Below are positions 1 through 64,000 of a DNA stretch of 64,000 nt, one piece after another (position 1 is the first letter of the stretch; the number at the start of each line of letters is the position of its first letter). The notes under the pieces were generated by a model, which was not told the DNA's origin, made no database searches, and saw nothing but the letters and a program-made list of their open reading frames with translations. The stretch comes from Elusimicrobiota bacterium (lineage in GTDB: Bacteria; Elusimicrobiota; Elusimicrobia; UBA1565; UBA9628), in contig DAHXMM010000005.1 in NCBI GenBank assembly GCA_027371715.1, positions 133,750-197,749 on the forward strand, given 5' to 3'. The translations under genes were made by a program, and so were the position numbers.

Positions 1-1411
1 AATCGGCCTGCATCCTTTCGAGAAAGGAGCTCAGTTCTTTCAGAGACCTGCGGCAGGAAGGGGTTAAGCTCTCGATATCGGATGCGGCTTTAAAAGAGTC
101 TAGGGCGCCGAGGTTTTTAAAATTCGCGTAGGCTTTAATTCTTTCAAGGCTGGTTTTCCCGATGCCCCGGGGAGGCGTATTGACGATGCGCATGAGGCTG
201 ATTTCGTCCTTGGGATTTAAAATCACGCGCGCGTAGGCCAAGGCGTCCTTGATTTCCTGCCTTTGATAAAAGCGCATCGCTCCGATTAAGCGATAATTGA
301 TTCCGGCGCGGCGCAAGGCTTCTTCAAAGGAGCGGCTCTGCGCGTTGGTGCGGTAAAAAATCGCGAAATCGGAAAGGGAATGCCCGGACCTTTTTCCTTC
401 CTCGATTCTGCGGACGGCCCAGGACGCTTCTTCTCTTTCATCCATCAGTTCCTGGACGTGGATGGCGTTTCCGCCTTCTTTTTGCGTCCACAAGGTTTTT
501 GATTTGCGCTTTCCGTTGTTGCGGATGACCCGCCCCGCGGCTTCGAGGATGGGTTTCGTCGAGCGGTAATTCTGCTCGAGAGTGACGACGCCGGTATCCT
601 TAAAATCGCGCTCGAATTCCAAAATGTTCCGGATATCGGCTCCTCGCCAGGAATAAACGCTTTGATCGTCGTCTCCGACCACGCACAAATTTTTATGTTT
701 GGAAGCGAGCGTTTTGGTGATGATGTATTGAGCGTGATTGGTGTCTTGATACTCATCTACGAGAATATGCCTAAAATAATCCTGGTAGTATTCCCGAATG
801 GAGGGGTGTTCCTTTAAAAGAGAGCAGACTTTCAGCAGCAAATCTCCAAAATCGACCCCGCCGGTATTTTCCAACTTTTTTTGATAGATGCTGTAGATCT
901 TCGCGGCGGTTTTTCGAGACGCGTCGATGGTCGTTTCGGCGTAAATCGCGTAGGAGTCGGCGTCCAGAAGATCGTCTTTGGCGCGGGAGATAATTCCGGC
1001 ATACATCGAGGCTTTGGCCGATTCCTTGTCGAGGCCCAGTTCTTTCATCGCCTCGGTAATCAGCCTTTTCTGGTCCGATTGATCGTAAATCGTGAAATGA
1101 CGGCTTAGTTTCGCCAACTCGTGGTGCTGGCGCAAAAGTTTCGCGCAAAAACCATGAAAGGTGAAAACCCAGACGGCGCTTCCCTTTCCCGGAGCTAAGG
1201 ATTCGATACGCTGCCGCATTTCCTCGGCGGCTTTGTTGGTGAAGGTCACGGCCAGAATTTTTTCGGGCGGGACGCCTTCCTCAATTAACCTCGCGATTCG
1301 GTAGGTGATGACCCGCGTTTTTCCCGTTCCCGCCGCGGCTAAAACCAAAAGCGGGCCTTCCTTATGAAGAACCGCGCGCGCTTGCTCCGGGTTGAGAAGA
1401 TCAAGGTTCAT
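1..1411 (-). CDS. UvrD/PcrA/Rep-family (SF1) ATP-dependent DNA helicase, N-terminal ~470 aa; the C-terminus lies beyond the window start
   Basis: Missing from the ORF track because there is no in-window stop. Reverse-strand translation from ATG 1409-1411 gives MNLDLLNPEQARAVLHKEGPLLVLAAAGTGKTRVITYRIARLIEEGVPPEKILAVTFTNKAAEEM (Walker A GTGKT, motif Ia TFTNKAA). The same frame gives DEYQDTNHAQYII (719-757) and LCVVGDDDQS (659-688), which are SF1 motifs II/III. Confidence 0.9.
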   Translation of the reverse strand, partial: MNLDLLNPEQARAVLHKEGPLLVLAAAGTGKTRVITYRIARLIEEGVPPEKILAVTFTNKAAEEMRQRIESLAPGKGSAVWVFTFHGFCAKLLRQHHELAKLSRHFTIYDQSDQKRLITEAMKELGLDKESAKASMYAGIISRAKDDLLDADSYAIYAETTIDASRKTAAKIYSIYQKKLENTGGVDFGDLLLKVCSLLKEHPSIREYYQDYFRHILVDEYQDTNHAQYIITKTLASKHKNLCVVGDDDQSVYSWRGADIRNILEFERDFKDTGVVTLEQNYRSTKPILEAAGRVIRNNGKRKSKTLWTQKEGGNAIHVQELMDEREEASWAVRRIEEGKRSGHSLSDFAIFYRTNAQSRSFEEALRRAGINYRLIGAMRFYQRQEIKDALAYARVILNPKDEISLMRIVNTPPRGIGKTSLERIKAYANFKNLGALDSFKAASDIESLTPSCRRSLKELSSFLERMQAD

Positions 1412-1473
1412 GGTTGAATAGAAAAACTTCAAGTTCAATTCTACCAAATCCGGGAGAAGCGGGGTGAAATAAT

Positions 1474-2148
1474 TCAGCGGCGGTGTTCATCGAGAAATTC
1501 AAGGAATTTTGGCTTGAAAGAGTCTCCAAATCGGGTAAAGGCCGACAGATGACCCCCTCCGGGAACAATCCAAAGCGTCTTTGGTTGAGGAAGTTCCTCA
1601 AACAATCTTTTCTCCAGCCGAAACGGAACGATTCGGTCCTTGGCGGAGGCGATGACCAAAATGGGAATATGCGGCAATCGGCGAACGTAGTTCAAGGGCG
1701 CGTAGTGGTCGGAGATGAAAAGCCTTGATAGCGGCCACTGGAAAGGCCAGGTCACCCAAGAGCGGGACAAGACGTCTTCGGCCATATCCTGATAAGAATC
1801 GAAGGAATTTTCGATGATGAGGGCTTTGATGCGCGGATTTTTAGCGAAATGCCCTAGGGCCAAGGACGCGATGCTAAGAGCGCCTCCCAAGCTTTGTCCC
1901 CAGATGAAAATATCCGAGGGCAAGTCCCGGCGCTTTAAAACATAGTCAATCGCCGCTTCTCCATCTTTAATAGCGCCCTTGACCGTGGGCTTTCCGTCCG
2001 AGGCTCCGTAGCCGCGGTAATCGAAAATGAAGACGTCGTAGCCTTGGGCGGGGAGCCAGTATGAAAACATGAAATGAGAAGTCATGTTTTCGCCGTTGCC
2101 GTGAAATTGAACGAGAATTCCCCTGACTTTCGGCTGGGAGGTTTTCAT
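1474..2148 (-). CDS. alpha/beta-fold serine hydrolase; probably longer at the N-terminus (see finding)
   Basis: 224-aa ORF with HGNGENM, the nucleophile elbow GQSLGG, and a late GGGH. The in-frame sequence upstream of the first ATG continues family-like (FKFPSKDGIAITGLL) and contains a lipobox (LLSGC). Confidence 0.8.
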   Translation of the reverse strand: MKTSQPKVRGILVQFHGNGENMTSHFMFSYWLPAQGYDVFIFDYRGYGASDGKPTVKGAIKDGEAAIDYVLKRRDLPSDIFIWGQSLGGALSIASLALGHFAKNPRIKALIIENSFDSYQDMAEDVLSRSWVTWPFQWPLSRLFISDHYAPLNYVRRLPHIPILVIASAKDRIVPFRLEKRLFEELPQPKTLWIVPGGGHLSAFTRFGDSFKPKFLEFLDEHRR

Positions 2149-2363
2149 GAGAAGCCCGGTAATCGCAATTCCGTCTTTAGAGGGAAACTTGAACCATTCG
2201 GATTTTATTCCCAGCGATTCCGGGCGGTGGTAGAGACGGTGGCTTGGAAAAAAGAAATCGTGCGTGCAGCCGGATAAAAGAAAGACGGAAAGAAACGGAA
2301 AGTAACGGAGAGTAAAAAGCTTTCCCCTCTTTCCGTTCTTTCTTTTGCTTTCCGTTGCTTGTT

Positions 2364-3890
2364 TCAGCCGCGAGCCCTTTTTCTTTTTTTAATTCGATGG
2401 CGAAGTCGGGATTGCCGATGCCTTCGGCGGGCGAGTCTTCGTATGCGGGTTTTTCGCCTTATTCCCGGTTGGATGAGAATGATTTGACCGGGTCTCAAAG
2501 TACGCACGCTCCGGATGTGGTTGATTTTGATGAGGTTTGAAATGGTGGTGTGATAGCGGCGCGCGATTTTGCCGAGAATGTCTCCCCGTCTAATGCGATA
2601 GCGAAGCATGGTTGGCCCCGGGTTCCAGTCCTTGATTTGGGCCAAGGCCGTCTCGAAACTTTTAGCCGTGCCTTGGGGAAGCTTAAGCACGAAACCGGCC
2701 TTGTTTTCCGGCGTGCACCAGGCGCGAAGCTCCGGGTTTAGTTGACGAAGGGCGCTTTCGCTTGTCTTAGCGCAATGAGCGGCGATGCCCAAATCAAGGG
2801 CATGGGGAATAGTCACGGTGTCATAGGGTTCGGGCGAGGCGTATTGGGGATGAAAACCATATTTTTCCGGATTTTCTCCGATTAAGACGCAGGCTTCAAA
2901 TTTAGGAACATAGAAATTCGTTTGCGTCGGCAGGGCGCCGCGGGATGAAAGGGTCCCGAAATTTAAGGCGCGGCTCATTTTCATTTCATAGCCCAAGCCG
3001 CCTTCTCCCCGATTATAAGCGGCTAAGGCCAAGGCCCAATCGCCGAACCAGCGGTGAAGATCCGAAAGATAATGAATGGCGGCCATGGTTTCTTTCTCGG
3101 GGTCGTAACGCTCATCTTCCCAATAGGTGACTTTAAGGCCGTATTTAACCGCGGTGCCCGGCATGAATTGCCAAAGGCCCGCCGCGCCCGAGCGGCTCAA
3201 GGCATTGTCTTTAAATTCGCTTTCAGCCATGACGAGATAAAACAATTCCGGCGGCAACCCTTTTTTCTTGAGCGCCGACATGATCATATCCCGGTACATC
3301 CCGGATTTCGATAAGGCCGCCTCGGTCGCTTTGGGACGGCGAAGATAAAGGTCGATCATCTTTTGAACGTTCGGGTCGTTGGGGTTGATGGCGATGTGTT
3401 CGGTTTCCGAGGTGATGGAAACGCGAATTTTTTTCAGCATATCGTCAAAATCAGGGGCGAGGATCTTAGGAAGGCCCGTGTCATGAAAGCGGGAGATCAC
3501 GATGCTAAATGCGTCCGCCATTTTTTCCCGTCCGGCGCTATCTTGCCCATTTTTAAAATCAGAGAGCCCTTCTTGGTAATCCGCTTTTGCCTGGGAGACC
3601 CCGTCCAGGGGGATGGTCGAGACTTGCGGCGCTTGTCCTTGCGCGGTCGCCGAGGAGAGGGCGGGAGTTTTGAGAATCGCGGTGGATGAGGAAATTTTAG
3701 GAGGGGCGGGGGAAACCAAGGGCGCCGCCGGAGCTGGGGTGGAAGCGGTTTGAATTTGAGCGGGAGCGTTCGTCGATATCGCGGCCGCCGGAGGATGCGC
3801 GAGCGCGGTGGGGGTCGAGATTTTCACACCTTGCGCCAATGCGCCCAGCGGAGTTAATAATAAGGAAAAGACAAAGGTTGTCGGTTTCAT
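2364..3890 (-). CDS. MltD-like membrane-bound lytic murein transglycosylase (SLT domain plus C-terminal LysM)
   Basis: Signal peptide MKPTTFVFSLLLTPLGALAQG. SLT catalytic block LVMAESEFKDNALSRSGAAGLWQFMPGTA. LysM-like YRIRRGDILGKIARRYHTTISNLIKINHI...LRPGQIILI. Ends in an Arg/Lys-rich tail. Confidence 0.85.
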   Translation of the reverse strand: MKPTTFVFSLLLTPLGALAQGVKISTPTALAHPPAAAISTNAPAQIQTASTPAPAAPLVSPAPPKISSSTAILKTPALSSATAQGQAPQVSTIPLDGVSQAKADYQEGLSDFKNGQDSAGREKMADAFSIVISRFHDTGLPKILAPDFDDMLKKIRVSITSETEHIAINPNDPNVQKMIDLYLRRPKATEAALSKSGMYRDMIMSALKKKGLPPELFYLVMAESEFKDNALSRSGAAGLWQFMPGTAVKYGLKVTYWEDERYDPEKETMAAIHYLSDLHRWFGDWALALAAYNRGEGGLGYEMKMSRALNFGTLSSRGALPTQTNFYVPKFEACVLIGENPEKYGFHPQYASPEPYDTVTIPHALDLGIAAHCAKTSESALRQLNPELRAWCTPENKAGFVLKLPQGTAKSFETALAQIKDWNPGPTMLRYRIRRGDILGKIARRYHTTISNLIKINHIRSVRTLRPGQIILIQPGIRRKTRIRRLARRRHRQSRLRHRIKKRKRARG

Positions 3891-3924
3891 GGGATTATCT
3901 TTTATATTCTATCAAACCAAGGGC

Positions 3925-5784
3925 TCAATAATAAATTAAAAAATTGAGTCCCGCCTGCTTGTCGGGGCCGTTTCTCTCGGCCTTGGCTCGGAGAGAAACT
4001 GATTTCGTCAAGTCATACTGACTCTCTATTTTCGCGCCGATATCATCTCTGGTATCACCTAGAAAATATCCAAAGGCAAAACCTTCCAATCGAAGCCGCC
4101 ATTTGGATGTCAGATCCGCGACAGTTCCTATTCTCCCTCCGCCGCCCAAACGATAATAATTTCTGAAAATTTGTCCCGCGCCCGCGTCGGCGTCGATGAG
4201 GATGTAATTGATTTGATGCCAGGGAACCAGCGGCATATTGAAAGAAGTTCCGCCGCCGGCCCTGAGGCCGAAGTAATTCGCGTTCCAAGGATCCTTGGGC
4301 GCGAGCTCGTCAGCGGTTTTCAGGCCGAAACTAAAATTCCAGGAGGGTTTGTGAATGAGCGGCTCTTGGGGAGACAAGGATAGGATGTGAACTAAATCCA
4401 GATTGTGCAGATAAGCACGGCCGGTTTTAAGATCGCGCCGCATATCTAAATTAACCATCGCAAGCTCGCTGTTGGGGAGATATCCTTTTGGGGAATCGAG
4501 AAGATCGTGAAGCCCGGGACGCCAATTAAATTCCGTGAAATCCGTGCTTCCGGCGCTTTGGCCGACGCTGATACGCGCGCTGGGATGCCCCTCTTCCGGC
4601 GGCGTGGGCGCTGGAACTTTTTCAGGCGGTGAAGAAATTCCAAGGGCGGCTCTTGCCGACAGGATTTGATGCCTGACATCGCGAGAAGCGTCTTCGTTTT
4701 TCTTCCGGTAATCCGTTTGATACTGCAGATATTCAGCTGCGAGGTCTAAAAGGCGCGCTTGTTTTTTTGGAGGCAAATTTTTCAACGTCTTTAAAGTTTG
4801 TTTTGGAGAGGCAATGAACTTCGGGATCATTTTGATTTCGTCGGAGCTCAAATGATTTCTCAGATTGATGATTTCGGTTAGAATCGCGGGTTCATAGGTT
4901 TCTTTTTTTACCAGTCCCGCTTTTTTCACGGCACGAATGGTGTCCGCGGGAATGGTGTAAAGAGGCCAGTGAGTAATGAGGTGAGTCTTGGGATCGGCGA
5001 CTTCAAGAAGGGCGAGCAGTTGATAAGAACAGTTTTTGTTGAAGAAATAGTAAGGAAAGTCTACCTCGTTTAATTCCCATAGATGATTGAGAAGTCGAGA
5101 AATCGCGGCGGAATCGAGGTTGAGCTGATATTCCCATAGATCGCGGTTTTCAAAATCATTGTACTGCTCGACTTTCAATGAGTAGGGTAACGTGGAAAAA
5201 TAGCCCGGAAAAACTCCGAAGAGGCCATCAACGATGAAAAGGAAGCCGTTTTTGGTGTTGACTTGAGCCGCGAAGCTGATGGAAGGATCCATGAGTTCAC
5301 TGGAATTATTGAGGCGTAAAAAAGTGTGTCCGTAGAGAGAAGCGGGATTTCCCATATAGGCCGAGGCGAAAACGAGGGTGATGGAGGGCGCCGTCATTTT
5401 CTTTTTCCAAGTCTCAAAAGCAGGGCAAGAAATGGAGGCGTCTTGAACCATGAGTTTTGATTTGAGCCAAGCGTAACGGGCCGGAAATTGGCAGATGGTT
5501 TTTTCGCGTGTCTTTAAATCCGATCCAAATAACGCCTGGATGTCGGCTTCCATCTCTTTTTTAGGATTCCTTCGTCCTTGAGGGGAAAGAAAAAAGTTAG
5601 GGCTAGACGCATCGCTTTCGAGTCTGAAGGGGCTCGCGCGGTAGTGAAGAAGAAGTCGCCATATCCGGCGCTTACTTAAATTTTCTGATCGCGCTTTTTG
5701 AATAAGTTTTTGAGCTTGGCTGGAACAGAGAGCATTGATGGGGCTGAGCATCGTAAGAAAAAAAAGAAAAACCGGCGGAAACAA
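3925..5784 (-). CDS. DUF4105 (Lnb N-terminal-like) exported protein
   Basis: 619-aa ORF with a hydrophobic N-terminus. The YGHTFLRLN and FFNKNCSYQLL blocks are ones I associate with DUF4105. The TTG start at 5784 lies inside the upstream terminator hairpin, and an alternative ATG is at 5751. Confidence 0.6.
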   Translation of the reverse strand: MFPPVFLFFLTMLSPINALCSSQAQKLIQKARSENLSKRRIWRLLLHYRASPFRLESDASSPNFFLSPQGRRNPKKEMEADIQALFGSDLKTREKTICQFPARYAWLKSKLMVQDASISCPAFETWKKKMTAPSITLVFASAYMGNPASLYGHTFLRLNNSSELMDPSISFAAQVNTKNGFLFIVDGLFGVFPGYFSTLPYSLKVEQYNDFENRDLWEYQLNLDSAAISRLLNHLWELNEVDFPYYFFNKNCSYQLLALLEVADPKTHLITHWPLYTIPADTIRAVKKAGLVKKETYEPAILTEIINLRNHLSSDEIKMIPKFIASPKQTLKTLKNLPPKKQARLLDLAAEYLQYQTDYRKKNEDASRDVRHQILSARAALGISSPPEKVPAPTPPEEGHPSARISVGQSAGSTDFTEFNWRPGLHDLLDSPKGYLPNSELAMVNLDMRRDLKTGRAYLHNLDLVHILSLSPQEPLIHKPSWNFSFGLKTADELAPKDPWNANYFGLRAGGGTSFNMPLVPWHQINYILIDADAGAGQIFRNYYRLGGGGRIGTVADLTSKWRLRLEGFAFGYFLGDTRDDIGAKIESQYDLTKSVSLRAKAERNGPDKQAGLNFLIYY

Positions 5785-5797
5785 GCTCCGCCGGTTT
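5754..5797 (-). terminator. Rho-independent terminator after the DUF3015-like gene
   Basis: On the minus strand a 10-bp GC-rich stem (5788-5797 pairs with 5769-5778, AAACCGGCGG/CCGCCGGTTT) with a 9-nt loop is followed by a T-run (complement of 5754-5768). It sits 24 nt downstream of the stop at 5821. Confidence 0.7.
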
Positions 5798-5820
5798 CTG
5801 ATGATAATGTAAGACCCCGC

Positions 5821-6324
5821 TTAAATGAGCGAGCAAGACATGGACATTTTCGGATTTTTCGCGATGGCGGCTCTTAAATTTTTCACTACGGAAGAAGGGG
5901 AAGACATCGCGTTTTTGGTGATGGATGAGTAATGGGTTTGCGTGAAATGGGCGAAGGCTCCCGTTGAATTTTTAGAGCAACCCATGAGACTTGCGAGTGT
6001 GGAAACATAGGCGCCGCCGCCGGAAGCCATTTGACGGTTAAGATCTCGCCAATTTTGCGTTGCAAAGCGTTCCTGCCGCAATTCGGCCTGGGCGTTTTTG
6101 CCGCCGCCGTTGGCTGCGGTACAGCCGGATGTCCCTGTGGTGATTGCGGAGCTTTGCGGTGAGATTGAGTTGTTGGTTGTTCCCGCGAGAACTTGCTGAG
6201 GGACGTTGTTTTCTTTGAAAACCAAGCTACCCAGCCCGCAACCCGCGTCATTTTGATTTCCCGCATAAACCATTCCGGATACAAACGTCACCGCCACGAA
6301 CGCAAACATCATTTTTTTGATCAT
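5821..6324 (-). CDS. small exported protein, DUF3015-like
   Basis: 167 aa with signal peptide MIKKMMFAFVAVTFVSGMVYAG, then AGCGLGS and TSGC motifs and a Ser/Thr/Gly/Asn-rich composition. The family assignment is from memory only. Confidence 0.5.
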   Translation of the reverse strand: MIKKMMFAFVAVTFVSGMVYAGNQNDAGCGLGSLVFKENNVPQQVLAGTTNNSISPQSSAITTGTSGCTAANGGGKNAQAELRQERFATQNWRDLNRQMASGGGAYVSTLASLMGCSKNSTGAFAHFTQTHYSSITKNAMSSPSSVVKNLRAAIAKNPKMSMSCSLI

Positions 6325-6555
6325 GGATTCTCCTTTTTTATTTTTCTCGCGAGCCGTTCCGGCCCCGCAAGGAAAAGCTTAGATTAATTTATCAGCGGCG
6401 TCAAATTTTTTTAATCTTTCCTGAAATTTCAGCAGACAGCGCGCTTGTTCGGGATGCGGAGGGCAATCTTAGGTAGAAGAGGTAGGCCCTTTGCCGAGGG
6501 TTTTATGGGCCTTTAGGCCCAGGCCTTAAAAAGGATTTTCTCTTATACTTAAATT

Positions 6556-7623
6556 GTGATGAGTTTGGAAAAACTTCGCCGGAAGTCGAGCCTCTGGGCG
6601 CTCGTAGTCGCTCTGGGAATAGGCCGTCCCTTGTGGGCGGTTGAGTCTTCTGAGCGTATTCCCAGCGCAACCCCTTCATTTAATTTTACTCTTCCTTCAG
6701 GAAACGAGATAGAGCCCCTTTCACAGTCCTTCAATCAAGGCGTAGAAGCAAGTCGCCAGTCTCAAGCTCGGATTGCTCAACCGGAAATTCATTTTCCTAG
6801 CGAAGTCTTTGTTCAAAAGCCTTTAACCTCAAGTTCCGCCGAAAAGCAAACTCATTCTCCAAACGCTTCTTCCCCGCATTTTATTTCCGCAAGCGTCGCC
6901 TCGATTCAAAAACAGGAAAATCCGGTTCAAAGCCAGAGCCTTCAAGCGGGTCACTCGCGTGTTCAAGGAGAGGCTTTATTTGACGGGGAACCTGGGTCTT
7001 GGAAATATGACTCTGAAGGGGCTTTATGGCTTTCCGGGAAACAAGCCCGTCTCATCGGGGAAGGTTCGTTCGGGCGTGTTTTTGAGCACCCGGCCAATTC
7101 CAATTGGGTCGTCAAAATTATTCATGGGAGCAGAATTTACGGAGATGTCGCGTTTTACGAACATCCGGAGTTTCAAAATCTGGAAAAGCTATCGAAACTG
7201 GGGCTTGCGCCTCATCCCGTGGATACGGGCCTGATTCGCGGAATTCCCTATATTGTTTCTGAGCGCGTTTGGGGAGAGACTTTGGAAACAAAAATCGGAC
7301 AAAAAAAATTCGGAGTTGCGGACTTAGGATTGTTGCGGGGGATGTTGAGTCAATTTTTGCGCAGTCATTTTTCCATTACGGATTTGACTCCCAGTAACGT
7401 CATGATCGGAACAACGGCTTCAAACTCCGGGCCGCGGGCCTATATTATTGATGCCGGGCTTTTAGCGGCTCGAGGTTTTTTCGCAAACCCCTTTATTGAT
7501 GTTGAAGACCTGATCAAGGACTGTAATCAGCTTCTTGCTCACTCGGGGGCAAAGTATCAACTGGCTCTTGAACATCGCGAAGGAGATAATAAAATTTCGC
7601 TTTTCTTTTCTCGGGGCTCGTGA
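6556..7623 (+). CDS. exported protein with a C-terminal minimal protein-kinase-like domain
   Basis: Signal-like N-terminus (RRKSSLWALVVALGIGRPLWAVESS) and a Ser/Gln-rich linker. Then GEGSFGRV (Gly-loop), VVK (VAIK-type Lys), ITDLTPSNVMI (HRDLKPxN-like, D and N kept) and IIDAG (DFG-like). There is no activation segment or APE motif. Confidence 0.55.
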   Translation: MMSLEKLRRKSSLWALVVALGIGRPLWAVESSERIPSATPSFNFTLPSGNEIEPLSQSFNQGVEASRQSQARIAQPEIHFPSEVFVQKPLTSSSAEKQTHSPNASSPHFISASVASIQKQENPVQSQSLQAGHSRVQGEALFDGEPGSWKYDSEGALWLSGKQARLIGEGSFGRVFEHPANSNWVVKIIHGSRIYGDVAFYEHPEFQNLEKLSKLGLAPHPVDTGLIRGIPYIVSERVWGETLETKIGQKKFGVADLGLLRGMLSQFLRSHFSITDLTPSNVMIGTTASNSGPRAYIIDAGLLAARGFFANPFIDVEDLIKDCNQLLAHSGAKYQLALEHREGDNKISLFFSRGS

Positions 7624-7645
7624 TGAAAAAGAAAAACCATTTTTC

Positions 7646-9862
7646 ATGAAATCTTGGAAACTACTCTTCTCCGGAATCTTATTGGCGGCTCCTTTCGCGG
7701 AGGCGGGTTCTTTGGGGTCTGCGTGGGTTTTGGCCGATTCCTCAGGCGGCTATTCGAAAGATAATCCTGCGACGGTGGACCGAATTACTTTCGGCAATCA
7801 ATTCCAGAACCAGGGAATGGATCAATGGTGCGATCGGCTTCCGCTGATTGTTCCTTTGAGTCAGGATTTTGTCAACAATATGGGCCAGGGGAGCGCTCTC
7901 ATCGGGGGAACTTTTTCCGGGACAAGACAATTTCTTCGCTATCCGGATGGAAGCTTGGCTTTAAACGACACTCTTGAAATTAAATTTCAAACCGGGTATG
8001 CGCAAACGGTCATTCAAAAAGCCGTGGGCGCCACTCAAAGAGCCTTGGGAGTCTATGGCGGGGTTTCCGTAGATGGCCAATCGATTGTGACGCGGCCTCT
8101 TCATGCGGCCAATTCCTGCGCTCAAATGAAACGCCTTTTGAACGTGATGGACTTTAAAACCATTCTTCCTCTTCGCGCCGATAGAATTTCAAAAATGGAA
8201 GTGGGGGAATTGTGGGAAATTCCCATGGTTTATCAAATCTCTTTTGAACCCTTGGACGCAGCCCAGGTCATTAAGACCCCGCTGTCTTTTGCGCCGTTTT
8301 CCGCTTATTTTGCGGTAGGGCTTTCCAAGACGGCGGACCCGACCGTCACTCTATTTAGAAAAGGCCCGCACGACTTACGCCTTAAATTACATTTTGACCA
8401 ATTTCGGGAGGTGAATGTTTCTGGTGGGAGCGTCGTTGGCCCCATTCCGGCGACCGATATCGGAACGCCGGGAATTGAGTCTCTTCTTTCAGGAATGCTT
8501 CCCAATCTTATTTCTAATCCAGTGCTGAAACTTTTCACGCGAGAGGTGGATGATTATCTCGCGGCCCAAATTGCGGTTTTAATGTCAGGCGAGCGTGGAC
8601 GTCAAATTTTCTTGGAATATCGCCTGGACCCGGCCAACCAGGAACAGATGAAAAAACTAGCCAAACTACTCAGAGGAGATTTGGGCGTTTTGGCCGCCAT
8701 GAAAAATTTGCTTACGAATTGGGAAGACGGGGCGGAAACTCAAAACGTCCAAAAAACGCTTGAGGCTTTAAGGCAAAAGCATACTCAAAATTTACGCGTG
8801 CCGGAATCTTTGTCGGGTCTCGACAGCTACAGAGACAGCCTTAAGACTCTCAATTTTTCAGTTCCGTTTCTGTTTAATTACAGCGGTTCTGTCGCGCGCA
8901 ATAGAGATCATTACGTGATTGCGACGCCCAAAGGATTTGAGTTTTATTCTTACAAATCGCAGAAACAATCGAACTGGGGTTTTTTAAAGCCCCCGGTTCT
9001 GGGTTCGTCTCTTCGCCACAATCAAAGTCAAAGCGTTCAGTCCGTGCTTTTCCTTCAGCCCAAAGCGGGAATAAATCCAAGCGCCGAACAGTTGATTGTC
9101 TATAACCGAGAAACGGGTATTTTGAGATTAGGAGATATCCATAAAGAGTTAGCCCGCATTGATTCTCTGACAGGATCGATAGGAAGTTTAGGAAAAGATG
9201 TTCCTGAAACGAAAATACCAAGAGAAATTGAAGCGTTAACCCAGGGGTCTCAACACAAGGGTTATGTGGAACTGAGCGTCATTCTGACTCCCAAAGCGAT
9301 TCATCAAATTGTGTCTGCGTCGGCTTCATCGGTTTTGCGCGCGTTTCAATTGTCTTTGTCGGGAGGGGACCGCGCGGTTTTTGACTATGCCCTTAAACAT
9401 TCGCGAATTTCAGAAGATGGGGCGATTCATTTTAAACGCTCGTTTGCCCGGCATCTCGATGAGCTGAGTTTGCTTGACCCGACTCGTAAGAGACTGGATA
9501 CGGTTTTATCCTGGGCGGGAGAACTTTTTCATCAAGCGCAACTTCTAATTTCCGATTTAAGTAAAATTAGGAACCTTTCTCCTCAAGAGCAATCCAGGGA
9601 ATTTCTTGGTATCCTGGACGGCAGTTCCCATTGGTTTGAGTCATATCCTGGATATGGGGGAGTGATGAGCGTTCTTTTAAGGCTTGCGCCGAGAGAAGGA
9701 GTTGCGGCGGATTTGTTTCTCCACGTAGACAAGAAAAAAACGGATTCGTCAAACCCGACAAAACGCTATCTCTTGAACCCTCAAATTTTAAGCGGAGTAT
9801 CCTTGCGCGCGGTAAGCGAGATTGAGCGCGCGTTCATGCCGCCGACTCCGCTTAACGATTAA
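7646..9862 (+). CDS. hypothetical exported protein (738 aa)
   Basis: The track ORF 7535..9862 overlaps the upstream gene. The internal ATG at 7646 gives MKSWKLLFSGILLAAPFAEAG (signal peptide), 22 nt after the upstream stop. No motif recognised. Confidence 0.6.
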   Translation: MKSWKLLFSGILLAAPFAEAGSLGSAWVLADSSGGYSKDNPATVDRITFGNQFQNQGMDQWCDRLPLIVPLSQDFVNNMGQGSALIGGTFSGTRQFLRYPDGSLALNDTLEIKFQTGYAQTVIQKAVGATQRALGVYGGVSVDGQSIVTRPLHAANSCAQMKRLLNVMDFKTILPLRADRISKMEVGELWEIPMVYQISFEPLDAAQVIKTPLSFAPFSAYFAVGLSKTADPTVTLFRKGPHDLRLKLHFDQFREVNVSGGSVVGPIPATDIGTPGIESLLSGMLPNLISNPVLKLFTREVDDYLAAQIAVLMSGERGRQIFLEYRLDPANQEQMKKLAKLLRGDLGVLAAMKNLLTNWEDGAETQNVQKTLEALRQKHTQNLRVPESLSGLDSYRDSLKTLNFSVPFLFNYSGSVARNRDHYVIATPKGFEFYSYKSQKQSNWGFLKPPVLGSSLRHNQSQSVQSVLFLQPKAGINPSAEQLIVYNRETGILRLGDIHKELARIDSLTGSIGSLGKDVPETKIPREIEALTQGSQHKGYVELSVILTPKAIHQIVSASASSVLRAFQLSLSGGDRAVFDYALKHSRISEDGAIHFKRSFARHLDELSLLDPTRKRLDTVLSWAGELFHQAQLLISDLSKIRNLSPQEQSREFLGILDGSSHWFESYPGYGGVMSVLLRLAPREGVAADLFLHVDKKKTDSSNPTKRYLLNPQILSGVSLRAVSEIERAFMPPTPLND

Positions 9863-10593
9863 AACCCGACGCCGGCGGTCAATTCTCCGCCCGATATTCC
9901 GTGGAAAACCATGTAGGCCGCGCGCAAAGTCACGAAGGGAATGGCGGTAAAATCTACTCCGGCGGTTAAACGGGAACCCGTAGCGGTGGCGGAAAGACCA
10001 TTAAGACCGACTAGTTGAGCGGAATCAATGGTGGCTTTTGTGTCGTCAAAGCCGACTCCAAGAAAGGGTTGGATGATGGGGAGTCTCCAGATGGCGCTGG
10101 CGTCTGCGGACAAATGGGTCATGGAAAATGCGCTGTCGTTAATGACGTCTCCCATGGCCGAGAGTTCAATAGTCGGCAAAAAGAGAAGAATTCGTGAGGG
10201 CGTAAAAAGCCCGTAACGGAGTCCGCCGCCTAATACCGTTGCTCCATCATAGCTAAAGCCGTGCGCGACCACGTCCAAGTGAAAGGGGAGTCCAACCGTC
10301 GCCTGGAGCATGGGAAGACCAAATTCCTTGACGCCGTTGTCTTTAAGGACGATGTCGTTGGAGTTAGGGGTCGTTTGCATGACTCCAACTAATTGAACGG
10401 AAGCTCCGGGAAATCCGGTTGGGGGAGTCGGATCAAACTCAGCGCCGCCCAAGACGCCGCCAATATCAAGAGCGAAGGGCTTGAGCGCTTGGGCTTGGAT
10501 CAGGGAAGAAAATTGGTTAAAGGGGCCCGCCCAAGATGATAGCGGTGTTAAGAGGACAAGCGATAAGACGAAGAGGCCTAATTTTATTCTCAT
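9859..10593 (-). CDS. hypothetical exported protein, probable outer-membrane beta-barrel
   Basis: Signal peptide MRIKLGLFVLSLVLLTPLSSWAG, a Gly/Ala/Thr-rich alternating pattern, and a C-terminal ...LTAGVGF ending in an aromatic residue. Confidence 0.5.
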   Translation of the reverse strand: MRIKLGLFVLSLVLLTPLSSWAGPFNQFSSLIQAQALKPFALDIGGVLGGAEFDPTPPTGFPGASVQLVGVMQTTPNSNDIVLKDNGVKEFGLPMLQATVGLPFHLDVVAHGFSYDGATVLGGGLRYGLFTPSRILLFLPTIELSAMGDVINDSAFSMTHLSADASAIWRLPIIQPFLGVGFDDTKATIDSAQLVGLNGLSATATGSRLTAGVDFTAIPFVTLRAAYMVFHGISGGELTAGVGF

Positions 10594-10626
10594 GGCGAAA
10601 TGTTAGCAAAATTTGCCTTGAGTTTT

Positions 10627-11823
10627 TCAACGAGATATAAAAATATCGGCCAGAGCGGTTAGAAAAACGATGTTTTTCGCTCCAGAATAGGAAAGTCCGT
10701 TGACGAGCCGCATAGCTTCCCTCCAGGATTGGCGCGCGGCGGCGAGTTCCTTTGAATATTGGCGAATATCCTTGCGGATTTCCCGGCGCATGGCCGTCGA
10801 CCAATAGCGTTTCGCCCTGGAATAATCGGTCTTGGCTTTTTGATATCGTTCCATCGCCGATAAAAAACGTTGACGCCCGCGCTCAAGAGTCTCTTGGGCT
10901 TTTTCTCGAAGACTCGAATTTAAGGCGAGTTTTTGTTTCGCTTTTTCCATTTCGACTTCCAAGCGGGCTTTAAGAATCAAGGGTTCAGGAACGCTTTTAA
11001 GTTTTGAGGCAAGCCCAAGGGTTTGAGTGGTCCATAACCACCATTTGGTAAGGTCGAACTGATGCCAACGAATGCCGTTTCTCCAATCCGCTGGAAATTT
11101 GTGATGAAAATTGTGATAGCCTTCTCCAAAGGTGAGAGGCGCCAAGAGCCAGTTGTCTCTTGCGGAGTTATTCATGGAATATGGTTTGCCCCCCCAGACA
11201 TGGGCTGCGGAATTAATCAAAAAAGTCATATGGTGGACGACGACCATTCTAAAAAGTCCGCCCCATAAAAATCCGCCGAGGGGATGCCCCAGAAGAAGCC
11301 CTAGAAGAGTGGGTAGCCCAAAAGAAATGGCGACGAGCAAAAAGGGATACCAACGGTCTTGCCAAAGGACCAAGGGGTCTTTCAGGAGGTCCGGCGCATT
11401 CTTTTTTCGTTCATTCGCGTAGGGATCCGTATAGAGAATCCAGCCCATGTGGGCATAAAAAAATCCATTTCCAATGTTATAGGGATCTTTTTCTCCGTCA
11501 ACATATCGGTGGTGATCGCGGTGGTCACAAGCCCAGTTGAGGACCGAGTTTTGGGCGGCGGCGGCGCCAAAGATGAGATAAAAAAGTTGGAGGATTTTTC
11601 CGCATTCATAACTTCGATGGGAATAATAGCGATGGTAACCCGCCGTAATTGAGAGCCCGGTTGCCAAATACATCAGAGCAAAAACCAGCCCATTAGCCCA
11701 GGGAAAACCGTTGTGGACCCAATACCAAATCGCGCCTGTGACGGCAATCACCGGGGTCGAAGTCAGCCAAAAGAGATTAAGGTAGTTGATTTCTCTTTCA
11801 GGCTTGCCGCTAGGTCTATCCAC
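10627..11823 (-). CDS. acyl-CoA (delta-9 type) fatty-acid desaturase
   Basis: Three histidine boxes are present: HRYYSH, HRDHHRY and HNFHHKF. There are N-terminal TM helices and a charged C-terminal extension. Confidence 0.85.
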   Translation of the reverse strand: MDRPSGKPEREINYLNLFWLTSTPVIAVTGAIWYWVHNGFPWANGLVFALMYLATGLSITAGYHRYYSHRSYECGKILQLFYLIFGAAAAQNSVLNWACDHRDHHRYVDGEKDPYNIGNGFFYAHMGWILYTDPYANERKKNAPDLLKDPLVLWQDRWYPFLLVAISFGLPTLLGLLLGHPLGGFLWGGLFRMVVVHHMTFLINSAAHVWGGKPYSMNNSARDNWLLAPLTFGEGYHNFHHKFPADWRNGIRWHQFDLTKWWLWTTQTLGLASKLKSVPEPLILKARLEVEMEKAKQKLALNSSLREKAQETLERGRQRFLSAMERYQKAKTDYSRAKRYWSTAMRREIRKDIRQYSKELAAARQSWREAMRLVNGLSYSGAKNIVFLTALADIFISR

Positions 11824-11826
11824 GTT

Positions 11827-13140
11827 TTAGTAGCGATAATTTTCCGCTTTATAGGGTCCCTTGGGATTAATCCCCAAATATTCCGCTTGTTTTTGGTTGA
11901 GTTGCGTCAAGTGGGCGCCGAGTTTGTCTAAATGAATTCGGGCGACCCGCTCATCCAAAAGTTTTGGCAAGGTATAGACCCTGTTTCCATATTTTTTGGT
12001 TTCGCGGTTGGTCCAAAGTTCCAATTGGGCGAGAACTTGGTTGGAAAAAGAAATACTCATGACAAAAGACGGGTGTCCGGAGGCGCAACCAAGGTTGACC
12101 AGGCGCCCTTCGGCCAAAACAATCAGAACCTTGCCATCCGGCCAGGTGAATTGATCGACCTGGGGCTTAATGGTCGTTCTGTGAATTTTCCTATCGTTCA
12201 TCAGGGATGCAACGTCAATTTCAAGGTCGAAGTGCCCGATATTGCAGACAATGGCGTGAGATTTCATCATGTCCATGTGTTTACGACTAATGACATCGCA
12301 ACAACCCGTGGCGGTGACGAAAATATCTCCGATGGAAGCGGCTTCATCCATTGTGATGACGGAAACGCCTTCCATTGAGGCTTGAAGAGCGGTGATGGGA
12401 TCTATTTCAGTGACAAAAACCCGGGCGCCCATTCCTTTAAAGGATTGCGCGCAACCCTTACCGACATCTCCGTATCCGCACACGACCGCGATTTTTCCGG
12501 CGATCATGACATCGGTGGCGCGCTTAATTCCGTCCAACAGAGATTCGCGGCAACCGTAGAGATTGTCAAATTTGGATTTGGTGCAGGAATCGTTCACGTT
12601 GATAGCCGGGACCTTGAGTTTTCCTTGCGCTTCCCGTTGGTAAAGGCGATGAACCCCGGTTGTCGTTTCCTCGGATAAGCCGACGATATCTTTTAAAAGA
12701 GCCGGATATTTATCGTGAATCATGTTGGTCAGATCGCCGCCGTCATCCAGAAGAATATTGGGCCCGAGATTGCCTTCAAATTGCAGGGTTTGCTCAATGC
12801 ACCAGTCGTATTCTTCCAGAGTCTCTCCTTTCCAGGCAAAAACGGGAATTCCGGCCTGGGCGATAGCGGCCGCGGCGTGGTCTTGAGTTGAGAAAATGTT
12901 GCAAGAACTCCAACGCACTTCCGCGCCCAATTGAATCAGTGTTTCAATCAAAACTGCGGTTTCAATGGTCATGTGAAGGCATCCCGCGATGCGGGCGCCT
13001 TGGAGCGGCTTTTTTCCGCGATACTCCGCTCGTAAAGCCATAAGACCCGGCATTTCCGCCTCAGCTAACGCGATTTCTTTTCTTCCCCAATCGGCAAGCG
13101 TAATATCTTTAACTTTATAGTCCATGGCGGCAGTCGGCAT
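11827..13140 (-). CDS. ahcY: adenosylhomocysteinase
   Basis: 437 aa. The [32 protein letters not shown]-terminus and the NAD-binding [10 protein letters not shown] block are present. AAGGAG lies 6 nt upstream of the ATG at 13140. Confidence 0.95.
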
Positions 13141-13204
13141 AAATTTCTCCTTTTTTCTATCTTACCCTATTGTAGCAAAACCGACCTGTGATATAATAAA
13201 AGCC

Positions 13205-13798
13205 ATGAATAAAACCGATAGCCGTATTGCCGAAGAATTGAAAGAGAGCGGGCGCGTTATTTCCGAGTCCGCCCAAATGGCTCCCTTGCTTGAAAAAATA
13301 GCGGAGGAACTGGTGTCTTGTTACCGGCGAGGAAATAAAATTTTGACTTTTGGAAATGGCGGTTCGGCCTGCGACGCTCAAAATTTCGCCGATGAACTCG
13401 TGGGTCGCTTTGAGAGAAACCGTCCGCCGCTTCCGGCTTTGGCTCTAACGACCAATACCTCGGATTTGACCTCGATTTCAAATGACTTTGGCTACGACGT
13501 CGTTTTTGCCCGTCAGCTTGAAGCCCACGCAAAACCTGGCGATATCGCGGTGGCTATTTCGACTTCCGGCAATTCCAAAAATGTTCTCTTAGCGGTGGAA
13601 GCGGCAAAAAAACTGGGGCTTTTGGTGATTGGGTTATCCGGGGAAAGCGGGGGAAAACTTAAAGGCCTTGCGGATTTCTGTGTTTGTGTTCCTTCCAAGA
13701 CGGTGGCCCGCATTCAAGAGGCGCATATCGCCATCATTCAAATTTGGTGCGGGATTATCGAAGACTCTCTTTTTCCAAACGCCCCTAAAGCTCACTGA
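13205..13798 (+). CDS. gmhA: D-sedoheptulose-7-phosphate isomerase (SIS domain)
   Basis: Start reassigned to ATG 13205 (MNKTDSRIAEEL...). The blocks ILTFGNGGSACDAQNFADELVGRF and AISTSGNSKNVL are typical of GmhA. Confidence 0.85.
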   Translation: MNKTDSRIAEELKESGRVISESAQMAPLLEKIAEELVSCYRRGNKILTFGNGGSACDAQNFADELVGRFERNRPPLPALALTTNTSDLTSISNDFGYDVVFARQLEAHAKPGDIAVAISTSGNSKNVLLAVEAAKKLGLLVIGLSGESGGKLKGLADFCVCVPSKTVARIQEAHIAIIQIWCGIIEDSLFPNAPKAH

Positions 13799-13799
13799 A

Positions 13800-14264
13800 A
13801 TGGGGGAAATTGTTTCTCCAAAGAAGGCGGTTAAAATCCGCGCGGAGTTAAAGAAAAAACGTAAAGTTGTTGTTTTCACCAACGGGGTTTTCGACATCGT
13901 TCATGCCGGGCATGTTCAGGTCTTATCTCGCGCAAAAAAACTGGGAGATGTTTTAATCCTAGGTCTCAATCAAGACGAATCGGTTCGCTTGCTTGGAAAA
14001 GGGCCGGGGCGTCCTCTTAACTCCTTTAGAGATCGCGCGACGGTTTTAGCGGCTTTGTGTTCCGTCGACTATGTGGTCGGTTTTAAGGAAAAAACTCCTG
14101 AGAATTTGATTCGGTCTCTTATGCCTGATATCCTCGTTAAAGGCGCAGATTACAAAAAAAAACAAATTGCCGGAACTCTTTTTAGCGGAAAAGTCATCCG
14201 AATTCCGCTCAAAAAAGGCTACTCGACCACGGCTCTTATTAAGAAAATTCAGGGATTAGCCTGA
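13800..14264 (+). CDS. D-beta-D-heptose-1-phosphate adenylyltransferase (RfaE domain II / HldC-like cytidylyltransferase fold)
   Basis: ATG 13800 follows the gmhA stop (13796-13798) by one nucleotide. VVFTNGVFDIVHAGHVQVL carries the HxGH nucleotidyltransferase motif. No kinase (domain I) gene is adjacent. Confidence 0.8.
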   Translation: MGEIVSPKKAVKIRAELKKKRKVVVFTNGVFDIVHAGHVQVLSRAKKLGDVLILGLNQDESVRLLGKGPGRPLNSFRDRATVLAALCSVDYVVGFKEKTPENLIRSLMPDILVKGADYKKKQIAGTLFSGKVIRIPLKKGYSTTALIKKIQGLA

Positions 14265-14782
14265 GTTTTATTTTCTTCTGTTTCCTTTTTAATTTTTGCA
14301 GTTTTTTTTGCGGTTTTTACGGCCTTTGGCTTTCCCTTGAGGTTCAATTTTTGGAGTTCTGCAATTTTTTCCTCTGCTTTCTTAACGTCTTTGATGAGGG
14401 GACTTGAGGGGTGGGATTTTTCAAACGAATTTAAGTCGGCTTGAGCTTCCTTGAGCTTGCCAGAGACGACTTCCTTAACTGCGGCGGCGAATTCTTTTCT
14501 TTCTTTAAGCAGTTTTTCTCTTTGGGAGATATTTGATTTTTCCCAAGTCGGCTGGTTGATATCGGCGAGATTTTGTTTGCTTCCTCTGACCGCGGCAACC
14601 GCGACCAAATCGTTTCTGTTTTCGTAGTTTTGGCTCACCGAAGACTCAGACAGGCTTTGCTCCAATTGGGAGAACCAATTCATGAGCAGGGTCGTGGTTG
14701 ATTCCGGTTTCGAAGGTTCATCCGCTTTCAGCGAACCGACAGCGAGAATTCCAAGCGTCATCGCGATAATTATTTTTTTCAT
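14249..14782 (-). CDS. hypothetical exported Lys/Glu-rich protein
   Basis: Signal peptide MKKIIIAMTLGILAVGSLKA, then coiled-coil-like charged sequence. Overlaps the upstream 1164-aa gene stop by 4 nt (14779-14782). Confidence 0.55.
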   Translation of the reverse strand: MKKIIIAMTLGILAVGSLKADEPSKPESTTTLLMNWFSQLEQSLSESSVSQNYENRNDLVAVAAVRGSKQNLADINQPTWEKSNISQREKLLKERKEFAAAVKEVVSGKLKEAQADLNSFEKSHPSSPLIKDVKKAEEKIAELQKLNLKGKPKAVKTAKKTAKIKKETEENKTQANP

Positions 14783-17700
14783 GGGTTTCCCTCCTGAAAA
14801 TTTTTAATGAGAATTTCGACCGCCGGTCCGTAAGAAGGATCAAGCTTCTTGATTTGACTGGCGGCAGCGGAGACCTTTCGCGCATTTTTAAGACGAATTT
14901 CTGCCTTTAAGAAATTCATCCAGATATCAGGGTTTCCGGGGTCATTTTTCGCGGCTTTCTTATAAAAGCTCGCGGCTTTGAGGTCATCATGCTTTAAGAA
15001 GGCGATGTTGCCGAGATTGTTGTAAGCGGCCGCGCTGGTGGAGCTAATAGATAGAACGGATTCAAAACTTTTTTTGGCCGTCCTGATATTTCCGTCTTCA
15101 TACTCCCAGATGCCCAAGGCTAGCCGGGGATCGATGAGAGAGGGATCTTCTGAAATTTTCTCTTTCAGCCTTTTACGGATTGAATGATAGGCGGCTCTGA
15201 AAATAGCCTTTGAGCTTTCCTTGACAAACTTATCAACTGTTTCCATATTCGGAGCTTCCGCTTTCCATTGAGTCGGCGGCATGGTGACGGGTTCGTAGGT
15301 TTCCCAGGCTTTTCGAACGTCAATGATATGGACGTCGCCTTTTTTGGTTTCGGCATTATAAGCGTAGGCGGCGTTTCTGACTGCGTCAAGAAAAGGTTTT
15401 CCAATGAGCGTAGACTCGACCGGAACCCAATAAGTGCCTTTATAACTGACCAGGGTGTCTTTGGGAAAGCCGGCGTCGGTCCAAGAAGAGGCGTGCGTAT
15501 CGAACATAAAGGTCATGTGACCTGGATAGTCAATGATAGCGGTGCGGACGTTTGCCGCGTCGAGCATGGAGATAAATAGCGTCGTCAGATCATCGCATTG
15601 ACCGCTTTTGCGCCTGAGGGTTTCTCGGGGAAACTGCGCGTAATCCACCGGAAAATTAGGGTCTATTGAATTTTTTTCAAAGGAGTTTGTTGGGTTTTCC
15701 GCATATTGCATTCCATAAACTCCCAGAGCTTCCCACAAACGCATGGCGGTCAAAACATCGGAATTTAAAGCGGAGTTGGCGGAAAAATTATCTTGCTGGT
15801 GGAGAACCGCTCTTTCAAAATCAAAGATGGGCGTATCGTTGGGGGTGATAAAATTGGCGATTCGCCGCGGGTCTTGCCAGGTGATGGCGTTGCGGGAGTA
15901 AACCGTCAACGGTTGGGAAAGGGAAATCGTTTTTTTCCTATTTTTTTCAAAATAGGTGAGGGTCAATTTCGCTTGGATGGGAGTTTCCTGAGTGACATCG
16001 AGAATGGTGTTGTTGAGGGTGGCGATCAGAGGAATAGCGACAGAGCTGGCCGGGTCTAATTTCTTAATACGCATATCGTATCCGAAATCCATGTAGTTTT
16101 TAATTTGGAAGGTCAGCTTTAGATCCTTAAATGGAGCTTCAGAATTATTTGTGATGGTGGCTGAGCCAATGGGGTGTTTGAGATACCATTTATAGTTGGC
16201 GGGGAAGATAGGAGAGAGCGTGACCGAGGAGATGGAAATTTCCGGGCGGTTGGCGGTTCCACCGACAATCACTTTAATTGCTCGGCTTTGTGTTCCAATA
16301 TCCCCAGTTTTCGCTTCAGTGGCTAGCCGATAATAATAGGTGTGTCCCGTTTGAGCGCTTGAATCCGTAAAGTGATTTTTTGCCGTGGTCCCAATTTGGA
16401 TAAAATCCTCGTATCTTTTATCAGAACGGTAGACGAGATAATCTTTGGTCCAGGAGTTTTTGACTGTTTTCCAGGAGAGTTCGACGATTCCTTCTTTGGC
16501 GGTGTTTGAGATTGAAAGCGGGGCTGATAAAGAAGGGTGGATTCGGAAAGAGAGAATGTGGTGTTGGGCGCGGTCTGAAATCAACAAAAGTTGCTTGTCT
16601 ACAGAGAGAGAAACAGGATCTCCGATCAGGCTTCCAGAAAAGAAATCCATGATCCAACGCCCATTGGTTGAAAAGGCAGAAACACGTTTAAGTTCGTGAT
16701 CTAGAACATAGATATAATTTTCGCCGTCAAAAGCCATTGCGATAGGGTTTTCAAATTTTCCAGGCTCTTCTCCTTCTTGGCCCCAAGCGCTGATGAATTC
16801 TCCAGAAGGACCGCACTTGAAGACTTCTTTAAGCTCCTTGTCTAGGAAATACACAAATCCAGCCTTGTCCCAGGAGACGGAAACCGGTTTTTCAAGTTGA
16901 AAGTTTCCTAGTTTGGGGCCGATGGAAAAGAGATACACTCCGTCCGGCGTATAGGCGTCCACGCGATGGTTTCCCGGGTCGGCGATGTAGAGGGTTCCGG
17001 CATTGTTAAGGGCCAATCCCTCTGGGTATCGAACACGCCCTTCCTTGGAGAGGCCATCAAACCAGCCGTCCGGCTCCGCGATGTTTTTATCCCATTTCCA
17101 TGAGTTCGTCGAATTTTGGACAAAGTGTTCGATGCGATGCTTGGCCGCGTCCGAAACGTAAAGCCCGAGCGAAGGGTCAAAGGCCAAGCCGGTCGCTTTT
17201 TCTGTTTGATATTCTTTTTTGCCCTTGCTTCCAAATTGAGATAAAACATTTCCAGAAGAGTTGAGGACATTGAAAATGCCTTTTTTAGTCAAATAGAGAT
17301 AGGTTTGGGATTGACTCAGTAAGATGGGGTTGGCCTGATAATTCCAAACGGCCTCGGGGCCGGAAGGAAATAATTTCGTGGTTGCGCTGGGTGAAATAGG
17401 GTGGACTTTAAATTTGTTGACCACCGAGACGAAATCAATCGTTTTTTTCCCGCTGTCGAGAATGACCAGATTTCCATTTTGATCAATGGCAATTGAGCGT
17501 AGTCTCTTAAATTGGCCCGCGCCTGTTCCACGGCTCCCAAAATGTCCCAGCTCGGCTCCATCCGGACCCCATTCCTTCACTCGTCCCTTAGCCGGAGAAA
17601 TTCCGTAGATAAAGCCGTAACGGTCAACGGCAAAGTCGCTTCCTTTGAAAGGAATTGCGCGTAAAAAATGAGCAGAGGGATCAAATTCTTCAATACGCTG

Positions 17701-18273
17701 GTTGGAGCGATCAAGAACATAGATTTGATCGGAGGCGTCTACGGCGATTTTGTCGGGCCTAGACCATTCTCCGGGCAGATCGCCTTTTTTTCCAAACCAG
17801 AAGAGAAAGAGACCGTCGGGAGTAAAGACCTCAATTTTTCTATTTCCTCTGTCGGCGACGTAAATCCGGCCGTCGGCTCCGATGGAGATTGAGGAAGGAT
17901 CGTCAAATTGGCCGGCGCGAGATCCTGGAACTCCTAAGGAAAACAAAAATTTGCCGTCGCGGTCGTAGGCTCTGAGAAGCGAATTTCCCGTATCCGCAAC
18001 ATAAATCTTATTTGATGCGACGCCCAATCCTTCCGGATATCTTAAACGGGGGGCGCCTTTTGCGGGAAGAGAAGCGAGGGTTCCGTTTTTTCGATAAACG
18101 AGGAGGCGGCCTTTTTCGTCTAAGACGAAATATCGGCCAAGCCCGGCGCGGACGGCTATCGGTTTTTTTACCTCCAAGACGGAAAAAGACGGAAGAAAAT
18201 GGACCGTGTCATAGCCCCAGGAGGCGGTAGACAAAAGAGTGAAGGCATAGGCGAGAATGATTTTTGTTTTCAT
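14779..18273 (-). CDS. large exported multidomain protein: NHL-repeat beta-propellers, a transglutaminase-like Cys-protease core and TPR repeats
   Basis: Many repeats of the form F..P.GIA.D..G.IYVAD..N.RI (NHL). A Cys-His-Asp-type core in GQCDDLTTLFISMLDAANVRTAIIDYPGHMTFMFD. C-terminal TPR-like AAYNNLGNIAFLKHDDLKAASFYKKAAKNDP. Confidence 0.7.
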   Translation of the reverse strand: MKTKIILAYAFTLLSTASWGYDTVHFLPSFSVLEVKKPIAVRAGLGRYFVLDEKGRLLVYRKNGTLASLPAKGAPRLRYPEGLGVASNKIYVADTGNSLLRAYDRDGKFLFSLGVPGSRAGQFDDPSSISIGADGRIYVADRGNRKIEVFTPDGLFLFWFGKKGDLPGEWSRPDKIAVDASDQIYVLDRSNQRIEEFDPSAHFLRAIPFKGSDFAVDRYGFIYGISPAKGRVKEWGPDGAELGHFGSRGTGAGQFKRLRSIAIDQNGNLVILDSGKKTIDFVSVVNKFKVHPISPSATTKLFPSGPEAVWNYQANPILLSQSQTYLYLTKKGIFNVLNSSGNVLSQFGSKGKKEYQTEKATGLAFDPSLGLYVSDAAKHRIEHFVQNSTNSWKWDKNIAEPDGWFDGLSKEGRVRYPEGLALNNAGTLYIADPGNHRVDAYTPDGVYLFSIGPKLGNFQLEKPVSVSWDKAGFVYFLDKELKEVFKCGPSGEFISAWGQEGEEPGKFENPIAMAFDGENYIYVLDHELKRVSAFSTNGRWIMDFFSGSLIGDPVSLSVDKQLLLISDRAQHHILSFRIHPSLSAPLSISNTAKEGIVELSWKTVKNSWTKDYLVYRSDKRYEDFIQIGTTAKNHFTDSSAQTGHTYYYRLATEAKTGDIGTQSRAIKVIVGGTANRPEISISSVTLSPIFPANYKWYLKHPIGSATITNNSEAPFKDLKLTFQIKNYMDFGYDMRIKKLDPASSVAIPLIATLNNTILDVTQETPIQAKLTLTYFEKNRKKTISLSQPLTVYSRNAITWQDPRRIANFITPNDTPIFDFERAVLHQQDNFSANSALNSDVLTAMRLWEALGVYGMQYAENPTNSFEKNSIDPNFPVDYAQFPRETLRRKSGQCDDLTTLFISMLDAANVRTAIIDYPGHMTFMFDTHASSWTDAGFPKDTLVSYKGTYWVPVESTLIGKPFLDAVRNAAYAYNAETKKGDVHIIDVRKAWETYEPVTMPPTQWKAEAPNMETVDKFVKESSKAIFRAAYHSIRKRLKEKISEDPSLIDPRLALGIWEYEDGNIRTAKKSFESVLSISSTSAAAYNNLGNIAFLKHDDLKAASFYKKAAKNDPGNPDIWMNFLKAEIRLKNARKVSAAASQIKKLDPSYGPAVEILIKNFQEGNP

Positions 18274-18401
18274 GATAAAATGAGCATATCAATTTTTTGA
18301 CAGCTCTGGGACATTTCTTTGGCTAAAATGAGAGTGTAACAGACGGAGCCCGTTTTTTCAATAGAAAAATTTAAAAAATAAAATATGGTATTCTGTTTAA
18401 A

Positions 18402-19421
18402 ATGCGTTTCGCCAATTCCTTGCTTTTCCTATCCATGCTATTTTTCCCCTTGGTGGGAGTGGCGGCCGGGGAACCCGTAATCGCGTGGAAAAGCCCTCCT
18501 CTTCACTTTGAGGCCGTTGATTTTGCTGTCTCAAATTTTAACGGCGGAAAATCTTTGCAATTAGCGGTTGCATCTTCCCGAAAAATATTTCTCTACTCTT
18601 ACCCTGTTGTTTCCTCATCTCCTGTTTCGGTCTATTCTTTGCCTGAAAGCCAGTCTCGGGTTTTATCCTTGGAGACCTCGTCGTTGGGCGCGGACCCAAA
18701 ACCTAAACTCTTTGTGACTTATTACGATGGTTTATTGGGGCAGGTGGGAACCAGCATTTTGGAGTTTTCATCATCACGGAAAAGTTGGAAGCGGCTGGCT
18801 CAAATTCCGTATGTGGTTCGCGTAATTTCTGGCGCGGGAGCGGAGAATTTGTTTTGCCAGCAACTTTTAGACAATGATTCGTTTCCCATGTCCTTGATTT
18901 ATCCCTTGACTTATCAAAAAGGAGAATATTCCCCGGCCGACAAAAATGATGGACAAGTTTTATCACGTTGGCTTTATTCTCAAACTTTTTTGCGCGTCAA
19001 CGGTCAAAATTTGAGGGCCGCGATTGCCTCGGGAAATCGACTTGAGATCTCCTCCCAAAGACGGAGATGGGTGATTCCTGGTTCTTATGGCCAATCGTCT
19101 AACCGTTTGAGATGGCCCGCTTCCAGCTCTCATACGCTTGAGTTTTCGCCTCGAGTTATTTTTAAAAATAAGCTTTTGTTTGCGGTCAGAAATGATTCGA
19201 GATGGGGCATTCTTGCGGAATCGTTTGGAATCTTCGATCGCGGTAGAATTGTTTCATTGGTGTGGAGAAATGGGGAGTTTGAGAAGAATTGGGAAAAGCG
19301 GTTTCCGGGTTCCGTTTCTGATATTGGTTTTCTTTCTTCTTCCGGTTTCTCACCACCACAAATTGTCGCTCTGTGGGTAGGAGCTTCCAATAAGTCTCAT
19401 TTATGGGCCTTCAAACTTTAA
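18402..19421 (+). CDS. hypothetical exported protein
   Basis: Signal peptide MRFANSLLFLSMLFFPLVGVAAG. No motif recognised. Confidence 0.5.
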   Translation: MRFANSLLFLSMLFFPLVGVAAGEPVIAWKSPPLHFEAVDFAVSNFNGGKSLQLAVASSRKIFLYSYPVVSSSPVSVYSLPESQSRVLSLETSSLGADPKPKLFVTYYDGLLGQVGTSILEFSSSRKSWKRLAQIPYVVRVISGAGAENLFCQQLLDNDSFPMSLIYPLTYQKGEYSPADKNDGQVLSRWLYSQTFLRVNGQNLRAAIASGNRLEISSQRRRWVIPGSYGQSSNRLRWPASSSHTLEFSPRVIFKNKLLFAVRNDSRWGILAESFGIFDRGRIVSLVWRNGEFEKNWEKRFPGSVSDIGFLSSSGFSPPQIVALWVGASNKSHLWAFKL

Positions 19422-20356
19422 TTTTAATCAGCGCTTTTGGATTAAGGCTTCAGGCCGCCGTTCCACCGCTCCCGCCTCCCAGTTTTGGAGAGCCCCCTTT
19501 TGGAGTTTTGGTCTTAGAACAGGGTGATGCTCCGCAGTGGACGAAAACCGCGCGTCAAATTTCAACTGCTTTTATGGCGCGTTTTCCGGTTGCTTTCGCT
19601 TATGGTTTGGCGGATACCGATGAGATTCAAAATGGAATTAACGAGCTTGAGGCCCGTCGGGTCAAAAAAATTATCGTGGTGCCGCTCTTTTACTCTGCCT
19701 CAGCGAGCGTTATGAAAGAGGTTCGATATTTACTGGGGATTGGAAAAAATCCTTCTCAAAGTCTTTTTAAGACGGGGCAGGATTTGGCGGGACCTCCTCA
19801 AAAACGTCTCAAAATTAACGTGCCTGTCGTTTTAACGCCAACCCTTGATTTTTCCCCGGCATTTAAAAAGATTCTTTTGGGCCGAGCGCTTTCTTTGAGA
19901 GTAAACCGGAAGAATGAGAACTTGGTTCTTGTCTCGGAATCTCCTGGATCTCCTCAAGAATCGAAAGATTGGAAAGAAAGGTTAAGCCTTATCGCCGGCC
20001 AAATTCAAAAACGGGCGGGCTTTAAATCGTCCCGAGTATTTCTACTCAATGAAGGAAATAGTCAGGAGGAGACCGGAAAATCAGAAGAAGCGTTTAAGGA
20101 CGCCATTCGAAAAATCAGGTTGAGCGGTCCTGTTTTTGTTTTTTCGACGGAACTTGCCGATGATCTTTTGACCCAACGGCTTCACCATATTCTTTCGGAC
20201 ATTTTAGTTGGCTATAATGAAGAGACGCTTTTGCCGAACCCGCTGATTGTCCCTTGGGTCTTAAAATCTGCGGAGGATGGGGCGAAAATGGGCGATATGC
20301 GTAAATATAAGGAAAAGGGGAGTTCCAGTTTCATGAACTTCCCAAAAATTAGATAA
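19403..20356 (+). CDS. hypothetical exported protein
   Basis: Signal-like MGLQTLILISAFGLRLQAA. The segment VKKIIVVPLFYSASASVMKEV faintly recalls CbiX-type chelatase folds, but the expected His is not evident. Confidence 0.4.
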   Translation: MGLQTLILISAFGLRLQAAVPPLPPPSFGEPPFGVLVLEQGDAPQWTKTARQISTAFMARFPVAFAYGLADTDEIQNGINELEARRVKKIIVVPLFYSASASVMKEVRYLLGIGKNPSQSLFKTGQDLAGPPQKRLKINVPVVLTPTLDFSPAFKKILLGRALSLRVNRKNENLVLVSESPGSPQESKDWKERLSLIAGQIQKRAGFKSSRVFLLNEGNSQEETGKSEEAFKDAIRKIRLSGPVFVFSTELADDLLTQRLHHILSDILVGYNEETLLPNPLIVPWVLKSAEDGAKMGDMRKYKEKGSSSFMNFPKIR

Positions 20357-20365
20357 GGGGGCGCA

Positions 20366-21100
20366 ATGAGTATTCCTGATGGAGGAACGCCGGTTTTAGA
20401 TCGCGGTTTTGTTCGCTTGGTTGATTTCATGGGGGGAGATCTCGCGGTTGTCCAGTCGGCGCGGGTGTCTTATGCTTCCGATTCCAAGGGCGAGGAAGCG
20501 GACCGCAAACTCATCAATTATCTTCTAAAGCACGATCATATGACGCCTTTTGAACAGTCCGTGTTTAAGTTTCATGTCTCTTGTCCGATTTTTGTCATGC
20601 GACAGTGGATCCGGCATCGGATGGCCTCTTATAATGAAATTTCCGGGCGTTATACCGAGGTTAAGGATGAATTTTATATTCCAAAGGTTTGGCGTGGGCA
20701 AGACCTGAAAAATAAGCAAGGCTCCGCACCCGCGAACGTCCCTCATGAGGAGTTAACTCGATTGCTTGACGAACAGGTTCGGGCTTCTTATGAGGCGTAT
20801 CAAAAACTTCTAAAATTGGGTGCGGCCCGCGAAATGGCGAGGATGATTCTTCCGCTTAACGGTTACACGCAATTTTATTGGACGATTAACGCCCGGAGCT
20901 TGATGAATTTCGTCGCGCTCAGAGCGGACGCTCATGCCCAGTGGGAAATTCAAAAATATGCGGAGGCGGTTGCCGCTTTTTTTGAGAGTAAAATGCCCTG
21001 GACGTTTGCGGCTTTCTTGGGTCATGTTTGGAAAGGGGTCAACCCCGTTTTAGATGCCCGAAAAAAAGAGTTGAATGGAGAGCCGGTTTTGAAAGCATGA
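20366..21100 (+). CDS. thyX: FAD-dependent thymidylate synthase
   Basis: The ThyX signature RHRMASYNEISGRY (RHRxxSxxxxSxRY) is present and the length of 244 aa fits. Confidence 0.95.
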   Translation: MSIPDGGTPVLDRGFVRLVDFMGGDLAVVQSARVSYASDSKGEEADRKLINYLLKHDHMTPFEQSVFKFHVSCPIFVMRQWIRHRMASYNEISGRYTEVKDEFYIPKVWRGQDLKNKQGSAPANVPHEELTRLLDEQVRASYEAYQKLLKLGAAREMARMILPLNGYTQFYWTINARSLMNFVALRADAHAQWEIQKYAEAVAAFFESKMPWTFAAFLGHVWKGVNPVLDARKKELNGEPVLKA

Positions 21101-22119
21101 TTTGGCTGATTGGGTTGGCGTTTTTTTCTTCATCGCTTTTCGCTCAAGGCGTGGCCGTCGCTCGAATATCGGACATTTCCATTCCGGTTCAAGGTTCGAT
21201 TGTCTTCAAAAACCAGGAAAAGTTTAAGGCTCCCTTTGATGGACGGGTCGAGTTGGTAGATGTTCAAGATAAAACCTGGGTTAAGGCGGGTAAGCCCTTG
21301 GCTTATTTGGCGGATACGCAAACAGCTGCTCTTTTAAAATATAAAGGGATGACCCCCAATCAATTGCTTCTTAAGCGTTGGAAGTCAATGTACTCTCTGA
21401 GCGTGGTTTCTTGTCCCAAGGATTGCCTGATCCTTCACCACTTTGTTTCGGGAAATCAGCGCATTAAAACTCAGGATTCGCTCTTTAAAGTAGCTTATAA
21501 AATCGCCTTGGTGGGAAAAATTCCTGCTCAATACGCTGCTTATATCCGTAACGGGCAGGATTTGGTTTTTTGGTCCGTTTCCAACCCCGAGAAAAAAAAG
21601 AGAATCAAAATTCAAAATTATTCTTTGAATAAAGAAACGCCGCCGAGCGGAACCTTTGTGATTCCCATTCCCCTGAATTTCTATTCCCGGGATATTCGGT
21701 GGGCCGGGCGCATTACCTTGGCCCAAAGCGTTTTATCGGTTCCAACCTCCTCTTTGATTACCTACCAGGGAAAGGTTTTCTTGCCGATGGAGGTTGTTTC
21801 CGGGATTACGACTGACAAAATTACTGAAATAAAAGCTTCGGAGGCGTTATCCGAACACAGTCCGGTTTTAATTTTGAGCGACGCTCAAATCAATAAAGCT
21901 TTTCGATATAGTCCTCAACGCGCGCTATCCTTGCAACCGGAAATCTCGACTGCCACCGCGTCTGTTCACGCTTTTTCTCATGCTCAGCCCTCAAGTCAAA
22001 CCGTGATTCCAAAAAAACCCAAAGGTCCTTCTTTTTGGCAAAGACTCAAGGCCGTGAAGCCCCTGCCTTCTCGCGATCAACAACGAAAATCTAGTTCGGA
22101 TGAAAATTATGGCAATTGA
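21097..22119 (+). CDS. hypothetical exported protein
   Basis: ATG 21097 overlaps the thyX stop (ATGA) and gives MIWLIGLAFFSSSLFAQG. The N-terminal part (PFDGRVELVDVQDKTWVKAGKPLAYL) resembles a lipoyl/HlyD-type barrel-sandwich, which is weak evidence. Confidence 0.45.
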   Translation: MIWLIGLAFFSSSLFAQGVAVARISDISIPVQGSIVFKNQEKFKAPFDGRVELVDVQDKTWVKAGKPLAYLADTQTAALLKYKGMTPNQLLLKRWKSMYSLSVVSCPKDCLILHHFVSGNQRIKTQDSLFKVAYKIALVGKIPAQYAAYIRNGQDLVFWSVSNPEKKKRIKIQNYSLNKETPPSGTFVIPIPLNFYSRDIRWAGRITLAQSVLSVPTSSLITYQGKVFLPMEVVSGITTDKITEIKASEALSEHSPVLILSDAQINKAFRYSPQRALSLQPEISTATASVHAFSHAQPSSQTVIPKKPKGPSFWQRLKAVKPLPSRDQQRKSSSDENYGN

Positions 22120-23341
22120 ACCAACAAAGCGCGTTTTAGCTTTGATTCTGGCCGGAGGGCGGGGGGAAAGACTTTATCCGCTGACCGTCAGTCGGCCCAA
22201 GCCTTCCGTTCCCTTTGGCGGAAAACATCGGATCGTTGATTTCGTGCTGTCTAACTGCATTAACTCAGGCGTCCAATCTATTTACGTTTTAGTTCAATAC
22301 ATGTCTCAAAGTCTGATTGAGTATTTGCGTTCGAGTTGGCGAACCGTCGGGCTTACGCGCGATCAATTCATCGCCCTGGTTCCTCCTCAGATGCGCTTAG
22401 GACAAAACTGGTATCAGGGGACGGCCGATGCCGTGCGGCAAAATCTTAATTTAATTTATGATTTTGATCCGGATATCGTAGCTGTTTTCGGCTCAGATCA
22501 TATTTACCGGATGGACATCGGCCAGATGATTCATTTTCATTTAAAAAGAGAAGCCGATATCACGGTTTCGGCCATTCCCGTGCCCATTGAACGATCTCAA
22601 GGGTTTGGGATTATCGAGGCCGATGAAGAAGGGAAAATTTTGTCTTTTGTTGAGAAACCCAAGATCGCAAAACCCATGCCGACGGATCCCGCCCGCGCCT
22701 ATGCCTCAATGGGAAACTACTTATTTTCAACGGAGGCCTTGGTCTCGGTTCTTTCCGATAAAACCCTGGGCGCGGGGGCTGAATTTGATTTTGGGAAATC
22801 CATCCTTCCCGTTATTCACAAAAAAATGCGCACCTATGCGTATGATTTTGCTCTCAATATTCTTCCCGGCCTCAAATCCCATGAAGAAAAAGCGTATTGG
22901 CGCGACGTGGGGACGATTCAAAGTTTTTATCAGTCGCACATGGATATTTTAGGAGAATCTCCGCGTTTTGACTTGAATAATCATCGTTGGCCCATTCATT
23001 CGGAGCGGCATGACGGGCCTCCGGCTCGAATTTTAGACGGACGCCTGGTCAATTCCGTCATTGGAGACGGCTCCTTGATTGAGAAATCAAGCATCGCCAA
23101 TTCTATTTTAGGACGTGGGGTTGAAATTGAAGAAGGCGCGATTATTGAGGATTCCATTATCATGGATTTTTGCCGCATTGGGCGAGGAGCTCGTCTTAAA
23201 CGGGTGATTGTGGATCGGTTTAATACGGTGGCCAGCCAAGCCGCAATTGGATACGACCGCGAAGCAGACGCACGGAGTTATTTTGTTGATTCCTCGGGCC
23301 TTGTCGTCATTGCCCGCGGTAAAACCCCGGGAAGGATTTAG
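22100..23341 (+). CDS. glgC: glucose-1-phosphate adenylyltransferase
   Basis: LILAGGRGERLYPLTVSRPKPSVPFGGKHRIVDFVLSNCINSG, followed by a C-terminal left-handed beta-helix-like region. Confidence 0.9.
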   Translation: MKIMAIEPTKRVLALILAGGRGERLYPLTVSRPKPSVPFGGKHRIVDFVLSNCINSGVQSIYVLVQYMSQSLIEYLRSSWRTVGLTRDQFIALVPPQMRLGQNWYQGTADAVRQNLNLIYDFDPDIVAVFGSDHIYRMDIGQMIHFHLKREADITVSAIPVPIERSQGFGIIEADEEGKILSFVEKPKIAKPMPTDPARAYASMGNYLFSTEALVSVLSDKTLGAGAEFDFGKSILPVIHKKMRTYAYDFALNILPGLKSHEEKAYWRDVGTIQSFYQSHMDILGESPRFDLNNHRWPIHSERHDGPPARILDGRLVNSVIGDGSLIEKSSIANSILGRGVEIEEGAIIEDSIIMDFCRIGRGARLKRVIVDRFNTVASQAAIGYDREADARSYFVDSSGLVVIARGKTPGRI

Positions 23342-23348
23342 GCGGGCC

Positions 23349-23427
23349 GTCATTCCGGCGAAAGCCGGAATCCAGTAAGACGGATTCGTTCGGTCTGGAT
23401 TCCCCGCTTACGACCGCGGGGAATGAC
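23349..23427. repeat. pair of inverted REP-like palindromic units; the second may serve as the glgC terminator
   Basis: Unit 1, 23349-23375: GTCATTCCGGCGAAAGCCGGAATCCAG (8-bp stem, GAAA loop). Unit 2, 23395-23427: CTGGATTCCCCGC-TTACGACC-GCGGGGAATGAC (9-bp stem), in the opposite orientation and followed by TTTTT at 23430-23434. Confidence 0.7.
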
Positions 23428-23449
23428 GATTTTTGCGTGACGTGTTTAA

Positions 23450-24406
23450 ATGATTAAAAAGAAAATTCAGATTTTTTCGACGGAAGAAGCCGTCGGACTT
23501 TTAGGCGAGGCCGATTCCGTCTTGCGTGAAATGCAAAGCCATTACGGAGTTCAGCTTTTTTTACGCCAGGATTCGGACTCCAACGAATTGGTTCTATGGG
23601 TTAAGGGAAATTCGACGCGGGTAGAACGGGCCATGAAAAAAATCAAACAGAAATTGAGCGATTTGCGCGGCGAAACGGAAAGTGGCGGTTTCCCTGGTGG
23701 GTTTTCCCGCGAAAACATTCCTGATCACATGGGCGAACAAGAGGCTTACCAAACTTCTTTTGGGAAAAAGGTTTCTCCAAGGACGCCAAACCAGAAGCTT
23801 TACATTGAGGCCATCGAGAAACACGATTTGGTTTTTGGAATAGGCCCGGCTGGAACCGGAAAAACTTTCCTCGCTGTCGCTTGCGCTTTAAAAGCTCTAG
23901 ATTTGCGGCAAGTTCAGCGCGTGATTGTGACTCGTCCTGTGGTCGAGGCGGGGGAAAAACTGGGGTTTTTGCCGGGCGATCTTTTGGAGAAAGTAGATCC
24001 TTATTTGCGGCCAATTTATGATTCTTTTTATTCGCTGTTGGGGCCAGAGCGGTTTAGAATGTGGCGGGAGTCGGAAGTTTTGGAAATTGTTCCCCTAGCT
24101 TATATGCGCGGGCGTACGTTTGAGAATGCCTTTATTATTTTAGATGAGGCCCAAAATACAACTCCGGAACAAATGAAGATGTTTTTAACGCGTATGGGGC
24201 GGGGGTCTAAGGCGGTTGTAACGGGGGATGTGACACAAACCGATTTGGTTTCAATTAAGGCTTCGGGGTTGGTTCAAGTTTCTGAAATTCTTAAAAATGT
24301 CCAAGGAATTGTTTTTCATCATTTTACTCAGGAAGATGTCGTTCGCCATCCGCTCATCAAAAATATTCTAAGCGCTTATGAGAAATGGGAAAAACGCCGC
24401 GGATAA
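23450..24406 (+). CDS. phoH: PhoH-family ATPase
   Basis: Walker A GPAGTGKTFLAVACA, ILDEAQN, and the typical PhoH C-terminal region. Confidence 0.9.
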   Translation: MIKKKIQIFSTEEAVGLLGEADSVLREMQSHYGVQLFLRQDSDSNELVLWVKGNSTRVERAMKKIKQKLSDLRGETESGGFPGGFSRENIPDHMGEQEAYQTSFGKKVSPRTPNQKLYIEAIEKHDLVFGIGPAGTGKTFLAVACALKALDLRQVQRVIVTRPVVEAGEKLGFLPGDLLEKVDPYLRPIYDSFYSLLGPERFRMWRESEVLEIVPLAYMRGRTFENAFIILDEAQNTTPEQMKMFLTRMGRGSKAVVTGDVTQTDLVSIKASGLVQVSEILKNVQGIVFHHFTQEDVVRHPLIKNILSAYEKWEKRRG

Positions 24407-24826
24407 ATGGAAATGAAAATTTCCATATTTAAAACTTCTTTGATTTCCGATCCTGCCAGAAAGATTAATAAGTTTCGTCTGGCTGCGAAATGGGCCTTGG
24501 GTCAAGATTGGAAAAAAGACGGAAGCTTGAATATTGTTTTCATGGATTCCAAAGAGATGCGCGCTCTCAATAAAAAATTCTTGGGTCATGATTATGACAC
24601 CGACGTCATTTCTTTTCCCTACGATGAAAAGCCCGCTTTTGGAGACATTTTTGTTTCAGTGCCTCAAGCGAAGCGACAGGCTACTCAAATCGGACATTCT
24701 CTTCTTGCGGAAATTCTCACCTTGATTATCCACGGCGTTTTGCATCTGCGCGGATACCGCGACGATAAGCCCGCTCTTAAAAAGAAAATGTTTAAAGAGC
24801 AGGATAGGCTGTTGAAACTACTTTAA
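24407..24826 (+). CDS. ybeY: rRNA maturation endoribonuclease YbeY
   Basis: Zn-binding motif HGVLHLRGYRD (HxxxHxxxxxH) in a 139-aa protein, immediately after phoH as is usual. Confidence 0.9.
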   Translation: MEMKISIFKTSLISDPARKINKFRLAAKWALGQDWKKDGSLNIVFMDSKEMRALNKKFLGHDYDTDVISFPYDEKPAFGDIFVSVPQAKRQATQIGHSLLAEILTLIIHGVLHLRGYRDDKPALKKKMFKEQDRLLKLL

Positions 24827-25939
24827 CAGCGACTTGTGTTTGACGATGACGGCCTTTTCTCTCAGAGATTTGATGTATTGGTCCATGAGCTTGTGGCTTT
24901 CCACATCCATTAAAATTTCTTTGAGATAGTTTTTGAATTTGTCGAACTCCGGTTTTTCAGCGGCTTGGTGAGACTTGACGCGGATGATGTTATAACCCTC
25001 GTCGTTTAAAAGCGGAGCGCTGATTTGCCCAACCTCAAGGGAAAAAACGGCTTTGTCTAAAGCCGGAGGCAAGGCGCCTTTGGGGATAAAACCGATGTCT
25101 CCGCCATTGGGGGCGCTGTTGGGGTCCTCGGAATAAACCTTTGCGATTTCAGAAAAAGTGGATGTTCCGGTCATGAGCATAGCCTTATACTGATTGGCGT
25201 CTCTGAGCGCGCGGTTTTTTTCCGTTTGTGGATCGTTTGGAGAAACGCGAACTAAAATCCGGGCCAGTTGCACTCTTTCAGAGGTTGAGGACTTGACGCG
25301 ATCCGCGGCCATCATAAAATCTTGCGCGGCATAAGGCGACATTCCGACAGGAGGCTCGGTGCTTCCGGAATTAACGAAAAGAACGACTTTGTCAAAATAG
25401 GTCTGAATCTCCGGGGTTGAAGGTTGTTCGATTTTGGCTTTAACTTCCTGATCCAAAACTTTTTTGGCCATCACTTGTTTCTCGAGCCTTTTTCGGTATT
25501 GCTGATAGGTAAGCCCCATGGCTTTCAGCTGTTTATCAAAGGCGGCCTGGGCTTGCAAAGGCGTTAGGGGATTTCCATTCGCATCCGTGTTGAAGCGGGA
25601 TTTGATTTCCGCCATGGCCTTGTCAATATCGTCTTGGTGGATTTTGATTTTTAAATCTTTTCCGGCTTGATATAAAAGTTGTTGATCAATTAAATCGTCG
25701 AGGACTTTATTTTTAATCTGTTGGATAAAGGAAGGATCTCTCATGGCCATAGGATTAGTCTGCGCCATGTCGTTTAAGGTCGCGGCAAGTTCTTTTCGGT
25801 AGCGAGACAAAAATATCGGCGAGTTGTTTACGGTCGCGATGACGTCGTCAACCCGGGCGGCGGCTGCCGGCTTCATTAAAGCTAATGCGGTCATAAATCC
25901 TAAAACGGCGGTCCAAACTCGTCTATTTGAATTGTTCAT
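24818..25939 (-). CDS. SurA-like periplasmic chaperone / parvulin-type peptidyl-prolyl isomerase
   Basis: Signal peptide, a SurA-N-like helical region, and a PpiC-type block FSEIAKVYSEDPNSAPNGGDIGFIPKGALPPALDKAVFSLEVGQISAPL. Confidence 0.75.
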   Translation of the reverse strand: MNNSNRRVWTAVLGFMTALALMKPAAAARVDDVIATVNNSPIFLSRYRKELAATLNDMAQTNPMAMRDPSFIQQIKNKVLDDLIDQQLLYQAGKDLKIKIHQDDIDKAMAEIKSRFNTDANGNPLTPLQAQAAFDKQLKAMGLTYQQYRKRLEKQVMAKKVLDQEVKAKIEQPSTPEIQTYFDKVVLFVNSGSTEPPVGMSPYAAQDFMMAADRVKSSTSERVQLARILVRVSPNDPQTEKNRALRDANQYKAMLMTGTSTFSEIAKVYSEDPNSAPNGGDIGFIPKGALPPALDKAVFSLEVGQISAPLLNDEGYNIIRVKSHQAAEKPEFDKFKNYLKEILMDVESHKLMDQYIKSLREKAVIVKHKSLLK

Positions 25940-26741
25940 CGATGATCTCCACGGGGAATTTTTTCTGAAGGGACTGCAAATAGTCGTCTAGTTTGCGTTT
26001 TTCGAGGATGCGGATAAAACGAGCCTTGTCTTTTTCGAAAGAAACCTTGCGTTGAGAATCTTTTCGAATCACATGATATCCAAATTTGGTCTTAATGGGG
26101 CCGCTGAGTTCGCCGACTCTCATCTGAAAAATAAGATCTTGAAGCTCGGGGATAATTTCTCCATAAAGGGCCGCTGGCATTTTTCCGCCCTTCATGGCCG
26201 ATTCGCTGTCGAGAGAATACTCGCGGGCTAATTTCGCGAAATTGGCGCCCCGGCGCACGCGCTTAAGGAGGGTTTCCGCTTCTTTAGGGGATGAAACCAA
26301 AATCTGGCTGAATATGACTTCGTAGGGGTGGAGTTTCCAGTAGGCTCTCGCTTTATTCTCGCTGATCGAGGTTATTTTCTTGTTTTTTAGGTTTTCTTCC
26401 CAATCTTGGATTAAGAGATATTTCAAGGCTTCATGGAGGCGGAGTTTTTCTTCTTGCTTTATTTTAGAGGCTTCTTGAAGGTATTCAGGAGACCGCGAGA
26501 CTTGTGATGCTTGGGCGGCGGCAAGCTCCAGTTTATCGCGGATGAGAATATCCAGAAATTGCCTTCGCCCATTGGGGGTCATCACGTAATTCTGATATCC
26601 TGGGTCTACTTCGCTGAGGGCTTTCTGAAAGTCGGCTTGCGTGATGGAGAGAGGCCCGACCTTGGCGATGAGGGCTTCTTTCTTTCCGCAAGCGGAGAGA
26701 GAAAATACCACAAGGCCCAAGATAAAAACTCTTCGTATCAT
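25923..26741 (-). CDS. parvulin-type peptidyl-prolyl isomerase lipoprotein
   Basis: Lipobox LSAC. PpiC block FAKLAREYSLDSESAMKGGKMP...ELSGPIKTKFGYHVIR. Confidence 0.75.
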   Translation of the reverse strand: MIRRVFILGLVVFSLSACGKKEALIAKVGPLSITQADFQKALSEVDPGYQNYVMTPNGRRQFLDILIRDKLELAAAQASQVSRSPEYLQEASKIKQEEKLRLHEALKYLLIQDWEENLKNKKITSISENKARAYWKLHPYEVIFSQILVSSPKEAETLLKRVRRGANFAKLAREYSLDSESAMKGGKMPAALYGEIIPELQDLIFQMRVGELSGPIKTKFGYHVIRKDSQRKVSFEKDKARFIRILEKRKLDDYLQSLQKKFPVEIIDEQFK

Positions 26742-26755
26742 TAACGCCTATCCTA

Positions 26756-29700
26756 TCATTTTTTCAGGAAGTTGCTCAGCCAATCAAGGGCGCTTTGAGA
26801 ATCTAAAGACACGATCAAACCGTCTCCCTGTTTTGAATGAGTAAAGCTTAGGTTAGGCGCGTATTTTTGATTCCATTGGAGGATATTCTCCGGAGAGATA
26901 TTGGCCGAAGAGCCGAAAATAATTTCCAGCTCATTTTTTCTTTGGGAAATCTTGACGATTCCCCATTCCAGGGCGGTTCTCTTGACTTGAATAAGGTGAA
27001 AGAGATTTTTGACGGGTTCCGGCGGGGGGCCCGCTAAGTCCTCCATCTCTTTTTTAAGACTTTCTAAATCTTCGATTTTTGCATTACTGAGTCTGCGGTA
27101 AAGATCCAATCGCGCCCTTTCCTCGGGAAAATAATCCTGAGGAATAAACGCCGATAGGGGAATGTCGAGCGAAATTTCTTCCGCTCGCAAGGGCGTCCGG
27201 GGTTTTTTATCTTTTGAATTTGCGATTTCTTCGGTCAGGAGTTGACTGTAAAGAGAAATTCCCACTTCACGGACAAAGCCGTGTTGCCTCCGCCCTAAGA
27301 GATCTCCAGTTCCCCTAATTTCCATGTCTCTCATCGCCAGTTGCGTCCCGCTGCCCAGATGGGAAAATTCCTTGAGCGCTTCCAAGCGTTTCTGGGCTTC
27401 TTCCGGCATGAGCGAAAACTCCGCATTTTCGGGATAGAGAAAATAACAGAAAGCTTTTTTAGCTTCCCGTCCGATTCTGCCGCGCAGTTGATAGAGCTGC
27501 GCCAAGCCAAATTCATGAGCGTCTTCAACGATGAGCGTGTTGACCGAAGGGATATCGAGACCCGACTCGATGATGGTCGAGGCCGCTAAAACATCGAATT
27601 TCTTATGATAAAAATCCCACATCGCGCTTTCGATTTCCGGGCCTTTCATCTGTCCATGCACGGTGACGAAACGGGCGCGTGGCATCAAATCTTTTAGGCG
27701 CTTTGTGGTTTCTTCAAGGGTTTTGACGCGGTTGTGAACGTAATAGGCTTGTCCGCCACGGGCGATTTCTTCTTCGATGGCGTGGATGACGGTTTCTTCG
27801 CTCCAGGGCAATATCCGGGTCGTAATTGGTAGGCGGCCCGCGGGCGCGCTTTGAATGAAAGAGAGAGATCTAAGCCCTGAGAGCGCTTGGCCAAAGGTCC
27901 GGGGAATGGGAGTGGCCGATAACGAAAGAACGTCTACGGTAATTCGAAACCGCTTTATTTTTTCCTTGTCCTCAACGCCAAAGCGGTGTTCTTCGTCAAT
28001 AATGGCCAGCCCTAAATCCTTAAAGCGGATATCTTTTTGAAGAAGTCTGGATGTTCCGATCACGATGTCGAGGGCACCGTCTTTTAATTTTTCAATGACG
28101 GCTTGTTGTTCCGATTTGGTTTGAAACCGGGTTAAAAGTCCAAGCCGGACTGGATAATCGGCGAACCTTTTAGAAAAACTTCGAAAGTGTTGCTCGGCCA
28201 GAATTGTTGTGGGAACTAAGACGCAGGTCTGTTTGTTTTCCATTGCGCATTTAAAAGCGGCGCGCATGGCCACTTCCGTTTTCCCAAATCCCACGTCTCC
28301 TAACACCAAACGGTCCATGGGATGAGGCTGGGTCATGTCTTCCAAAACCTCCTCTATCGCGCGCGCTTGATCAGGGGTTTCTTGATAAGGAAACTCCGCG
28401 GCAAATTCGCGCTCAAGAAGACTGTCTTTGGGGAATGCGTGCCCTGGAGACGCTGCGCGTTCGGCCTGGGTTTTAATAAGTTTCTCGGCTAATTCCCGAA
28501 CTCCTTCTCGAACGCGTTCTTTCACTTCCTCCCAGCGTCTTTGGTCCAGACTCGAAAGGCGGGGACGTCCGGAGGCGCCTGAAATATATTTTTGTATGGC
28601 TGAAAATTCGCTCATGGGTAGATAAAGAATGGAATCGCCGGCAAAAGACAACCGGGCGCATTCAACCTGGCCAAAGCCCGGGGAGCGAACCATCTGAAGG
28701 CCGCCGTATCGGGCGATTCCGTAATCTTTGTGGACCACATAATCTCCTTTTTGAAGATCGGAGGAGTGAAGAGTAGCGGTAGGAGAAGGCGCAGCGGCCC
28801 AGGCGCGGCGATATTTTCGATTAAATATTTCAGAAGAACTGTAGAAAGCGATTTTTAAATCAGGATGATAAAACCCGTTTCCGATATCTCCAATGAGAAA
28901 TTGACAGGTTCCCTTGGGGGTTGCGGGAAAAATTTCCTGGATTCTGGAGTTTTCGCCTTGATTAAGGCTGTAGATAAAAACTTGAAATCCTTCTTGAATC
29001 AGTTTTTGAATCTCTTTAAATGCGTGTTCCGCGATGCCGCCCGTCGGTAGGTTGGGGCGAGCGCCAAAATCAAGGTCTTGGCTTGAAGTCTCAAGAAGGC
29101 GTCCCGCTTCTATCCAATGATGAGAGGGATAAGAGAAATTCTTCGGGAGAGAAACTCCTTCCTTCACTATCCAAAGCGCGTTTGAGAAAAAATCTTGAGA
29201 GAACCATTCCCATAAAAAGACGGTTCCTGCCTGCGCGTTTTCGGAAGCGGCGGGGGTAGCTAGTGCCTGGGAAATGGCGCCCGAACTCATTTGGGTTGAG
29301 GGTTCAAAACTGCGAAGGGAGGCGACTTGATTGCCGTCAAAGAGAACTCTCGTGGGGGCATCTGCGCTTGGGCTATAAAAATCAAGAATCGCCCCACGAA
29401 TGGCAAAGTCTCCCGGAGATTCGACGTAGTCCGAGCGCAAATATCCCAGTTGGATGAGCTTTTGAGCGGCTTCATCCCGGGCGATTCGGGTCTCAATTGA
29501 AAACACAAGGCTTTGCCGCTCAAAAAAATCAGGCGAGGGAACCTTGGATTTAAGGGCCTCAATGCTGGCGAGGATTAAGGAGATGCCGGGCTTAAGAAGA
29601 GAAAGATTTTTAAGCCTGTCCGGTTCTTCTTCGCCGAAAACCGCGCGCGGAATTTTGGGATGGCCTGAAAAAAGCGGCAAAAAAGCGTCCACGGCGGCAT

Positions 29701-29851
29701 TGATTTCCTCAAGCTCTTCTTCGTCTTTAACCAGGAAGATGAGGGGCCCTTTGAGCGCGGGGAGAGAAACAGGGATTTCTTTTTTAGCAAATAGAAGATG
29801 CGCGAGATAAGCCCAAGAAGAACTTGTCGGTAGTCCAATGAGGCGCGACAT
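26756..29851 (-). CDS. mfd: transcription-repair coupling factor
   Basis: GDVGFGKTEVAMRAAF, DEEHRFGV, LSATPIPRT and QLRGRIGR helicase motifs, plus a TRCF C-terminal domain. Start moved to ATG 29849-29851, 2 nt after the hemC stop, instead of the overlapping 29980. Confidence 0.9.
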   Translation of the reverse strand: MSRLIGLPTSSSWAYLAHLLFAKKEIPVSLPALKGPLIFLVKDEEELEEINAAVDAFLPLFSGHPKIPRAVFGEEEPDRLKNLSLLKPGISLILASIEALKSKVPSPDFFERQSLVFSIETRIARDEAAQKLIQLGYLRSDYVESPGDFAIRGAILDFYSPSADAPTRVLFDGNQVASLRSFEPSTQMSSGAISQALATPAASENAQAGTVFLWEWFSQDFFSNALWIVKEGVSLPKNFSYPSHHWIEAGRLLETSSQDLDFGARPNLPTGGIAEHAFKEIQKLIQEGFQVFIYSLNQGENSRIQEIFPATPKGTCQFLIGDIGNGFYHPDLKIAFYSSSEIFNRKYRRAWAAAPSPTATLHSSDLQKGDYVVHKDYGIARYGGLQMVRSPGFGQVECARLSFAGDSILYLPMSEFSAIQKYISGASGRPRLSSLDQRRWEEVKERVREGVRELAEKLIKTQAERAASPGHAFPKDSLLEREFAAEFPYQETPDQARAIEEVLEDMTQPHPMDRLVLGDVGFGKTEVAMRAAFKCAMENKQTCVLVPTTILAEQHFRSFSKRFADYPVRLGLLTRFQTKSEQQAVIEKLKDGALDIVIGTSRLLQKDIRFKDLGLAIIDEEHRFGVEDKEKIKRFRITVDVLSLSATPIPRTFGQALSGLRSLSFIQSAPAGRLPITTRILPWSEETVIHAIEEEIARGGQAYYVHNRVKTLEETTKRLKDLMPRARFVTVHGQMKGPEIESAMWDFYHKKFDVLAASTIIESGLDIPSVNTLIVEDAHEFGLAQLYQLRGRIGREAKKAFCYFLYPENAEFSLMPEEAQKRLEALKEFSHLGSGTQLAMRDMEIRGTGDLLGRRQHGFVREVGISLYSQLLTEEIANSKDKKPRTPLRAEEISLDIPLSAFIPQDYFPEERARLDLYRRLSNAKIEDLESLKKEMEDLAGPPPEPVKNLFHLIQVKRTALEWGIVKISQRKNELEIIFGSSANISPENILQWNQKYAPNLSFTHSKQGDGLIVSLDSQSALDWLSNFLKK

Positions 29852-29855
29852 TAAA

Positions 29856-30782
29856 TTAGGATTTAACTTGGCGCGCGAGGTCTTGGATAAAAGAATCTTT
29901 AAGGCTGGTGTCTTTGCAAAAAGATTTAAGGCGTTTGGCGTGGGCGCCATTTTCTTGGGCCCAAAAAACGCGCACCTCAAGCCCCTCCGCTTTTATTTCA
30001 GCCAAGGCTCCCAAAGGGGTCGAACACCCGCCGCCCACGGTTTTTAAAAATTCTCTCTCCCACTCAACTGAAATTCGGGTCGGCCCATGATCGAGAATTT
30101 GAGAAAAAAGCCTGAGGTCGTCCTGCGTCCGAGATTCAATCGCCAAGGCTCCTTGGCCGGGGGAGGGGACCATCTGGTCGAGATCAATAAGATGGGCGGA
30201 AGAAATTTCGCGCCCCAATCTTTTGAGTCCGGCTGCCGCCAGGATAATTCCGTCCAAAGATTTTTCTTCCAATTTTTTTAAGCGCGTGTCTACGTTCCCC
30301 CGAAGCGGAAGCACGTTGACTTCTGGGAAAACCATTTTAAGCTGAATTTGCCTTCTTAGAGAAGAGGTTCCAATTGTTTGCCCAGGTTTTATTTCTTTCC
30401 AGGAAATTCCATTTTGCCCGATAAAAATATCTTGCGGGCTTTCCCGTTGGGGATAGGCGAGAATGTGAAGCCCATTTGGGATTTGAGCGGGCATATCTTT
30501 CGCGCTGTGGACCGCTAAATCAATTTCTCCTTTTAATAATCCCTCTTCGATTTCCTTAACAAAAAGGCCCTTGGTTCCTTGAGGAGATAAAGAGGCCTCG
30601 TGCGCTTCTTTGGGAGATTGGTTTTGGAATAAATCTCCAGATGTTTTGATTATGATGATCTCGGTCTCAAGCGAAGGTGAAATTTCTTTAAGGCGGCTCT
30701 CAACCCAACGGCTTTGAGCGAGGGCCAAGGGAGATCCCCGCGTTCCGATTTTAAGCTTCACCCTATCATTGTAGAAAATCAT
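29856..30782 (-). CDS. hemC: hydroxymethylbilane synthase (porphobilinogen deaminase)
   Basis: KIGTRGSPLALAQ, GNVDTRLKKL and GGCSTPLGA blocks. Confidence 0.9.
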   Translation of the reverse strand: MIFYNDRVKLKIGTRGSPLALAQSRWVESRLKEISPSLETEIIIIKTSGDLFQNQSPKEAHEASLSPQGTKGLFVKEIEEGLLKGEIDLAVHSAKDMPAQIPNGLHILAYPQRESPQDIFIGQNGISWKEIKPGQTIGTSSLRRQIQLKMVFPEVNVLPLRGNVDTRLKKLEEKSLDGIILAAAGLKRLGREISSAHLIDLDQMVPSPGQGALAIESRTQDDLRLFSQILDHGPTRISVEWEREFLKTVGGGCSTPLGALAEIKAEGLEVRVFWAQENGAHAKRLKSFCKDTSLKDSFIQDLARQVKS

Positions 30783-30878
30783 GGAGGCGGGATTTCATAT
30801 CATCCGGATGCGAATTTAGAAACAAAAAATCGAATTTGATAAGATGAAATAATCCAGATATTCAAGGAGAGTGGAATC

Positions 30879-32189
30879 ATGAAAATTTGCGTGGTGGGTT
30901 GCGGTTATGTGGGACTTGTGACGGGTTCGTGTCTGGCGGAAATTGGACACGAGGTCGTCTGCGTTGATTCCGACAAGAAAAAAGTGTCCGCTTTGAAAGC
31001 GGGAAAGGTTCCCATCCACGAACCGGGTTTGGAAGCGATATTCGCCAAAAATGCCCGCCATAAAAGGCTTTCTTTCGCTTCTTCTATTAAAGAAGGAATG
31101 CGCATTAAAGGTTCTCCCGTCGAAGTCGTCTTTATCGCGGTCGGCACTCCTCCGCGTGAAGACGGATCGGCGGATTTGTCGGCAGTTGAAACCGTTGCGG
31201 CCGAAGTGGCCAAGAATTTATCCAGCTATGCCGTCATCGTGGACAAATCAACGGTTCCGGTTGAAACGGGAGAATGGGTCTATAAGACGGTCGCGCGCTT
31301 GATTAAAAAGGGGCTTGAGTTTGACGTGGTTTCAAACCCGGAATTTTTAAGCGAAGGCTCCGCGGTTAAAGATTTCATGAATCCTGATCGGGTTGTCTTA
31401 GGAATTTCTTCTCCAAGAGCTGAAAAAGTGATGCGAAAAGTTTATGAACCCTTGCGCGCGACGGTTCTTGTGACCGATGTTAAAAGCGCTGAACTGATTA
31501 AGCATGCCTCTAACTCATTCTTAGCGATGAAAATTTCCTATATTAACGCGGTTTCCATCTTGTGCGAGAAAGTGGGCGCCGATGTGGGTCTGGTCGCCAA
31601 GGGCATGGGTCTTGATCGCCGCATTGGTTCCATGTTTTTTAATGCGGGAGTGGGCTTTGGCGGATTCTGTTTTCCAAAAGACCTGGAAGCTTTCTACTGG
31701 ATCGCTCGAAAAAAAGGCTATGACTTTCAAATGCTCAAGGCGGTTAAAGAGGTGAATGAATTTCAAAAGACCTGGATTATGAGAAAATTGGAAGAGCATC
31801 TCTGGAACTTAGAGGGGAAAACGGTCGCGATGCTGGGGCTTGCCTTTAAGCCCAACACCGATGATATGCGTTTTGCCCCTAGTTTAGACATCGCTCTTCA
31901 TCTTAAAGATCGCGGCGTCAAAATTCGGGCGACCGATCCCGTGGCCCTTGAGCGGGCGGCCTCCTGGCCACAGATGAAAGGAGTGACTTTGTATAAGGAC
32001 ATTTACCAATGCCTTCAAGGGGTTGACGCGGTTGCCGTCGTGACGGAATGGCCGGAATTTAAAAACCTGGATTTTAAGCGCGTTTTTAGCCTTCTTAAGA
32101 ACCCCTTGATTCTCGATGGACGCAATCTCTACGATCCGCAAAAAATGCGTTCCATTGGATTTACCTATTGCGGCGTGGGCCGCCCGTAA
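30879..32189 (+). CDS. ugd: UDP-glucose 6-dehydrogenase
   Basis: MKICVVGCGYVGLVTGSCLAEIGHEV Rossmann N-terminus, the catalytic-Cys region GFGGFCFPKD, and AAGGAGA upstream. Confidence 0.9.
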   Translation: MKICVVGCGYVGLVTGSCLAEIGHEVVCVDSDKKKVSALKAGKVPIHEPGLEAIFAKNARHKRLSFASSIKEGMRIKGSPVEVVFIAVGTPPREDGSADLSAVETVAAEVAKNLSSYAVIVDKSTVPVETGEWVYKTVARLIKKGLEFDVVSNPEFLSEGSAVKDFMNPDRVVLGISSPRAEKVMRKVYEPLRATVLVTDVKSAELIKHASNSFLAMKISYINAVSILCEKVGADVGLVAKGMGLDRRIGSMFFNAGVGFGGFCFPKDLEAFYWIARKKGYDFQMLKAVKEVNEFQKTWIMRKLEEHLWNLEGKTVAMLGLAFKPNTDDMRFAPSLDIALHLKDRGVKIRATDPVALERAASWPQMKGVTLYKDIYQCLQGVDAVAVVTEWPEFKNLDFKRVFSLLKNPLILDGRNLYDPQKMRSIGFTYCGVGRP

Positions 32190-32220
32190 TTTTGGGCGAA
32201 TTTTGATATATAATCTTTTA

Positions 32221-33126
32221 ATGAATAAATTAACTCGCGGTATCGTCTTGATGTCGGCGTTGTGGGCTTTAAGCGCGCTTCCGGCTTCCGCCATGTTTGC
32301 GGACGGAAATGTTAATCAAACGATGGGAAGCGGGGGATATGTCGGCACCCAGGCTTCGGCGGATATCGGGGGAGATCTTCATTTTCAGCCGTCTTTTGAG
32401 GAATATCACGGAGATGGAACCAAGGGCTTTACCTACAGGACTTATTCCTTGCGTGCGGCTTACGACAAAAAAAGTTGGGGGTTAGGACTTTCAGGAGGCG
32501 CGACTCCAACCATTGATGGATACAATAATTATTTTTTTGGGGCCGATGGAGTTTTGAGTTTAATGCCGGGAAATGGTCCTCCTTTAAGAGCCGCGGCCCA
32601 AGCTTCCAATCCTTATTATTGGGGGCCCAACAACGCGGGACTGGCGGGAGTGGACTTGCGGGCGGGGGTTACGGAAATTCATAATGGTGAAGATTCTACC
32701 TTTTTGGGCCGTGCCGGGAGCGCGAATTTCGGCCAAACCAATATTCATGGTTCGGTTGACGCGGCCATGATGGATAATTTAATGACGGTCAATGTCACCA
32801 AATCTCTGTATGACCGGAACCTGGGGGGGCTGGGCGTTCAAAACGCTGAAGTGACGAATTTAGACGGAGTCACTAACGTTGTCTTGGGTTTCCCTGATAT
32901 GTCGGTCAACGCCAAAATTCAAATGCAGATGATTCCATTTTTAACGCCCTACATTTCTTATACCCATACGACCTTTCAATTGGGCGCGCAGGCTTCCGAC
33001 GCCTATTCGTTTGGGGTTGCCGCGAACTTAATGATGTTGGCCTTTAACGCGTCTTATGAACATTATGTTCAGCCGGGGACGACGGCTGAGGACTTCATCA
33101 ATGTCGGCGCGAGCCTGAAGCTTTAA
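32221..33126 (+). CDS. hypothetical exported protein, possibly an outer-membrane beta-barrel
   Basis: ATG 32221 gives MNKLTRGIVLMSALWALSALPASA. Gly/Asn/Ala-rich. The track ORF start at 32116 overlaps ugd. Confidence 0.5.
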   Translation: MNKLTRGIVLMSALWALSALPASAMFADGNVNQTMGSGGYVGTQASADIGGDLHFQPSFEEYHGDGTKGFTYRTYSLRAAYDKKSWGLGLSGGATPTIDGYNNYFFGADGVLSLMPGNGPPLRAAAQASNPYYWGPNNAGLAGVDLRAGVTEIHNGEDSTFLGRAGSANFGQTNIHGSVDAAMMDNLMTVNVTKSLYDRNLGGLGVQNAEVTNLDGVTNVVLGFPDMSVNAKIQMQMIPFLTPYISYTHTTFQLGAQASDAYSFGVAANLMMLAFNASYEHYVQPGTTAEDFINVGASLKL

Positions 33127-33140
33127 TCTAAAGAGACAAT

Positions 33141-33176
33141 AAAAAGCCCCTCTGAAATTCCAGAGGGGCTTTTTTT
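33141..33176. terminator. bidirectional Rho-independent terminator between convergent genes
   Basis: AAAAAGCCCCTCTG-AAATTC-CAGAGGGGCTTTTTTT: a 10-bp stem (33145-33154 / 33161-33170) flanked by an A-run and a T-run. Confidence 0.9.
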
Positions 33177-33187
33177 AATGGCTTAAT

Positions 33188-33559
33188 TTATTTGCTCGAT
33201 TCAACGGGGAAACTCTTTCCTTTCCAGTCCATGATCCCGCCGACAAGCTCCTGAACCTTGTAGCCTTTTTCAGCCAACATCAAGGCCGCTTTGGGGGCCA
33301 AGGCGCAGGTGATGTTCCAGCAGTAAAGAACGACGGTCTTGTCCTTGGGGAATTTAGAGAGAGAATTCACGATATCCGCAAACGGGATATTGACGGAACC
33401 GGTGATATGTTCTTTTTTGTAAGACTCCGAATCCCGAACGTCAACGAGAAACACGCTTTTTTTCTCAAGGGCCGCGCTCAGTTCATGCGCGGTGGTCTCA
33501 AACTGCAGTTTGGCCCTGAAATAATCGACGGCGCTCATTTCTTTGGTCTCAGTGATCAT
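33188..33559 (-). CDS. rhodanese-domain protein
   Basis: LVDVRDSESYKKEHITGSVNIP and the active-site loop VVLYCWNITCALAPKAA. 123 aa. Confidence 0.75.
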   Translation of the reverse strand: MITETKEMSAVDYFRAKLQFETTAHELSAALEKKSVFLVDVRDSESYKKEHITGSVNIPFADIVNSLSKFPKDKTVVLYCWNITCALAPKAALMLAEKGYKVQELVGGIMDWKGKSFPVESSK

Positions 33560-33684
33560 ATTTTTCTCCTTTGCTCATTTTTGCGGGGACAAGATTTTTG
33601 TCCCCAACTCTTCTTATATTTTGGCAAAATTAAAAAGCGTTTGCTATGCTAATTTTGTAAAGTAAGTCCGGAAGGAGAAATATT

Positions 33685-34728
33685 ATGAGCCAATGCCGTG
33701 GATATGCCGCAAAAAGCGCGACCAGTCCTTTAGAACCCTTTATTTTTGAACGAAGAGAACCCGGGAGGAAGGACGTTGAAATTGAAATTACCTTTTGCGG
33801 GATTTGTCACTCCGACATTCATTCTGCGCGTAATGAGTGGGGATCGGCGGTCTATCCAATGGTTCCGGGTCATGAAATTGTGGGACAGGTCAAGAAAATT
33901 GGAAAAGACGTAAAAAAATTTAAAGTGGGGGATTTCGCGGGCGTGGGGTGTTTGGTTGATTCTTGCCGGAAATGCGATTCCTGCGCTCAAGGCCTTGAGC
34001 AGTTTTGCGCGGGGCCCGCGACTTTTACCTATAACAGCGTTGGCCGGGATGGGAGGGCGACTCAAGGCGGTTATTCTTCTCAGATCGTGATTGACGAGGA
34101 TTTTGCTTTAAAAGTCGCTTCCGGCCTTCCCATGGAAAGGGTTGCGCCTCTTTTGTGTGCCGGCATTACCACTTACTCCCCACTAAAGCGTTTTAATGTT
34201 GGCCCTAATTCTCGCGTTGGCGTTTTGGGTTTAGGAGGACTTGGACACATGGCGGTCAAAATCGCCAAGGCGATGGGTTCAGAGGTCTTTGTTTTGAGTC
34301 ATTCCGCGTCTAAAAAATCTGATGCTAAACGCTTAGGCGCTGACGAATTTGTTCTCTTGTCTGATGTAAACGCCCCCTCTAAAATGGCGGGACATTTAAA
34401 TTTTATTATTGATACGGTTTCCGCCAAACATGACTTAAACTCCGCCTTGGGAATGTTGAAATTAGACGGAGCCCTGGTTTTAGTAGGCGCTTCTCCAACG
34501 CCCTTGGAGGTGGCGGCGTTTCCGCTTATTATGGGCCGAAGGACCTTGGCCGGGTCTCTCATCGGCGGCCTTTCGGAAACTCAGGAAATGCTGGATTTTT
34601 GCGCGAAACACAAGGTCTTGGCTGATGTTGAGGTCATCAAGATTCAAAATGTGAACCAGGCGTATGAGCGAATGATGAAAAACGACGTTCGCTACCGATT
34701 TTCAATTGATTTGAAAACCTTGGGCTGA
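33685..34728 (+). CDS. zinc-type NAD(P)-dependent alcohol dehydrogenase (YahK/cinnamyl-ADH-like)
   Basis: GICHSDIHSARNEWG, PMVPGHEIVG, the structural Zn cluster CRKCDSCAQGLEQFC, and GLGGLGHMAVK. Confidence 0.85.
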   Translation: MSQCRGYAAKSATSPLEPFIFERREPGRKDVEIEITFCGICHSDIHSARNEWGSAVYPMVPGHEIVGQVKKIGKDVKKFKVGDFAGVGCLVDSCRKCDSCAQGLEQFCAGPATFTYNSVGRDGRATQGGYSSQIVIDEDFALKVASGLPMERVAPLLCAGITTYSPLKRFNVGPNSRVGVLGLGGLGHMAVKIAKAMGSEVFVLSHSASKKSDAKRLGADEFVLLSDVNAPSKMAGHLNFIIDTVSAKHDLNSALGMLKLDGALVLVGASPTPLEVAAFPLIMGRRTLAGSLIGGLSETQEMLDFCAKHKVLADVEVIKIQNVNQAYERMMKNDVRYRFSIDLKTLG

Positions 34729-34735
34729 CCAAGGT

Positions 34736-36109
34736 TTATTTTCCCAAGATTCGCTTAAGTTCGGCGAGAATGGGTAAAGATTGCGGGACCTTGAGGTCGG
34801 AGAGATTTGAGATCGGGAGGGAATCCCACACGCGTTCAAGCGACGGCGGGTTCTTTCCGTCCAAGGGAAGATTTGCCGCCCAGGCGTCCATGGTCATGTC
34901 GCCTGAATAGTATTTAGGATTTCGAATTTCAGGGTAAATCGGGTTTCCGGTAATCATCGCTTCTATGTCGGTGCAGGCGCCAAGCGGTCCATAACCGCCC
35001 ATCGGAAGATGATATTTATTCGCTTTGCGGATGAGTTCTCTCCGGGTGGTCGCCGCGCGGTTAATTATTTTAACCGCCTCCATTCCCGTCCAAGAGTTGA
35101 CAACGCGGTCGCCTACCCAAGGCTTATTTTCAGCGGCTTTCGGGATAAACTCGGCGCTTCCCTCGTCGCTGAAGTAGTAGATGAGGTCGGTGTTGATCCT
35201 GGGTCCGTGGATGGATATCTCAAGTTCGGCGTGACTGACGGGAACGATTAATTTTTGTCCGCTGGGCAAAACGACGCCGGTATCGGCAAATAGAGGAGTT
35301 ACGATGGAAGCCCATTGGCCTTGATTGTCATACCAAAGGCCGCCAAAGTTGGCGAAAAATCGCTTGTCGGAGGCGTTGATTGCATTCCCATTGGCCAAGA
35401 GATAAGTTAGAAAGTCCTCAACCGAAGTAAAATTTAGGGAATCAAAAACGAGGGTGTGTTTGGGTGGCTTTCCGGGGCGGTTGAGAGAAAGGAGATTAAG
35501 GGCTTGGGCGAGCGCCTGATTGTCGCCATAAGCGGAAGACTGGTCATGCCGCGTTTTGTCGCCATGATAAATGTCGTTTCCCCAGTTTTCAAGAAACTCG
35601 CCATCTCCGGCCGCTTGCGGACGACCGGTTAAAAGTAGAGTTTTTTGAGCCGGAAACTGGGTCGCCGACGCGGGCTTTTTCTGCCGTCCGTAAAGCTTAA
35701 GAAAATCCTGCATTTGCGGAACTGTCATCACCGGAAATGAATTAAGAAAGCTTTTGTCGGAGCTTTGAATCGCTCGAACTAATGCCCCTTTTTCCTCGGC
35801 GTTAATCGCTCCGAATTCAGACCACGGCTTTCCCAGCTTTTGACCCGCGCGCTGAATGGAAGCGATGAGCGCATCGAGTTTTTTGGGATCATTAGACAAT
35901 AACTCGGCGAATTGCGAAAGAGTCAATATCGACGTTGAGTTTTTAAGAGCTTGATGCGAAAAGACGCTTAGTTTTTGATTACGCATGACTCCGTCGAAGG
36001 TTTTGGCCCCGGAATTCCAGGAATCCTCGGGAGAACCAGCGTGGAGTGGCAAAACCGCGCAACTAAAAACGATTAGCGTCGCGAGCAGGCTAAACAGTCT
36101 TGATCTCAA
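34736..36109 (-). CDS. hypothetical exported protein (457 aa)
   Basis: Signal peptide MRSRLFSLLATLIVFSCAVLPLHAG. No motif recognised. Last gene of a three-gene minus-strand cluster. Confidence 0.5.
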   Translation of the reverse strand: MRSRLFSLLATLIVFSCAVLPLHAGSPEDSWNSGAKTFDGVMRNQKLSVFSHQALKNSTSILTLSQFAELLSNDPKKLDALIASIQRAGQKLGKPWSEFGAINAEEKGALVRAIQSSDKSFLNSFPVMTVPQMQDFLKLYGRQKKPASATQFPAQKTLLLTGRPQAAGDGEFLENWGNDIYHGDKTRHDQSSAYGDNQALAQALNLLSLNRPGKPPKHTLVFDSLNFTSVEDFLTYLLANGNAINASDKRFFANFGGLWYDNQGQWASIVTPLFADTGVVLPSGQKLIVPVSHAELEISIHGPRINTDLIYYFSDEGSAEFIPKAAENKPWVGDRVVNSWTGMEAVKIINRAATTRRELIRKANKYHLPMGGYGPLGACTDIEAMITGNPIYPEIRNPKYYSGDMTMDAWAANLPLDGKNPPSLERVWDSLPISNLSDLKVPQSLPILAELKRILGK

Positions 36110-36112
36110 ATC

Positions 36113-37090
36113 CTATCGCCCTCGCCATAAACTGTCCATCGAGAGAGAAGACATCGCCTGAATCGGAGCCAATTTGGCTTGAATCGTGGAGGAAAGAGCG
36201 GCGCTCAAAGCCGCTCCATCCGTCCAGGGGCCCTTGGCGCAAGTGCCGATGGAATTACTCCATGGCCTTGCGACGACGCTACTCACGCTTCCCGAAACAT
36301 AAGACGGCGCTCCCATTTGGCAGAGGTCGGCAACCTCATCTCCCTGAGTGGAATTCCAAGCCTGTGGATAGGAGGGATGATTTCCCGGCGTTGGAAAGGG
36401 GTCGGTCACGGCTTCAATCATTTCATGCGAAGACGCGACGGTCACGGATTCAAAATTTTCCTCGCAATCCGGCATGACCCCGTAAAAAATTGCGCCGCCT
36501 AATGCTTTAAATCCATCGTGATAGGCGTCGAAGGTTTGGCAAGAGTCGCCGGACCCGCCCGGGCCTTTGATTATAATTCCTTGAGGGAAATAGAGCATAT
36601 AAAGGGTGTTTTCATCCGGCGCGGGTAAAACTCCTTTGGCGATTTGGAGAGAAAGCTCTTTTTGAATCATTCTATCGGTCAGCGTAGTCGCTTGGTTTTT
36701 GGGTTCGATGGTTTGTTGGCCGATGAAATTTCCATGGCCTATTGTCTGTCCAGTTCCAGGGCGCCCGTCCATGGCGGGAATATCGGTTTTATACTGGGCT
36801 AGAACGTCCATGTAGTTGCTACTGAGAATGGATTGGTAAAAAGGCTTGAGTTTGACCTGAAGTTCCGTATTGACTTCGCTGCCCCAATAAACGACAAAAA
36901 CCTTGACGTGGGAAATCACAGGGCCGCCGTAATACCTGAGAACTTTTTTTCGATCACCGCCTAGAATTGAAAACCCATTGAACGGGCGCGGGGTGACAAG
37001 ATATTCCCCGTAAGGAGCTGAGAAAGCCAAGCGAGAAGAAAAGAGACTTGTTGCCAGAACTGCCGCCGAGAGATAACGCATTTTTTTCAT
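36113..37090 (-). CDS. hypothetical exported protein, possibly PHI-1/EXORDIUM-like
   Basis: ATG 37088-37090 with AAGGAGAA upstream gives MKKMRYLSAAVLATSLFSSRLAFSA. LRYYGGPVISHVKVFVVYWG and SSHEMIEAVTDPFP...DEVADLC resemble, from memory, plant EXORDIUM blocks (YHxGPLLxGxIxVxLIWYG ... TNPF ... C). Confidence 0.4.
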   Translation of the reverse strand: MKKMRYLSAAVLATSLFSSRLAFSAPYGEYLVTPRPFNGFSILGGDRKKVLRYYGGPVISHVKVFVVYWGSEVNTELQVKLKPFYQSILSSNYMDVLAQYKTDIPAMDGRPGTGQTIGHGNFIGQQTIEPKNQATTLTDRMIQKELSLQIAKGVLPAPDENTLYMLYFPQGIIIKGPGGSGDSCQTFDAYHDGFKALGGAIFYGVMPDCEENFESVTVASSHEMIEAVTDPFPTPGNHPSYPQAWNSTQGDEVADLCQMGAPSYVSGSVSSVVARPWSNSIGTCAKGPWTDGAALSAALSSTIQAKLAPIQAMSSLSMDSLWRGR

Positions 37091-37116
37091 TTGTTCTCCT
37101 TGTTCAATATTGAAAC

Positions 37117-38358
37117 TTACAGAATGACCGCAAAAGACCCGGCCACCAGTCCTAAGACCGCGCCTAAGCCAAGCCCGACAAGCAGATAAAGCCCAAAGAC
37201 GATCCAATTTATTTTAGCATGAATTAATTTCCCCGATACGGCGGGGATCTTCTCGAAAAAATTTTTAGCGAGATCAATGACGCTGGCGATGAGCCCGCCC
37301 CCAACGGCGCCGCGAAACAGCCATTCAATCAAGGTTCGGCTGGCTTGGGAGCTGGGCGTGTCAAACGGAAGGGCGCTTGCGGCCGCGTGCGCCGAGATAA
37401 GCCCGGTTGCTGAAATTAATCCGAGAAACCCCGCTGCGATGCCGCCCGCGCCGGCGAGCATCAGGGCTGATCCTACGGCAAGGCGGAGCGTAGAAATAGG
37501 TTTTTCACCTTTTGAGGCGGCGTTCATCATGGCGCGCGGACCAATCATATTTCCAAGCATGAGAAACGCCCATGAACTTGGAAAGACCAAGGCCAGAGGT
37601 AAAAGAGAGGCATAGACCGTTCCCGCGCTGAGAGCCGCCAAGGCTCCGGTTAAGACCAGAAGTCTTTGCGCCCATTTTTTTGTTTTAGACGCTTTATGAT
37701 CAATCGGAGCGGGTAAATTGTTGGGGCGTTGGGAGTTTATTCCGGAAGGGGTTTCGCGATATTTTTCTAAGTTGAATTTGGCGCGTTTATTTCCTCCAAT
37801 AAAATTTTGCGTTTTTCCATTTCCATAGGCGATGCGGACGGGCTGAAGCTCTCCCTGGCGGTTCCCGGAATTTTCATTATCAAAAAATTTTGCCCAAACG
37901 CTTCCCACGGCGTCTGAAATTTTTTCCGAAACGGCTAAATGGATATGCCGGAGCGTTTTTGGAATCATCGTTTTTTGGGCGTGAAGGGAGAAGACTGTTT
38001 TTTGTCCGATGGGCGTTGATGTTTTTCCAGGGCTCAGAGCTTTCTCAATAGGCGCCTCCATTTGAATCTTGTGTTGGCTTTCGACCGAGAGTTCTTGGGA
38101 ATTCATCTCAGGATTGACGAGAAATTCTTCCGCGGAAGCATTACCTATTTCGTCGCTTGAGGGCATACTCGCGGTCATATCGGCTTCGGGGTTTAAGGCC
38201 GCGTTCGAGAGAGAAATTTTATCCGGTAGGCTTTCGTGAAAACTTTCTTGCCCCAGCGCGAAAACAAAATGAGAAGACAGCGTCAAGGTCAGCGCGATTA
38301 ACGCCGTGTTTGGAATTCCTATAAGCGTTTTTTTCATTGAGAAACCCCCATGCTTCAT
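37117..38358 (-). CDS. hypothetical membrane protein (signal or anchor, low-complexity region, C-terminal multi-TM block)
   Basis: N-terminal hydrophobic segment (alternative ATG at 38337 gives MKKTLIGIPNTALIALTLTL). Residues ~230-413 contain several Gly/Ala-rich hydrophobic helices. Confidence 0.5.
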   Translation of the reverse strand: MKHGGFSMKKTLIGIPNTALIALTLTLSSHFVFALGQESFHESLPDKISLSNAALNPEADMTASMPSSDEIGNASAEEFLVNPEMNSQELSVESQHKIQMEAPIEKALSPGKTSTPIGQKTVFSLHAQKTMIPKTLRHIHLAVSEKISDAVGSVWAKFFDNENSGNRQGELQPVRIAYGNGKTQNFIGGNKRAKFNLEKYRETPSGINSQRPNNLPAPIDHKASKTKKWAQRLLVLTGALAALSAGTVYASLLPLALVFPSSWAFLMLGNMIGPRAMMNAASKGEKPISTLRLAVGSALMLAGAGGIAAGFLGLISATGLISAHAAASALPFDTPSSQASRTLIEWLFRGAVGGGLIASVIDLAKNFFEKIPAVSGKLIHAKINWIVFGLYLLVGLGLGAVLGLVAGSFAVIL

Positions 38359-38527
38359 AGGTTTATTGTATCAGCGGGGTAACATCCGCGCCTGGGCCCA
38401 AAGGCCTAGGAGTTATAAGGCTAAAGGGCCTAGTGTTGTGTCCGCTAAACAACACTGGTTGAAGCAGAGGATTTTGTATTATCCTTGAACATGGGCGTGC
38501 AACTCAGAGGAGAGAAACCATAAAACC

Positions 38528-40393
38528 ATGGCTAGATTTCGCTGGACTGCCATCATAATTCTAGTCTCTACGATGGTATTACTTTTATCTTGGTGGCCGC
38601 TCTTTCTCCAAAATCAGACGCCAGTGACAGGTAACTTAATCACCTTATTTTACCCAAATTGGAGCATTGCGCGTTCTGTCTGGGCAGTCCCGCATATCCC
38701 ATTATGGGATGCCGCTCGAAATCTGGGCGAACCGTATTTGGCCGACCCCCAAACCATGGCTCTTTATCCGCCGTTGTGTTTTGCCGCGTTCCTTCCGAAT
38801 TTCATCGATTTTATGCGAGTTTGGGTGACTTTTCATACCTTGCTTGCGGCCTTTTTCTTGGGAGCATTAGCCTATCGGAAATGGGCTGATTTAGCCGCCG
38901 CGGCGGCCGCAGCGGCCATCGCGGGGCTCAACGGTTTTTTTACGTCCAGAATCTGCCTGCTGGACCACTTTGCTTCCGCCGCATGGCTCCCTGCCGTTCT
39001 CTACTTCGAGGCCGAGGGATCGTCTTTGGGCATGGGCATCTGCCTTTCTCTTTGTTGGCTCTCCGGATTTCCGCCGTTTTTTCTCGTCATCCTCGCCATG
39101 GTCGGAGGCGTCGCCTTCGCCCGTGGGCGAATCCATTTTCTTAGATTTTTGCAAGGACTGGTTTGGGCTTTGGGATTTTCGGCCATGCAATGGGTTCCAT
39201 TTCTTGAGCTCTTCATCCATTCAATCCGGCCTGTTATTCTCAATTCGGCGAGCGCGACGCAATATTCCATTTCGCCTCTTCTTCTGCTCAAGGAGATATT
39301 GATTCCCCAGTGGTACGCCTTTCGCCCAAGCATGAATGGCGACCCTGCCGTGATCACGTTTTATGTGGGCCCCATCGCGTTGGCCCTGGCGGTCTGGGGT
39401 TGGTGGTGCGGCGATAAGGAGGAGAAAACGCTGGCCCTTATTTGTGTTGCGGCCTTTATTCTCAGTCTGGGCGGATATCTGCCCGGATACGCCGCCATTC
39501 CTATTTTTCGCGTCTTTAGATTTCCGGCGAACTGGCTTTTGGCCTCTTCTTCCGCGTTGGGGCTCTTATGCGCCGCAGGAATTTCCCATCTGCGAAAGAA
39601 ATGGCGCTGGCTGGCGGTCATTCTTATAGTTGTCGATCTTGTCCTCTTTGCTCAATTTCCGCGGCAAGCTTGGGCGCGCCCCGCATTTCTCACGGATATC
39701 CCGGCTTTAGCGGAGAATCTTAAGCGTTTGCCGCAACCTGCTCGCATCTTTTACGCGCGGCCTCTTTACCATCTTTGGCAGTCCGGCTCCCTAGCGAAAG
39801 AAGAGGATTATCTTTTGATGCGCGATTTTTTGGCGCCTTCTTTTGGAATTGCGTTCGGCATTCAAGAGTTCCGCAGTTACCAGGTCTTGAGAACTCAACT
39901 CGCTGAAAAATATCTTCAACGCCTGGACGCGGAAGGGCCCCACTCGCGCTTACTGGATTATGCCGGCGCTTCAGTCATATTGACGTTGTCCGGAAACGTA
40001 CGGAAATTAACGCAAGGAGACATAAAAGTTATTTTAAGACCGCAGACGCGGGTTTTGCCGCGCCTTTTTATTGCGCCAGGCGGGAAGGGAAATATCAAGA
40101 TCACGGCCTACCGATTTGGCCATATTGACGCGCTTGCGCGTTTGCCAAGCCAAGCGACGGTTGTTTTCTCAGAAATTGATTACCCGGGGTGGAATGCGCT
40201 TCTCGATGGGCATAAAGTTCCCCATCAGCGTTTTGAGGGCGCGTTCCCTGCCATTGTGGTTCCTTTCGGAAAACACGAGATATCCTTTGACTTTTCGCCT
40301 AAATCCTTTTGGATTGGCTTGATGATCACCCTCTCAACTTTTTTCGGTTTGGCGCTATGGGCGCTTTTCGCCAGGAGGTGGATAAAAGTATAA
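38528..40393 (+). CDS. polytopic membrane protein, YfhO-like
   Basis: At least 10 hydrophobic segments. The C-terminal YPGWNALLDGHKVPHQRFEGAFPAIVVPFGKHEISFDF plus a final TM helix matches the pattern I associate with the YfhO family. Confidence 0.5.
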   Translation: MARFRWTAIIILVSTMVLLLSWWPLFLQNQTPVTGNLITLFYPNWSIARSVWAVPHIPLWDAARNLGEPYLADPQTMALYPPLCFAAFLPNFIDFMRVWVTFHTLLAAFFLGALAYRKWADLAAAAAAAAIAGLNGFFTSRICLLDHFASAAWLPAVLYFEAEGSSLGMGICLSLCWLSGFPPFFLVILAMVGGVAFARGRIHFLRFLQGLVWALGFSAMQWVPFLELFIHSIRPVILNSASATQYSISPLLLLKEILIPQWYAFRPSMNGDPAVITFYVGPIALALAVWGWWCGDKEEKTLALICVAAFILSLGGYLPGYAAIPIFRVFRFPANWLLASSSALGLLCAAGISHLRKKWRWLAVILIVVDLVLFAQFPRQAWARPAFLTDIPALAENLKRLPQPARIFYARPLYHLWQSGSLAKEEDYLLMRDFLAPSFGIAFGIQEFRSYQVLRTQLAEKYLQRLDAEGPHSRLLDYAGASVILTLSGNVRKLTQGDIKVILRPQTRVLPRLFIAPGGKGNIKITAYRFGHIDALARLPSQATVVFSEIDYPGWNALLDGHKVPHQRFEGAFPAIVVPFGKHEISFDFSPKSFWIGLMITLSTFFGLALWALFARRWIKV

Positions 40394-40406
40394 TTCTAAA
40401 AACAAT

Positions 40407-40444
40407 GGGCGTGTAGCTCAGCTGGGAGAGCGCCTCGTTCGCAA
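40407..40444 (+). repeat. attL: orphan 5' half of tRNA-Ala (positions 1-38, ending in the anticodon loop)
   Basis: GGGCGTGTAGCTCAGCTGGGAGAGCGCCTCGTTCGCAA is identical to 55174-55211. The sequence diverges completely after 40444. TATAAT at 40389-40394 lies 12 nt upstream. Confidence 0.9.
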
Positions 40445-40445
40445 T

Positions 40446-40493
40446 GGGAAAAGCCCGATTCCCCGGTTTTTTGTCCGGCCTTGACTGATTCGG
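40446..40493 (+). repeat. left copy of a ~48-nt imperfect direct repeat (21-nt perfect core 40464-40484)
   Basis: GGGAAAAGCCCGATTCCCCGGTTTTTTGTCCGGCCTTGACTGATTCGG versus 41309-41357. The shared core is CGGTTTTTTGTCCGGCCTTGA. Confidence 0.85.
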
Positions 40494-40675
40494 TTTCTCG
40501 ACGAGAAATCACTAAAATTCATTTTTTGGGCTTTGCTGGATTTTTCCCGTTTTTGACCCCGGATGGACACTATTTGGACACCAAACTTTTGGCGTCTTTG
40601 TCCGCCAAGCCAAGGCGATAAAGTGGTAAAATAATTTTGGGTTAAAAGAGGGGACGTTCGGAAAGTGGAAATGGT

Positions 40676-40978
40676 ATGAATGCGAAAAGCGGCGAACAAA
40701 TACTTGACGTCATCGGCAAAAATAAGAAAACTCTCGAACGGTTGGGGGTGAAGCGCCTTGGGCTTTTCGGCTCGTTCGCCGCGGGCCGAGGCGGCCCGGA
40801 TAGCGATCTTGATTTTCTAGTCGAGTTCGAGCGCAAATCCTTCGATTCCTATATGGATCTTAAGTTTTTTCTCGAGGAAACATTCGAGCGGCCGGTCGAT
40901 CTAGTTTGTCCCGAGGCCATAAAGCCGCGGCTGAAACGCGATATTCTAAACGCGACTCTTTATGTCCAGGGATTATAG
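40676..40978 (+). CDS. MNT-type nucleotidyltransferase (antitoxin of an MNT/HepT pair)
   Basis: GLFGSFAAGRGGPDSDLDFLVEF is the GS...DxD minimal nucleotidyltransferase motif. 100 aa. Overlaps the next gene by 17 nt. Confidence 0.85.
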   Translation: MNAKSGEQILDVIGKNKKTLERLGVKRLGLFGSFAAGRGGPDSDLDFLVEFERKSFDSYMDLKFFLEETFERPVDLVCPEAIKPRLKRDILNATLYVQGL

Positions 40979-41303
40979 AGTCTACCTGGAGGATATGCTG
41001 GAGGCGACCCGTAAGATATCGGCCTATATTAACGGGAATTCCGAGAAATGGCACGAAGATGAAAAAACCAAGGACGCCGTTTTGCGGAACCTCGAGTTGA
41101 TAGGAGAAGCGGCGAAAAATATTCCCGAATCCATACGCGGTAAGAACCCGCGAATAGATTGGAGAAAGCTGGCCGGGCTTCGAGATATTCTCATCCATCA
41201 ATATTTCGGCATTGATGACGAAATCATATTGGATATCGTCCGAAACAAAATTCCAACCTTAACGGTTCATCTGCGCGAGGCGTTGAAAAACATCTCTCCT
41301 TAG
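40962..41303 (+). CDS. HepT-like (DUF86) HEPN-domain RNase toxin
   Basis: HEPN Rx4H motif in GLRDILIHQY. 113 aa. Paired with the upstream MNT gene. Confidence 0.85.
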   Translation: MSRDYRVYLEDMLEATRKISAYINGNSEKWHEDEKTKDAVLRNLELIGEAAKNIPESIRGKNPRIDWRKLAGLRDILIHQYFGIDDEIILDIVRNKIPTLTVHLREALKNISP

Positions 41304-41308
41304 CCTCT

Positions 41309-41357
41309 TGGAAAAACCCGGTTTCGCGGTTTTTTGTCCGGCCTTGATTGCTTTCGG
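41309..41357 (+). repeat. right copy of the ~48-nt imperfect direct repeat (core 41327-41347)
   Basis: TGGAAAAACCCGGTTTCGCGGTTTTTTGTCCGGCCTTGATTGCTTTCGG begins 6 nt after the HepT stop. Confidence 0.85.
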
Positions 41358-41403
41358 AAAAAAAGACAATGTTGTTGTAAAATAATCCATCTTAGGCATA
41401 GTT

Positions 41404-42195
41404 ATGAGCGAATGGAACTTGGCAATTTGTGAAACAAACCAAATTAACATACACTACGTAAGGACCGGAGGAAACAAACCTCCTTTAATTTTGCTGCATG
41501 GGTTAACCGCGAACGGGGCCTGTTGGACTTCCGTGGCGCAGTCTCTGGAAGGAGAATATGATGTAATTATGCCTGACGCTCGAGGTCATGGAAAGTCGAG
41601 CGCACCTATCGACGGATACCGATACGAAGACCATGTAAACGACATAGAGGGTCTTATTCACTCTCTCAGGTTATCTCATCCGATTGTGATCGGCCATTCC
41701 ATGGGAGGCATGACTGCGGCTTTTCTGGCTTCTCGTAAGAGCAGGCTTCTTCGGGGTCTAGGCTTAGTTGACCCCACTTTTTTGAATCCACAAGTTCAGC
41801 GCGAGGTTTATGAAAGCGATGCGGCCGAACAGCATCGACGACTTCTTAGCGAGTCTCCGGAAGAAACTCTAGCGGAAGCGCGGACTAAACATCCACAGCG
41901 CTCATTAGAAACCCTAAAATTAATCGCCGAAGCACGGCATCAAACGAGCATAAGCGCCTTTCAAGTTCTTATGCCGCCAAACCCAGAGTATAAGCAATTA
42001 GTGAGCGCCATTGACGTTCCCAGCCTGCTCGTGATTGCTGAGAAGGGAGTGGTTTCGCAGGCGGTAGCTGAAGAGCTGCGCGGCCTTAGTCCGAGACTTT
42101 ACGTAGAAAAAATCATGGGAGCCGGCCACGGTGTCCATTATGATCAACCCGAGCAATTCGCAGACGTCATTCAGTCCTTCTTGCGTGCGATTTAA
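41404..42195 (+). CDS. alpha/beta-fold hydrolase
   Basis: LLHGLTANGACW, the nucleophile elbow GHSMGG, and a C-terminal GAGHGVHYDQPEQF. Confidence 0.8.
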   Translation: MSEWNLAICETNQINIHYVRTGGNKPPLILLHGLTANGACWTSVAQSLEGEYDVIMPDARGHGKSSAPIDGYRYEDHVNDIEGLIHSLRLSHPIVIGHSMGGMTAAFLASRKSRLLRGLGLVDPTFLNPQVQREVYESDAAEQHRRLLSESPEETLAEARTKHPQRSLETLKLIAEARHQTSISAFQVLMPPNPEYKQLVSAIDVPSLLVIAEKGVVSQAVAEELRGLSPRLYVEKIMGAGHGVHYDQPEQFADVIQSFLRAI

Positions 42196-42695
42196 CTCTT
42201 CGCGGCCGAGGAGCTGATCTCGCTTCTTTCCCGTCCTTTTAACTCCGATGCCGAAGCGGCGCTTAAGAAGGGCCGCGCTTCGGGCTCATAGGCCGTGAAA
42301 TGCTCTCGGGTATTGATCTCGATCTTAAGACGCATGGGCGCGATCGGAGATATCTCCGACTCCATTCTGTAGCGCAGCGTGACATTGTCGGAGTTGTTCT
42401 CGCGTCGAGGCTTCCCCAAGACAGGGTCGAGTCGGGCGCGGATGGCGCTCATGACCGGCCCGATTGACTCGGACTTTATCTGAACGAGGTCAATGTCCTC
42501 CGAGTAGCGATGCGGCGTTTTAACCAAAAGCTTGTGCAGCGCGGTGCCGCCGCGCAGAAGAAGGGACTTAGACAACAGCGGATCCTGAAATATTTCGGTC
42601 AGCGCGCGAGAGAGAATCAGGTCCTGCTCGACTTGGGCGTCCTGCGGCCAAGGCGCAATGCCGCGCCAATGCGTGATCGCGGCCTCGGGAATCAT
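42192..42695 (-). CDS. AbiEii/DUF1814-type nucleotidyltransferase toxin, apparently C-terminally short
   Basis: LLLRGGTALHKLL...RYSEDIDLV motif. ATG 42693-42695 overlaps the AbiEi stop (ATGA). Only ~167 aa, and the last ~30 aa are Ser/Ala-rich and not family-like. The 3' end overlaps the convergent hydrolase gene by 4 nt. Confidence 0.6.
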   Translation of the reverse strand: MIPEAAITHWRGIAPWPQDAQVEQDLILSRALTEIFQDPLLSKSLLLRGGTALHKLLVKTPHRYSEDIDLVQIKSESIGPVMSAIRARLDPVLGKPRRENNSDNVTLRYRMESEISPIAPMRLKIEINTREHFTAYEPEARPFLSAASASELKGRERSEISSSAAKS

Positions 42696-43486
42696 GCCTC
42701 GGGCTCGGGGTTTGCGTTGATCCAGAGCCGCCACTTCCGGCTCTCCAAGTCGGGGAAGGGGGCGGCGGGGTCAAGCGGACGCAACGGCGCGTCCTTGACC
42801 CAATCGGCGAGTTCCTTGGACAGGTCGCGGCGTCCGATTTTATCCAGAAGATAGCCGAGCCGCTGCGCCACGATCATTTCGCCGTGCGCTTTGACGAGTT
42901 TCTTAAGTTTCGCGGCGTCGATTTTTTCCGCCAGCTCGGACAGGATGGTCACGACGTGATCAAGCCCTCCCGCGACCTTGAAGTAGCGCACGAGGTCCCA
43001 GGCTGTTGTCTCGGGAGTCGAGACCCGCATGAAGCCTGTCGGAGTTTTCACATCCTGGGTCTGCGCGCGCTCGAAAGGCCCCTTGCCGTGAAAGCGGATC
43101 GAGACGTTGCCTGAACGCACCGGCCGCGCCGCGCGCTCCGGGATTATGACCTGGAACTCCTGGGGGCGGTGGTGCGCCGCGCCGTGAACCTGCGCCGCCG
43201 ACAACAACCCGACATAGTAAGGACGGCCCATGTCCTTCATCATCTCGTGGATGAACCATTCGGCCGGCAGGGTGCCGACGGCCCGATGCTGCGCATCGAC
43301 CACGACGTAGAAACCCGAACGCGGCATGGCCAGACCTCGGGCGTTCACCAGACGATGCAGGGACATATAAGTTGCATTGCGGGAGCGGCCGAGCTTGCGG
43401 GCCGCCTCTTCGCGGGTGAAGGTGTAGCGGCCCTGGCCAAGCAGCTCCTCGACAAAGCGTCCGGCCTTCAGAAAAGGGTTTTTCAT
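42692..43486 (-). CDS. AbiEi-family (type IV TA) antitoxin / transcriptional regulator
   Basis: N-terminal wHTH pattern GRYTFTREEAARKLGRSRNATYMSLHRLVNARGLAMPRSGFYVVV and a COG5340-like C-terminal domain. Translationally coupled to the AbiEii gene. Confidence 0.7.
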   Translation of the reverse strand: MKNPFLKAGRFVEELLGQGRYTFTREEAARKLGRSRNATYMSLHRLVNARGLAMPRSGFYVVVDAQHRAVGTLPAEWFIHEMMKDMGRPYYVGLLSAAQVHGAAHHRPQEFQVIIPERAARPVRSGNVSIRFHGKGPFERAQTQDVKTPTGFMRVSTPETTAWDLVRYFKVAGGLDHVVTILSELAEKIDAAKLKKLVKAHGEMIVAQRLGYLLDKIGRRDLSKELADWVKDAPLRPLDPAAPFPDLESRKWRLWINANPEPEA

Positions 43487-43657
43487 TCCGGTATCAAATT
43501 ATAACGGATTTCGTAATATTCCGCAACCGATTTATAGAATGACTTTGATCCATTCCAAACAGGGATGAACCCATTTAGTTTTTTCAACGAAAACGACTGC
43601 GGGAGAACAACCTTAAATCAAGTCCAGAGTGGTCGGACAAACCGGGAGCGCCTCAGC

Positions 43658-44608
43658 TTACTTGTATTTGGCGCTTTCTTTCAGCCAGGCGATCAGCTCT
43701 TGCCCCATTATCTTTCGACGATGGACTTCGTCATGGTCTACATTGCATAAGGTGACAAGGTTTTCGGGCTCGTGTCCTCCGCCCAAATGATGATAAACGA
43801 CATGGTGGACTTCCAGGAATTGCCGCTTGCCCGCCGGATTGCGGTCCGACTGAGACCATCCGCAGCGGCGACACTTGTAGGCGTCCCGATCCAAGACTTG
43901 ATCGTAAACAAGATCGGGAATGCTGCGGTCGTGCTCGGGAAGCTGTTGTTCGGATTCGAGCACATAGACGCCGGCGGGCAGATCAGGGCGGCCAGTCTGC
44001 TTCGTGACGATTCTCCATCCTAATTCCCGCCGCAATTCCCGAATGCGCCGTGCCGTCTCGCGGATGCCGGATACGTAGGCAAGTTGTTCTCCCGTAATGG
44101 GACTCCCCACGTATGCCTTAAGAAGCGCAAGTGCCCTATTCCGGGCGTTGCCGCCCTGTCGTTTGATCCGGTTTACCGTTCCCCACTTCTTGGCGGCCTC
44201 TTTGTCGGGCACGGTGCTCTCAAGCACGTATTGATCAGGTCTCAAGTCTTCGCGCGAATAGCCGGTCGATACGTTGTATCCGAATTGAACCCTCAGTTCG
44301 CGGATTCTCCGAGCGAACTCCTGAATGCCGCCGACGATTTGCAATTCGGCGCCATCTATGATTTCGCCCGAGAACAACTTGAGGTAGGCAAGGATTCTGT
44401 CGCGGGCAGCGGATGTCGTGGTCAACCGTCCAAGCCGCATTTTCGCCAGAGCGCGCAAATCTGTCATTATTTTCGCAAGCTTTCGCACTTCGGCCCGGAT
44501 TTCAGCGCGGCGGGTCGGAGGACTGGACGGAATGTCGGATAATAAGTCCCTCAATTTCGTTATCGCGAGGTCATTACCGCTTTTGGATCGATTTTTCAAT
44601 TTCGCCAT
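43658..44608 (-). CDS. HNH endonuclease with two tandem wHTH-like repeats; candidate restriction endonuclease
   Basis: C-terminal CRRCGWS...FLEVHHVVYHHLGGGHEPENLVTLCNVDHDEVH (HNH/His-Me finger with CxxC). Preferred start is ATG 44606-44608 (MAKLKNRSK). The track ORF begins at GTG 44710. Confidence 0.7.
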   Translation of the reverse strand: MAKLKNRSKSGNDLAITKLRDLLSDIPSSPPTRRAEIRAEVRKLAKIMTDLRALAKMRLGRLTTTSAARDRILAYLKLFSGEIIDGAELQIVGGIQEFARRIRELRVQFGYNVSTGYSREDLRPDQYVLESTVPDKEAAKKWGTVNRIKRQGGNARNRALALLKAYVGSPITGEQLAYVSGIRETARRIRELRRELGWRIVTKQTGRPDLPAGVYVLESEQQLPEHDRSIPDLVYDQVLDRDAYKCRRCGWSQSDRNPAGKRQFLEVHHVVYHHLGGGHEPENLVTLCNVDHDEVHRRKIMGQELIAWLKESAKYK

Positions 44609-44691
44609 AAAACAAATTCTACTTCTTCTTAACCTTAAAGCAAACTCTCTTGACGGAACTTTTTCCGAGGAAAATCGTATGTATATATAGG

Positions 44692-44745
44692 GGTTGACAG
44701 TTAGTTGCACGAAGGTTGACTAAAGTAATCAACCTCTGCTAGAAT
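44692..44745 (+). promoter_or_regulatory. sigma70-like promoter with operator-like repeats for the methyltransferase gene
   Basis: TTGACT (44716-44721), N18, TAGAAT (44740-44745). GGTTGAC occurs at 44692-44698 and 44714-44720, and the inverted repeat AGGTTGA-N9-TCAACCT (44713-44719 / 44729-44735) straddles the -35. Confidence 0.5.
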
Positions 44746-44766
44746 CTTGTCTTGGGAGGGCTTCCA

Positions 44767-46203
44767 ATGAGCGATAGATTGGGCGGTATATTGAGGAATC
44801 TGCGCAAGCAGAAAGGAATAGGGCTAAAGCAGTTGTCAAAAACCCTAAAGGTGGACCGGGCGCACCTCAGTCGAATAGAATCCGGGAAGGTCGTTCCCTC
44901 GGACGTCCTGCTCCGCCGGATCGGCCGCCGCTTGGGCGGAGATATGGAACTTCTGACCATCCTTGCGGGCCGTCTTCCGAAAGATATTCAGAATTTGTTC
45001 ATCGAGAAACCGAAGGAGGTCGTGTCCTATTTACGGCAAGTCGCCGCGTTTAATGGGCATAGCTTGTTCGCGGAGAACGGCAACGGCTTTCATCCTAACG
45101 GGCGCCGGAAATACCGCGTGATCGATCTGTTTTCGGGAGCCGGCGGCTTTACTCTCGGCCTCGCCAAGACCGAACGGTTCGAGCCCGTCTTTGCCAATGA
45201 CTTTAACCGTTTTGCAGTGGATACCTATAACCATAACTTCGGCGATCACTGCGTCGGCGGGGATATCAATGCTCTGCTTGAGCATCGCGATCTGAAGTTG
45301 CCTGCCGCCGATCTGGTAGTAGGGGGGCCGCCGTGCCAGGGTTTCAGCTTGTTGAACAAGAAACGCGAGGGAGATCCTCGAAAAGAGCTTTGGCGCGCGT
45401 ATATGACGGTAGTGGAGCGGGTGAAGCCGCTTGCGTTCGTAATGGAAAACGTTCCCGAATTGCTTCCCTCCCAAGAATTCGCGGAGATTCGAAAGATATC
45501 GGCGAAGATGGGTTATCAATTGGATTACGCGGTCTTAAACGCCGCCGACTACGGCGTTCCGCAACGCCGCCGCAGAGCCATCGTCATCGGATGCAGAGTT
45601 GCAAAGCCCAAGTTGCCGCTTCCGACGCATTTCAACCCGGCAAAGAGCGACGATCTCTTCAGGACCGGTCTCCTTCAGTGGGAATCGGTTGGACGGGCTA
45701 TCGGAGACCTCCCCGATCCGGAAGGCATTGAGGTACGCGTCGGCGAGGTCAATCCGCCGATGGACCTGCATTTCGGCCGCACTCCTATGCCGTCGAGCCT
45801 CCAAAGATATCGTTGCATCCCCGAGGGGGGAAACCGATTCGATCTCCAAAAAAAGCGTCTTGACCTCACTCCCAAATGTTGGATCAGGAAAAAATCGGGC
45901 GGGACGGATTTGTTCGGGCGTTTGTGGTGGGACAAGCCGGCGTTTACGATCCGCACCGAGTTCTTTAAGCCCGAAAAGGGGAGATACCTGCATCCGCGGC
46001 AGCATCGGCCGATCACTCATCGCGAGGCGGCGAGACTCCAGAGCTTCCCCGACGATTTCATTTTCCGGGGAACAAAAACGGAAATCGCCCGTCAAATCGG
46101 CAATGCGGTCCCTCCGCTTCTCGGCCGTCGCATCGGCGAAGCGGTCGCGGCAACTTTAGATTCGGCGAGCGTCTCGATATATACCGAGACCGTCGTTGCT
46201 TGA
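44767..46203 (+). CDS. DNA (cytosine-5) methyltransferase with an N-terminal XRE-type HTH
   Basis: HTH LRKQKGIGLKQLSKTLKVDRAHLSRIESGK. Motif I DLFSGAGGFTLG, motif IV GGPPCQGFS, motif VI FVMENV, motif VIII QRRRRAIVIG, motif X QIGNAVPP. GGGAGGG lies 6 nt upstream of ATG 44767. Confidence 0.9.
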   Translation: MSDRLGGILRNLRKQKGIGLKQLSKTLKVDRAHLSRIESGKVVPSDVLLRRIGRRLGGDMELLTILAGRLPKDIQNLFIEKPKEVVSYLRQVAAFNGHSLFAENGNGFHPNGRRKYRVIDLFSGAGGFTLGLAKTERFEPVFANDFNRFAVDTYNHNFGDHCVGGDINALLEHRDLKLPAADLVVGGPPCQGFSLLNKKREGDPRKELWRAYMTVVERVKPLAFVMENVPELLPSQEFAEIRKISAKMGYQLDYAVLNAADYGVPQRRRRAIVIGCRVAKPKLPLPTHFNPAKSDDLFRTGLLQWESVGRAIGDLPDPEGIEVRVGEVNPPMDLHFGRTPMPSSLQRYRCIPEGGNRFDLQKKRLDLTPKCWIRKKSGGTDLFGRLWWDKPAFTIRTEFFKPEKGRYLHPRQHRPITHREAARLQSFPDDFIFRGTKTEIARQIGNAVPPLLGRRIGEAVAATLDSASVSIYTETVVA

Positions 46204-46211
46204 CGGCATAA

Positions 46212-46658
46212 ATGGCGGATATTTTCTCGAAGAAAAAACGTTCCGCCATTATGGCGTTGATTCGAAACAAACATACCGCACCTGAGAAGGCTCTCAAGCG
46301 GCGGCTGCGCGCACAAGGCGTTAGATACCGCAGTCAGTGCTCGCGCCTCCCCGGCACTCCCGATATCGTTTTGCCGGAGGCCAAGGTCGCCGTGTTTATT
46401 AACGGATGTTTTTGGCACGGACACAAGGGCTGTCGCCGGAGCAAGCTTCCGACTACGAACGTCAAGTTCTGGAAGCGTAAGATTGCAAAGAACGTCGCGC
46501 GGGATCGCGCCGTAACGCGGAAGCTCAGGGCGATGGGTTGGAAGGTGAGGGTTTACTGGACGTGTAAAAGGTTGTCCGAGGTTGTTCCCGTCGTGGCGCG
46601 GGCAAATTATTCCAAGGCGCATAACCCCGGAAGCGGGGACGGCCAACGGTCGCCATGA
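46212..46658 (+). CDS. vsr: very-short-patch repair endonuclease
   Basis: Close in pattern to E. coli Vsr: MADIFSKKKRSAIM..., LPGTPDIVLPEAKVAVFINGCFWHGH, FWKRKIAKNVARDR, GWKVRVYWTC. Confidence 0.9.
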   Translation: MADIFSKKKRSAIMALIRNKHTAPEKALKRRLRAQGVRYRSQCSRLPGTPDIVLPEAKVAVFINGCFWHGHKGCRRSKLPTTNVKFWKRKIAKNVARDRAVTRKLRAMGWKVRVYWTCKRLSEVVPVVARANYSKAHNPGSGDGQRSP

Positions 46659-46713
46659 GGAAGGCCTGATATCCGCCGCAACTCAGATTCATATTTTTGA
46701 ATTGAGGCAAAAG

Positions 46714-47355
46714 TTAGGCTTTGTCTTCAATGACAAATTGATTGACAGGGACTTCCCCGGCAACTTCCAAGAACTTTCCGATGTCTGTGAAGAATAGCAA
46801 TTGCGCTGTTCCAATTTCGCTCTGCAGATGGGGATGAAGAATGCCGCCGGACTCTTTGGCGCAATATGCGGTACGATCATTGGAAATAAACGCAGTGTCC
46901 ACATTCTTATTCCGGACATGATTCCGCACGCTTAGCCAAATCGTCCCATCTCGAAATCCGTTTCCCTTCACGTCGAACGGCGGTAGGCGTTTGATTGCTC
47001 GATTCTGAAGGTCCTCCAAGGCACCAGCTCCCGGATTTGGCAAGAATCGAACTCGTCCTTGAATTAGAAGTTCCTCCCAGCGAGCGAGATAGGCAGGGGC
47101 GTCGGTTTCACCAGAAGGTAATTCGACCTCGATTTCTTGTCCTATTAAGCGTCCCAGCTTCGCTGCGGCGGATACAATATTACCTCGATATTTGTCGCAA
47201 TGCTGCAAGTGGTTCGAGATGCATTCCTTCTTGACCACCTCCGGCACTAGCATGACGCAGCTAGATTTTTTAAGGTGTGTCCACAGCTGCTGCCAAATCT
47301 GTGACCTCATCATGGGGTCAGAAAAGATTATGTTGCTGTCGACGATGATATCCAC
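46714..47355 (-). CDS. PIN-like nuclease-fold protein (DUF4935-type); third gene of the orphan operon
   Basis: MDIIVDSNIIFSDP (N-terminal acidic DxN), LVPEVVKKE, GNGFRDGTIWLSV and AFISNDRTAY follow the PIN-like pattern I associate with DUF4935. The GTG start (47353-47355) overlaps the upstream TAG by 1 nt. Confidence 0.6.
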   Translation of the reverse strand: MDIIVDSNIIFSDPMMRSQIWQQLWTHLKKSSCVMLVPEVVKKECISNHLQHCDKYRGNIVSAAAKLGRLIGQEIEVELPSGETDAPAYLARWEELLIQGRVRFLPNPGAGALEDLQNRAIKRLPPFDVKGNGFRDGTIWLSVRNHVRNKNVDTAFISNDRTAYCAKESGGILHPHLQSEIGTAQLLFFTDIGKFLEVAGEVPVNQFVIEDKA

Positions 47356-50300
47356 TAGATCTCGGCCTCGACCTCTGCGTCTTCGCGTCGAGCTTGTTTG
47401 GTATAGTAGGTTGCGATGCGCTGGAGAACTGTTGCCGTCCTCGGCCAGCGGGACTGTGCCTTCAAAGCGTAGGCTTCATATCGCTTTGCCAGTTCGCGCT
47501 CCTGCCGTCCTCCGTCAGTCGGAGACTTGTAATAGATGCCGCGTTTGTTGATAATTCCCGTCCTCAGACCCTGCTCAATATCTGTAGAATTCGCTTCTTC
47601 TAGGATGTCGCGAACGGGCTGGCAGGGCCACGAACCATCAGAATCTTCCTGAGCATAGGCAAAGACCTTTCCAATCATGATGTCGCATACTTCGATCCGG
47701 TCGACTTCCGTAGCCTTTTTCCGGGCCTCTCGGACCCAAGTTAAAAGCGCGGGGGTATCAACAGAGCCGTCGTCTCTTGCGCCCGGTAGTCGCTTCCAGT
47801 CGCCAAGCAGAATGGCAGCCCGCTGAACCTGTTCTTTCTTATCCTCTGGCAGCTCGACATCTTTGCTCTTGTCTCGGTGTTTTGGTAGGAAGTTAAGAAT
47901 CAACATGTCGACGAAGAACGCCGGATCATGGGAGAGTTTGTGTTCAAGCGCGCGTGGGACCATCTGTCCGCGTAGACCCGGCAACAGCAACCACTCGAGC
48001 GTCGCCATCCGCGAGCCGTCGACATCTCTCGCATTCTGCAACTCTCCAAAAACGTCCTCGACCATCGACGCGTGCAACGGCCGCCTCTCTGTCGATAAGG
48101 TTTGGAGCGTCAGTTCAAATAGGTCGAGGAGCTTGGGGCCGGGCAGAGCGACTTTCCGCGTCGTGGCCATGCCAAGCACATCGAGCGCGGAAGCCGAACG
48201 TCCGACCGACACGAGTTTCCGGACGATGTATTCGACATCATCCGGCCCGCCTTGGACGAACGGCCGGGCCATGCACCAATACTCTGCTTCGACGGACTCC
48301 CCTAGGGTGGCGACGAACTCCCAGGTAGCCTTTTCATGCGGAAGGAACTCCAAAACAATAGCGGCCTGCTTCGGCTTCCAGCCACTCAGGGGTAACCCCT
48401 TTATCCAATCCCACCCGCCTATTGATGCACGGCGCTCCGCGAATCCCCGCGCAAATCCCTCCAGGGGAGAATCACCGCAATCGAGAAGTGTGGGGAGAAT
48501 CTCGGCGTCGTACTTGTCGGCGGCGGCATCGACGAGCGCGACTCCAACGGCCCAGGGCTCGCCTGCCGAGCGCGCCAGATTCTTAACAGACTCATACCCG
48601 TGTTGCTGGACCAACTCCTTGACGCATTCTGCTCGTCGCTTCCGAGTCAGAGCCTCTTGGTCCGACCAAGACAAGGAGTCATCGCCAATGAGGTCCAATC
48701 CATTTTTAAATAGAGGCAGGGCACGCTCGACCGGATCAGCAGGCTTGAATAGATTGACAATCACCTCAAGTCGCTCAAGAACCGGTTGCCTGATCGCCCA
48801 CATGGCTTTCTTAAAGTATCTGTGGCGCTGAACCTCCTCCCTGAGGCCGAGCCAAATCTTTAGGCGCAACTCTCCAGGAAGTTCCAGTTTGGCCGTGGCT
48901 TCCATTGCAGAAATTGCGCGCTCAAGTTCCGCTGGTGGATAGTTGGCAAAGTGTTTGAAGATGTCAAGCCACTTCTCGGGCTCTTTTTCGCTAGCCGCGA
49001 TCGCTTTGTTTATGTAAGTGATTGTCACGCGGGAGTAGTCTCCACGGGTCACGTTGCGCTTCCACTTTTCGGCCCAATACCTCCATTCAGGTAGGGAACG
49101 GCCAGAGATCGTGCCCATTTGTTCCGGCAGCAGTTTCAACAACAGTTGCCAACCGACCTTCGGGAAGCGCTCGAGGAGCAACCCAACAACATCCACCTGT
49201 TGATCGGGCGTCGCAGTGGTGTGGGGCAACCATGGGCAAAATATATCCCTCAGGCTCGCGTCCGGCCGGTTTGCCCATTTGCCGCCGGGATCGCGTTGCG
49301 CGAGGTGAGCCAGCACAATGGCGGCTCGGGTCAAATGTTCAGGAGCCCAAGCGACTCTCTCGAGCGCCCACAGGATCCCGGTATGCTCGGGACGACCCGT
49401 TAAGCTATCGCCTTCTTCGGCGAAGAGTTTGGGTAGTTGAGGATCCGCGCTTCCCAAATCGATCTCGGCGACATGGAGAAAGATATCGGGGGCAGCCTCG
49501 GCGAGCGTCGATAGTAAGTGCCCTAGGGATGCCCACCGTCGCCATGAGGCATCTTTGGTTAAGATGATTCGCACCGTGCGGCTGACCCTGTCGCACAACG
49601 GCATCGTGTCGGCGACCTGCTCGTTGGACTCGCGTGTTGCAAGTAAGGCCAAACTCTGGGACAAGCCACGGCGAATAGCCTCGGAATGCGGGAGTAGCTT
49701 GCCATGCACACTGGCCATCCAGCGATCCTCTCGCTCCAACTCTAGGCGCGGATCGTCTGCCGCTAGTGCTGCCACAGCGGCGTCTTCAAACGCGGACAGA
49801 TGCCCAGGTGTCAGGGCCTTCGCCAAGAATTTCCACGCGTCTTGGGCCGAGACAAATTCCCATTCGCCGTTCGCCCACCGCACGGGGGTATCGGCTTCCT
49901 CTCTCCACTTGTTTAGCGTCTTGAGCACATCCGCGTATGGCCGCCCAGAAACCTTCTCAACGATCGCCTGGTCGGCTACCGAGCTATCCTCCCAGGCGCC
50001 TACCAGCAGTAAGGGGGCAAGTTCTGTTGCAGCATCGCCTGAAGTCCACTTGGGAGCCTTTATGTTTGGGACGGTGGACATCTGGCGCTTCAGGATCGAG
50101 AACGAGCCACCCGAGTGCTGAGCGCTCACATGGGCCTCTTGTTCCGACATACCTGATTCGCTCAGAACTTTCTCGAGTTCGTATCGGTTCATCCTCTCGA
50201 GTTTATGGGTTTGCCTCCCATCGGGGGACAAGGCAGAGAGCGGGGACAGGACGAAATGCCCTTTGCGATCGGCTTCCGCCAGCAATTCCTGCGATAACTC

Positions 50301-51122
50301 GAGCTGTTCCGCCCGGATTAGGATCAAATCTTGCCCCGAGTCTAGTAGCTGTCGCCATGAATCGGCCTGTTCAACGATGATCGCGCGGCTTGCCACCGTA
50401 GCCTGCTGTTCTCCCGAAAGTGAAGCTACCCAGGCAGCGAAAACGTCTACGACCTCCTGAGGCGACTCAGCTCGAATTGAAAGGAAGTTGGGCTTTTGGC
50501 TCAACCAGTCCTTAATCGCGCTGACAGTCGACGTGCGTGAGACTAATAGTGCCTGTGGAGGCAGGAGGGGCTTCATACTCGCCTGCAGATTGTTCCAATG
50601 CGATGAGATATCAGTGAGACCGGACGCGTTCCTACCGAGGAGGCGCATGAACCACAGAGCCACGCTCGGAGACTCTTCAATCCACTGTTCAAGATCGTTC
50701 GAGTCATACACTCGTACGTCTTGCCAAAGCCCAAGATTCTTCTTCTCCTCAGTCCATTCGTGCTTCTTCTGAAAATCTCTTGGTGTGACGGCGATGTAGG
50801 TAGAAGTAACTGCCTCGGCGTTGTTCTTGGTCCTCTTTTCAAAGTCGCTTTCGAGCTTCTCTCGAATCGCTTTGTCGGTTCCAAGCTCCCAAAAAGAGGA
50901 GCCCGATGGCACCTTGGAACTGCCACTCTTCGCCTTCGTCCGCCCGTCAAACCCTGGACGCTGGGCCTCCTCACCGCCAAGAAAGTCGATTAGCTCGAGG
51001 TCGGCCTTCGGAATTGAAACGTGGATTAACCGACGGACAAGTTCCGGGAAGCGAGTTCGCGCGTCGACCGTATCGGCCCAGCGATTCAACTCGACTGCGG
51101 ATATCCATTTAGGGTGTTGCAT
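47355..51122 (-). CDS. 1255-aa protein of unknown function; second gene of the orphan operon
   Basis: Uninterrupted ORF in GC-rich DNA. No Walker A (GxxxxGK[ST]), HNH, HEPN or other catalytic signature found by eye. Predominantly Leu/Ala/Glu/Arg/Trp-rich helical-looking sequence. The N-terminal ~170 aa is a distinct module. Confidence 0.75.
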   Translation of the reverse strand: MQHPKWISAVELNRWADTVDARTRFPELVRRLIHVSIPKADLELIDFLGGEEAQRPGFDGRTKAKSGSSKVPSGSSFWELGTDKAIREKLESDFEKRTKNNAEAVTSTYIAVTPRDFQKKHEWTEEKKNLGLWQDVRVYDSNDLEQWIEESPSVALWFMRLLGRNASGLTDISSHWNNLQASMKPLLPPQALLVSRTSTVSAIKDWLSQKPNFLSIRAESPQEVVDVFAAWVASLSGEQQATVASRAIIVEQADSWRQLLDSGQDLILIRAEQLELSQELLAEADRKGHFVLSPLSALSPDGRQTHKLERMNRYELEKVLSESGMSEQEAHVSAQHSGGSFSILKRQMSTVPNIKAPKWTSGDAATELAPLLLVGAWEDSSVADQAIVEKVSGRPYADVLKTLNKWREEADTPVRWANGEWEFVSAQDAWKFLAKALTPGHLSAFEDAAVAALAADDPRLELEREDRWMASVHGKLLPHSEAIRRGLSQSLALLATRESNEQVADTMPLCDRVSRTVRIILTKDASWRRWASLGHLLSTLAEAAPDIFLHVAEIDLGSADPQLPKLFAEEGDSLTGRPEHTGILWALERVAWAPEHLTRAAIVLAHLAQRDPGGKWANRPDASLRDIFCPWLPHTTATPDQQVDVVGLLLERFPKVGWQLLLKLLPEQMGTISGRSLPEWRYWAEKWKRNVTRGDYSRVTITYINKAIAASEKEPEKWLDIFKHFANYPPAELERAISAMEATAKLELPGELRLKIWLGLREEVQRHRYFKKAMWAIRQPVLERLEVIVNLFKPADPVERALPLFKNGLDLIGDDSLSWSDQEALTRKRRAECVKELVQQHGYESVKNLARSAGEPWAVGVALVDAAADKYDAEILPTLLDCGDSPLEGFARGFAERRASIGGWDWIKGLPLSGWKPKQAAIVLEFLPHEKATWEFVATLGESVEAEYWCMARPFVQGGPDDVEYIVRKLVSVGRSASALDVLGMATTRKVALPGPKLLDLFELTLQTLSTERRPLHASMVEDVFGELQNARDVDGSRMATLEWLLLPGLRGQMVPRALEHKLSHDPAFFVDMLILNFLPKHRDKSKDVELPEDKKEQVQRAAILLGDWKRLPGARDDGSVDTPALLTWVREARKKATEVDRIEVCDIMIGKVFAYAQEDSDGSWPCQPVRDILEEANSTDIEQGLRTGIINKRGIYYKSPTDGGRQERELAKRYEAYALKAQSRWPRTATVLQRIATYYTKQARREDAEVEAEI

Positions 51123-51143
51123 TGGCGAACCCGCTTGTTGGCT

Positions 51144-51782
51144 TTATGCCAAACGAAGCCAAGTGTTGCAGACCGGGCAACGAAACATATTCATGCCTTG
51201 CGGGTGGTGCATCTGAAACGACGATCGGCACTTCCCGCATAGAATTGTCTGGCCCACGGGGCGTTGCGACGCTTTGTTGGAAAGGATTGCGCCGCCAACC
51301 GCTCCTATGACCGCGCCTCCGGGACCGCCCATAAGCGCCCCTGCGCCCGCTCCGGCCGCCGCGGCGGCCAAGACATTTGAATCATCGTAGGACTCGATCA
51401 CCTTCATAATGTAGGCCAAGAAGTTATCATTCTGCGCAAGGACTACGTAGTGCCGCAGGTGCGGCGTGACAACGGAAATCTGCCCCTGTTCGACTTGCTG
51501 TTCGAAAACCCAGATGTCTTTGTTCCCGCTACTCGCAACGCCCGATTCCCAGACAACCCAATCTCGGGTGTAGGGCGTCCGCTCGACGTTTCCGCTGAGC
51601 AGGATGAACGCAGCGTTGGAAAACTGAATATCCTGCTGGATCTTAGTCGTGTTTACGCTGTCGGCAATCAACTTCTCAAGCTCTTCAAATACAAGCTTGA
51701 CCTTGGTCGTGGCCCCAGCTTTCGCGAAAAAGTTGACAAGATCGCGGTCCTTTGCGCTGTGCGAAACAAAAATTTGTGCCAT
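51144..51782 (-). CDS. TIR-like domain protein with a glycine-zipper segment and C-terminal zinc ribbon; first gene of the orphan operon
   Basis: ATG 51780-51782 is preceded by GGAGG (8-nt spacer). MAQIFVSHSAKDRDLV (the FxSHSxxD start typical of bacterial TIR/DUF1863), ...AFILLSGNVERTPYTRDWVVWESGVA (conserved Glu position), AAAAGAGAGALMGGPGGAVIGAVGGAIL (Gly zipper), CGKC...x16...CPVC (Zn ribbon). Confidence 0.6.
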   Translation of the reverse strand: MAQIFVSHSAKDRDLVNFFAKAGATTKVKLVFEELEKLIADSVNTTKIQQDIQFSNAAFILLSGNVERTPYTRDWVVWESGVASSGNKDIWVFEQQVEQGQISVVTPHLRHYVVLAQNDNFLAYIMKVIESYDDSNVLAAAAAGAGAGALMGGPGGAVIGAVGGAILSNKASQRPVGQTILCGKCRSSFQMHHPQGMNMFRCPVCNTWLRLA

Positions 51783-52237
51783 TCGTGTTACCTCCAAGAG
51801 GATGTCCCGCTCTTATCTTAGTTGAAAGCTGTTGAGGCGAGATTTTCATTCTAACTCATTCGTTTGTTTACTGTCCAGTTTCTCTTTGGGAAAGAGTTTT
51901 GACGAGAAACGGCAGGAGCTTGTGCCCCTTGGTACTGCGCCACGATTTCTCCGCCGCGCAAGCTTTTCGCTTGATGCGTCTTTTCCTGCACGAAAGCAAA
52001 TGGCGACTCGGGCGGATTAGTTGTTCTCACGCTCAACTTTATCGGAACCTTCAAGCGGTGAAGTGTCAGTTTTTCCTTTAGTCCCTCATACAAACTCGCC
52101 ACCAACGGATTGATCCGTTCTGATGAGAGTGTAAAAAAAACAAGGTGTTTTTTTAACACTACTCAGGCCCTTCTACCCGGGACAAAATTCCGCTTCCAAC
52201 ACAACGGAAAGCTTCCATTGAGCGTTATTTTAAGATT

Positions 52238-52267
52238 TTCAAATGAAACACTATCGTTTCATTTGAA
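52238..52267. promoter_or_regulatory. 12-bp perfect inverted repeat (operator-like) in the island's longest non-coding gap
   Basis: TTCAAATGAAAC-ACTATC-GTTTCATTTGAA (52238-52249 / 52256-52267), ~130 nt upstream of the RHH-like ORF. No flanking T-run. Confidence 0.5.
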
Positions 52268-52396
52268 GATGTCTTAAAACCCTCGATTTGCCCGTTTTCC
52301 CTCTGAGAAGCCCCATCCGGCTGAAATTTTGGACTTGGCATAAAAATCCATACCAAGAACCGGAAGCTGAATACCGAAATGAAGGGGGAAAAAATC

Positions 52397-52681
52397 ATGG
52401 ACGCGCAGATGACTCAGATGGAAATAGACGGAAGATTGGAGGCCGAGGAAGCCGAATTCTTGGACCAACCGGGCCGGACTGAGGGCAAGAACCTGAAGCC
52501 TTCCCGCTACATCAAGATGCAGAACTTCATCCTGATCAAGGACATCGTAACCTTGGACGAGATTCGCTTGAAGTTCATGAAACAGGGGCAAGACATCAGC
52601 CGCGAAAGGCTTCTGTCGGAGGCCATACGCTCACTCTCCAAGGAAGTTTCCTCAGGGAAATTCGAGCTCAAAAATCCATGA
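52397..52681 (+). CDS. small protein, possibly a ribbon-helix-helix DNA-binding protein
   Basis: ATG 52397 is preceded by AAGGGGG. The C-terminal half RYIKMQNFILIKDIVTLDEIRLKFMKQGQDISRERLLSEAIRSL resembles the RHH beta-alpha-alpha pattern (..SRsellreAI..). Confidence 0.4.
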   Translation: MDAQMTQMEIDGRLEAEEAEFLDQPGRTEGKNLKPSRYIKMQNFILIKDIVTLDEIRLKFMKQGQDISRERLLSEAIRSLSKEVSSGKFELKNP

Positions 52682-52922
52682 AGCTCGGAAAAACCTGCGT
52701 CTGTCGCTGTATCTGTTCTTGCAGACATGGGCGGAAAACCGGAGAACTTCAAAAATGAGCGATATTTCCGGTCTTTTTTCGCCCGCCTCTTTGGCGAAAA
52801 GGCCGCCAAAGCCTCCTGACCACACCCCCACAACCACATTAAAAATTGTGGTCAACAGTGGTGCTGTGGTCAGGAGGACGGCGGGGTTTGGGGCGGGAAA
52901 TATCTTGTGGGAGAGGAGATAA

Positions 52923-53786
52923 ATGAAGGAAGAAAGGGTCAAGATTAGTGTCTGTTATGAAGGGGAAACGTCCGAGTTTGAGATTAGAAGAACGGGGTTG
53001 AGGGTCTTGAGAGGTCTGGAGAAATGGGGAATTTTAAGCCTGCCTCAGATCGAGGGATTGGCGTTCAACGGGGGTTCGGAAAAGGAAAAGCTGGATTTAT
53101 TTTTTAACGGAAGCTTTGAGGACGAATACCGGGGAGCGAGCTACAAGGTCCTGGAACGGCTTGAAAAGCGGGGGCTTGCGAAGCATCATCGCCATATCAA
53201 TGCGCCGAGGGTTTACGCGCTGACACGGGAAGGTCATAAGGCATTGGAAGAGGCCGGCATGGCCAGGATTGGGGATTATCGGGAGATGATCTCAGACTTC
53301 ATGGTCAAGCATGAGCTCTTGGTTTCAGGGATTGGACTCGTCATGAGCGAACTCTTGGGGCTTCGGGTCTCAACCGAGTTCGAGCGTCAGGTTCTAAGCC
53401 GAGGCCATGCGGGGGATTTTCCTTTACCGGATTTATGGATTACGGACGCCGAACAACCAAAGGCGGTCGAGGTCGAGAGAAGCCTCAAATCAGCCGCACG
53501 ATACCGCAAACTCTGGGAGTTTTACCGGGCCAACTTACCCGGACCGGCGGTTGTTCTCTACATCGCGGCTTTCCCGAACGGAACAAAACTCCTCTTGTCC
53601 CGCGCGCGCAAGTTCATGGCTGATTTCATTTATGTCTGCGATCTTATGGAGTTCAAGTCGTCCTTGGGACGAGGTCCTTTCGTGGGGTATAGGGGCGACG
53701 AGATTTATTTAGGCAAGCCGGAAGAATCCCTGCTGGAACCCCTGTTCCGTCCTGAAGAATCCCTTGTGGGAGTCCGCCCTTATTGA
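52923..53786 (+). CDS. replication-relaxation family-like protein
   Basis: N-terminal wHTH-like LRVLRGLEKWGILSLPQIEGLAF...YKVLERLEKRGLA, HELLVSGIGL, and LPDLWITDAEQPKAVEVERSLKS (PDx...ExExx pattern recalled for Replic_Relax). GAGGAG lies upstream. Confidence 0.45.
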   Translation: MKEERVKISVCYEGETSEFEIRRTGLRVLRGLEKWGILSLPQIEGLAFNGGSEKEKLDLFFNGSFEDEYRGASYKVLERLEKRGLAKHHRHINAPRVYALTREGHKALEEAGMARIGDYREMISDFMVKHELLVSGIGLVMSELLGLRVSTEFERQVLSRGHAGDFPLPDLWITDAEQPKAVEVERSLKSAARYRKLWEFYRANLPGPAVVLYIAAFPNGTKLLLSRARKFMADFIYVCDLMEFKSSLGRGPFVGYRGDEIYLGKPEESLLEPLFRPEESLVGVRPY

Positions 53787-53796
53787 GGAGGAAAAC

Positions 53797-54036
53797 ATGA
53801 CAACAAACGAAACCGACGCCGTAATGGAAGATGAACGCGCAACTACCTTGGAGAAAAGATTTCTCCGAATCGAGGAATTGTCGGAGTATATGGGAACCCC
53901 CGTGGCCACGCTTTATACCTGGACGCATCAGAAAAAAATTCCGCATCTTAAGATGGGACGTTCGGTGCGCTTTGACTTAAGAGAAATAGAAGCGTGGCTG
54001 AAAGAAAGGCGCGTGGGGGTTTCATCCTTTGCGTAA
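53797..54036 (+). CDS. excisionase / AlpA-MerR-type HTH DNA-binding protein
   Basis: ATG 53797 after GAGGAGG. FLRIEELSEYMGTPVATLYTWTHQKKIPHLKMGRSVRFDLREIEAWL is the typical excisionase HTH pattern. Lies immediately upstream of int. Confidence 0.75.
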   Translation: MTTNETDAVMEDERATTLEKRFLRIEELSEYMGTPVATLYTWTHQKKIPHLKMGRSVRFDLREIEAWLKERRVGVSSFA

Positions 54037-54097
54037 ATTGTCGCGGAAAAGGATGACGGCGGATGGAACTTTTTCGGGAGTTTTGAGTAAGTAAGGT

Positions 54098-55165
54098 ATG
54101 GGACTCTTCAAAAAAGGCGAGAGCTGGTATATCGACTATTACCATGGAAGACGCCGGAAGCGGGAGAAAATCGGCCCCTCCAAAACCCTGGCCAAGGAAG
54201 TTTTGCGAAAGCGGCAAGCCCAGGGGGCGGAGCGGCGATTTTTCCCCGAACGACAACAACAGTCCATCGCCTTTTCGCAAGCCGTTGAGAAATATTGGAA
54301 ACTGGAAGGGCAATATTTAAAGGCCAAGGGCATTCGCTCGGTTTTCGAGGCGTTAAAGGTCAAGTTTGGGGGCCGCAGGCTTTCGGATATCGCCGTTTCG
54401 GACGTTCAGGAGATTTATAACAAAAAGGCGGAAGAGACCTCTGCTTCAACGGCGAACCGCTTAATCGCGTTTCTTTCCCCGGTGTTTAACCGCGCCAAGG
54501 ATTGGGGAGATTTCCTCGGGGAAAATCCCGCCGAGAAAATCCGCCGCAGGAAGCCCGGCAATCATCGCCTGAGATTTCTTGAAGAGGAGGAAATTCGGAG
54601 GCTTTTTCTTGCCTGTTCCGCTTCGATAAGGCCGATCCTGTCGTGCGCCGTTTTGACGGGAATGCGGAAGGGAGAAATATTGGGACTAAGCTGGGAGAAC
54701 GTGGATTTGGAGCGCAACATCATTTTCATTCTTAAATCGAAATCGGGAAAGGCGCGGGAAATCCCGATAGGCGGGAAATTAAGGGAAGTTTTTTTGGCAT
54801 TGGGACCGCAGGCCCAGGGCTCCGTGTTCGATGTGCCGGAAATTACGCTTCGCCGGAGATTCTTTTCGGCGCTCAAAGATGCTAAAATAGAAATGTTCAG
54901 GTTCCATGACTTGCGACACACTTTCGCCAGTCATTTTGTCATGAAAACGGGAGATTTGCCGACTTTGCAGAAAATATTGGGTCATTCTTCGCCTCAAATG
55001 ACGCAACGCTACGCTCATTTGGCGAAGGGGCACTTGGCCGCGAAGATGGAAAAATTTGATTCGTCCATGCCTATCGAATCTTTAGATTTGCCGAGAGATG
55101 GACACTATTTGGACACCAGCTCCAAAATAGAAGTTTCAAAAATCGAGAAAAACGCTTATAAGTAA
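54098..55165 (+). CDS. int: tyrosine-type site-specific integrase
   Basis: Catalytic blocks TGMRKGEILGLSWENVD (Arg I), HDLRHTFASH (HxxR) and LGHSSPQMTQRYAHL (His, then nucleophile Tyr). The stop is 8 nt before the tRNA. Confidence 0.9.
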   Translation: MGLFKKGESWYIDYYHGRRRKREKIGPSKTLAKEVLRKRQAQGAERRFFPERQQQSIAFSQAVEKYWKLEGQYLKAKGIRSVFEALKVKFGGRRLSDIAVSDVQEIYNKKAEETSASTANRLIAFLSPVFNRAKDWGDFLGENPAEKIRRRKPGNHRLRFLEEEEIRRLFLACSASIRPILSCAVLTGMRKGEILGLSWENVDLERNIIFILKSKSGKAREIPIGGKLREVFLALGPQAQGSVFDVPEITLRRRFFSALKDAKIEMFRFHDLRHTFASHFVMKTGDLPTLQKILGHSSPQMTQRYAHLAKGHLAAKMEKFDSSMPIESLDLPRDGHYLDTSSKIEVSKIEKNAYK

Positions 55166-55173
55166 AGGATTTT

Positions 55174-55246
55174 GGGCGTGTAGCTCAGCTGGGAGAGCGC
55201 CTCGTTCGCAACGAGGAGGTCGCAGGTTCGATCCCTGTCACGTCCA
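55174..55246 (+). tRNA. tRNA-Ala (anticodon CGC), intact; its 5' 38 nt form attR
   Basis: Acceptor stem GGGCGTG/CACGTCC with G3:U70, D-arm TAGCTCAGCTGGGAGAGC, anticodon stem-loop CCTCG-TTCGCAA-CGAGG, T-arm GGTTCGATCC, discriminator A. CCA is not encoded. Confidence 0.9.
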
Positions 55247-55349
55247 CGTTTTTCATTGATGAGTCCTGAAAGACGCCTCAGTCAAGAATGCGCTCTGGCT
55301 TCTATAAAATCGCGGCGGCGAAATCCGGTTAGGCCGCATCCAAAAAATT

Positions 55350-56402
55350 CTAGCGGTATTGCCTAAGACCAAGACTGGCCAAGGTCCAGGCCGTCATCTT
55401 ATAGAGGAGTCTTGCGCCGACATTGGCGTCCCATTCTCCATTTTTTGAATTAAGGCCTGGGGAAACTTCGTTGAGATCAAAGCCCACGATTTTGCGCCCG
55501 CTTTTAACGGCCTGGGCGATAAGATAGACGGCTTGGTCAAAGTCGAGGCCTCCGGGAACCGGCGTTCCGGTATGTGGGCAAAAGCGAGGGTCAAGTCCGT
55601 CAATGTCGAAGGTAATCCAAATTTTTTCCGGAAGTTGAGAAATAATACGAGAGGCAATCCCCATCCAGGGTTCGCCGGAGAAAAGGGAAGCCTTAATTTG
55701 GGCGTCATAAAAAACGGAGACCTGGGCGCTTTTTTTGCGCGCGTAATCCGCCTCTTCCTCGCAGAAATCCCGGATGCCGACTTGAACCAGGCGGGAAACC
55801 GGAATAGTTTCCAAAACGTTGTAGAGGATAGACGCATGTGAGTGGGTAAATCCTTCATAGGCGCGTCTTAAGTCATGATGCGCGTCAAAATGGAGAATTC
55901 CAAGCCCGGGAAATTTTTCAACGGCCGCTTTGATTGCGCCATAGGGGGTTGAATGATCTCCTCCGATGACGGCGAGAACTTTTCCCGCCTCCAAAACGCG
56001 CCGCGATTCTTTGTAAACTTCCTCGTTGAGCTTTTCGCTCAAAGCATTGACGAGGGTCAAGGATTTTTGAAGAGACTTATTTTTTGAAATGTCTCCTCCA
56101 TGAGAAATAACTTTTCGCGCGGCAGTCTTAGCTATTTTATTCCATTCCCTGATCTTTTTCGATTCCGGCAGGCAAAAAAGCCCCGGTTCGTAGGGCTTTA
56201 AGACGTCTCCGTCGAAAAGATCGACTTGGGCGCTCGCTTGAAGGATGGCCGAGGGGGCTTGGGCGGTTCCGCCGCCGTAAGAAGCGGTCGCTTCCCAAGG
56301 CACGGGAAGATAAACCAGCGCGGAATCCGATTCTTTAAAAGGAAGGCCAAAAATCCCGGATCCCTCGGCTGCGGCCGAGTTTGGATCGAAATTTTTATCC
56401 AT
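55350..56402 (-). CDS. speB: agmatinase / ureohydrolase (arginase family)
   Basis: Mn-binding blocks GGDHSTPYG, HFDAHHDLR and DIDGLDP. 350 aa. Confidence 0.8.
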   Translation of the reverse strand: MDKNFDPNSAAAEGSGIFGLPFKESDSALVYLPVPWEATASYGGGTAQAPSAILQASAQVDLFDGDVLKPYEPGLFCLPESKKIREWNKIAKTAARKVISHGGDISKNKSLQKSLTLVNALSEKLNEEVYKESRRVLEAGKVLAVIGGDHSTPYGAIKAAVEKFPGLGILHFDAHHDLRRAYEGFTHSHASILYNVLETIPVSRLVQVGIRDFCEEEADYARKKSAQVSVFYDAQIKASLFSGEPWMGIASRIISQLPEKIWITFDIDGLDPRFCPHTGTPVPGGLDFDQAVYLIAQAVKSGRKIVGFDLNEVSPGLNSKNGEWDANVGARLLYKMTAWTLASLGLRQYR

Positions 56403-56411
56403 GAATCCGGC

Positions 56412-57473
56412 TTATTTTGCAGCGGCTAAGGATTTTGCTTCTTGCGCCTTGAGAACGTCGTTGTATCGGCGGGCGGTTCTCGCCTTCCAAGAGCCCTTGT
56501 GGTAGGCGTAGGAAGCGAGAAGCGGCAAGGAGAGAGTGGCTTCGGAATAAACCATCTGCTCGTAAACGGTATCCACCTTGCCCCAAGAGCAGGCTTCTCT
56601 GAGCGTGGAGCCGGAAAGGGCGCCGTCTCTTTCGTCGGCGACGGTGAGCTGAATCGCGTATTTGTGCATTTTGGGTTCCAGTCCCAGCATTTCAACTCCG
56701 ACAGTGACGTCTTGAGCGAAGTTCTTGGGCACTCCGCCGCCGATCATCAAAAGTCCGGTGTCTTTCGAGGCTATTTTGACTTTCACCAGTTCGACAAAGT
56801 CTTTCGCGGAATCAATCGAGACATGCTCATCCGCGTTGTCCCATTGGTGGCGCAGAAGCCCAAAGCCGGCGGAACAGTCCGAGAAGGCGGGGACAAAAAT
56901 CGGCAGGCCTTTTTTGTAAGCCGACAAAATCACCGATTCCTTAATTTTTCCTTTTGTCATTAAATACTTTCCCATCTCCATGATAAATTCACGAGAAGAA
57001 TAGGGGCGCGGCGTAAGGTGATTTGCGATTTCGGCGCTAGTGTCATCGGTGTCCCCTAATGCGTCCTCATCAATAAAGGTATCATAAATTCTGTCCACGC
57101 GGGCGGCGCGAAGAGCGTGATCGTCAACCCATTTACTGCCTTTGTAGTGTTTGTTTCCCAGGGCTTCAAAAAAGTCTTGGTCAACAATATTCGCTCCGGT
57201 CGACACGATGGCGTCAACCATGTTGTTTTCAACCATGTCCCATACGATTTTCTTGAGTCCCGCTGAAAACAAGGAACCCGCCAAGCAGAGGATGATGGAG
57301 GTGTCTTTATCAGCGAGCATTCGATCATAGATTTCAGAGGCCCGCGCGAGATCTCGCGCGGAAAAAGCCATTTTGCTCATCGCGTCTATCAAGGGAACCG
57401 CGTTGAATTTGGTGATGTCGATGTGTTCAATCGGCTCTTTTAAAAACGCGGCCTTATTCATTTTTTTAATCAT
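56412..57473 (-). CDS. deoxyhypusine synthase-like protein (bacterial DHS/homospermidine-synthase-type)
   Basis: ATG 57471-57473 after AAGGAGG. The blocks ILCLAGSLFSAGL, VDAIVSTGANIVDQDFFEALG, IFVPAFSDCSAG and GGGVPKNF follow the DHS pattern. Confidence 0.75.
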   Translation of the reverse strand: MIKKMNKAAFLKEPIEHIDITKFNAVPLIDAMSKMAFSARDLARASEIYDRMLADKDTSIILCLAGSLFSAGLKKIVWDMVENNMVDAIVSTGANIVDQDFFEALGNKHYKGSKWVDDHALRAARVDRIYDTFIDEDALGDTDDTSAEIANHLTPRPYSSREFIMEMGKYLMTKGKIKESVILSAYKKGLPIFVPAFSDCSAGFGLLRHQWDNADEHVSIDSAKDFVELVKVKIASKDTGLLMIGGGVPKNFAQDVTVGVEMLGLEPKMHKYAIQLTVADERDGALSGSTLREACSWGKVDTVYEQMVYSEATLSLPLLASYAYHKGSWKARTARRYNDVLKAQEAKSLAAAK

Positions 57474-57554
57474 GGCTGCCTCCTTTGTGCTTTTGTCTTC
57501 GCCGTTAATTTTATAACATTTATTAGGAATAACGAAATAGTTTTTTAAGAAAAA

Positions 57555-57890
57555 ATGCCAGTCCCTTCCGAAATAGAAAAAGACGCGCATAAACTCTATA
57601 TTTCTTGGCATGATGGACATAAAAGCGAATATCCTTTTCGCTACCTAAGAGAAAACTGTCCATGCGCGATGTGCCGGGATGAATTCACCGGAGAAAGAAT
57701 TCTGGACGTCTCGACAATTCCGTCGGATCTCGTTTCTCAAAGGGAAAGCGTGGTCGGTCATTATGCCTTGGCTTTTTCCTTTTCGGATGGGCACGGAGCG
57801 GGAATATACACTTTTGAGTATTTGAGAGAAATTTGTTCGTGTTCGGATTGCGCTTTTAATTCTCATAAAAATGGGTCAACCTATGCCTGA
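57555..57890 (+). CDS. DUF971 (gamma-butyrobetaine-hydroxylase N-terminal-like) Zn-binding protein
   Basis: LYISWHDGHKSEYPFRYLRENCPCAMCRDE...GHYALAFSFSDGHGAGIYTFEYLRE is the DUF971 pattern. Confidence 0.7.
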   Translation: MPVPSEIEKDAHKLYISWHDGHKSEYPFRYLRENCPCAMCRDEFTGERILDVSTIPSDLVSQRESVVGHYALAFSFSDGHGAGIYTFEYLREICSCSDCAFNSHKNGSTYA

Positions 57891-59277
57891 GTGGAAAACA
57901 ATTATCGAGCCTTTCCGAATTAAGATGGTTGAGCCGTTAGGCTTTACCACTGAAAAACAACGAGCGGATTTGTTAAGGAAAGCGCATTGCAACCTTTTTC
58001 AAATTCCGGCTGATCAAGTCTTGATTGATTTATTGACTGACTCTGGGACTTCCGCGATGTCTTCCGAACAATGGGCGTGTTTGATGCGGGGGGATGAGTC
58101 CTACGCCGGCGCGCGCAGTTGGTACGTTTTTGAAAAAGCGATTAAGGACTTGACGGGATATCGTTATGTCTTGCCCGCTCATCAGGGCCGGGCGGCCGAG
58201 AGAATTTTTATGTCGGTTCTTTGCGGGCCGGGGAAAACGGTCATCACCAATACTCATTTCGACACGACGAGGGCCAATGTTGAGGTCGCCGGAAGCGCGG
58301 CCTTGGACTTGCCGGTCAAAGAAGCGTTTAATTTTTCTTCCGCATTTCCCTTTAAGGGGAATATCGACATCACGGCCTTGAAAAAATCTATTTTGGAAAT
58401 CGGCCCTAAAAATATTCCGATGATCATCATGACCGTGACGAATAATTCTCTAGGTGGGCAACCGGTTTCCCTTTCCAATTTAAAAGAAGTCTCCCGAGTC
58501 GCCAGGCAAAATAAAATTCCGCTGATTATCGATGCCGCGCGTTTCGCCGAAAATGCTTTTCTCGTTAAGCTCCGTGAAAAAGGGGAGTCCCATCGCTCGG
58601 CGTTTGAAATCGCCAAAGAGATGTTTTCTTTAGCTGATGGATGCCTCATGAGCGCGAAAAAAGACGCTTTCGCGAATATGGGAGGGTTTTTGGCTTTTAA
58701 TAATTCCGAATGGCTTAGGAAGTCCAAGGAGCTTTTGATCTTAGGCGAAGGTTTTCCGACTTACGGGGGGCTCGCGGGCCGGGATCTCGAGGCCATTGCG
58801 CAGGGCCTTAAAGAAATCGTGGATGAAAATTATCTTTCCTATCGTTTGCGTTCGGCGGCTTACTTAGCGGAAGGGTTAAAAAAACATAAGGTGCCGATCA
58901 TCAATCCTCCCGGAGGCCATGCGATCTACGTGGATGCGAAGCGCTTTTTGCCGCACATTCCTCCCCATCAGTTTCCGGCCCAGGCCTTGGTTTGCGAACT
59001 CTATTTGTTGGGAGGCATTCGCTCGGTTGAGGTTGGTTCCTTGATGTTTGGGCGAGGAACAGGGGAAGATTTTAAGCCTGCGAAGATGGAACTGGTTCGG
59101 CTGGCTTTGCCGCGCCGCGTTTACACCCAAAGTCATGTTGATTTTATTATCGAGGTTTTTGGTTTTCTTGTCAGCCGCAAAAAATTCATTCGCGGCCTTG
59201 AGATTACTGAGGAACCCAAGACCTTGCGCCACTTCACGGCGAAACTGAAGCCCATCGGCCAAAAAGAGAAACAATGA
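57871..59277 (+). CDS. beta-eliminating lyase (tryptophanase / tyrosine phenol-lyase family)
   Basis: [13 protein letters not shown]-terminus. PLP-lysine region [17 protein letters not shown]. 468 aa. An alternative ATG is at 57883. Confidence 0.85.
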
Positions 59278-61259
59278 GTAAAGGCGCCATTTTCCTCGTC
59301 ACCCAAGACATGACCTTGATCGGCGAGTTGGAAACTTATCTTAAAAATTATGATTACTCCCTGACGGCGTTTAATTCCGCGGCGGATGCGATCATTCGTA
59401 TGGGAACTCCGGATATCGCGGCTTTGGTTCTTGATCATGAGCGCATGAGCGTTGCGGAAAGGCAAGCCCTCTTTAACGCCTATAAGATTCGCGGACGATT
59501 TCCTCTTTTTTTGCTTCAAACCTTGGCGAGTTTTTCTCCCGTTCAGTCTGTCCCAGTGCGGACTCTTCCCTGGCCTCCTCCCCATGGTTTTGCCGATCAA
59601 TTGCGTTCGGTTGAGCGTTCGGTTGTCTTTTTGGCGGATGAGGCATTTTTTACCAGTCATGCTCTTCCGATTGCGTTCAGGCAATCGGGAATCGTCGTTG
59701 AAGAATATCCAAATGCCCAAAATCTTGAAAAATTTCTTTTGGAAAGAACCATTCCGCCCAACGATGTTTCCGATCCGGGGAAGACCTTCTGGAAAAACGT
59801 TTCCCAGACCTCCAAGCCTGAGCCCGCCTCTTTTGGCGTAGGGAGAAAATGCCAGGTTATTATTCCCTTGCCTGGTTTATGGTCTGATGTTGTTCGTTTT
59901 GACGCGGCTTTGAGAAAAGCCGTGACTAATTGCGTTTGCTATTACATTTCGAGCATTGATCGCGTCCGTTGGGCGGCCAATCGCTTGAGGGAGAATATTC
60001 CCGTTGAGCTTTTTCGCGAAGAAGTGGGCTTTATTCCAAAGCTTTTAACCGAGGCCCCGCAACTGACGGAGCCGGCTCAAAGGGGCAAGGAGAGAATACT
60101 GTTTTTGGATAATTATAAGCCGACCTTGGACGCATTGTCTGAAGCCTTGCGCGTGTCGGGCTATGATGTGGTTACGACCATGGACGCGGAAGACGCGTTG
60201 CGCCGAGCGCAAATAAAGGGCAGTTTTCATTTGGCGGTGGTCGGAGCCGCCTTGGCCTATACTCGGCATACAGGTCTTGAAATCGCCCAAAAACTCAGAG
60301 AACATGATCCGGATTTAAGAATCATCTTCATGGTTGATCGTTATCCCCTAACCGCCGCGCTTCAGGGGGTCAGCCAATCCGTCGAGTTGGGGTTAGACGA
60401 CGCCTTGCTTAAGCCGGTCGATTCCTCTCGTCTTATTTTCTCCGTTCGCCGCGCGCTTGAGCGTAGATTCCTGATTTTAGAAAATGCGCGCCTTCTAAAA
60501 GAAGTTCAGGAATCGAACCGCCAGCTTGAGCAAATCAACGGATTTCAAAAAAAGTTTTTCGCGATGGTCGCCCACGACGTCAAAAACCCCTTAACCGCGA
60601 TTTTGGGATATTCCGAAATATTAGGAATGAGCCTTAAGGACGCTCCCAAGGAGTTGGAATATTCCTCGCACATTAACTCCGCGGCCAAGACGCTGAACCT
60701 TTTGATTTCGGATTTAGTTGATTTGGCGGCTATCGAATCCGGTAAACTGCGCGTTAATTTAGGAGAACTCAATTTGTCTGAGGTCATTCAAGATGTGAGT
60801 TCCCGCATTCAAATCGTCGCCCAGCAGAGAAAAATTCGCTTTGAGGTTCAAGTTCCGCCAAATTTGCCAATGTTGAAAGGCGATCCCCACCGTATCGGGC
60901 AAGTGATTCAAAATCTTTGCACGAATGCCGTTCAATACACCAAAGAAGGGGGGCTTGTTCAGATTAAAGTGGACTTAGGGCCTCAAATGTTGACTGTTGG
61001 TGTGCGCGACTCTGGAATTGGAATTTCAAAAGAGGACTTGCCGAGAGTTTTTGAACGCTTCTTCCAATCTCAACAAGCCCAGGCAATGAGAAAAGCGGGA
61101 TTCGGGCTCGGCCTTAAGATTGCTCGCGAAATTGTCCAACTCCATGGCGGCGAGATGGGGGTGGAATCGGAATTGGGGAAGGGTTCCCGCTTTTTCTTTA
61201 CGATTCCTATTCCGCAAAAAACTCAAGCCGCTCCCGCATCTCCAGTAACCCTAAAGTAA
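59274..61259 (+). CDS. histidine kinase with N-terminal receiver-like domains
   Basis: HisKA H-box [24 protein letters not shown]-box [12 protein letters not shown]-boxes DSGIGI and GFGLGLKIA. The upstream REC-like segment [18 protein letters not shown]...HLAVVGAAL...LLKPVD has Gly where the phospho-acceptor Asp is expected. Confidence 0.8.
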
Positions 61260-61278
61260 AGAGACGAGCTTCTTTATT

Positions 61279-61719
61279 TTAAGCGTTGTGTGGAATGATT
61301 CCCTGGGCCAGAAGTTTTGTTTCTTCCTGGGAAACGGCGACGGATTCGTGTTCCGCCAAGTAAAGATTGAGTCCCAAGAAACCGTTGAGTTCAAGAAGAG
61401 GAGCGAGGGCTTTTTGTGGGTTTTGACTCATCCAAAGAAATTCCTTACCCGCGGGCGCTTTTAGATGATGAGAGCTAATAAAACTGGCGACCGAGTCCGA
61501 AGATGGGAAAACCGGAACTTGGAATTCTCCCGGAGCTTTTTGCTCCGCCCATAAAAGAAAATCACTTGATTGCCTCAGCGTTGAAACCCCGTCTTGAAGA
61601 GGTTCCCCCATGGTCAATAGATAGACCTCTGATGAAAGAAATTCTCGGTAAAGAGCTTTCCGAAACTGATGCGGATGCTGGGCTTCCTGGCTGATGAGGT
61701 GTTCTAGTATTTCTAGCAT
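61279..61719 (-). CDS. hypothetical protein (146 aa)
   Basis: ORF only. No motif recognised. Confidence 0.4.
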   Translation of the reverse strand: MLEILEHLISQEAQHPHQFRKALYREFLSSEVYLLTMGEPLQDGVSTLRQSSDFLLWAEQKAPGEFQVPVFPSSDSVASFISSHHLKAPAGKEFLWMSQNPQKALAPLLELNGFLGLNLYLAEHESVAVSQEETKLLAQGIIPHNA

Positions 61720-61786
61720 AACCCTAACATAGCTCCAGGATTATCTTTTGTCAAGGCCCAGAACTTTGGGGAAATGCGTAGCGTGC

Positions 61787-63229
61787 TTATTTTCCGCCGA
61801 GAACGGTGTAGTGCCAGGGTTTGCGAACCTCGCCGGACATATCCGCCATGATGTGTTTAATAACGGTATATTCTTCAAGCGCCTGTCGAGACAAATCTTT
61901 TCCAAAGCCCGATTGGTTGAACCCGCCGTGCGGAGTTTCAGAGGTTAGAGGCAGATGATCGTTGATCCAGACGGTTCCAAAGCGAAGAGCAGAAGAAATC
62001 CGCAGAGCTCGTTGTGTATTTGATGTCCAAACCGAAGCCGCAAGGCCGTACTCCACGTCATTGGCGAGATGAATCGCTTCTGTCTCATCTTTAAACGGCA
62101 AAAGGCAAACCACGGGGCCAAAAATTTCTTTTTGGATGAGTTCAGATTTTTGCGCGGCGTTGAGGATAATCGTGGGACTAAAGAAAAATCCGCTCTTAAG
62201 ATGAAAGGGGCGGTTCCCGCCTAAGATAATTTCTACGTTTTTGGCGCGTTCTAAAAATCCCTCGACACGGCTTCGGTGTTCTTCGGAAATCAAGGGTCCC
62301 ATGTCGGTCTTTGGATCGTCAAAAAGCCCAAGTTTTATTTTTTTTGTCTCTTTGAGAAAATCAGCGGTAAAGCGATCAAAAACTTTTTTATGCACATAAA
62401 GACGGGTTGCGGCGGTACAATCTTGCCCGGCATTCACAAAAGAACCGACGACGGCGCCTAAAACGGCGGCGGATATATCCGCGTCCTCAAAAACGATGAA
62501 GGGGGCTTTCCCGCCCAGCTCTAAATGGGTGCGCTTGACCGTCGCGGAAGCCTGAGACATGATTTTGCGTCCCGTCAAAGTATCTCCGGTAAAGGAAATC
62601 ATTTTAATCTCCGGGTGAGAAGTTAAAAGTTTTCCGGTTTCTTCTCCGCCAAAAACGACATTAATCACGCCTTCGGGAATCCCCGCCTTTAGGGCGAGTT
62701 TCGCGATTTCAAGAGTGGTCAATGGCGTTAATTCTGCCGGCTTGATGACACAGGAATTTCCCGCTGCTAAAGCGGGGGCGAGTTTCCAAATCGCCATCAT
62801 CAAGGGATAATTCCAGGGCGTAATTAAGGCGACTGGGCCGATGGGCTCCCGCTTAAGAAAAGACAAATACCCCGTCGCATACTCGGCGGATGCGGGAGTT
62901 TCTAAAACCCGCGCCGAAGAGGCGAAAAAACGCAGGTTATCGACGGCAAAAGGCAAATCTCCGTCTTCAGAGAGTTTGAGGGGTTTGCCGGTATTTTGAG
63001 ATTCTAAACGCGCCAGTCGCGCGGAGTTTTTTTCAATGAGACTGGCCCAGCCAAAAAGAAGCGCGGCGCGTTCGGCGGGAGATTTAGAAGCCCAAAGCGG
63101 GAAGGCCTTTTTCGCTGAAGAGACCGCGGAGTTGACTTCTTTTTCGCCCGCGTCCTTGATTTGCGCGAGGGTTTCCTCGGTTGCGGGGTTTAAAACGATG
63201 CGCTTAAGCGGTTCCTGGTTCTTTGTCAT
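61787..63229 (-). CDS. NAD(P)-dependent aldehyde dehydrogenase (aminobutyraldehyde/betaine-aldehyde DH-like)
   Basis: ELGGKAP and the catalytic-Cys block NAGQDCTAATR. Start moved to ATG 63227-63229 (MTKNQEPLKR), which overlaps the upstream gene by 26 nt. Confidence 0.85.
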   Translation of the reverse strand: MTKNQEPLKRIVLNPATEETLAQIKDAGEKEVNSAVSSAKKAFPLWASKSPAERAALLFGWASLIEKNSARLARLESQNTGKPLKLSEDGDLPFAVDNLRFFASSARVLETPASAEYATGYLSFLKREPIGPVALITPWNYPLMMAIWKLAPALAAGNSCVIKPAELTPLTTLEIAKLALKAGIPEGVINVVFGGEETGKLLTSHPEIKMISFTGDTLTGRKIMSQASATVKRTHLELGGKAPFIVFEDADISAAVLGAVVGSFVNAGQDCTAATRLYVHKKVFDRFTADFLKETKKIKLGLFDDPKTDMGPLISEEHRSRVEGFLERAKNVEIILGGNRPFHLKSGFFFSPTIILNAAQKSELIQKEIFGPVVCLLPFKDETEAIHLANDVEYGLAASVWTSNTQRALRISSALRFGTVWINDHLPLTSETPHGGFNQSGFGKDLSRQALEEYTVIKHIMADMSGEVRKPWHYTVLGGK

Positions 63230-64000
63230 GTTGTTTTTTGACTCCCGCCGGCTTTTTAGATTCAAAATGTCGGGCGTTGACTTCTTTAAAAACTTTTTCG
63301 ATGGTATCAAGCGATTGATTCATTTCTTGCTGGGTGATGGTGAGTGGCGGTTCGATGCGGATGGTTTTCGCGGAAAAAAGAGTTCCCGCGACTAGTACCC
63401 CATGATCAAAGAGGCCCTTGGCGATTTCATAACCCAAGGCATCCGAGGGAAATTCAAGTCCGATCATGAGGCCCTTTCCGCGGACATCCGCGCACAGTTT
63501 CGGAAATCTGCGGCGCAGGGCCTTGAGTTTGGAAATCATTTCATTTCCCATTTTGTCGGCGCGCTCGGGAAGCTTTTCCTCAAGAAGAACATGGATATTG
63601 GCGATGGCCGCCACGCAGGCCAGAGGGTTTCCTCCAAAGGTGGTCGAATGAAGCCAGGGCTCGGGAAAAAGTTGTTCCCAAATGGTTTTGTTTGAGACAA
63701 AGGCTCCAATGGGCATAACGCCGCCGCCCATCGCTTTTCCCATGCACATGATGTCGGGGACGACATCCCAATGGTCCACGCAAAACATTTTCCCGGTTCT
63801 TCCCATGCCGGTTTGGACTTCGTCGGCAATCAGAAGCGCCCCGTACCGGTCGCAAATTTCCCGGACTCTGGGGAAATAATCATCTGGCGGAACATTGATG
63901 CCGCCTTCGCCTTGAATGGGTTCGAGAATCACTCCCGCGATGTCGTTTCCCACCTCATCAGCCGAACGGACGATGGACTCGATATAATCGGCGTCGCCGT
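63204..64000 (-). CDS. class-III PLP-dependent aminotransferase (putrescine/acetylornithine aminotransferase-like), C-terminal part; N-terminus lies beyond the window end
   Basis: The frame stays open upstream of the listed GTG (63951-63953) to the window end. EPIQGEGGINVPP, LLIADEVQTGMGRTGKMF and STFGGNP are class-III aminotransferase blocks. Confidence 0.85.
   Translation of the reverse strand, partial: GDADYIESIVRSADEVGNDIAGVILEPIQGEGGINVPPDDYFPRVREICDRYGALLIADEVQTGMGRTGKMFCVDHWDVVPDIMCMGKAMGGGVMPIGAFVSNKTIWEQLFPEPWLHSTTFGGNPLACVAAIANIHVLLEEKLPERADKMGNEMISKLKALRRRFPKLCADVRGKGLMIGLEFPSDALGYEIAKGLFDHGVLVAGTLFSAKTIRIEPPLTITQQEMNQSLDTIEKVFKEVNARHFESKKPAGVKKQHDKEPGTA

Follow-up and report, generated by a model that had tools for sequence, protein, structure and literature searches.

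The 64,000-nt stretch of DNA analysed here (the window) carries three minus strand open reading frames, g1, g2 and g3, at 51144..51797 (217 amino acids from a TTG codon), 47355..51122 (1255 amino acids from an ATG) and 46714..47355 (213 amino acids from a GTG), respectively. Direct reading of the sequence gives a 21-nt spacer between the g1 stop codon (TAA) and the g2 ATG, and the g2 stop and g3 start codons share one base (TAGTG); all parts of the tight, co-directional trio described in an earlier note on this DNA are thus present, and the three genes form an operon-like cassette. The g1 frame listed in that note is real, but it most likely begins at the ATG at 51782 (51144..51782 including the stop codon, 212 amino acids) rather than at the TTG at 51797, because GGAGG lies 8 nt upstream of this ATG and all 45 aligned homologues begin with MAQIF. 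A candidate sigma-70-like promoter (TGGACA-18-TAGAAT, 10 of 12 positions matching) was found by consensus scan alone at 51848..51877 on the minus strand, upstream of g1, the only gene of the cassette that the scan showed to be preceded by a promoter-like site.

The cassette is housed in a tRNA-Ala island of about 14.8 kb bounded by perfect 39-nt direct repeats, which were located by repeat search. The left att-like repeat (40406..40444, plus strand) is a copy of the 5' half of the tRNA-Ala gene and marks the far end of the island, and the identical right repeat (55173-55211) lies within a plus strand integration module (54098..55247) that also includes a tyrosine integrase gene (54098-55165; Pfam Phage_integrase and Int_N) and tRNA-Ala(cgc) (55174-55247; identified by ARAGORN). 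The island had been called integrase-bounded; it is a real island, but its boundaries are the repeats and there is a single integrase. As had been claimed, conflict systems are found alongside the cassette: MNT (40676-40978) and HepT (40962-41303), AbiEii/AbiEi, and an HNH plus HTH-Dcm plus Vsr module, together with an excisionase-like gene. The GC content is elevated across 42-52 kb of the window.

The g1 protein consists of a TIR-like domain (amino acids 1-125, nt 51408-51782), a glycine zipper (amino acids 138-167, nt 51282-51371; Pfam Gly-zipper match) and a CxxC...H...CPxC zinc ribbon (amino acids 180-212, nt 51147-51245; Pfam Zn-ribbon match), all encoded on the minus strand. In an alignment of 45 sequences, Glu79 of the first domain and an SYDDS motif at amino acids 131-135 are invariant. 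The protein matches the PADLOC ThsB-type TIR models with E = 4e-7, as do 34 of the 45 homologues, and in a profile search of the PDB its top matches were AbTIR and Tir (E = 0.04-0.09); these matches to bacterial TIRs and the invariant glutamate bear out the earlier view that g1 is TIR-like. Against Pfam TIR_2 (PF13676; cut-off 28 bits) g1 scores 17.4 bits and an 87% identical homologue 24.9 bits, both below the cut-off, and many g1 homologues bear precomputed matches to this family. There are at least 302 g1 homologues, which elsewhere have four distinct sets of unrelated neighbours, and no g2 homologue was found beside them in those four sets.

At the other end of the cassette, g3 encodes a PIN_12 (formerly DUF4935) protein that covers positions 1-171 of the 172 in Pfam PF16289 with 55.9 bits (cut-off 32, E = 9.4e-15), in agreement with its previous description as PIN-like. 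Its residues D6, E39, E44, D136 and D160 are conserved in an alignment of its four homologues, the only close ones seen, all of them with the g2 clade of the trio. A toxin-antitoxin pair of the VapBC type was considered and rejected, as the upstream neighbour of g3, which it overlaps by 1 nt, is the 1255 amino acid g2, and g3 has no small open reading frame as a partner.

The central gene, g2, has a STAND NBD-HD-WHD fold, as predicted by AF2 modelling, between an N-terminal effector domain and a C-terminal repeat sensor. The first domain (amino acids 1-165, 50628..51122, minus strand as are all those that follow) is Mrr/PD-(D/E)xK-like by AF2 model, conservation and hhalign, has the topology alpha-beta-beta-beta-alpha-beta and is accompanied within this stretch by a conserved DVRVYDxxxLExW linker. 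It is followed by a STAND-type nucleotide-binding-domain fold from which Walker A and B have been lost (amino acids 195-310, 50193..50540; Foldseek and hhalign), by helical and winged-helix-like domains (amino acids 311-440, 49803..50192; AF2 secondary structure and co-linear hhalign to Avs8A), and by an all-alpha, HEAT/TPR-like solenoid (amino acids 441-1255, 47358..49802; AF2, Foldseek and hhalign) that is the putative ligand sensor and has conserved motifs HTGLLWALExLAW, DPGGxWANRP and, near the C-terminus, NxRG...GGxxER. The AF2 model of amino acids 1-470 has a pLDDT of 90.7, and its best Foldseek matches in the PDB were Avs3 (7.6e-6), Avs4 (2.6e-5) and the Avs5 filament (1.1e-4), followed by Apaf-1, CED-4 and RFC, with NRC1 also among the top matches. 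The C-terminal model (pLDDT 90.3) is all helical and resembles the solenoids of importin, CAND1 and Pds5.

The g2 protein had been taken for an unknown orphan; the STAND/Avs-like fold that emerged from structure prediction and Foldseek, with its Avs3/4/5 matches, and profile homology to Avs8 contradict this. Avs8, or PD-λ-4A, is reportedly an antiviral STAND protein described by Vassallo in 2022. The PADLOC model PD-Lambda-4_A, the sole recurrent PADLOC match in the g2 family (11 of 38 members, weakly), gives g2 only 21.1 bits (E = 1.3e-5, amino acids 136-198 only), so g2 is not a formal Avs8 member; a genuine Avs8A that was recovered (L170) gives 1777 bits over positions 1-1283. By hhalign, the g2 family aligns with this Avs8A with a probability of 95.8% over 789 columns, and a 160-sequence g2 profile aligns with a six-sequence Avs8 profile with a probability of 98.5% (E = 3e-15, 972 columns). 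Two co-linear BLASTP HSPs link g2 to Avs8A, one at g2 139-168, which includes the DVRVYDxxxLxxW linker (57% identity), and one in the sensor (g2 536-646 with Avs8A 557-659); the hhalign match to the Avs8A sensor reaches g2 residue 1072, so the sensor is alignable in part. By profile alignment and predicted fold, g2 is a remote but clear homologue of Avs8. The earlier note knew of no named TIR-containing system with this trio; PADLOC does connect g1 with ThsB-type models and g2, weakly, with PD-Lambda-4_A.

The earlier observation that g2 has no Walker A motif was correct and extends to the whole family: GxxxxGK[ST] is found in none of 160 members, while all six sampled Avs8 homologues have it as GxxGVGK[ST]. 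The family reads A-[ED]-S-P-[DEQ]-E at this position, where hhalign places AESPQEVV of g2 against GLSGVGKT of Avs8A, and the Walker B aspartate is also replaced (LIRA of g2 against IIDN of Avs8A). We propose from these alignments that g2 has lost nucleotide binding. STAND/NLR-type receptors are thought to be switched by nucleotide binding and exchange; because the STAND fold is kept and Walker A and B are gone in all sampled members, the g2 family offers a natural system for the study of nucleotide-free restraint and assembly. In the N-terminal domain D59, E79 and K89 are near-invariant in the family, and the first two align with the DGGVD and FQAK motifs of Avs8A (hhalign). The canonical lysine of (E/Q)xK is G81 in g2 and glycine or serine family-wide, so the putative nuclease may use K89, be non-canonical or be inactive.

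The g2 family comprises about 3,700 clusters and corresponds to PHROG 18693; members occur across many bacterial phyla and in some archaea, on plasmids and in prophages, and on 28 viral contigs. One homologue stands alone on a conjugative Shewanella plasmid, and a variant has the same sensor with an exchanged N-terminal module. Neighbourhoods were sampled at 159 loci with g2 homologues. The homologues are usually solitary, with a tightly coupled same-strand neighbour upstream at 40 of 143 loci and downstream at 52 of 139; these neighbours are mostly HsdS (7) and HsdR (8), and also Mrr, NERD, Schlafen, nSTAND1 and TumE, and a position between hsdS and hsdR is frequent in the family. These findings correct database annotation: many members go under RefSeq names such as "HigA antitoxin" and "HTH transcriptional regulator", or as "hypothetical", and PHROG 18693 is listed as of "unknown function". 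The family also provides a candidate for a defence gene that is missed by the PADLOC v2 models.

Among the 159 loci, g1- and g3-like flanking genes are present only in a 78% identical relative (L001/L002). A relative with 86% g2 identity that was fetched separately (L174) also keeps both genes, and a fourth contig (L175) has a g2-g3 pair. The intact trio therefore occurs in three different genomic contexts, and as a cassette it recurs as a unit in close relatives. However, all four instances are closely related (g2 at least 78% and g3 at least 64% identical), the remaining sampled g2 homologues lack g1- and g3-like flanking genes, and g1 homologues have unrelated neighbours, so a conserved three-component system, which the earlier note had proposed, is not supported. 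Judged by the co-occurrence in other genomes that the note itself set as a refuting condition, its three-gene claim fails beyond this one narrow clade. Retention of the trio and of the g2-g3 translational coupling across contexts does argue for some functional link within the clade, which offers a tractable case for asking whether Avs-like sensors can gain extra effectors.

Judging from homology and context, the locus appears to be a defence locus in a mobile island with g2 as its core. It is probably a mobile defence cassette in which g2 is a self-contained, Avs8-related pattern-recognition nuclease of the Avs type that has lost nucleotide binding, and g1 and g3 are independent or accessory. 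For Avs8A, binding to the HK97 capsid protein and conversion to a DNase are described, as is the dispensability of Avs8B (10.1101/2025.07.02.662641). By analogy with Avs8, Avs3 and Avs4, the g2 C-terminal alpha-solenoid would wrap a conserved phage protein and so free g2 from autoinhibition, the protein would oligomerise through its NBD-HD-WHD module without ATP, and the gathered Mrr-like N-termini would degrade DNA and abort the infection. The flanking genes would each be a mobile module in its own right, linked to g2 in a single narrow clade and transcribed together with it. Of the two, g1 would be a TIR-like protein that combines a Glu of catalytic type with a membrane segment (the glycine zipper) and a zinc ribbon, and g3 a PIN_12 nuclease; like Avs8B, they are most likely independent or accessory toxin or defence genes and not obligate partners.

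An integrated trio within the clade, in which the P-loop-less g2 is a sensor or scaffold that activates g3 (as a PIN RNase or DNase) and/or g1 (as a TIR NADase or a glycine-zipper membrane disruptor) in trans, is possible but unlikely. It is suggested by the operon-like spacing with a promoter-like site solely before g1, the whole cassette in three unrelated contexts with the g2-g3 pair in a fourth contig, the restriction of the close g3 family (four proteins) to this g2 clade, the absence of the canonical nuclease lysine from g2, and a precedent in Avs2-trypsin-MBL, where an Avs protein activates a separately encoded effector (10.64898/2026.08.25.746987). However, no further g1- or g3-like neighbours are seen in the 159 loci sampled from so large a family, D59, E79 and K89 are as well conserved in the g2 of the window as in solitary members, g1 homologues occur elsewhere without g2, and common ancestry of the four closely related instances could account for the linkage. 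A bolder version, to which we assign a rather low probability, is that the g2 family consists of widespread nucleotide-independent STAND-fold receptors with a rewired nuclease site, to which this clade adds membrane TIR/glycine-zipper and PIN_12 effectors acting in trans; if true, this would be a three-component system with several effectors and no counterpart among the named TIR systems.

It is doubtful that the three genes are functionally unrelated, as separate single-gene defence or toxin modules amassed in the island and hitch-hiking together. Each gene's family has its own independent distribution and the island is a patchwork of small systems that are independent of one another, but the stop/start overlap and integrity in three contexts point to co-expression and co-transfer at the least, and a PIN or TIR toxin on its own, lacking an obvious antitoxin, would have to be controlled in some way; this reading overlaps largely with the favoured one, in which g1 and g3 are independent or accessory genes. 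Finally, a non-immune g2, either a regulator or maintenance factor of a mobile element or a decayed STAND relic, is very improbable: an N-terminal XRE-HTH fusion in 20 of 159 members, the RefSeq names, plasmid copies near parAB and the loss of Walker A, Walker B and the canonical nuclease lysine would fit it, but the conservation across many phyla of full length (about 1250 amino acids) and of dozens of invariant residues, the D/E/K triad among them, is incompatible with decay. The family is also found inserted into type I R-M operons and into defence islands, g2 has a homologue whose defence function is proven, and natural P-loop loss is known within the experimentally characterised Avs8 family, in KpAvs8, which has no nucleotide-binding residues (10.64898/2026.01.04.697583).

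Among known systems, g3 resembles PIN_12/DUF4935 proteins in scoring above the Pfam threshold and keeping the PIN active-site acidic residues. Those proteins are about 350 amino acids long and usually mono-cistronic (Matelska et al. 2017, PMC5499597), whereas g3 has 213 amino acids and its translation is coupled to that of an Avs-like gene. In its N-terminal domain g1 is like Thoeris ThsB in matching the ThsB-type TIR models and in its FxSHSxxD beta-A motif and invariant Glu in WxxWE, and 11 of 45 g1 homologues match the PADLOC candidate PDC-S66; its glycine zipper and zinc ribbon lie outside the ThsB models. Thoeris itself was rejected, since g2 and g3 have no ThsA match (SIR2/SLOG or Macro) though g1 matches ThsB-type models, and the island genes that were scanned showed no ThsA-type domain either. 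In structure, g2 amino acids 1-470 are matched best by Avs3, Avs4 and Avs5 (AVAST; PDB 8dgc, 8dgf and 9nc9), which have the same three-part layout with an effector, a STAND module and a sensor, but they depend on ATP and their P-loop is intact, their sensors are unlike that of g2, and sequence similarity of g2 to them was not detectable at the HMM level. Avs8 has the most in common with g2: a similar length (1283 amino acids for Avs8A), the same order of Mrr-type nuclease-like domain, NBD-HD-WHD and alpha-repeat sensor, an occurrence on plasmids and islands near Abi and R-M genes, and a small adjacent gene of doubtful necessity (Avs8B). It differs in that overall identity to g2 is only about 17-19%, the C-terminal 180 or so amino acids of g2 are not alignable to Avs8A, g1 and g3 do not match the PADLOC PD-Lambda-4 models, and the accessory genes beside g2 are instead TIR-like and PIN_12.

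The three open reading frames of the cassette are present on the minus strand at the positions claimed in the earlier note: g1, the TIR-like/Gly-zipper/Zn-ribbon gene, at 51144–51797, g2, which encodes a 1255 aa protein, at 47355–51122, and g3, the PIN_12 gene with its GTG start, at 46714–47355. Direct reading of the sequence agrees with the tight packing described there: 21 nt separate the stop codon of g1 from the ATG of g2, and the g2 stop and the g3 GTG have one base in common (junction TAGTG). The start of g1 needs correction: it is almost certainly the ATG at 51782, giving a protein of 212 aa, because GGAGG lies 8 nt upstream of this codon and MAQIF is the N-terminus in all 45 of the 45 aligned homologues. 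A sigma-70-like site upstream of g1 matches the consensus at 10 of 12 positions; such promoter scans, like those for terminators, are weak evidence that gives hints at the consensus level.

The trio is carried by an integrative island of ~14.8 kb whose ends are a perfect 39 nt direct repeat (40406–40444 = 55173–55211) made up of the 5' half of tRNA-Ala. As these repeats bracket it, the intact tRNA-Ala gene has the island on its 5' side, which is unusual; an arginase-family gene is found beyond the tRNA. We note a second perfect repeat of 22 nt (40562–40583 = 55097–55118) that corresponds to the end (3') of the integrase gene, which points to a trace left by an earlier integration or a tandem one. 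The cargo is, in order, MNT/HepT, an alpha/beta hydrolase, AbiEii/AbiEi, an HNH-wHTH protein, HTH-Dcm, Vsr, the trio, a PadR-like protein, an excisionase-like gene and a tyrosine integrase, and GC content is raised across 42–52 kb of the window. From these bounds and this content (MNT/HepT, AbiEii/AbiEi, HNH/Dcm/Vsr), the defence-island context previously ascribed to the trio is real. The MNT (40676–40978) and HepT (40962–41303) genes are flanked by 44 nt direct repeats that are 86% identical (40447–40490 and 41310–41353), as if the module were an inserted cassette of its own. The AbiEii frame (42192–42734, minus strand) encodes only 180 aa, covers positions 1–120 of the 238-position Pfam profile and overlaps abiEi by ~43 nt; the gene may have suffered a truncation or a frameshift. 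At 43658–46658 an HNH endonuclease gene with winged-helix domains is divergent from an XRE-HTH-fused Dcm methylase gene, followed by Vsr, an arrangement resembling a compact m5C restriction-modification module that includes a mismatch-repair nickase of its own.

The g2 protein has no match in Pfam or NCBIfam, and profile searching of the PDB gave nothing above noise, the best match being a de novo designed protein at E = 0.038. PADLOC returned one weak, co-linear match, to PD-Lambda-4_A (a profile of 1283 positions), the model for the antiviral STAND system Avs8. A genuine Avs8A, found by permissive tblastn on an Enterobacter plasmid (1777 bits, full PD-Lambda-4_A model), is aligned by hhalign with the g2 family profile over 789 columns at a probability of 95.8%, and the 160-sequence g2 family profile aligns with a six-sequence Avs8 profile at 98.5% (E = 3e-15) over 972 columns spanning g2 23–1072 and Avs8A 17–1121. 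In pairwise BLASTP, g2 and Avs8A share two co-linear HSPs, which fall in the linker and the sensor respectively. The structure was predicted in two halves from a 35-sequence alignment, residues 1–470 (pLDDT 90.7, pTM 0.88) and 441–1255 (pLDDT 90.3). The top three PDB matches of the N-terminal half are Avs3, Avs4 and Avs5, followed by Apaf-1, CED-4, an NB-ARC domain and AAA+ clamp loaders; the C-terminal half is modelled as an alpha-solenoid with likeness to importins, CAND1 and Pds5. With such structural matches and the Avs8 profile homology, the description of g2 as an orphan of no known kind does not hold, and from its sequence and predicted structure it is an Avs8-like STAND-fold protein. 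Sensor motifs at residues 584–624 and 1192–1208 (window ~49251–49371 and ~47499–47549), namely HTGLLWALExLAW, DPGGxWANRPxNSL and a C-terminal NxRG...GGxxER, show unusually strong conservation across phyla, which suggests that they form a fixed binding pocket or act as an intramolecular latch; a weak alignment to Avs8A-like sensors is seen for the WAN segment as well.

Species-representative genomes contain at least 599 matches to the g2 family, metagenomes at least 585, and those listed come from many phyla, archaea included. Among 1.84 billion representative proteins it accounts for 3671 clusters at E ≤ 1e-3 and 1644 at E ≤ 1e-30; 24 plasmid records and 28 viral contigs also carry it, and PHROG 18693 ("unknown function") matches at E = 5e-171. 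An N-terminal XRE-HTH domain is fused to 20 of 159 members (~13%), for example in L178 (4841–8905, a Rhizobium gallicum plasmid), H1–H8, H12, L024, L036, L043 and L049. RefSeq names such members "helix-turn-helix transcriptional regulator" or "HigA antitoxin", labels that are probably misleading for a 1350 aa Avs-like protein. Effector swapping is typical of Avs families, and an apparent swap on the same sensor is seen in an IMG/VR prophage contig (L182, 5149–8697), where a 1182 aa protein has its WHD and sensor in common with g2 residues 359–1244 and a different N-terminal module (...FE...DxD...QIK). That module has no Pfam match, so any resemblance to Cap4/HamA is a visual impression only. 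Five more loci (L183–L186 and L202) likewise join the WHD and sensor to another N-terminal module.

Neighbours were surveyed at 159 loci with an intact g2 homologue. By phmmer, genes like g1 and g3 flank g2 only in the relative with 78% g2 identity, and the Pfam census of these loci found no other TIR_2 or PIN_12 neighbour. A fixed partnership is thus rejected, and the conserved three-gene system proposed earlier, with TIR-like and PIN-like genes consistently beside g2, is not borne out. Tightly coupled same-strand ORFs lie upstream at 40 of 143 loci (mainly HsdS, 7, plus YgjP-like proteins and methylases) and downstream at 52 of 139 (mainly HsdR, 8, with single cases of Mrr, NERD, nSTAND1, TumE, RelA/SpoT, PIN_3 and integrase). 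These counts indicate that autonomy is the norm for g2, which is often found lodged within type I restriction-modification operons. The g2-family gene is inserted between hsdS and hsdR at ~8 loci (among them L057, L082, L122, L129 at 4386–12533, L132 and L138), which is a strong guilt-by-association signal for defence. On two Rhizobium plasmids (L178, 9304–12801; NZ_CP022669.1, 297839–300658) the g2 homologue is directly followed by a distinct Avs8A-like STAND gene encoding 1165 aa, with AbiE and restriction genes alongside; the L178 gene was rejected as a partner or paralogue of g2 (hhalign probability 2.6%, 400 nt gap). Three unrelated contexts preserve the whole cassette: the window, L001/L002 (the 78% relative) and L174 (86% g2 identity). 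The g2–g3 pair is found again in L175, with an upstream fragment ending in ...ARREDAEVEAES; at g2 identities of 50% or less the partners differ or are absent. This integrity favours an integrated three-component system in this clade, as does the precedent of Avs2, which activates a separately encoded MBL nuclease (10.64898/2026.08.25.746987), but we consider such a system unlikely.

PADLOC ThsB-type models match g1 and 34 of 45 homologues, AbTIR and Tir lead its PDB profile matches, and its sequence includes FxSHSxxD as well as an invariant Glu79 within WVVWE; it falls under threshold against Pfam TIR_2, so that its TIR-like assignment is moderately supported. An invariant SYDDS, a glycine zipper with matches to membrane-peptide families and a CxxC...H...CPxC zinc ribbon follow. 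The g1 family has at least 302 members, all of the same three-part architecture, and their neighbours include a TPR protein, a DEAD-helicase/DUF559 giant with an RNase H-like gene, transposases and an RHS toxin; no g2 homologue was found in the g1 neighbourhoods examined. In L166 (6001–11294), L167 and L168 a g1 homologue is directly upstream of genes for a 1229 aa Zn-ribbon/DUF559/DEAD-helicase protein and an RNase H-like protein, with a R.HinP1I-type restriction enzyme nearby, and this may be another defence cassette using the same TIR/Gly-zipper module. The g3 protein is PIN-like as claimed, passing PF16289 with all acidic active-site residues conserved; it has four close homologues only, distributed as the g2 clade, and the PF16289 family is reported to be usually mono-cistronic (PMC5499597). 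Thoeris, a CBASS-type TIR system and a VapBC toxin-antitoxin pair are rejected because their defining partner genes are absent, in keeping with the earlier placement of the trio outside the named TIR systems. Most likely g1 and g3 are clade-specific accessory or independent toxic modules co-expressed with g2.

The Avs8 literature provides both a mechanism and a precedent for g2. Avs8A binds the HK97 capsid protein and then acts as a DNase, and Avs8B is dispensable (10.1101/2025.07.02.662641). By homology, the g2 solenoid would most likely bind a phage protein, g2 would then oligomerise without nucleotide, and its clustered Mrr-like domains would cut DNA. The Avs8A Mrr motif DGGVD aligns with PGFDG in g2, where D59 is the counterpart of the catalytic Asp, and FQAK (QxK) with WELG, where E79 stands for Q and G81 replaces the Lys; D59 and E79 are invariant in the family and K89 nearly so, and the canonical nuclease Lys is missing. 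Walker A (GLSGVGKT) is replaced by AESPQEVV with loss of the P-loop, and Walker B (IIDN) by LIRA with loss of its acidic residue. The lack of a Walker A noted earlier extends to the family, as GxxxxGK[ST] occurs nowhere in any of its 160 members, whereas six of six diverse Avs8 homologues keep it. The trio is not a categorically new TIR system; on sequence and models, what was found is best described as a STAND receptor that is Avs8-like and lacks a P-loop. As a precedent, KpAvs8, a published Avs8, is likewise described as being without nucleotide-binding residues (10.64898/2026.01.04.697583).

Follow-up and report, generated by a model that had tools for sequence, protein, structure and literature searches.

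A distant relative of the antiviral receptor Avs8 with decayed Walker motifs, encoded on an integrative island of an Elusimicrobiota bacterium

The gene at 47355..51122 (minus strand) of the 64,000-nucleotide stretch of Elusimicrobiota bacterium DNA analysed here (the window) probably encodes a single-polypeptide Avs-type antiviral pattern-recognition receptor, whose family is large and a sister to that of Avs8 (PD-lambda-4A), with a mechanism proposed by analogy. Its 1255-aa product lacks NTPase motifs and is matched to Avs8 over its full length by hhalign. The reading frame is real and intact: it starts with ATG, and its translation agrees with every peptide quoted in a preliminary description of the sequence. 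The ORF is neither a fusion nor a misassembly, as more than 170 collinear homologues of 1250-1270 aa were found and an identical protein is encoded on an independent metagenome contig (P0001). That description had also reported the absence of catalytic motifs, and a regular-expression scan of the protein indeed gave no G-x4-GK[ST], DE[AVILCS][DH], or R-x4-H, although one HxxxH (HKLSH at 1061) had been overlooked. Relaxed [AG]-x4-GK[ST], HExxH, and CxxC patterns gave zero matches in the same scan, and the protein contains no HNH or HEPN motif. The described richness in L, A, E, R, and W was confirmed (11.6, 10.6, 8.4, 7.3, and 3.4%, respectively). Neither Pfam nor NCBIfam holds a family matching the protein at E<=0.1, and a PDB sequence search returned nothing significant.

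Relationship to Avs8, family distribution, and genomic setting

The relationship to Avs8 was drawn from profile comparison. Alignment with hhalign of 174 family sequences to 10 diverse Avs8-like sequences gave a collinear match of 1019 columns (Prob 99.5%, E=7e-23), spanning aa 7-1135 of the window protein and 6-1168 of EcAvs8A (WP_000963924.1, 1283 aa; read here as L012:7285-11136). The family HMM matches 120 Avs8A proteins in two collinear pieces, with best scores of about 35-37 bits, and BLASTP aligns aa 33-193 to EcAvs8A 56-196 (E=3e-5). The PADLOC model PD-Lambda-4_A gives a local 63-residue match (aa 136-198, 21 bits, E=1.3e-5) and is matched by four to five of 19 family members; beyond this local match, the family escapes the model. 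Judged by these profiles, the window protein is related to Avs8 distantly but over its full length, and its family is a large sister family. The window protein and EcAvs8A are similar in length and share the order of Mrr-type nuclease head, NOD module, helical sensor, and charged C-terminal tail, and each is encoded by one large gene of mobile defence islands and plasmids. Identity between the two is only about 19%, which makes a different target quite possible. The Walker A GLSGVGKT and the Walker B Asp of Avs8 are lost in the window family, Gly or Ser takes the place of the lysine in the Avs8 QxK motif, and an invariant K89 is new. A degenerate Walker A/B has also been described for KpAvs8, suggesting no ATPase activity according to its authors, who modelled this protein in complex with its phage target (Nature 2026, PMC13581612, Extended Data Fig. 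11 legend). As far as that legend describes it, KpAvs8 resembles the window protein in being an Avs8-type receptor with degenerate Walker motifs.

The family is very large and unnamed, with no Pfam or NCBIfam match. A profile of residues 1-640 collects 6311 protein clusters (50% identity). Relatives are present in the genomes of at least 597 species, and the family's scattered distribution takes in most bacterial phyla as well as some archaea. Homologues adjoin Qat, AIPR, SIR2, NERD, and AbiE genes, some lie on conjugative plasmids, and on some Rhizobium plasmids a family member and an Avs8-like gene with the canonical P-loop stand in tandem. There are no conserved neighbours, even the most frequent one being present at 6 of 80 loci, so this is probably a single-gene system.

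In the window, the gene is carried by an integrative island of about 14.8 kb (40406..55247), recognised from repeats, a tRNA, a recombinase, and GC content. Direct repeats of 39 nt lie at 40406-40444 and 55173-55211, a tyrosine recombinase gene at 54098-55165, and the tRNA-Ala gene at which the island sits at 55174-55247, and GC is raised at 42-52 kb of the window. The island carries further defence genes, namely AbiEi/AbiEii, HNH and Dcm, and MNT/HepT. Upstream of the large ORF, with a gap of 21 nt, is the gene of a 217-aa TIR-like/Gly-zipper/zinc-ribbon protein (51144..51797, minus strand; PADLOC ThsB-like E=4e-7, Pfam TIR_2 weak). Downstream, the start of a gene for a 213-aa PIN_12 protein (46714..47355, minus strand; Pfam PIN_12 E=9e-15) overlaps the stop of the large ORF. 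No Avs8B-like partner was found, and the PIN_12 protein shows no similarity to Avs8B. A putative promoter-like site upstream of the TIR-like gene (51848..51877, minus strand), recognised by consensus match only (10/12), is a possible start of a three-gene transcript. Both neighbours also flank a 78%-identical homologue (locus L002) and are absent at 80 other family loci; they are lineage-specific neighbours, not conserved partners. In the window and in the closest relatives, the flanking TIR-like and PIN genes could act as effectors instead.

Domain architecture

The N-terminal restriction-endonuclease-fold (Mrr-type) effector domain is assigned to aa 1-165 (50628..51122; all segments of the protein are encoded on the minus strand). 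Its AlphaFold (AF2) model (pLDDT 94.5) shows an alpha-beta-beta-beta-alpha-beta core, and DSSP of the model gives H19-36, E42-47, E60-64, E74-80, H86-100, and E108-112. Best Foldseek matches include FokI, EcoT38I, Can2/Cdn1 nuclease domains, EndoMS, Mus81, and phage proteins named “Restriction endonuclease”; nearly all top matches are REase-fold nucleases. Matches in the PDB are weak (best E=0.03, TM ~0.45), whereas in BFVD the best E is 8e-4, and restriction endonucleases of phages score prob 0.99-1.0. Pfam Mrr_cat (PF04471) gave no match at E<=10 in 52 family N-terminal domains, and EcAvs8A is likewise without a match at E<=0.01. In common with Mrr-type/PD-(D/E)xK domains such as the FokI cleavage domain and PF04471, the head has the shared core, with an Asp starting strand 2 and strand 3 carrying an acidic residue, but it lacks the Lys two residues after the acidic residue, as well as a Pfam match.

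Among 174 full-length family representatives, D59 (codon 50946-50948) and E79 (codon 50886-50888) are each kept in all, K89 (codon 50856-50858) in 172, D93 in 170, and R97 in 172. The profile alignment places D59 on D55 of Avs8 (the D of DGGID), E79 on Q78 (the Q of QxK), and G81 on K80. At this canonical lysine position the representatives have Gly (126), Ser (46), or Thr (2), so the Mrr-type D...(Q/E)xK motif is not intact, although D59 and E79 are retained; the conserved K89 lies on the next helix, ten residues beyond E79. The head is thus supported as a divergent Mrr-type/PD-(D/E)xK-fold domain, homologous to the Avs8 nuclease. The preliminary reading of the N-terminal ~170 aa as a degenerate Mrr-like module agrees with the predicted fold and with the profile alignment onto the Avs8A nuclease, and its description of the (D/E)xK as “not clean” applies family-wide. 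Of the residues D59, E79, and K84, for which it had proposed a conservation check, the first two are invariant and K84 is kept in only 57 of 174, the conserved lysine being K89. The invariance of D59, E79, and K89 favours a working active site over a relic, while the missing canonical (D/E/Q)xK lysine means that nuclease activity is not assured.

A linker (aa 166-195; 50538..50627), covered by the PADLOC and BLASTP matches, ends at a conserved (G/S)R196, the Arg being kept in 167 of 174 representatives, ahead of the NOD module. The body was modelled with AF2 as aa 1-640 (pLDDT 90.5). In this model, aa 196-310 (50193..50537) form a nucleotide-binding-domain-like alpha/beta fold with strands at 213-218, 247-250, 267-270, 290-296, and 305-307, and aa 311-480 (49683..50192) form a helical and winged-helix-like part (helices 313-407, beta-hairpin 414-423, helices 426-469) in which R346, W359, D384, and S480 are invariant. 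The top Foldseek matches of aa 1-640 are the Avs5 filament 9nc9 (E=1e-5, prob 1.0), NLRC4, Apaf-1, a clamp loader, and the NRC1 NB-ARC, and alignments to STAND proteins extend over more than 500 columns. TM-scores to other Avs and NLR proteins are low (0.15-0.29) because domain arrangements differ. Based on the model, aa ~196-480 are a STAND/NOD-like module in which the NBD, helical, and winged-helix core fold is present. The same core, followed by a repeat sensor, is found in Avs1-5, Avs7, NLRC4, and Apaf-1, the best structural matches; these proteins, however, bind nucleotide via intact Walker motifs, which the window protein lacks. The profile alignment puts AESPQEVV (aa 218-225; 50448-50471) at the position of Avs8 GLSGVGKT and the strand LILIRAE (aa 266-272; 50307-50327) at that of ilVvD. 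G-x-x-G-x-GK[ST] is present near position 240 in all 10 Avs8-like proteins, whereas none of the 174 family representatives has a Walker A at the aligned position, and in these representatives the Walker B Asp is absent, with no acidic residue after the strand. Around the former P-loop, conservation is family-specific: S/T220 (160/174), E223 (160/174), R246 (148/174), and H289 (161/174). The earlier statement that there is no NTPase therefore holds for the motifs, but by fold and ancestry a STAND-type NOD with decayed Walker A/B is present; with this module the body is not made of helical repeats alone, and its description as mostly long helical repeats was only partly right, aa ~196-310 being modelled as an alpha/beta NTPase-like domain.

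The alpha-helical region at aa 481-1190 (47553..49682), of which the AF2 model covers aa 481-640, is homologous to the sensor of Avs8; counted with the tail described below, the sensor part runs over aa ~480-1255. The high-confidence hhalign blocks against Avs8 are 536-650, 690-705, 785-797, 960-990, and 1030-1045, the best-conserved block is LAEAAP...LWALE.LAW...NRP (aa 537-620), and the family HMM matches Avs8A and a Rhizobium Avs8-like protein. The charged C-terminal tail (aa 1191-1255 and stop, NKRG...GG.QE...P....Y...A.RED; 47355..47552) is conserved, with N1192, R1194, G1195, G1204, G1205, E1208, P1227, and Y1240 each kept in at least 158 of 174. The hhalign match stops short of this tail; the C-terminal end of Avs8A is a similar charged tail.

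Proposed mechanism and alternative explanations

The alignments show family-wide loss of Walker A and B and a rewired nuclease site, with an invariant K89-D93-R97 row on the next helix. For Avs8A, DNA cleavage follows the binding of HK97 capsid proteins, and defence depends on the nuclease residues (bioRxiv 10.1101/2025.07.02.662641). If the window protein works like Avs8A and the other members of the Avs group, its most likely mode of action is recognition of a phage protein, followed by nucleotide-free assembly and DNA cleavage. In this model, the sensor would wrap a conserved phage protein, perhaps, as with Avs8, a capsid protein of the HK97 fold, and binding would release autoinhibition. 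The NOD scaffold would then oligomerise without nucleotide, bringing the nuclease heads together, so that DNA would be degraded and infection aborted. EcAvs8A was reported to be ATP-dependent in vitro (bioRxiv 10.1101/2025.07.02.662641), which makes the nucleotide-free mechanism an extrapolation.

This ATP requirement also bears on the idea that the NOD module binds nucleotide or another small ligand via a non-canonical site and that a switch-type STAND receptor is retained. The family-specific conservation at S/T220, E223, R246, H289, and R196 would suit such a site, but neither the Lys nor the Gly residues of the P-loop are present, the Walker B Asp is gone as well, and an acidic E223 aligned to a P-loop Gly would be expected to repel phosphate; this reading seems quite improbable. 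It is also unlikely, though to be taken seriously, that the protein is only a sensor or scaffold, with the head a catalytically dead REase-fold used for DNA binding or protein contacts and the TIR-like and PIN_12 proteins doing the killing. The replaced (D/E/Q)xK lysine, the overlap with the PIN_12 gene, the closeness of the TIR-like gene, the position of the sole promoter-like site upstream of it, and the recurrence of the trio beside the 78%-identical homologue are in its favour. However, retention of D59, E79, K89, D93, and R97 in 170-174 of 174 representatives is hard to explain if the site is dead, the neighbours are missing from the 80 other loci, no partner is conserved, and Avs8B, the neighbour of Avs8A, is dispensable (bioRxiv 10.1101/2025.07.02.662641).

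A transcriptional regulator or antitoxin would follow from the RefSeq names of relatives, “helix-turn-helix transcriptional regulator” and, in one case, “HigA family addiction module antitoxin”. An XRE-type HTH is indeed found at the N-terminus of 44 of 174 representatives, but three quarters of the family lack it, and the name derives from some 70 residues out of 1350, while the other 1250 aa are homologous to Avs8; this explanation is very improbable for the family. For the window protein it already fails, as neither its translation nor Pfam reveals an HTH.

Significance for STAND/NLR receptors

In STAND and NLR receptors, nucleotide binding is thought to switch oligomerisation. A large conserved family with a NOD scaffold, a sensor, and an effector site but no Walker motifs would show that this switch is dispensable, and would offer a natural system for ligand-only activation. 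The proposal that the window protein is the founding example of a STAND-derived receptor clade without nucleotide binding and with a rebuilt nuclease active site is put forward tentatively; if it is true, NLR-like receptors can be activated by ligand-driven assembly alone. The rewired D/E/K89 site lends itself to studying how active sites migrate in PD-(D/E)xK nucleases, and the Rhizobium tandem with a canonical Avs8-like gene makes sensor/helper pairs like those of plant NLRs possible. PADLOC, and presumably DefenseFinder too, would gain a family that is currently missed, and thousands of genes named “hypothetical protein” or “HTH transcriptional regulator” could be re-annotated as Avs8-like defence receptors.

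Homology of the 1255-aa protein to Avs8

The gene located at 47355–51122 on the minus strand consists of 1255 codons beginning with ATG, and every peptide quoted from it in the preliminary description was found in its translation. The protein had been described as devoid of recognisable catalytic motifs, and a regular-expression scan detected no DEAD/DExH, HEPN R-x4-H, HExxH or CxxC motif and no Walker A in either its strict or its relaxed form, although one HxxxH (HKLSH at 1061) had been missed. As stated, L, A, E and R are abundant, and Trp makes up 3.4% of the residues; the observation as such was confirmed. Searches of Pfam, NCBIfam and PDB sequences with the protein gave no significant match. 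The sole match in defence libraries is to PADLOC PD-Lambda-4_A (63-residue local match, E=1.3e-5); it is collinear, the profile is similar in length to the protein, and it recurs in 4–5 of 19 family members. PD-lambda-4A, now named Avs8A, belongs to the STAND NTPases and carries an Mrr nuclease at its N-terminus; after binding HK97-fold major capsid proteins it degrades DNA (10.1101/2025.07.02.662641; PMC13581612).

The E. coli reference, EcAvs8A, was found in E. coli genomes via the published cloning primer. BLASTP aligned aa 33–193 of the window protein with residues 56–196 of EcAvs8A (26% identity, E=3e-5). The HMM of the family to which the window protein belongs was built from 174 full-length representatives and matched 120 Avs8A proteins, the top scorers reaching ~35–37 bits in two collinear pieces. 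Nine more diverse, plasmid-borne Avs8-like proteins were added from Enterobacter, Phaeobacter, Bacillus cereus, Burkholderia, Legionella, Leptospira, Thalassobaculum, Nostoc and Rhizobium. Profile–profile comparison of the family with all ten, EcAvs8A included, gave a probability of 99.5% and E=7e-23 over 1019 aligned columns, spanning residues 7–1135 of the window protein and 6–1168 of EcAvs8A. These three lines of sequence comparison establish homology to Avs8 over almost the entire length. The part at aa ~480–1135 aligns to the Avs8 sensor in several high-confidence blocks (hhalign), and within this region an Avs8-like protein from Rhizobium matches the family HMM along 430 residues. A charged C-terminal tail ends the window protein as it does Avs8A, and the last 65 residues of the window protein are strongly conserved among the 174 representatives.

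Nuclease-fold head and NOD module

The AlphaFold2 model of aa 1–640 is confident (pLDDT 90.5, pTM 0.85), as is that of the N-terminal domain modelled separately (aa 1–178, pLDDT 94.5). Residues 1–165 comprise a helix (19–36), strands 42–47, 60–64 and 74–80, a second helix (86–100) and a strand (108–112), and the predicted topology is the alpha-beta-beta-beta-alpha-beta core of restriction-endonuclease-fold enzymes. The top PDB match of this head found by Foldseek is FokI (E=0.03, prob 0.9, TM 0.44–0.48), followed by EcoT38I, the Can2/Cdn1 nuclease domains, EndoMS, Mus81/XPF, BsoBI and Cap4, while the top viral matches are phage proteins labelled ‘Restriction endonuclease’ (E=8e-4 to 2e-2, prob 0.99–1.0). 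Individually weak, these matches to the model nevertheless agree on the restriction-endonuclease fold. Pfam searches with 52 isolated N-terminal domains (E≤10) returned scattered chance matches and no Mrr_cat. Since the modelled core fold, the Foldseek matches and the Avs8 alignment agree, the earlier idea of a degenerate Mrr-like nuclease is largely right.

In the Avs8 alignment, D59 corresponds to the Asp of DGGID, E79 to the Gln of QxK and G81 to its Lys. An initial, low-diversity hhalign had placed E79 opposite Avs8 E92; this was dropped, and pairing with Q78 of QxK is preferred because it comes from a deeper alignment and is consistent with the strand positions. Two of the three residues proposed in the preliminary description, D59 and E79, are invariant across the 174 representatives; K84, found in only 57 of them, was the wrong lysine. 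The canonical Lys position is occupied by Gly in 126 representatives, Ser in 46 and Thr in two, and the next helix carries a conserved i, i+4, i+8 row formed by K89 (172/174), D93 (170/174) and R97 (172/174). A nuclease-fold head with a conserved, putative active site is shown.

The statement that the protein contains no NTPase overlooked a decayed NTPase module. The best Foldseek matches of the 640-residue model come from aa ~196–480, led by the Avs5 filament (9nc9, E=1e-5, prob 1.0) and including NLRC4, Apaf-1, clamp loader subunits and the NRC1 NB-ARC domain; on these matches, the region is a STAND-type nucleotide-binding/oligomerisation module (NOD). Each of the ten Avs8-like proteins carries the Walker A of Avs8, GLSGVGKT, at about position 240, and this motif aligns with AESPQEVV (aa 218–225). 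The Walker B strand ilVvD aligns with LILI (aa 266–269), which is followed by no acidic residue; this assignment rules out ‘IIVE’ (aa 248–251), considered as the Walker B equivalent. Walker A was absent at the aligned position in each of the 174 representatives checked; a NOD fold without nucleotide-binding motifs is shown. The window protein, unlike Avs8 and other STAND NTPases, lacks both defining Walker motifs; the canonical Mrr triad is missing, Pfam Mrr_cat does not capture it, and PADLOC PD-Lambda-4_A does so by a local match only. It is therefore filed, on its sequence features, not under Avs8 itself but in a sister family of Avs8 that lacks NTPase motifs.

Spread of the family and its genomic context

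A word-indexed homologue search gave just 46 relatives, all unnamed and ~1255–1265 aa long, suggesting a rare family; this was refuted by an exhaustive profile search (query aa 1–640), which yielded 6311 clusters at E≤1e-3, of which 3784 also pass E≤1e-30. With so large an unnamed family, the ORF is an ordinary full-length member, and a fusion or misassembly was excluded. When a single genome of each species was scanned, relatives turned up in at least 597 genomes, from Elusimicrobiota, Planctomycetota, Acidobacteriota, Actinomycetota, Chloroflexota, Bacteroidota, Bacillota, Campylobacterota and all Pseudomonadota classes, and in archaea including Methanosaeta. On the Rhizobium gallicum plasmid NZ_CP017104.1, a P-loop-less member fused to an HTH (3835–7905) immediately precedes, in the same orientation, a canonical Avs8-like gene (7959–11801) encoding 1280 aa with an intact DGG.D...QCK motif, a Walker A (GASGLGKS) and a Walker B (LLVVDE); divergently upstream there is an AbiEi/AbiEii pair, and the tandem also occurs on NZ_CP022669.1 and NZ_CP006879.1. 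This arrangement of dead and live NTPase recalls, by analogy, sensor/helper NLR pairs.

In the window, the gene resides on a GC-richer island of ~14.8 kb bounded by 39-nt perfect direct repeats (40406–40444 and 55173–55211) that copy the 5′ part of tRNA-Ala(CGC); a tyrosine recombinase gene stops 8 nt short of the intact tRNA (together 54098–55247). A second, 22-nt repeat (40562–40583, 55097–55118) differs in order relative to the 39-nt repeats, a hint that the island may be composite or in tandem. The island carries an MNT/HepT (nucleotidyltransferase/HEPN RNase) toxin–antitoxin pair (40676–41303, plus strand), flanked by 44-nt direct repeats (40447–40490, 41310–41353; 86% identical) containing a terminator-like hairpin and T-run. 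Minus-strand AbiEi (42692–43486) is full length. The AbiEii ORF (42192–42734, minus; 180 aa) spans just positions 1–142 of a profile with 260 positions and stops at the end of the convergent alpha/beta-hydrolase gene (41404–42195); it probably represents a toxin gene that has been truncated. An HNH endonuclease with a winged-helix domain (43658–44710, minus) and a divergent C-5 cytosine methyltransferase, Dcm, with an N-terminal XRE HTH (44752–46203, plus) look like a type II restriction–modification module within the same island. Between the 3′ end of the Dcm gene and the PIN_12 gene, ORF 46092–46646 (minus, 184 aa), with terminator-like hairpins inside, was treated as probably spurious because it matches no family and its composition is low in information, being rich in Arg, Pro and Leu. 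Elsewhere in the window, the Mfd (transcription-repair coupling factor) gene (26756–29980, minus) has its closest named relatives in Elusimicrobia/Elusimicrobiota MAGs (46–56% identity), with unnamed relatives reaching 83%; by this gene, the window belongs to an uncultured member of the Elusimicrobiota.

The big gene is preceded at 21 nt by a minus-strand TIR-like gene (51144–51797; PADLOC ThsB-like, E=4e-7), whose 217-aa product combines a TIR-like N-terminus with a membrane-like glycine-zipper stretch (AAAAAGAGAGALMGGPGGAVIGAVGG) and, at the C-terminus, a zinc ribbon (CGKC...CPVC). The stop of the big gene is overlapped by the start codon of PIN_12 (46714–47355, minus), which was considered as a counterpart of Avs8B, the neighbour gene of Avs8A, and bears no relation to it. 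The TIR-like gene has the only promoter-like site on its upstream side. When 492 neighbouring ORFs from 80 loci were clustered, no conserved partner gene emerged, the commonest occurring at no more than 6 of 80; at these other loci the neighbours are Qat with AIPR, SIR2, NERD, AbiE, IS elements and plasmid partition genes. Residence in defence islands is shown, and the context is that of a defence gene which is self-contained and moves horizontally.

Proposed mode of action

By analogy with Avs8A and other Avs proteins, the window protein would work like an Avs receptor: the sensor would bind a conserved phage protein, binding would relieve autoinhibition and allow the NOD scaffold to assemble, and the clustered nuclease heads would cut DNA. 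We infer that assembly may be nucleotide-free, since both Walker motifs are lost family-wide and since the Walker motifs of KpAvs8, a protein that its authors nonetheless model in complex with its phage target, are described as degenerate, suggesting no ATPase activity (PMC13581612). However, an ATP requirement was reported for EcAvs8A (10.1101/2025.07.02.662641).

Other explanations can be considered. With the canonical lysine replaced, the head might be catalytically dead and the TIR-like and PIN neighbours the effectors; the trio also occurs at the locus of a 78%-identical homologue, but neither neighbour was found at any of 80 other loci, PIN_12 being seen only beside the closest relatives, and with the putative active-site residues conserved this is unlikely. 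That the NOD retains a non-canonical ligand site, for which the family-specific conserved residues S/T220, E223, R246 and H289 might be candidates, is quite improbable given a module devoid of Walker motifs. The names given to relatives in databases would suggest a regulator or antitoxin: members on 24 plasmids are annotated as ‘hypothetical protein’ or ‘helix-turn-helix transcriptional regulator’, and a quarter of the representatives (44/174) carry an additional N-terminal XRE-type HTH; for the window protein, which like the other three quarters of the representatives lacks this HTH, such a role is very hard to credit. If the Avs-like reading is correct, the family would be worth noticing for its size, for having lost the nucleotide switch completely and for a rewired active site.
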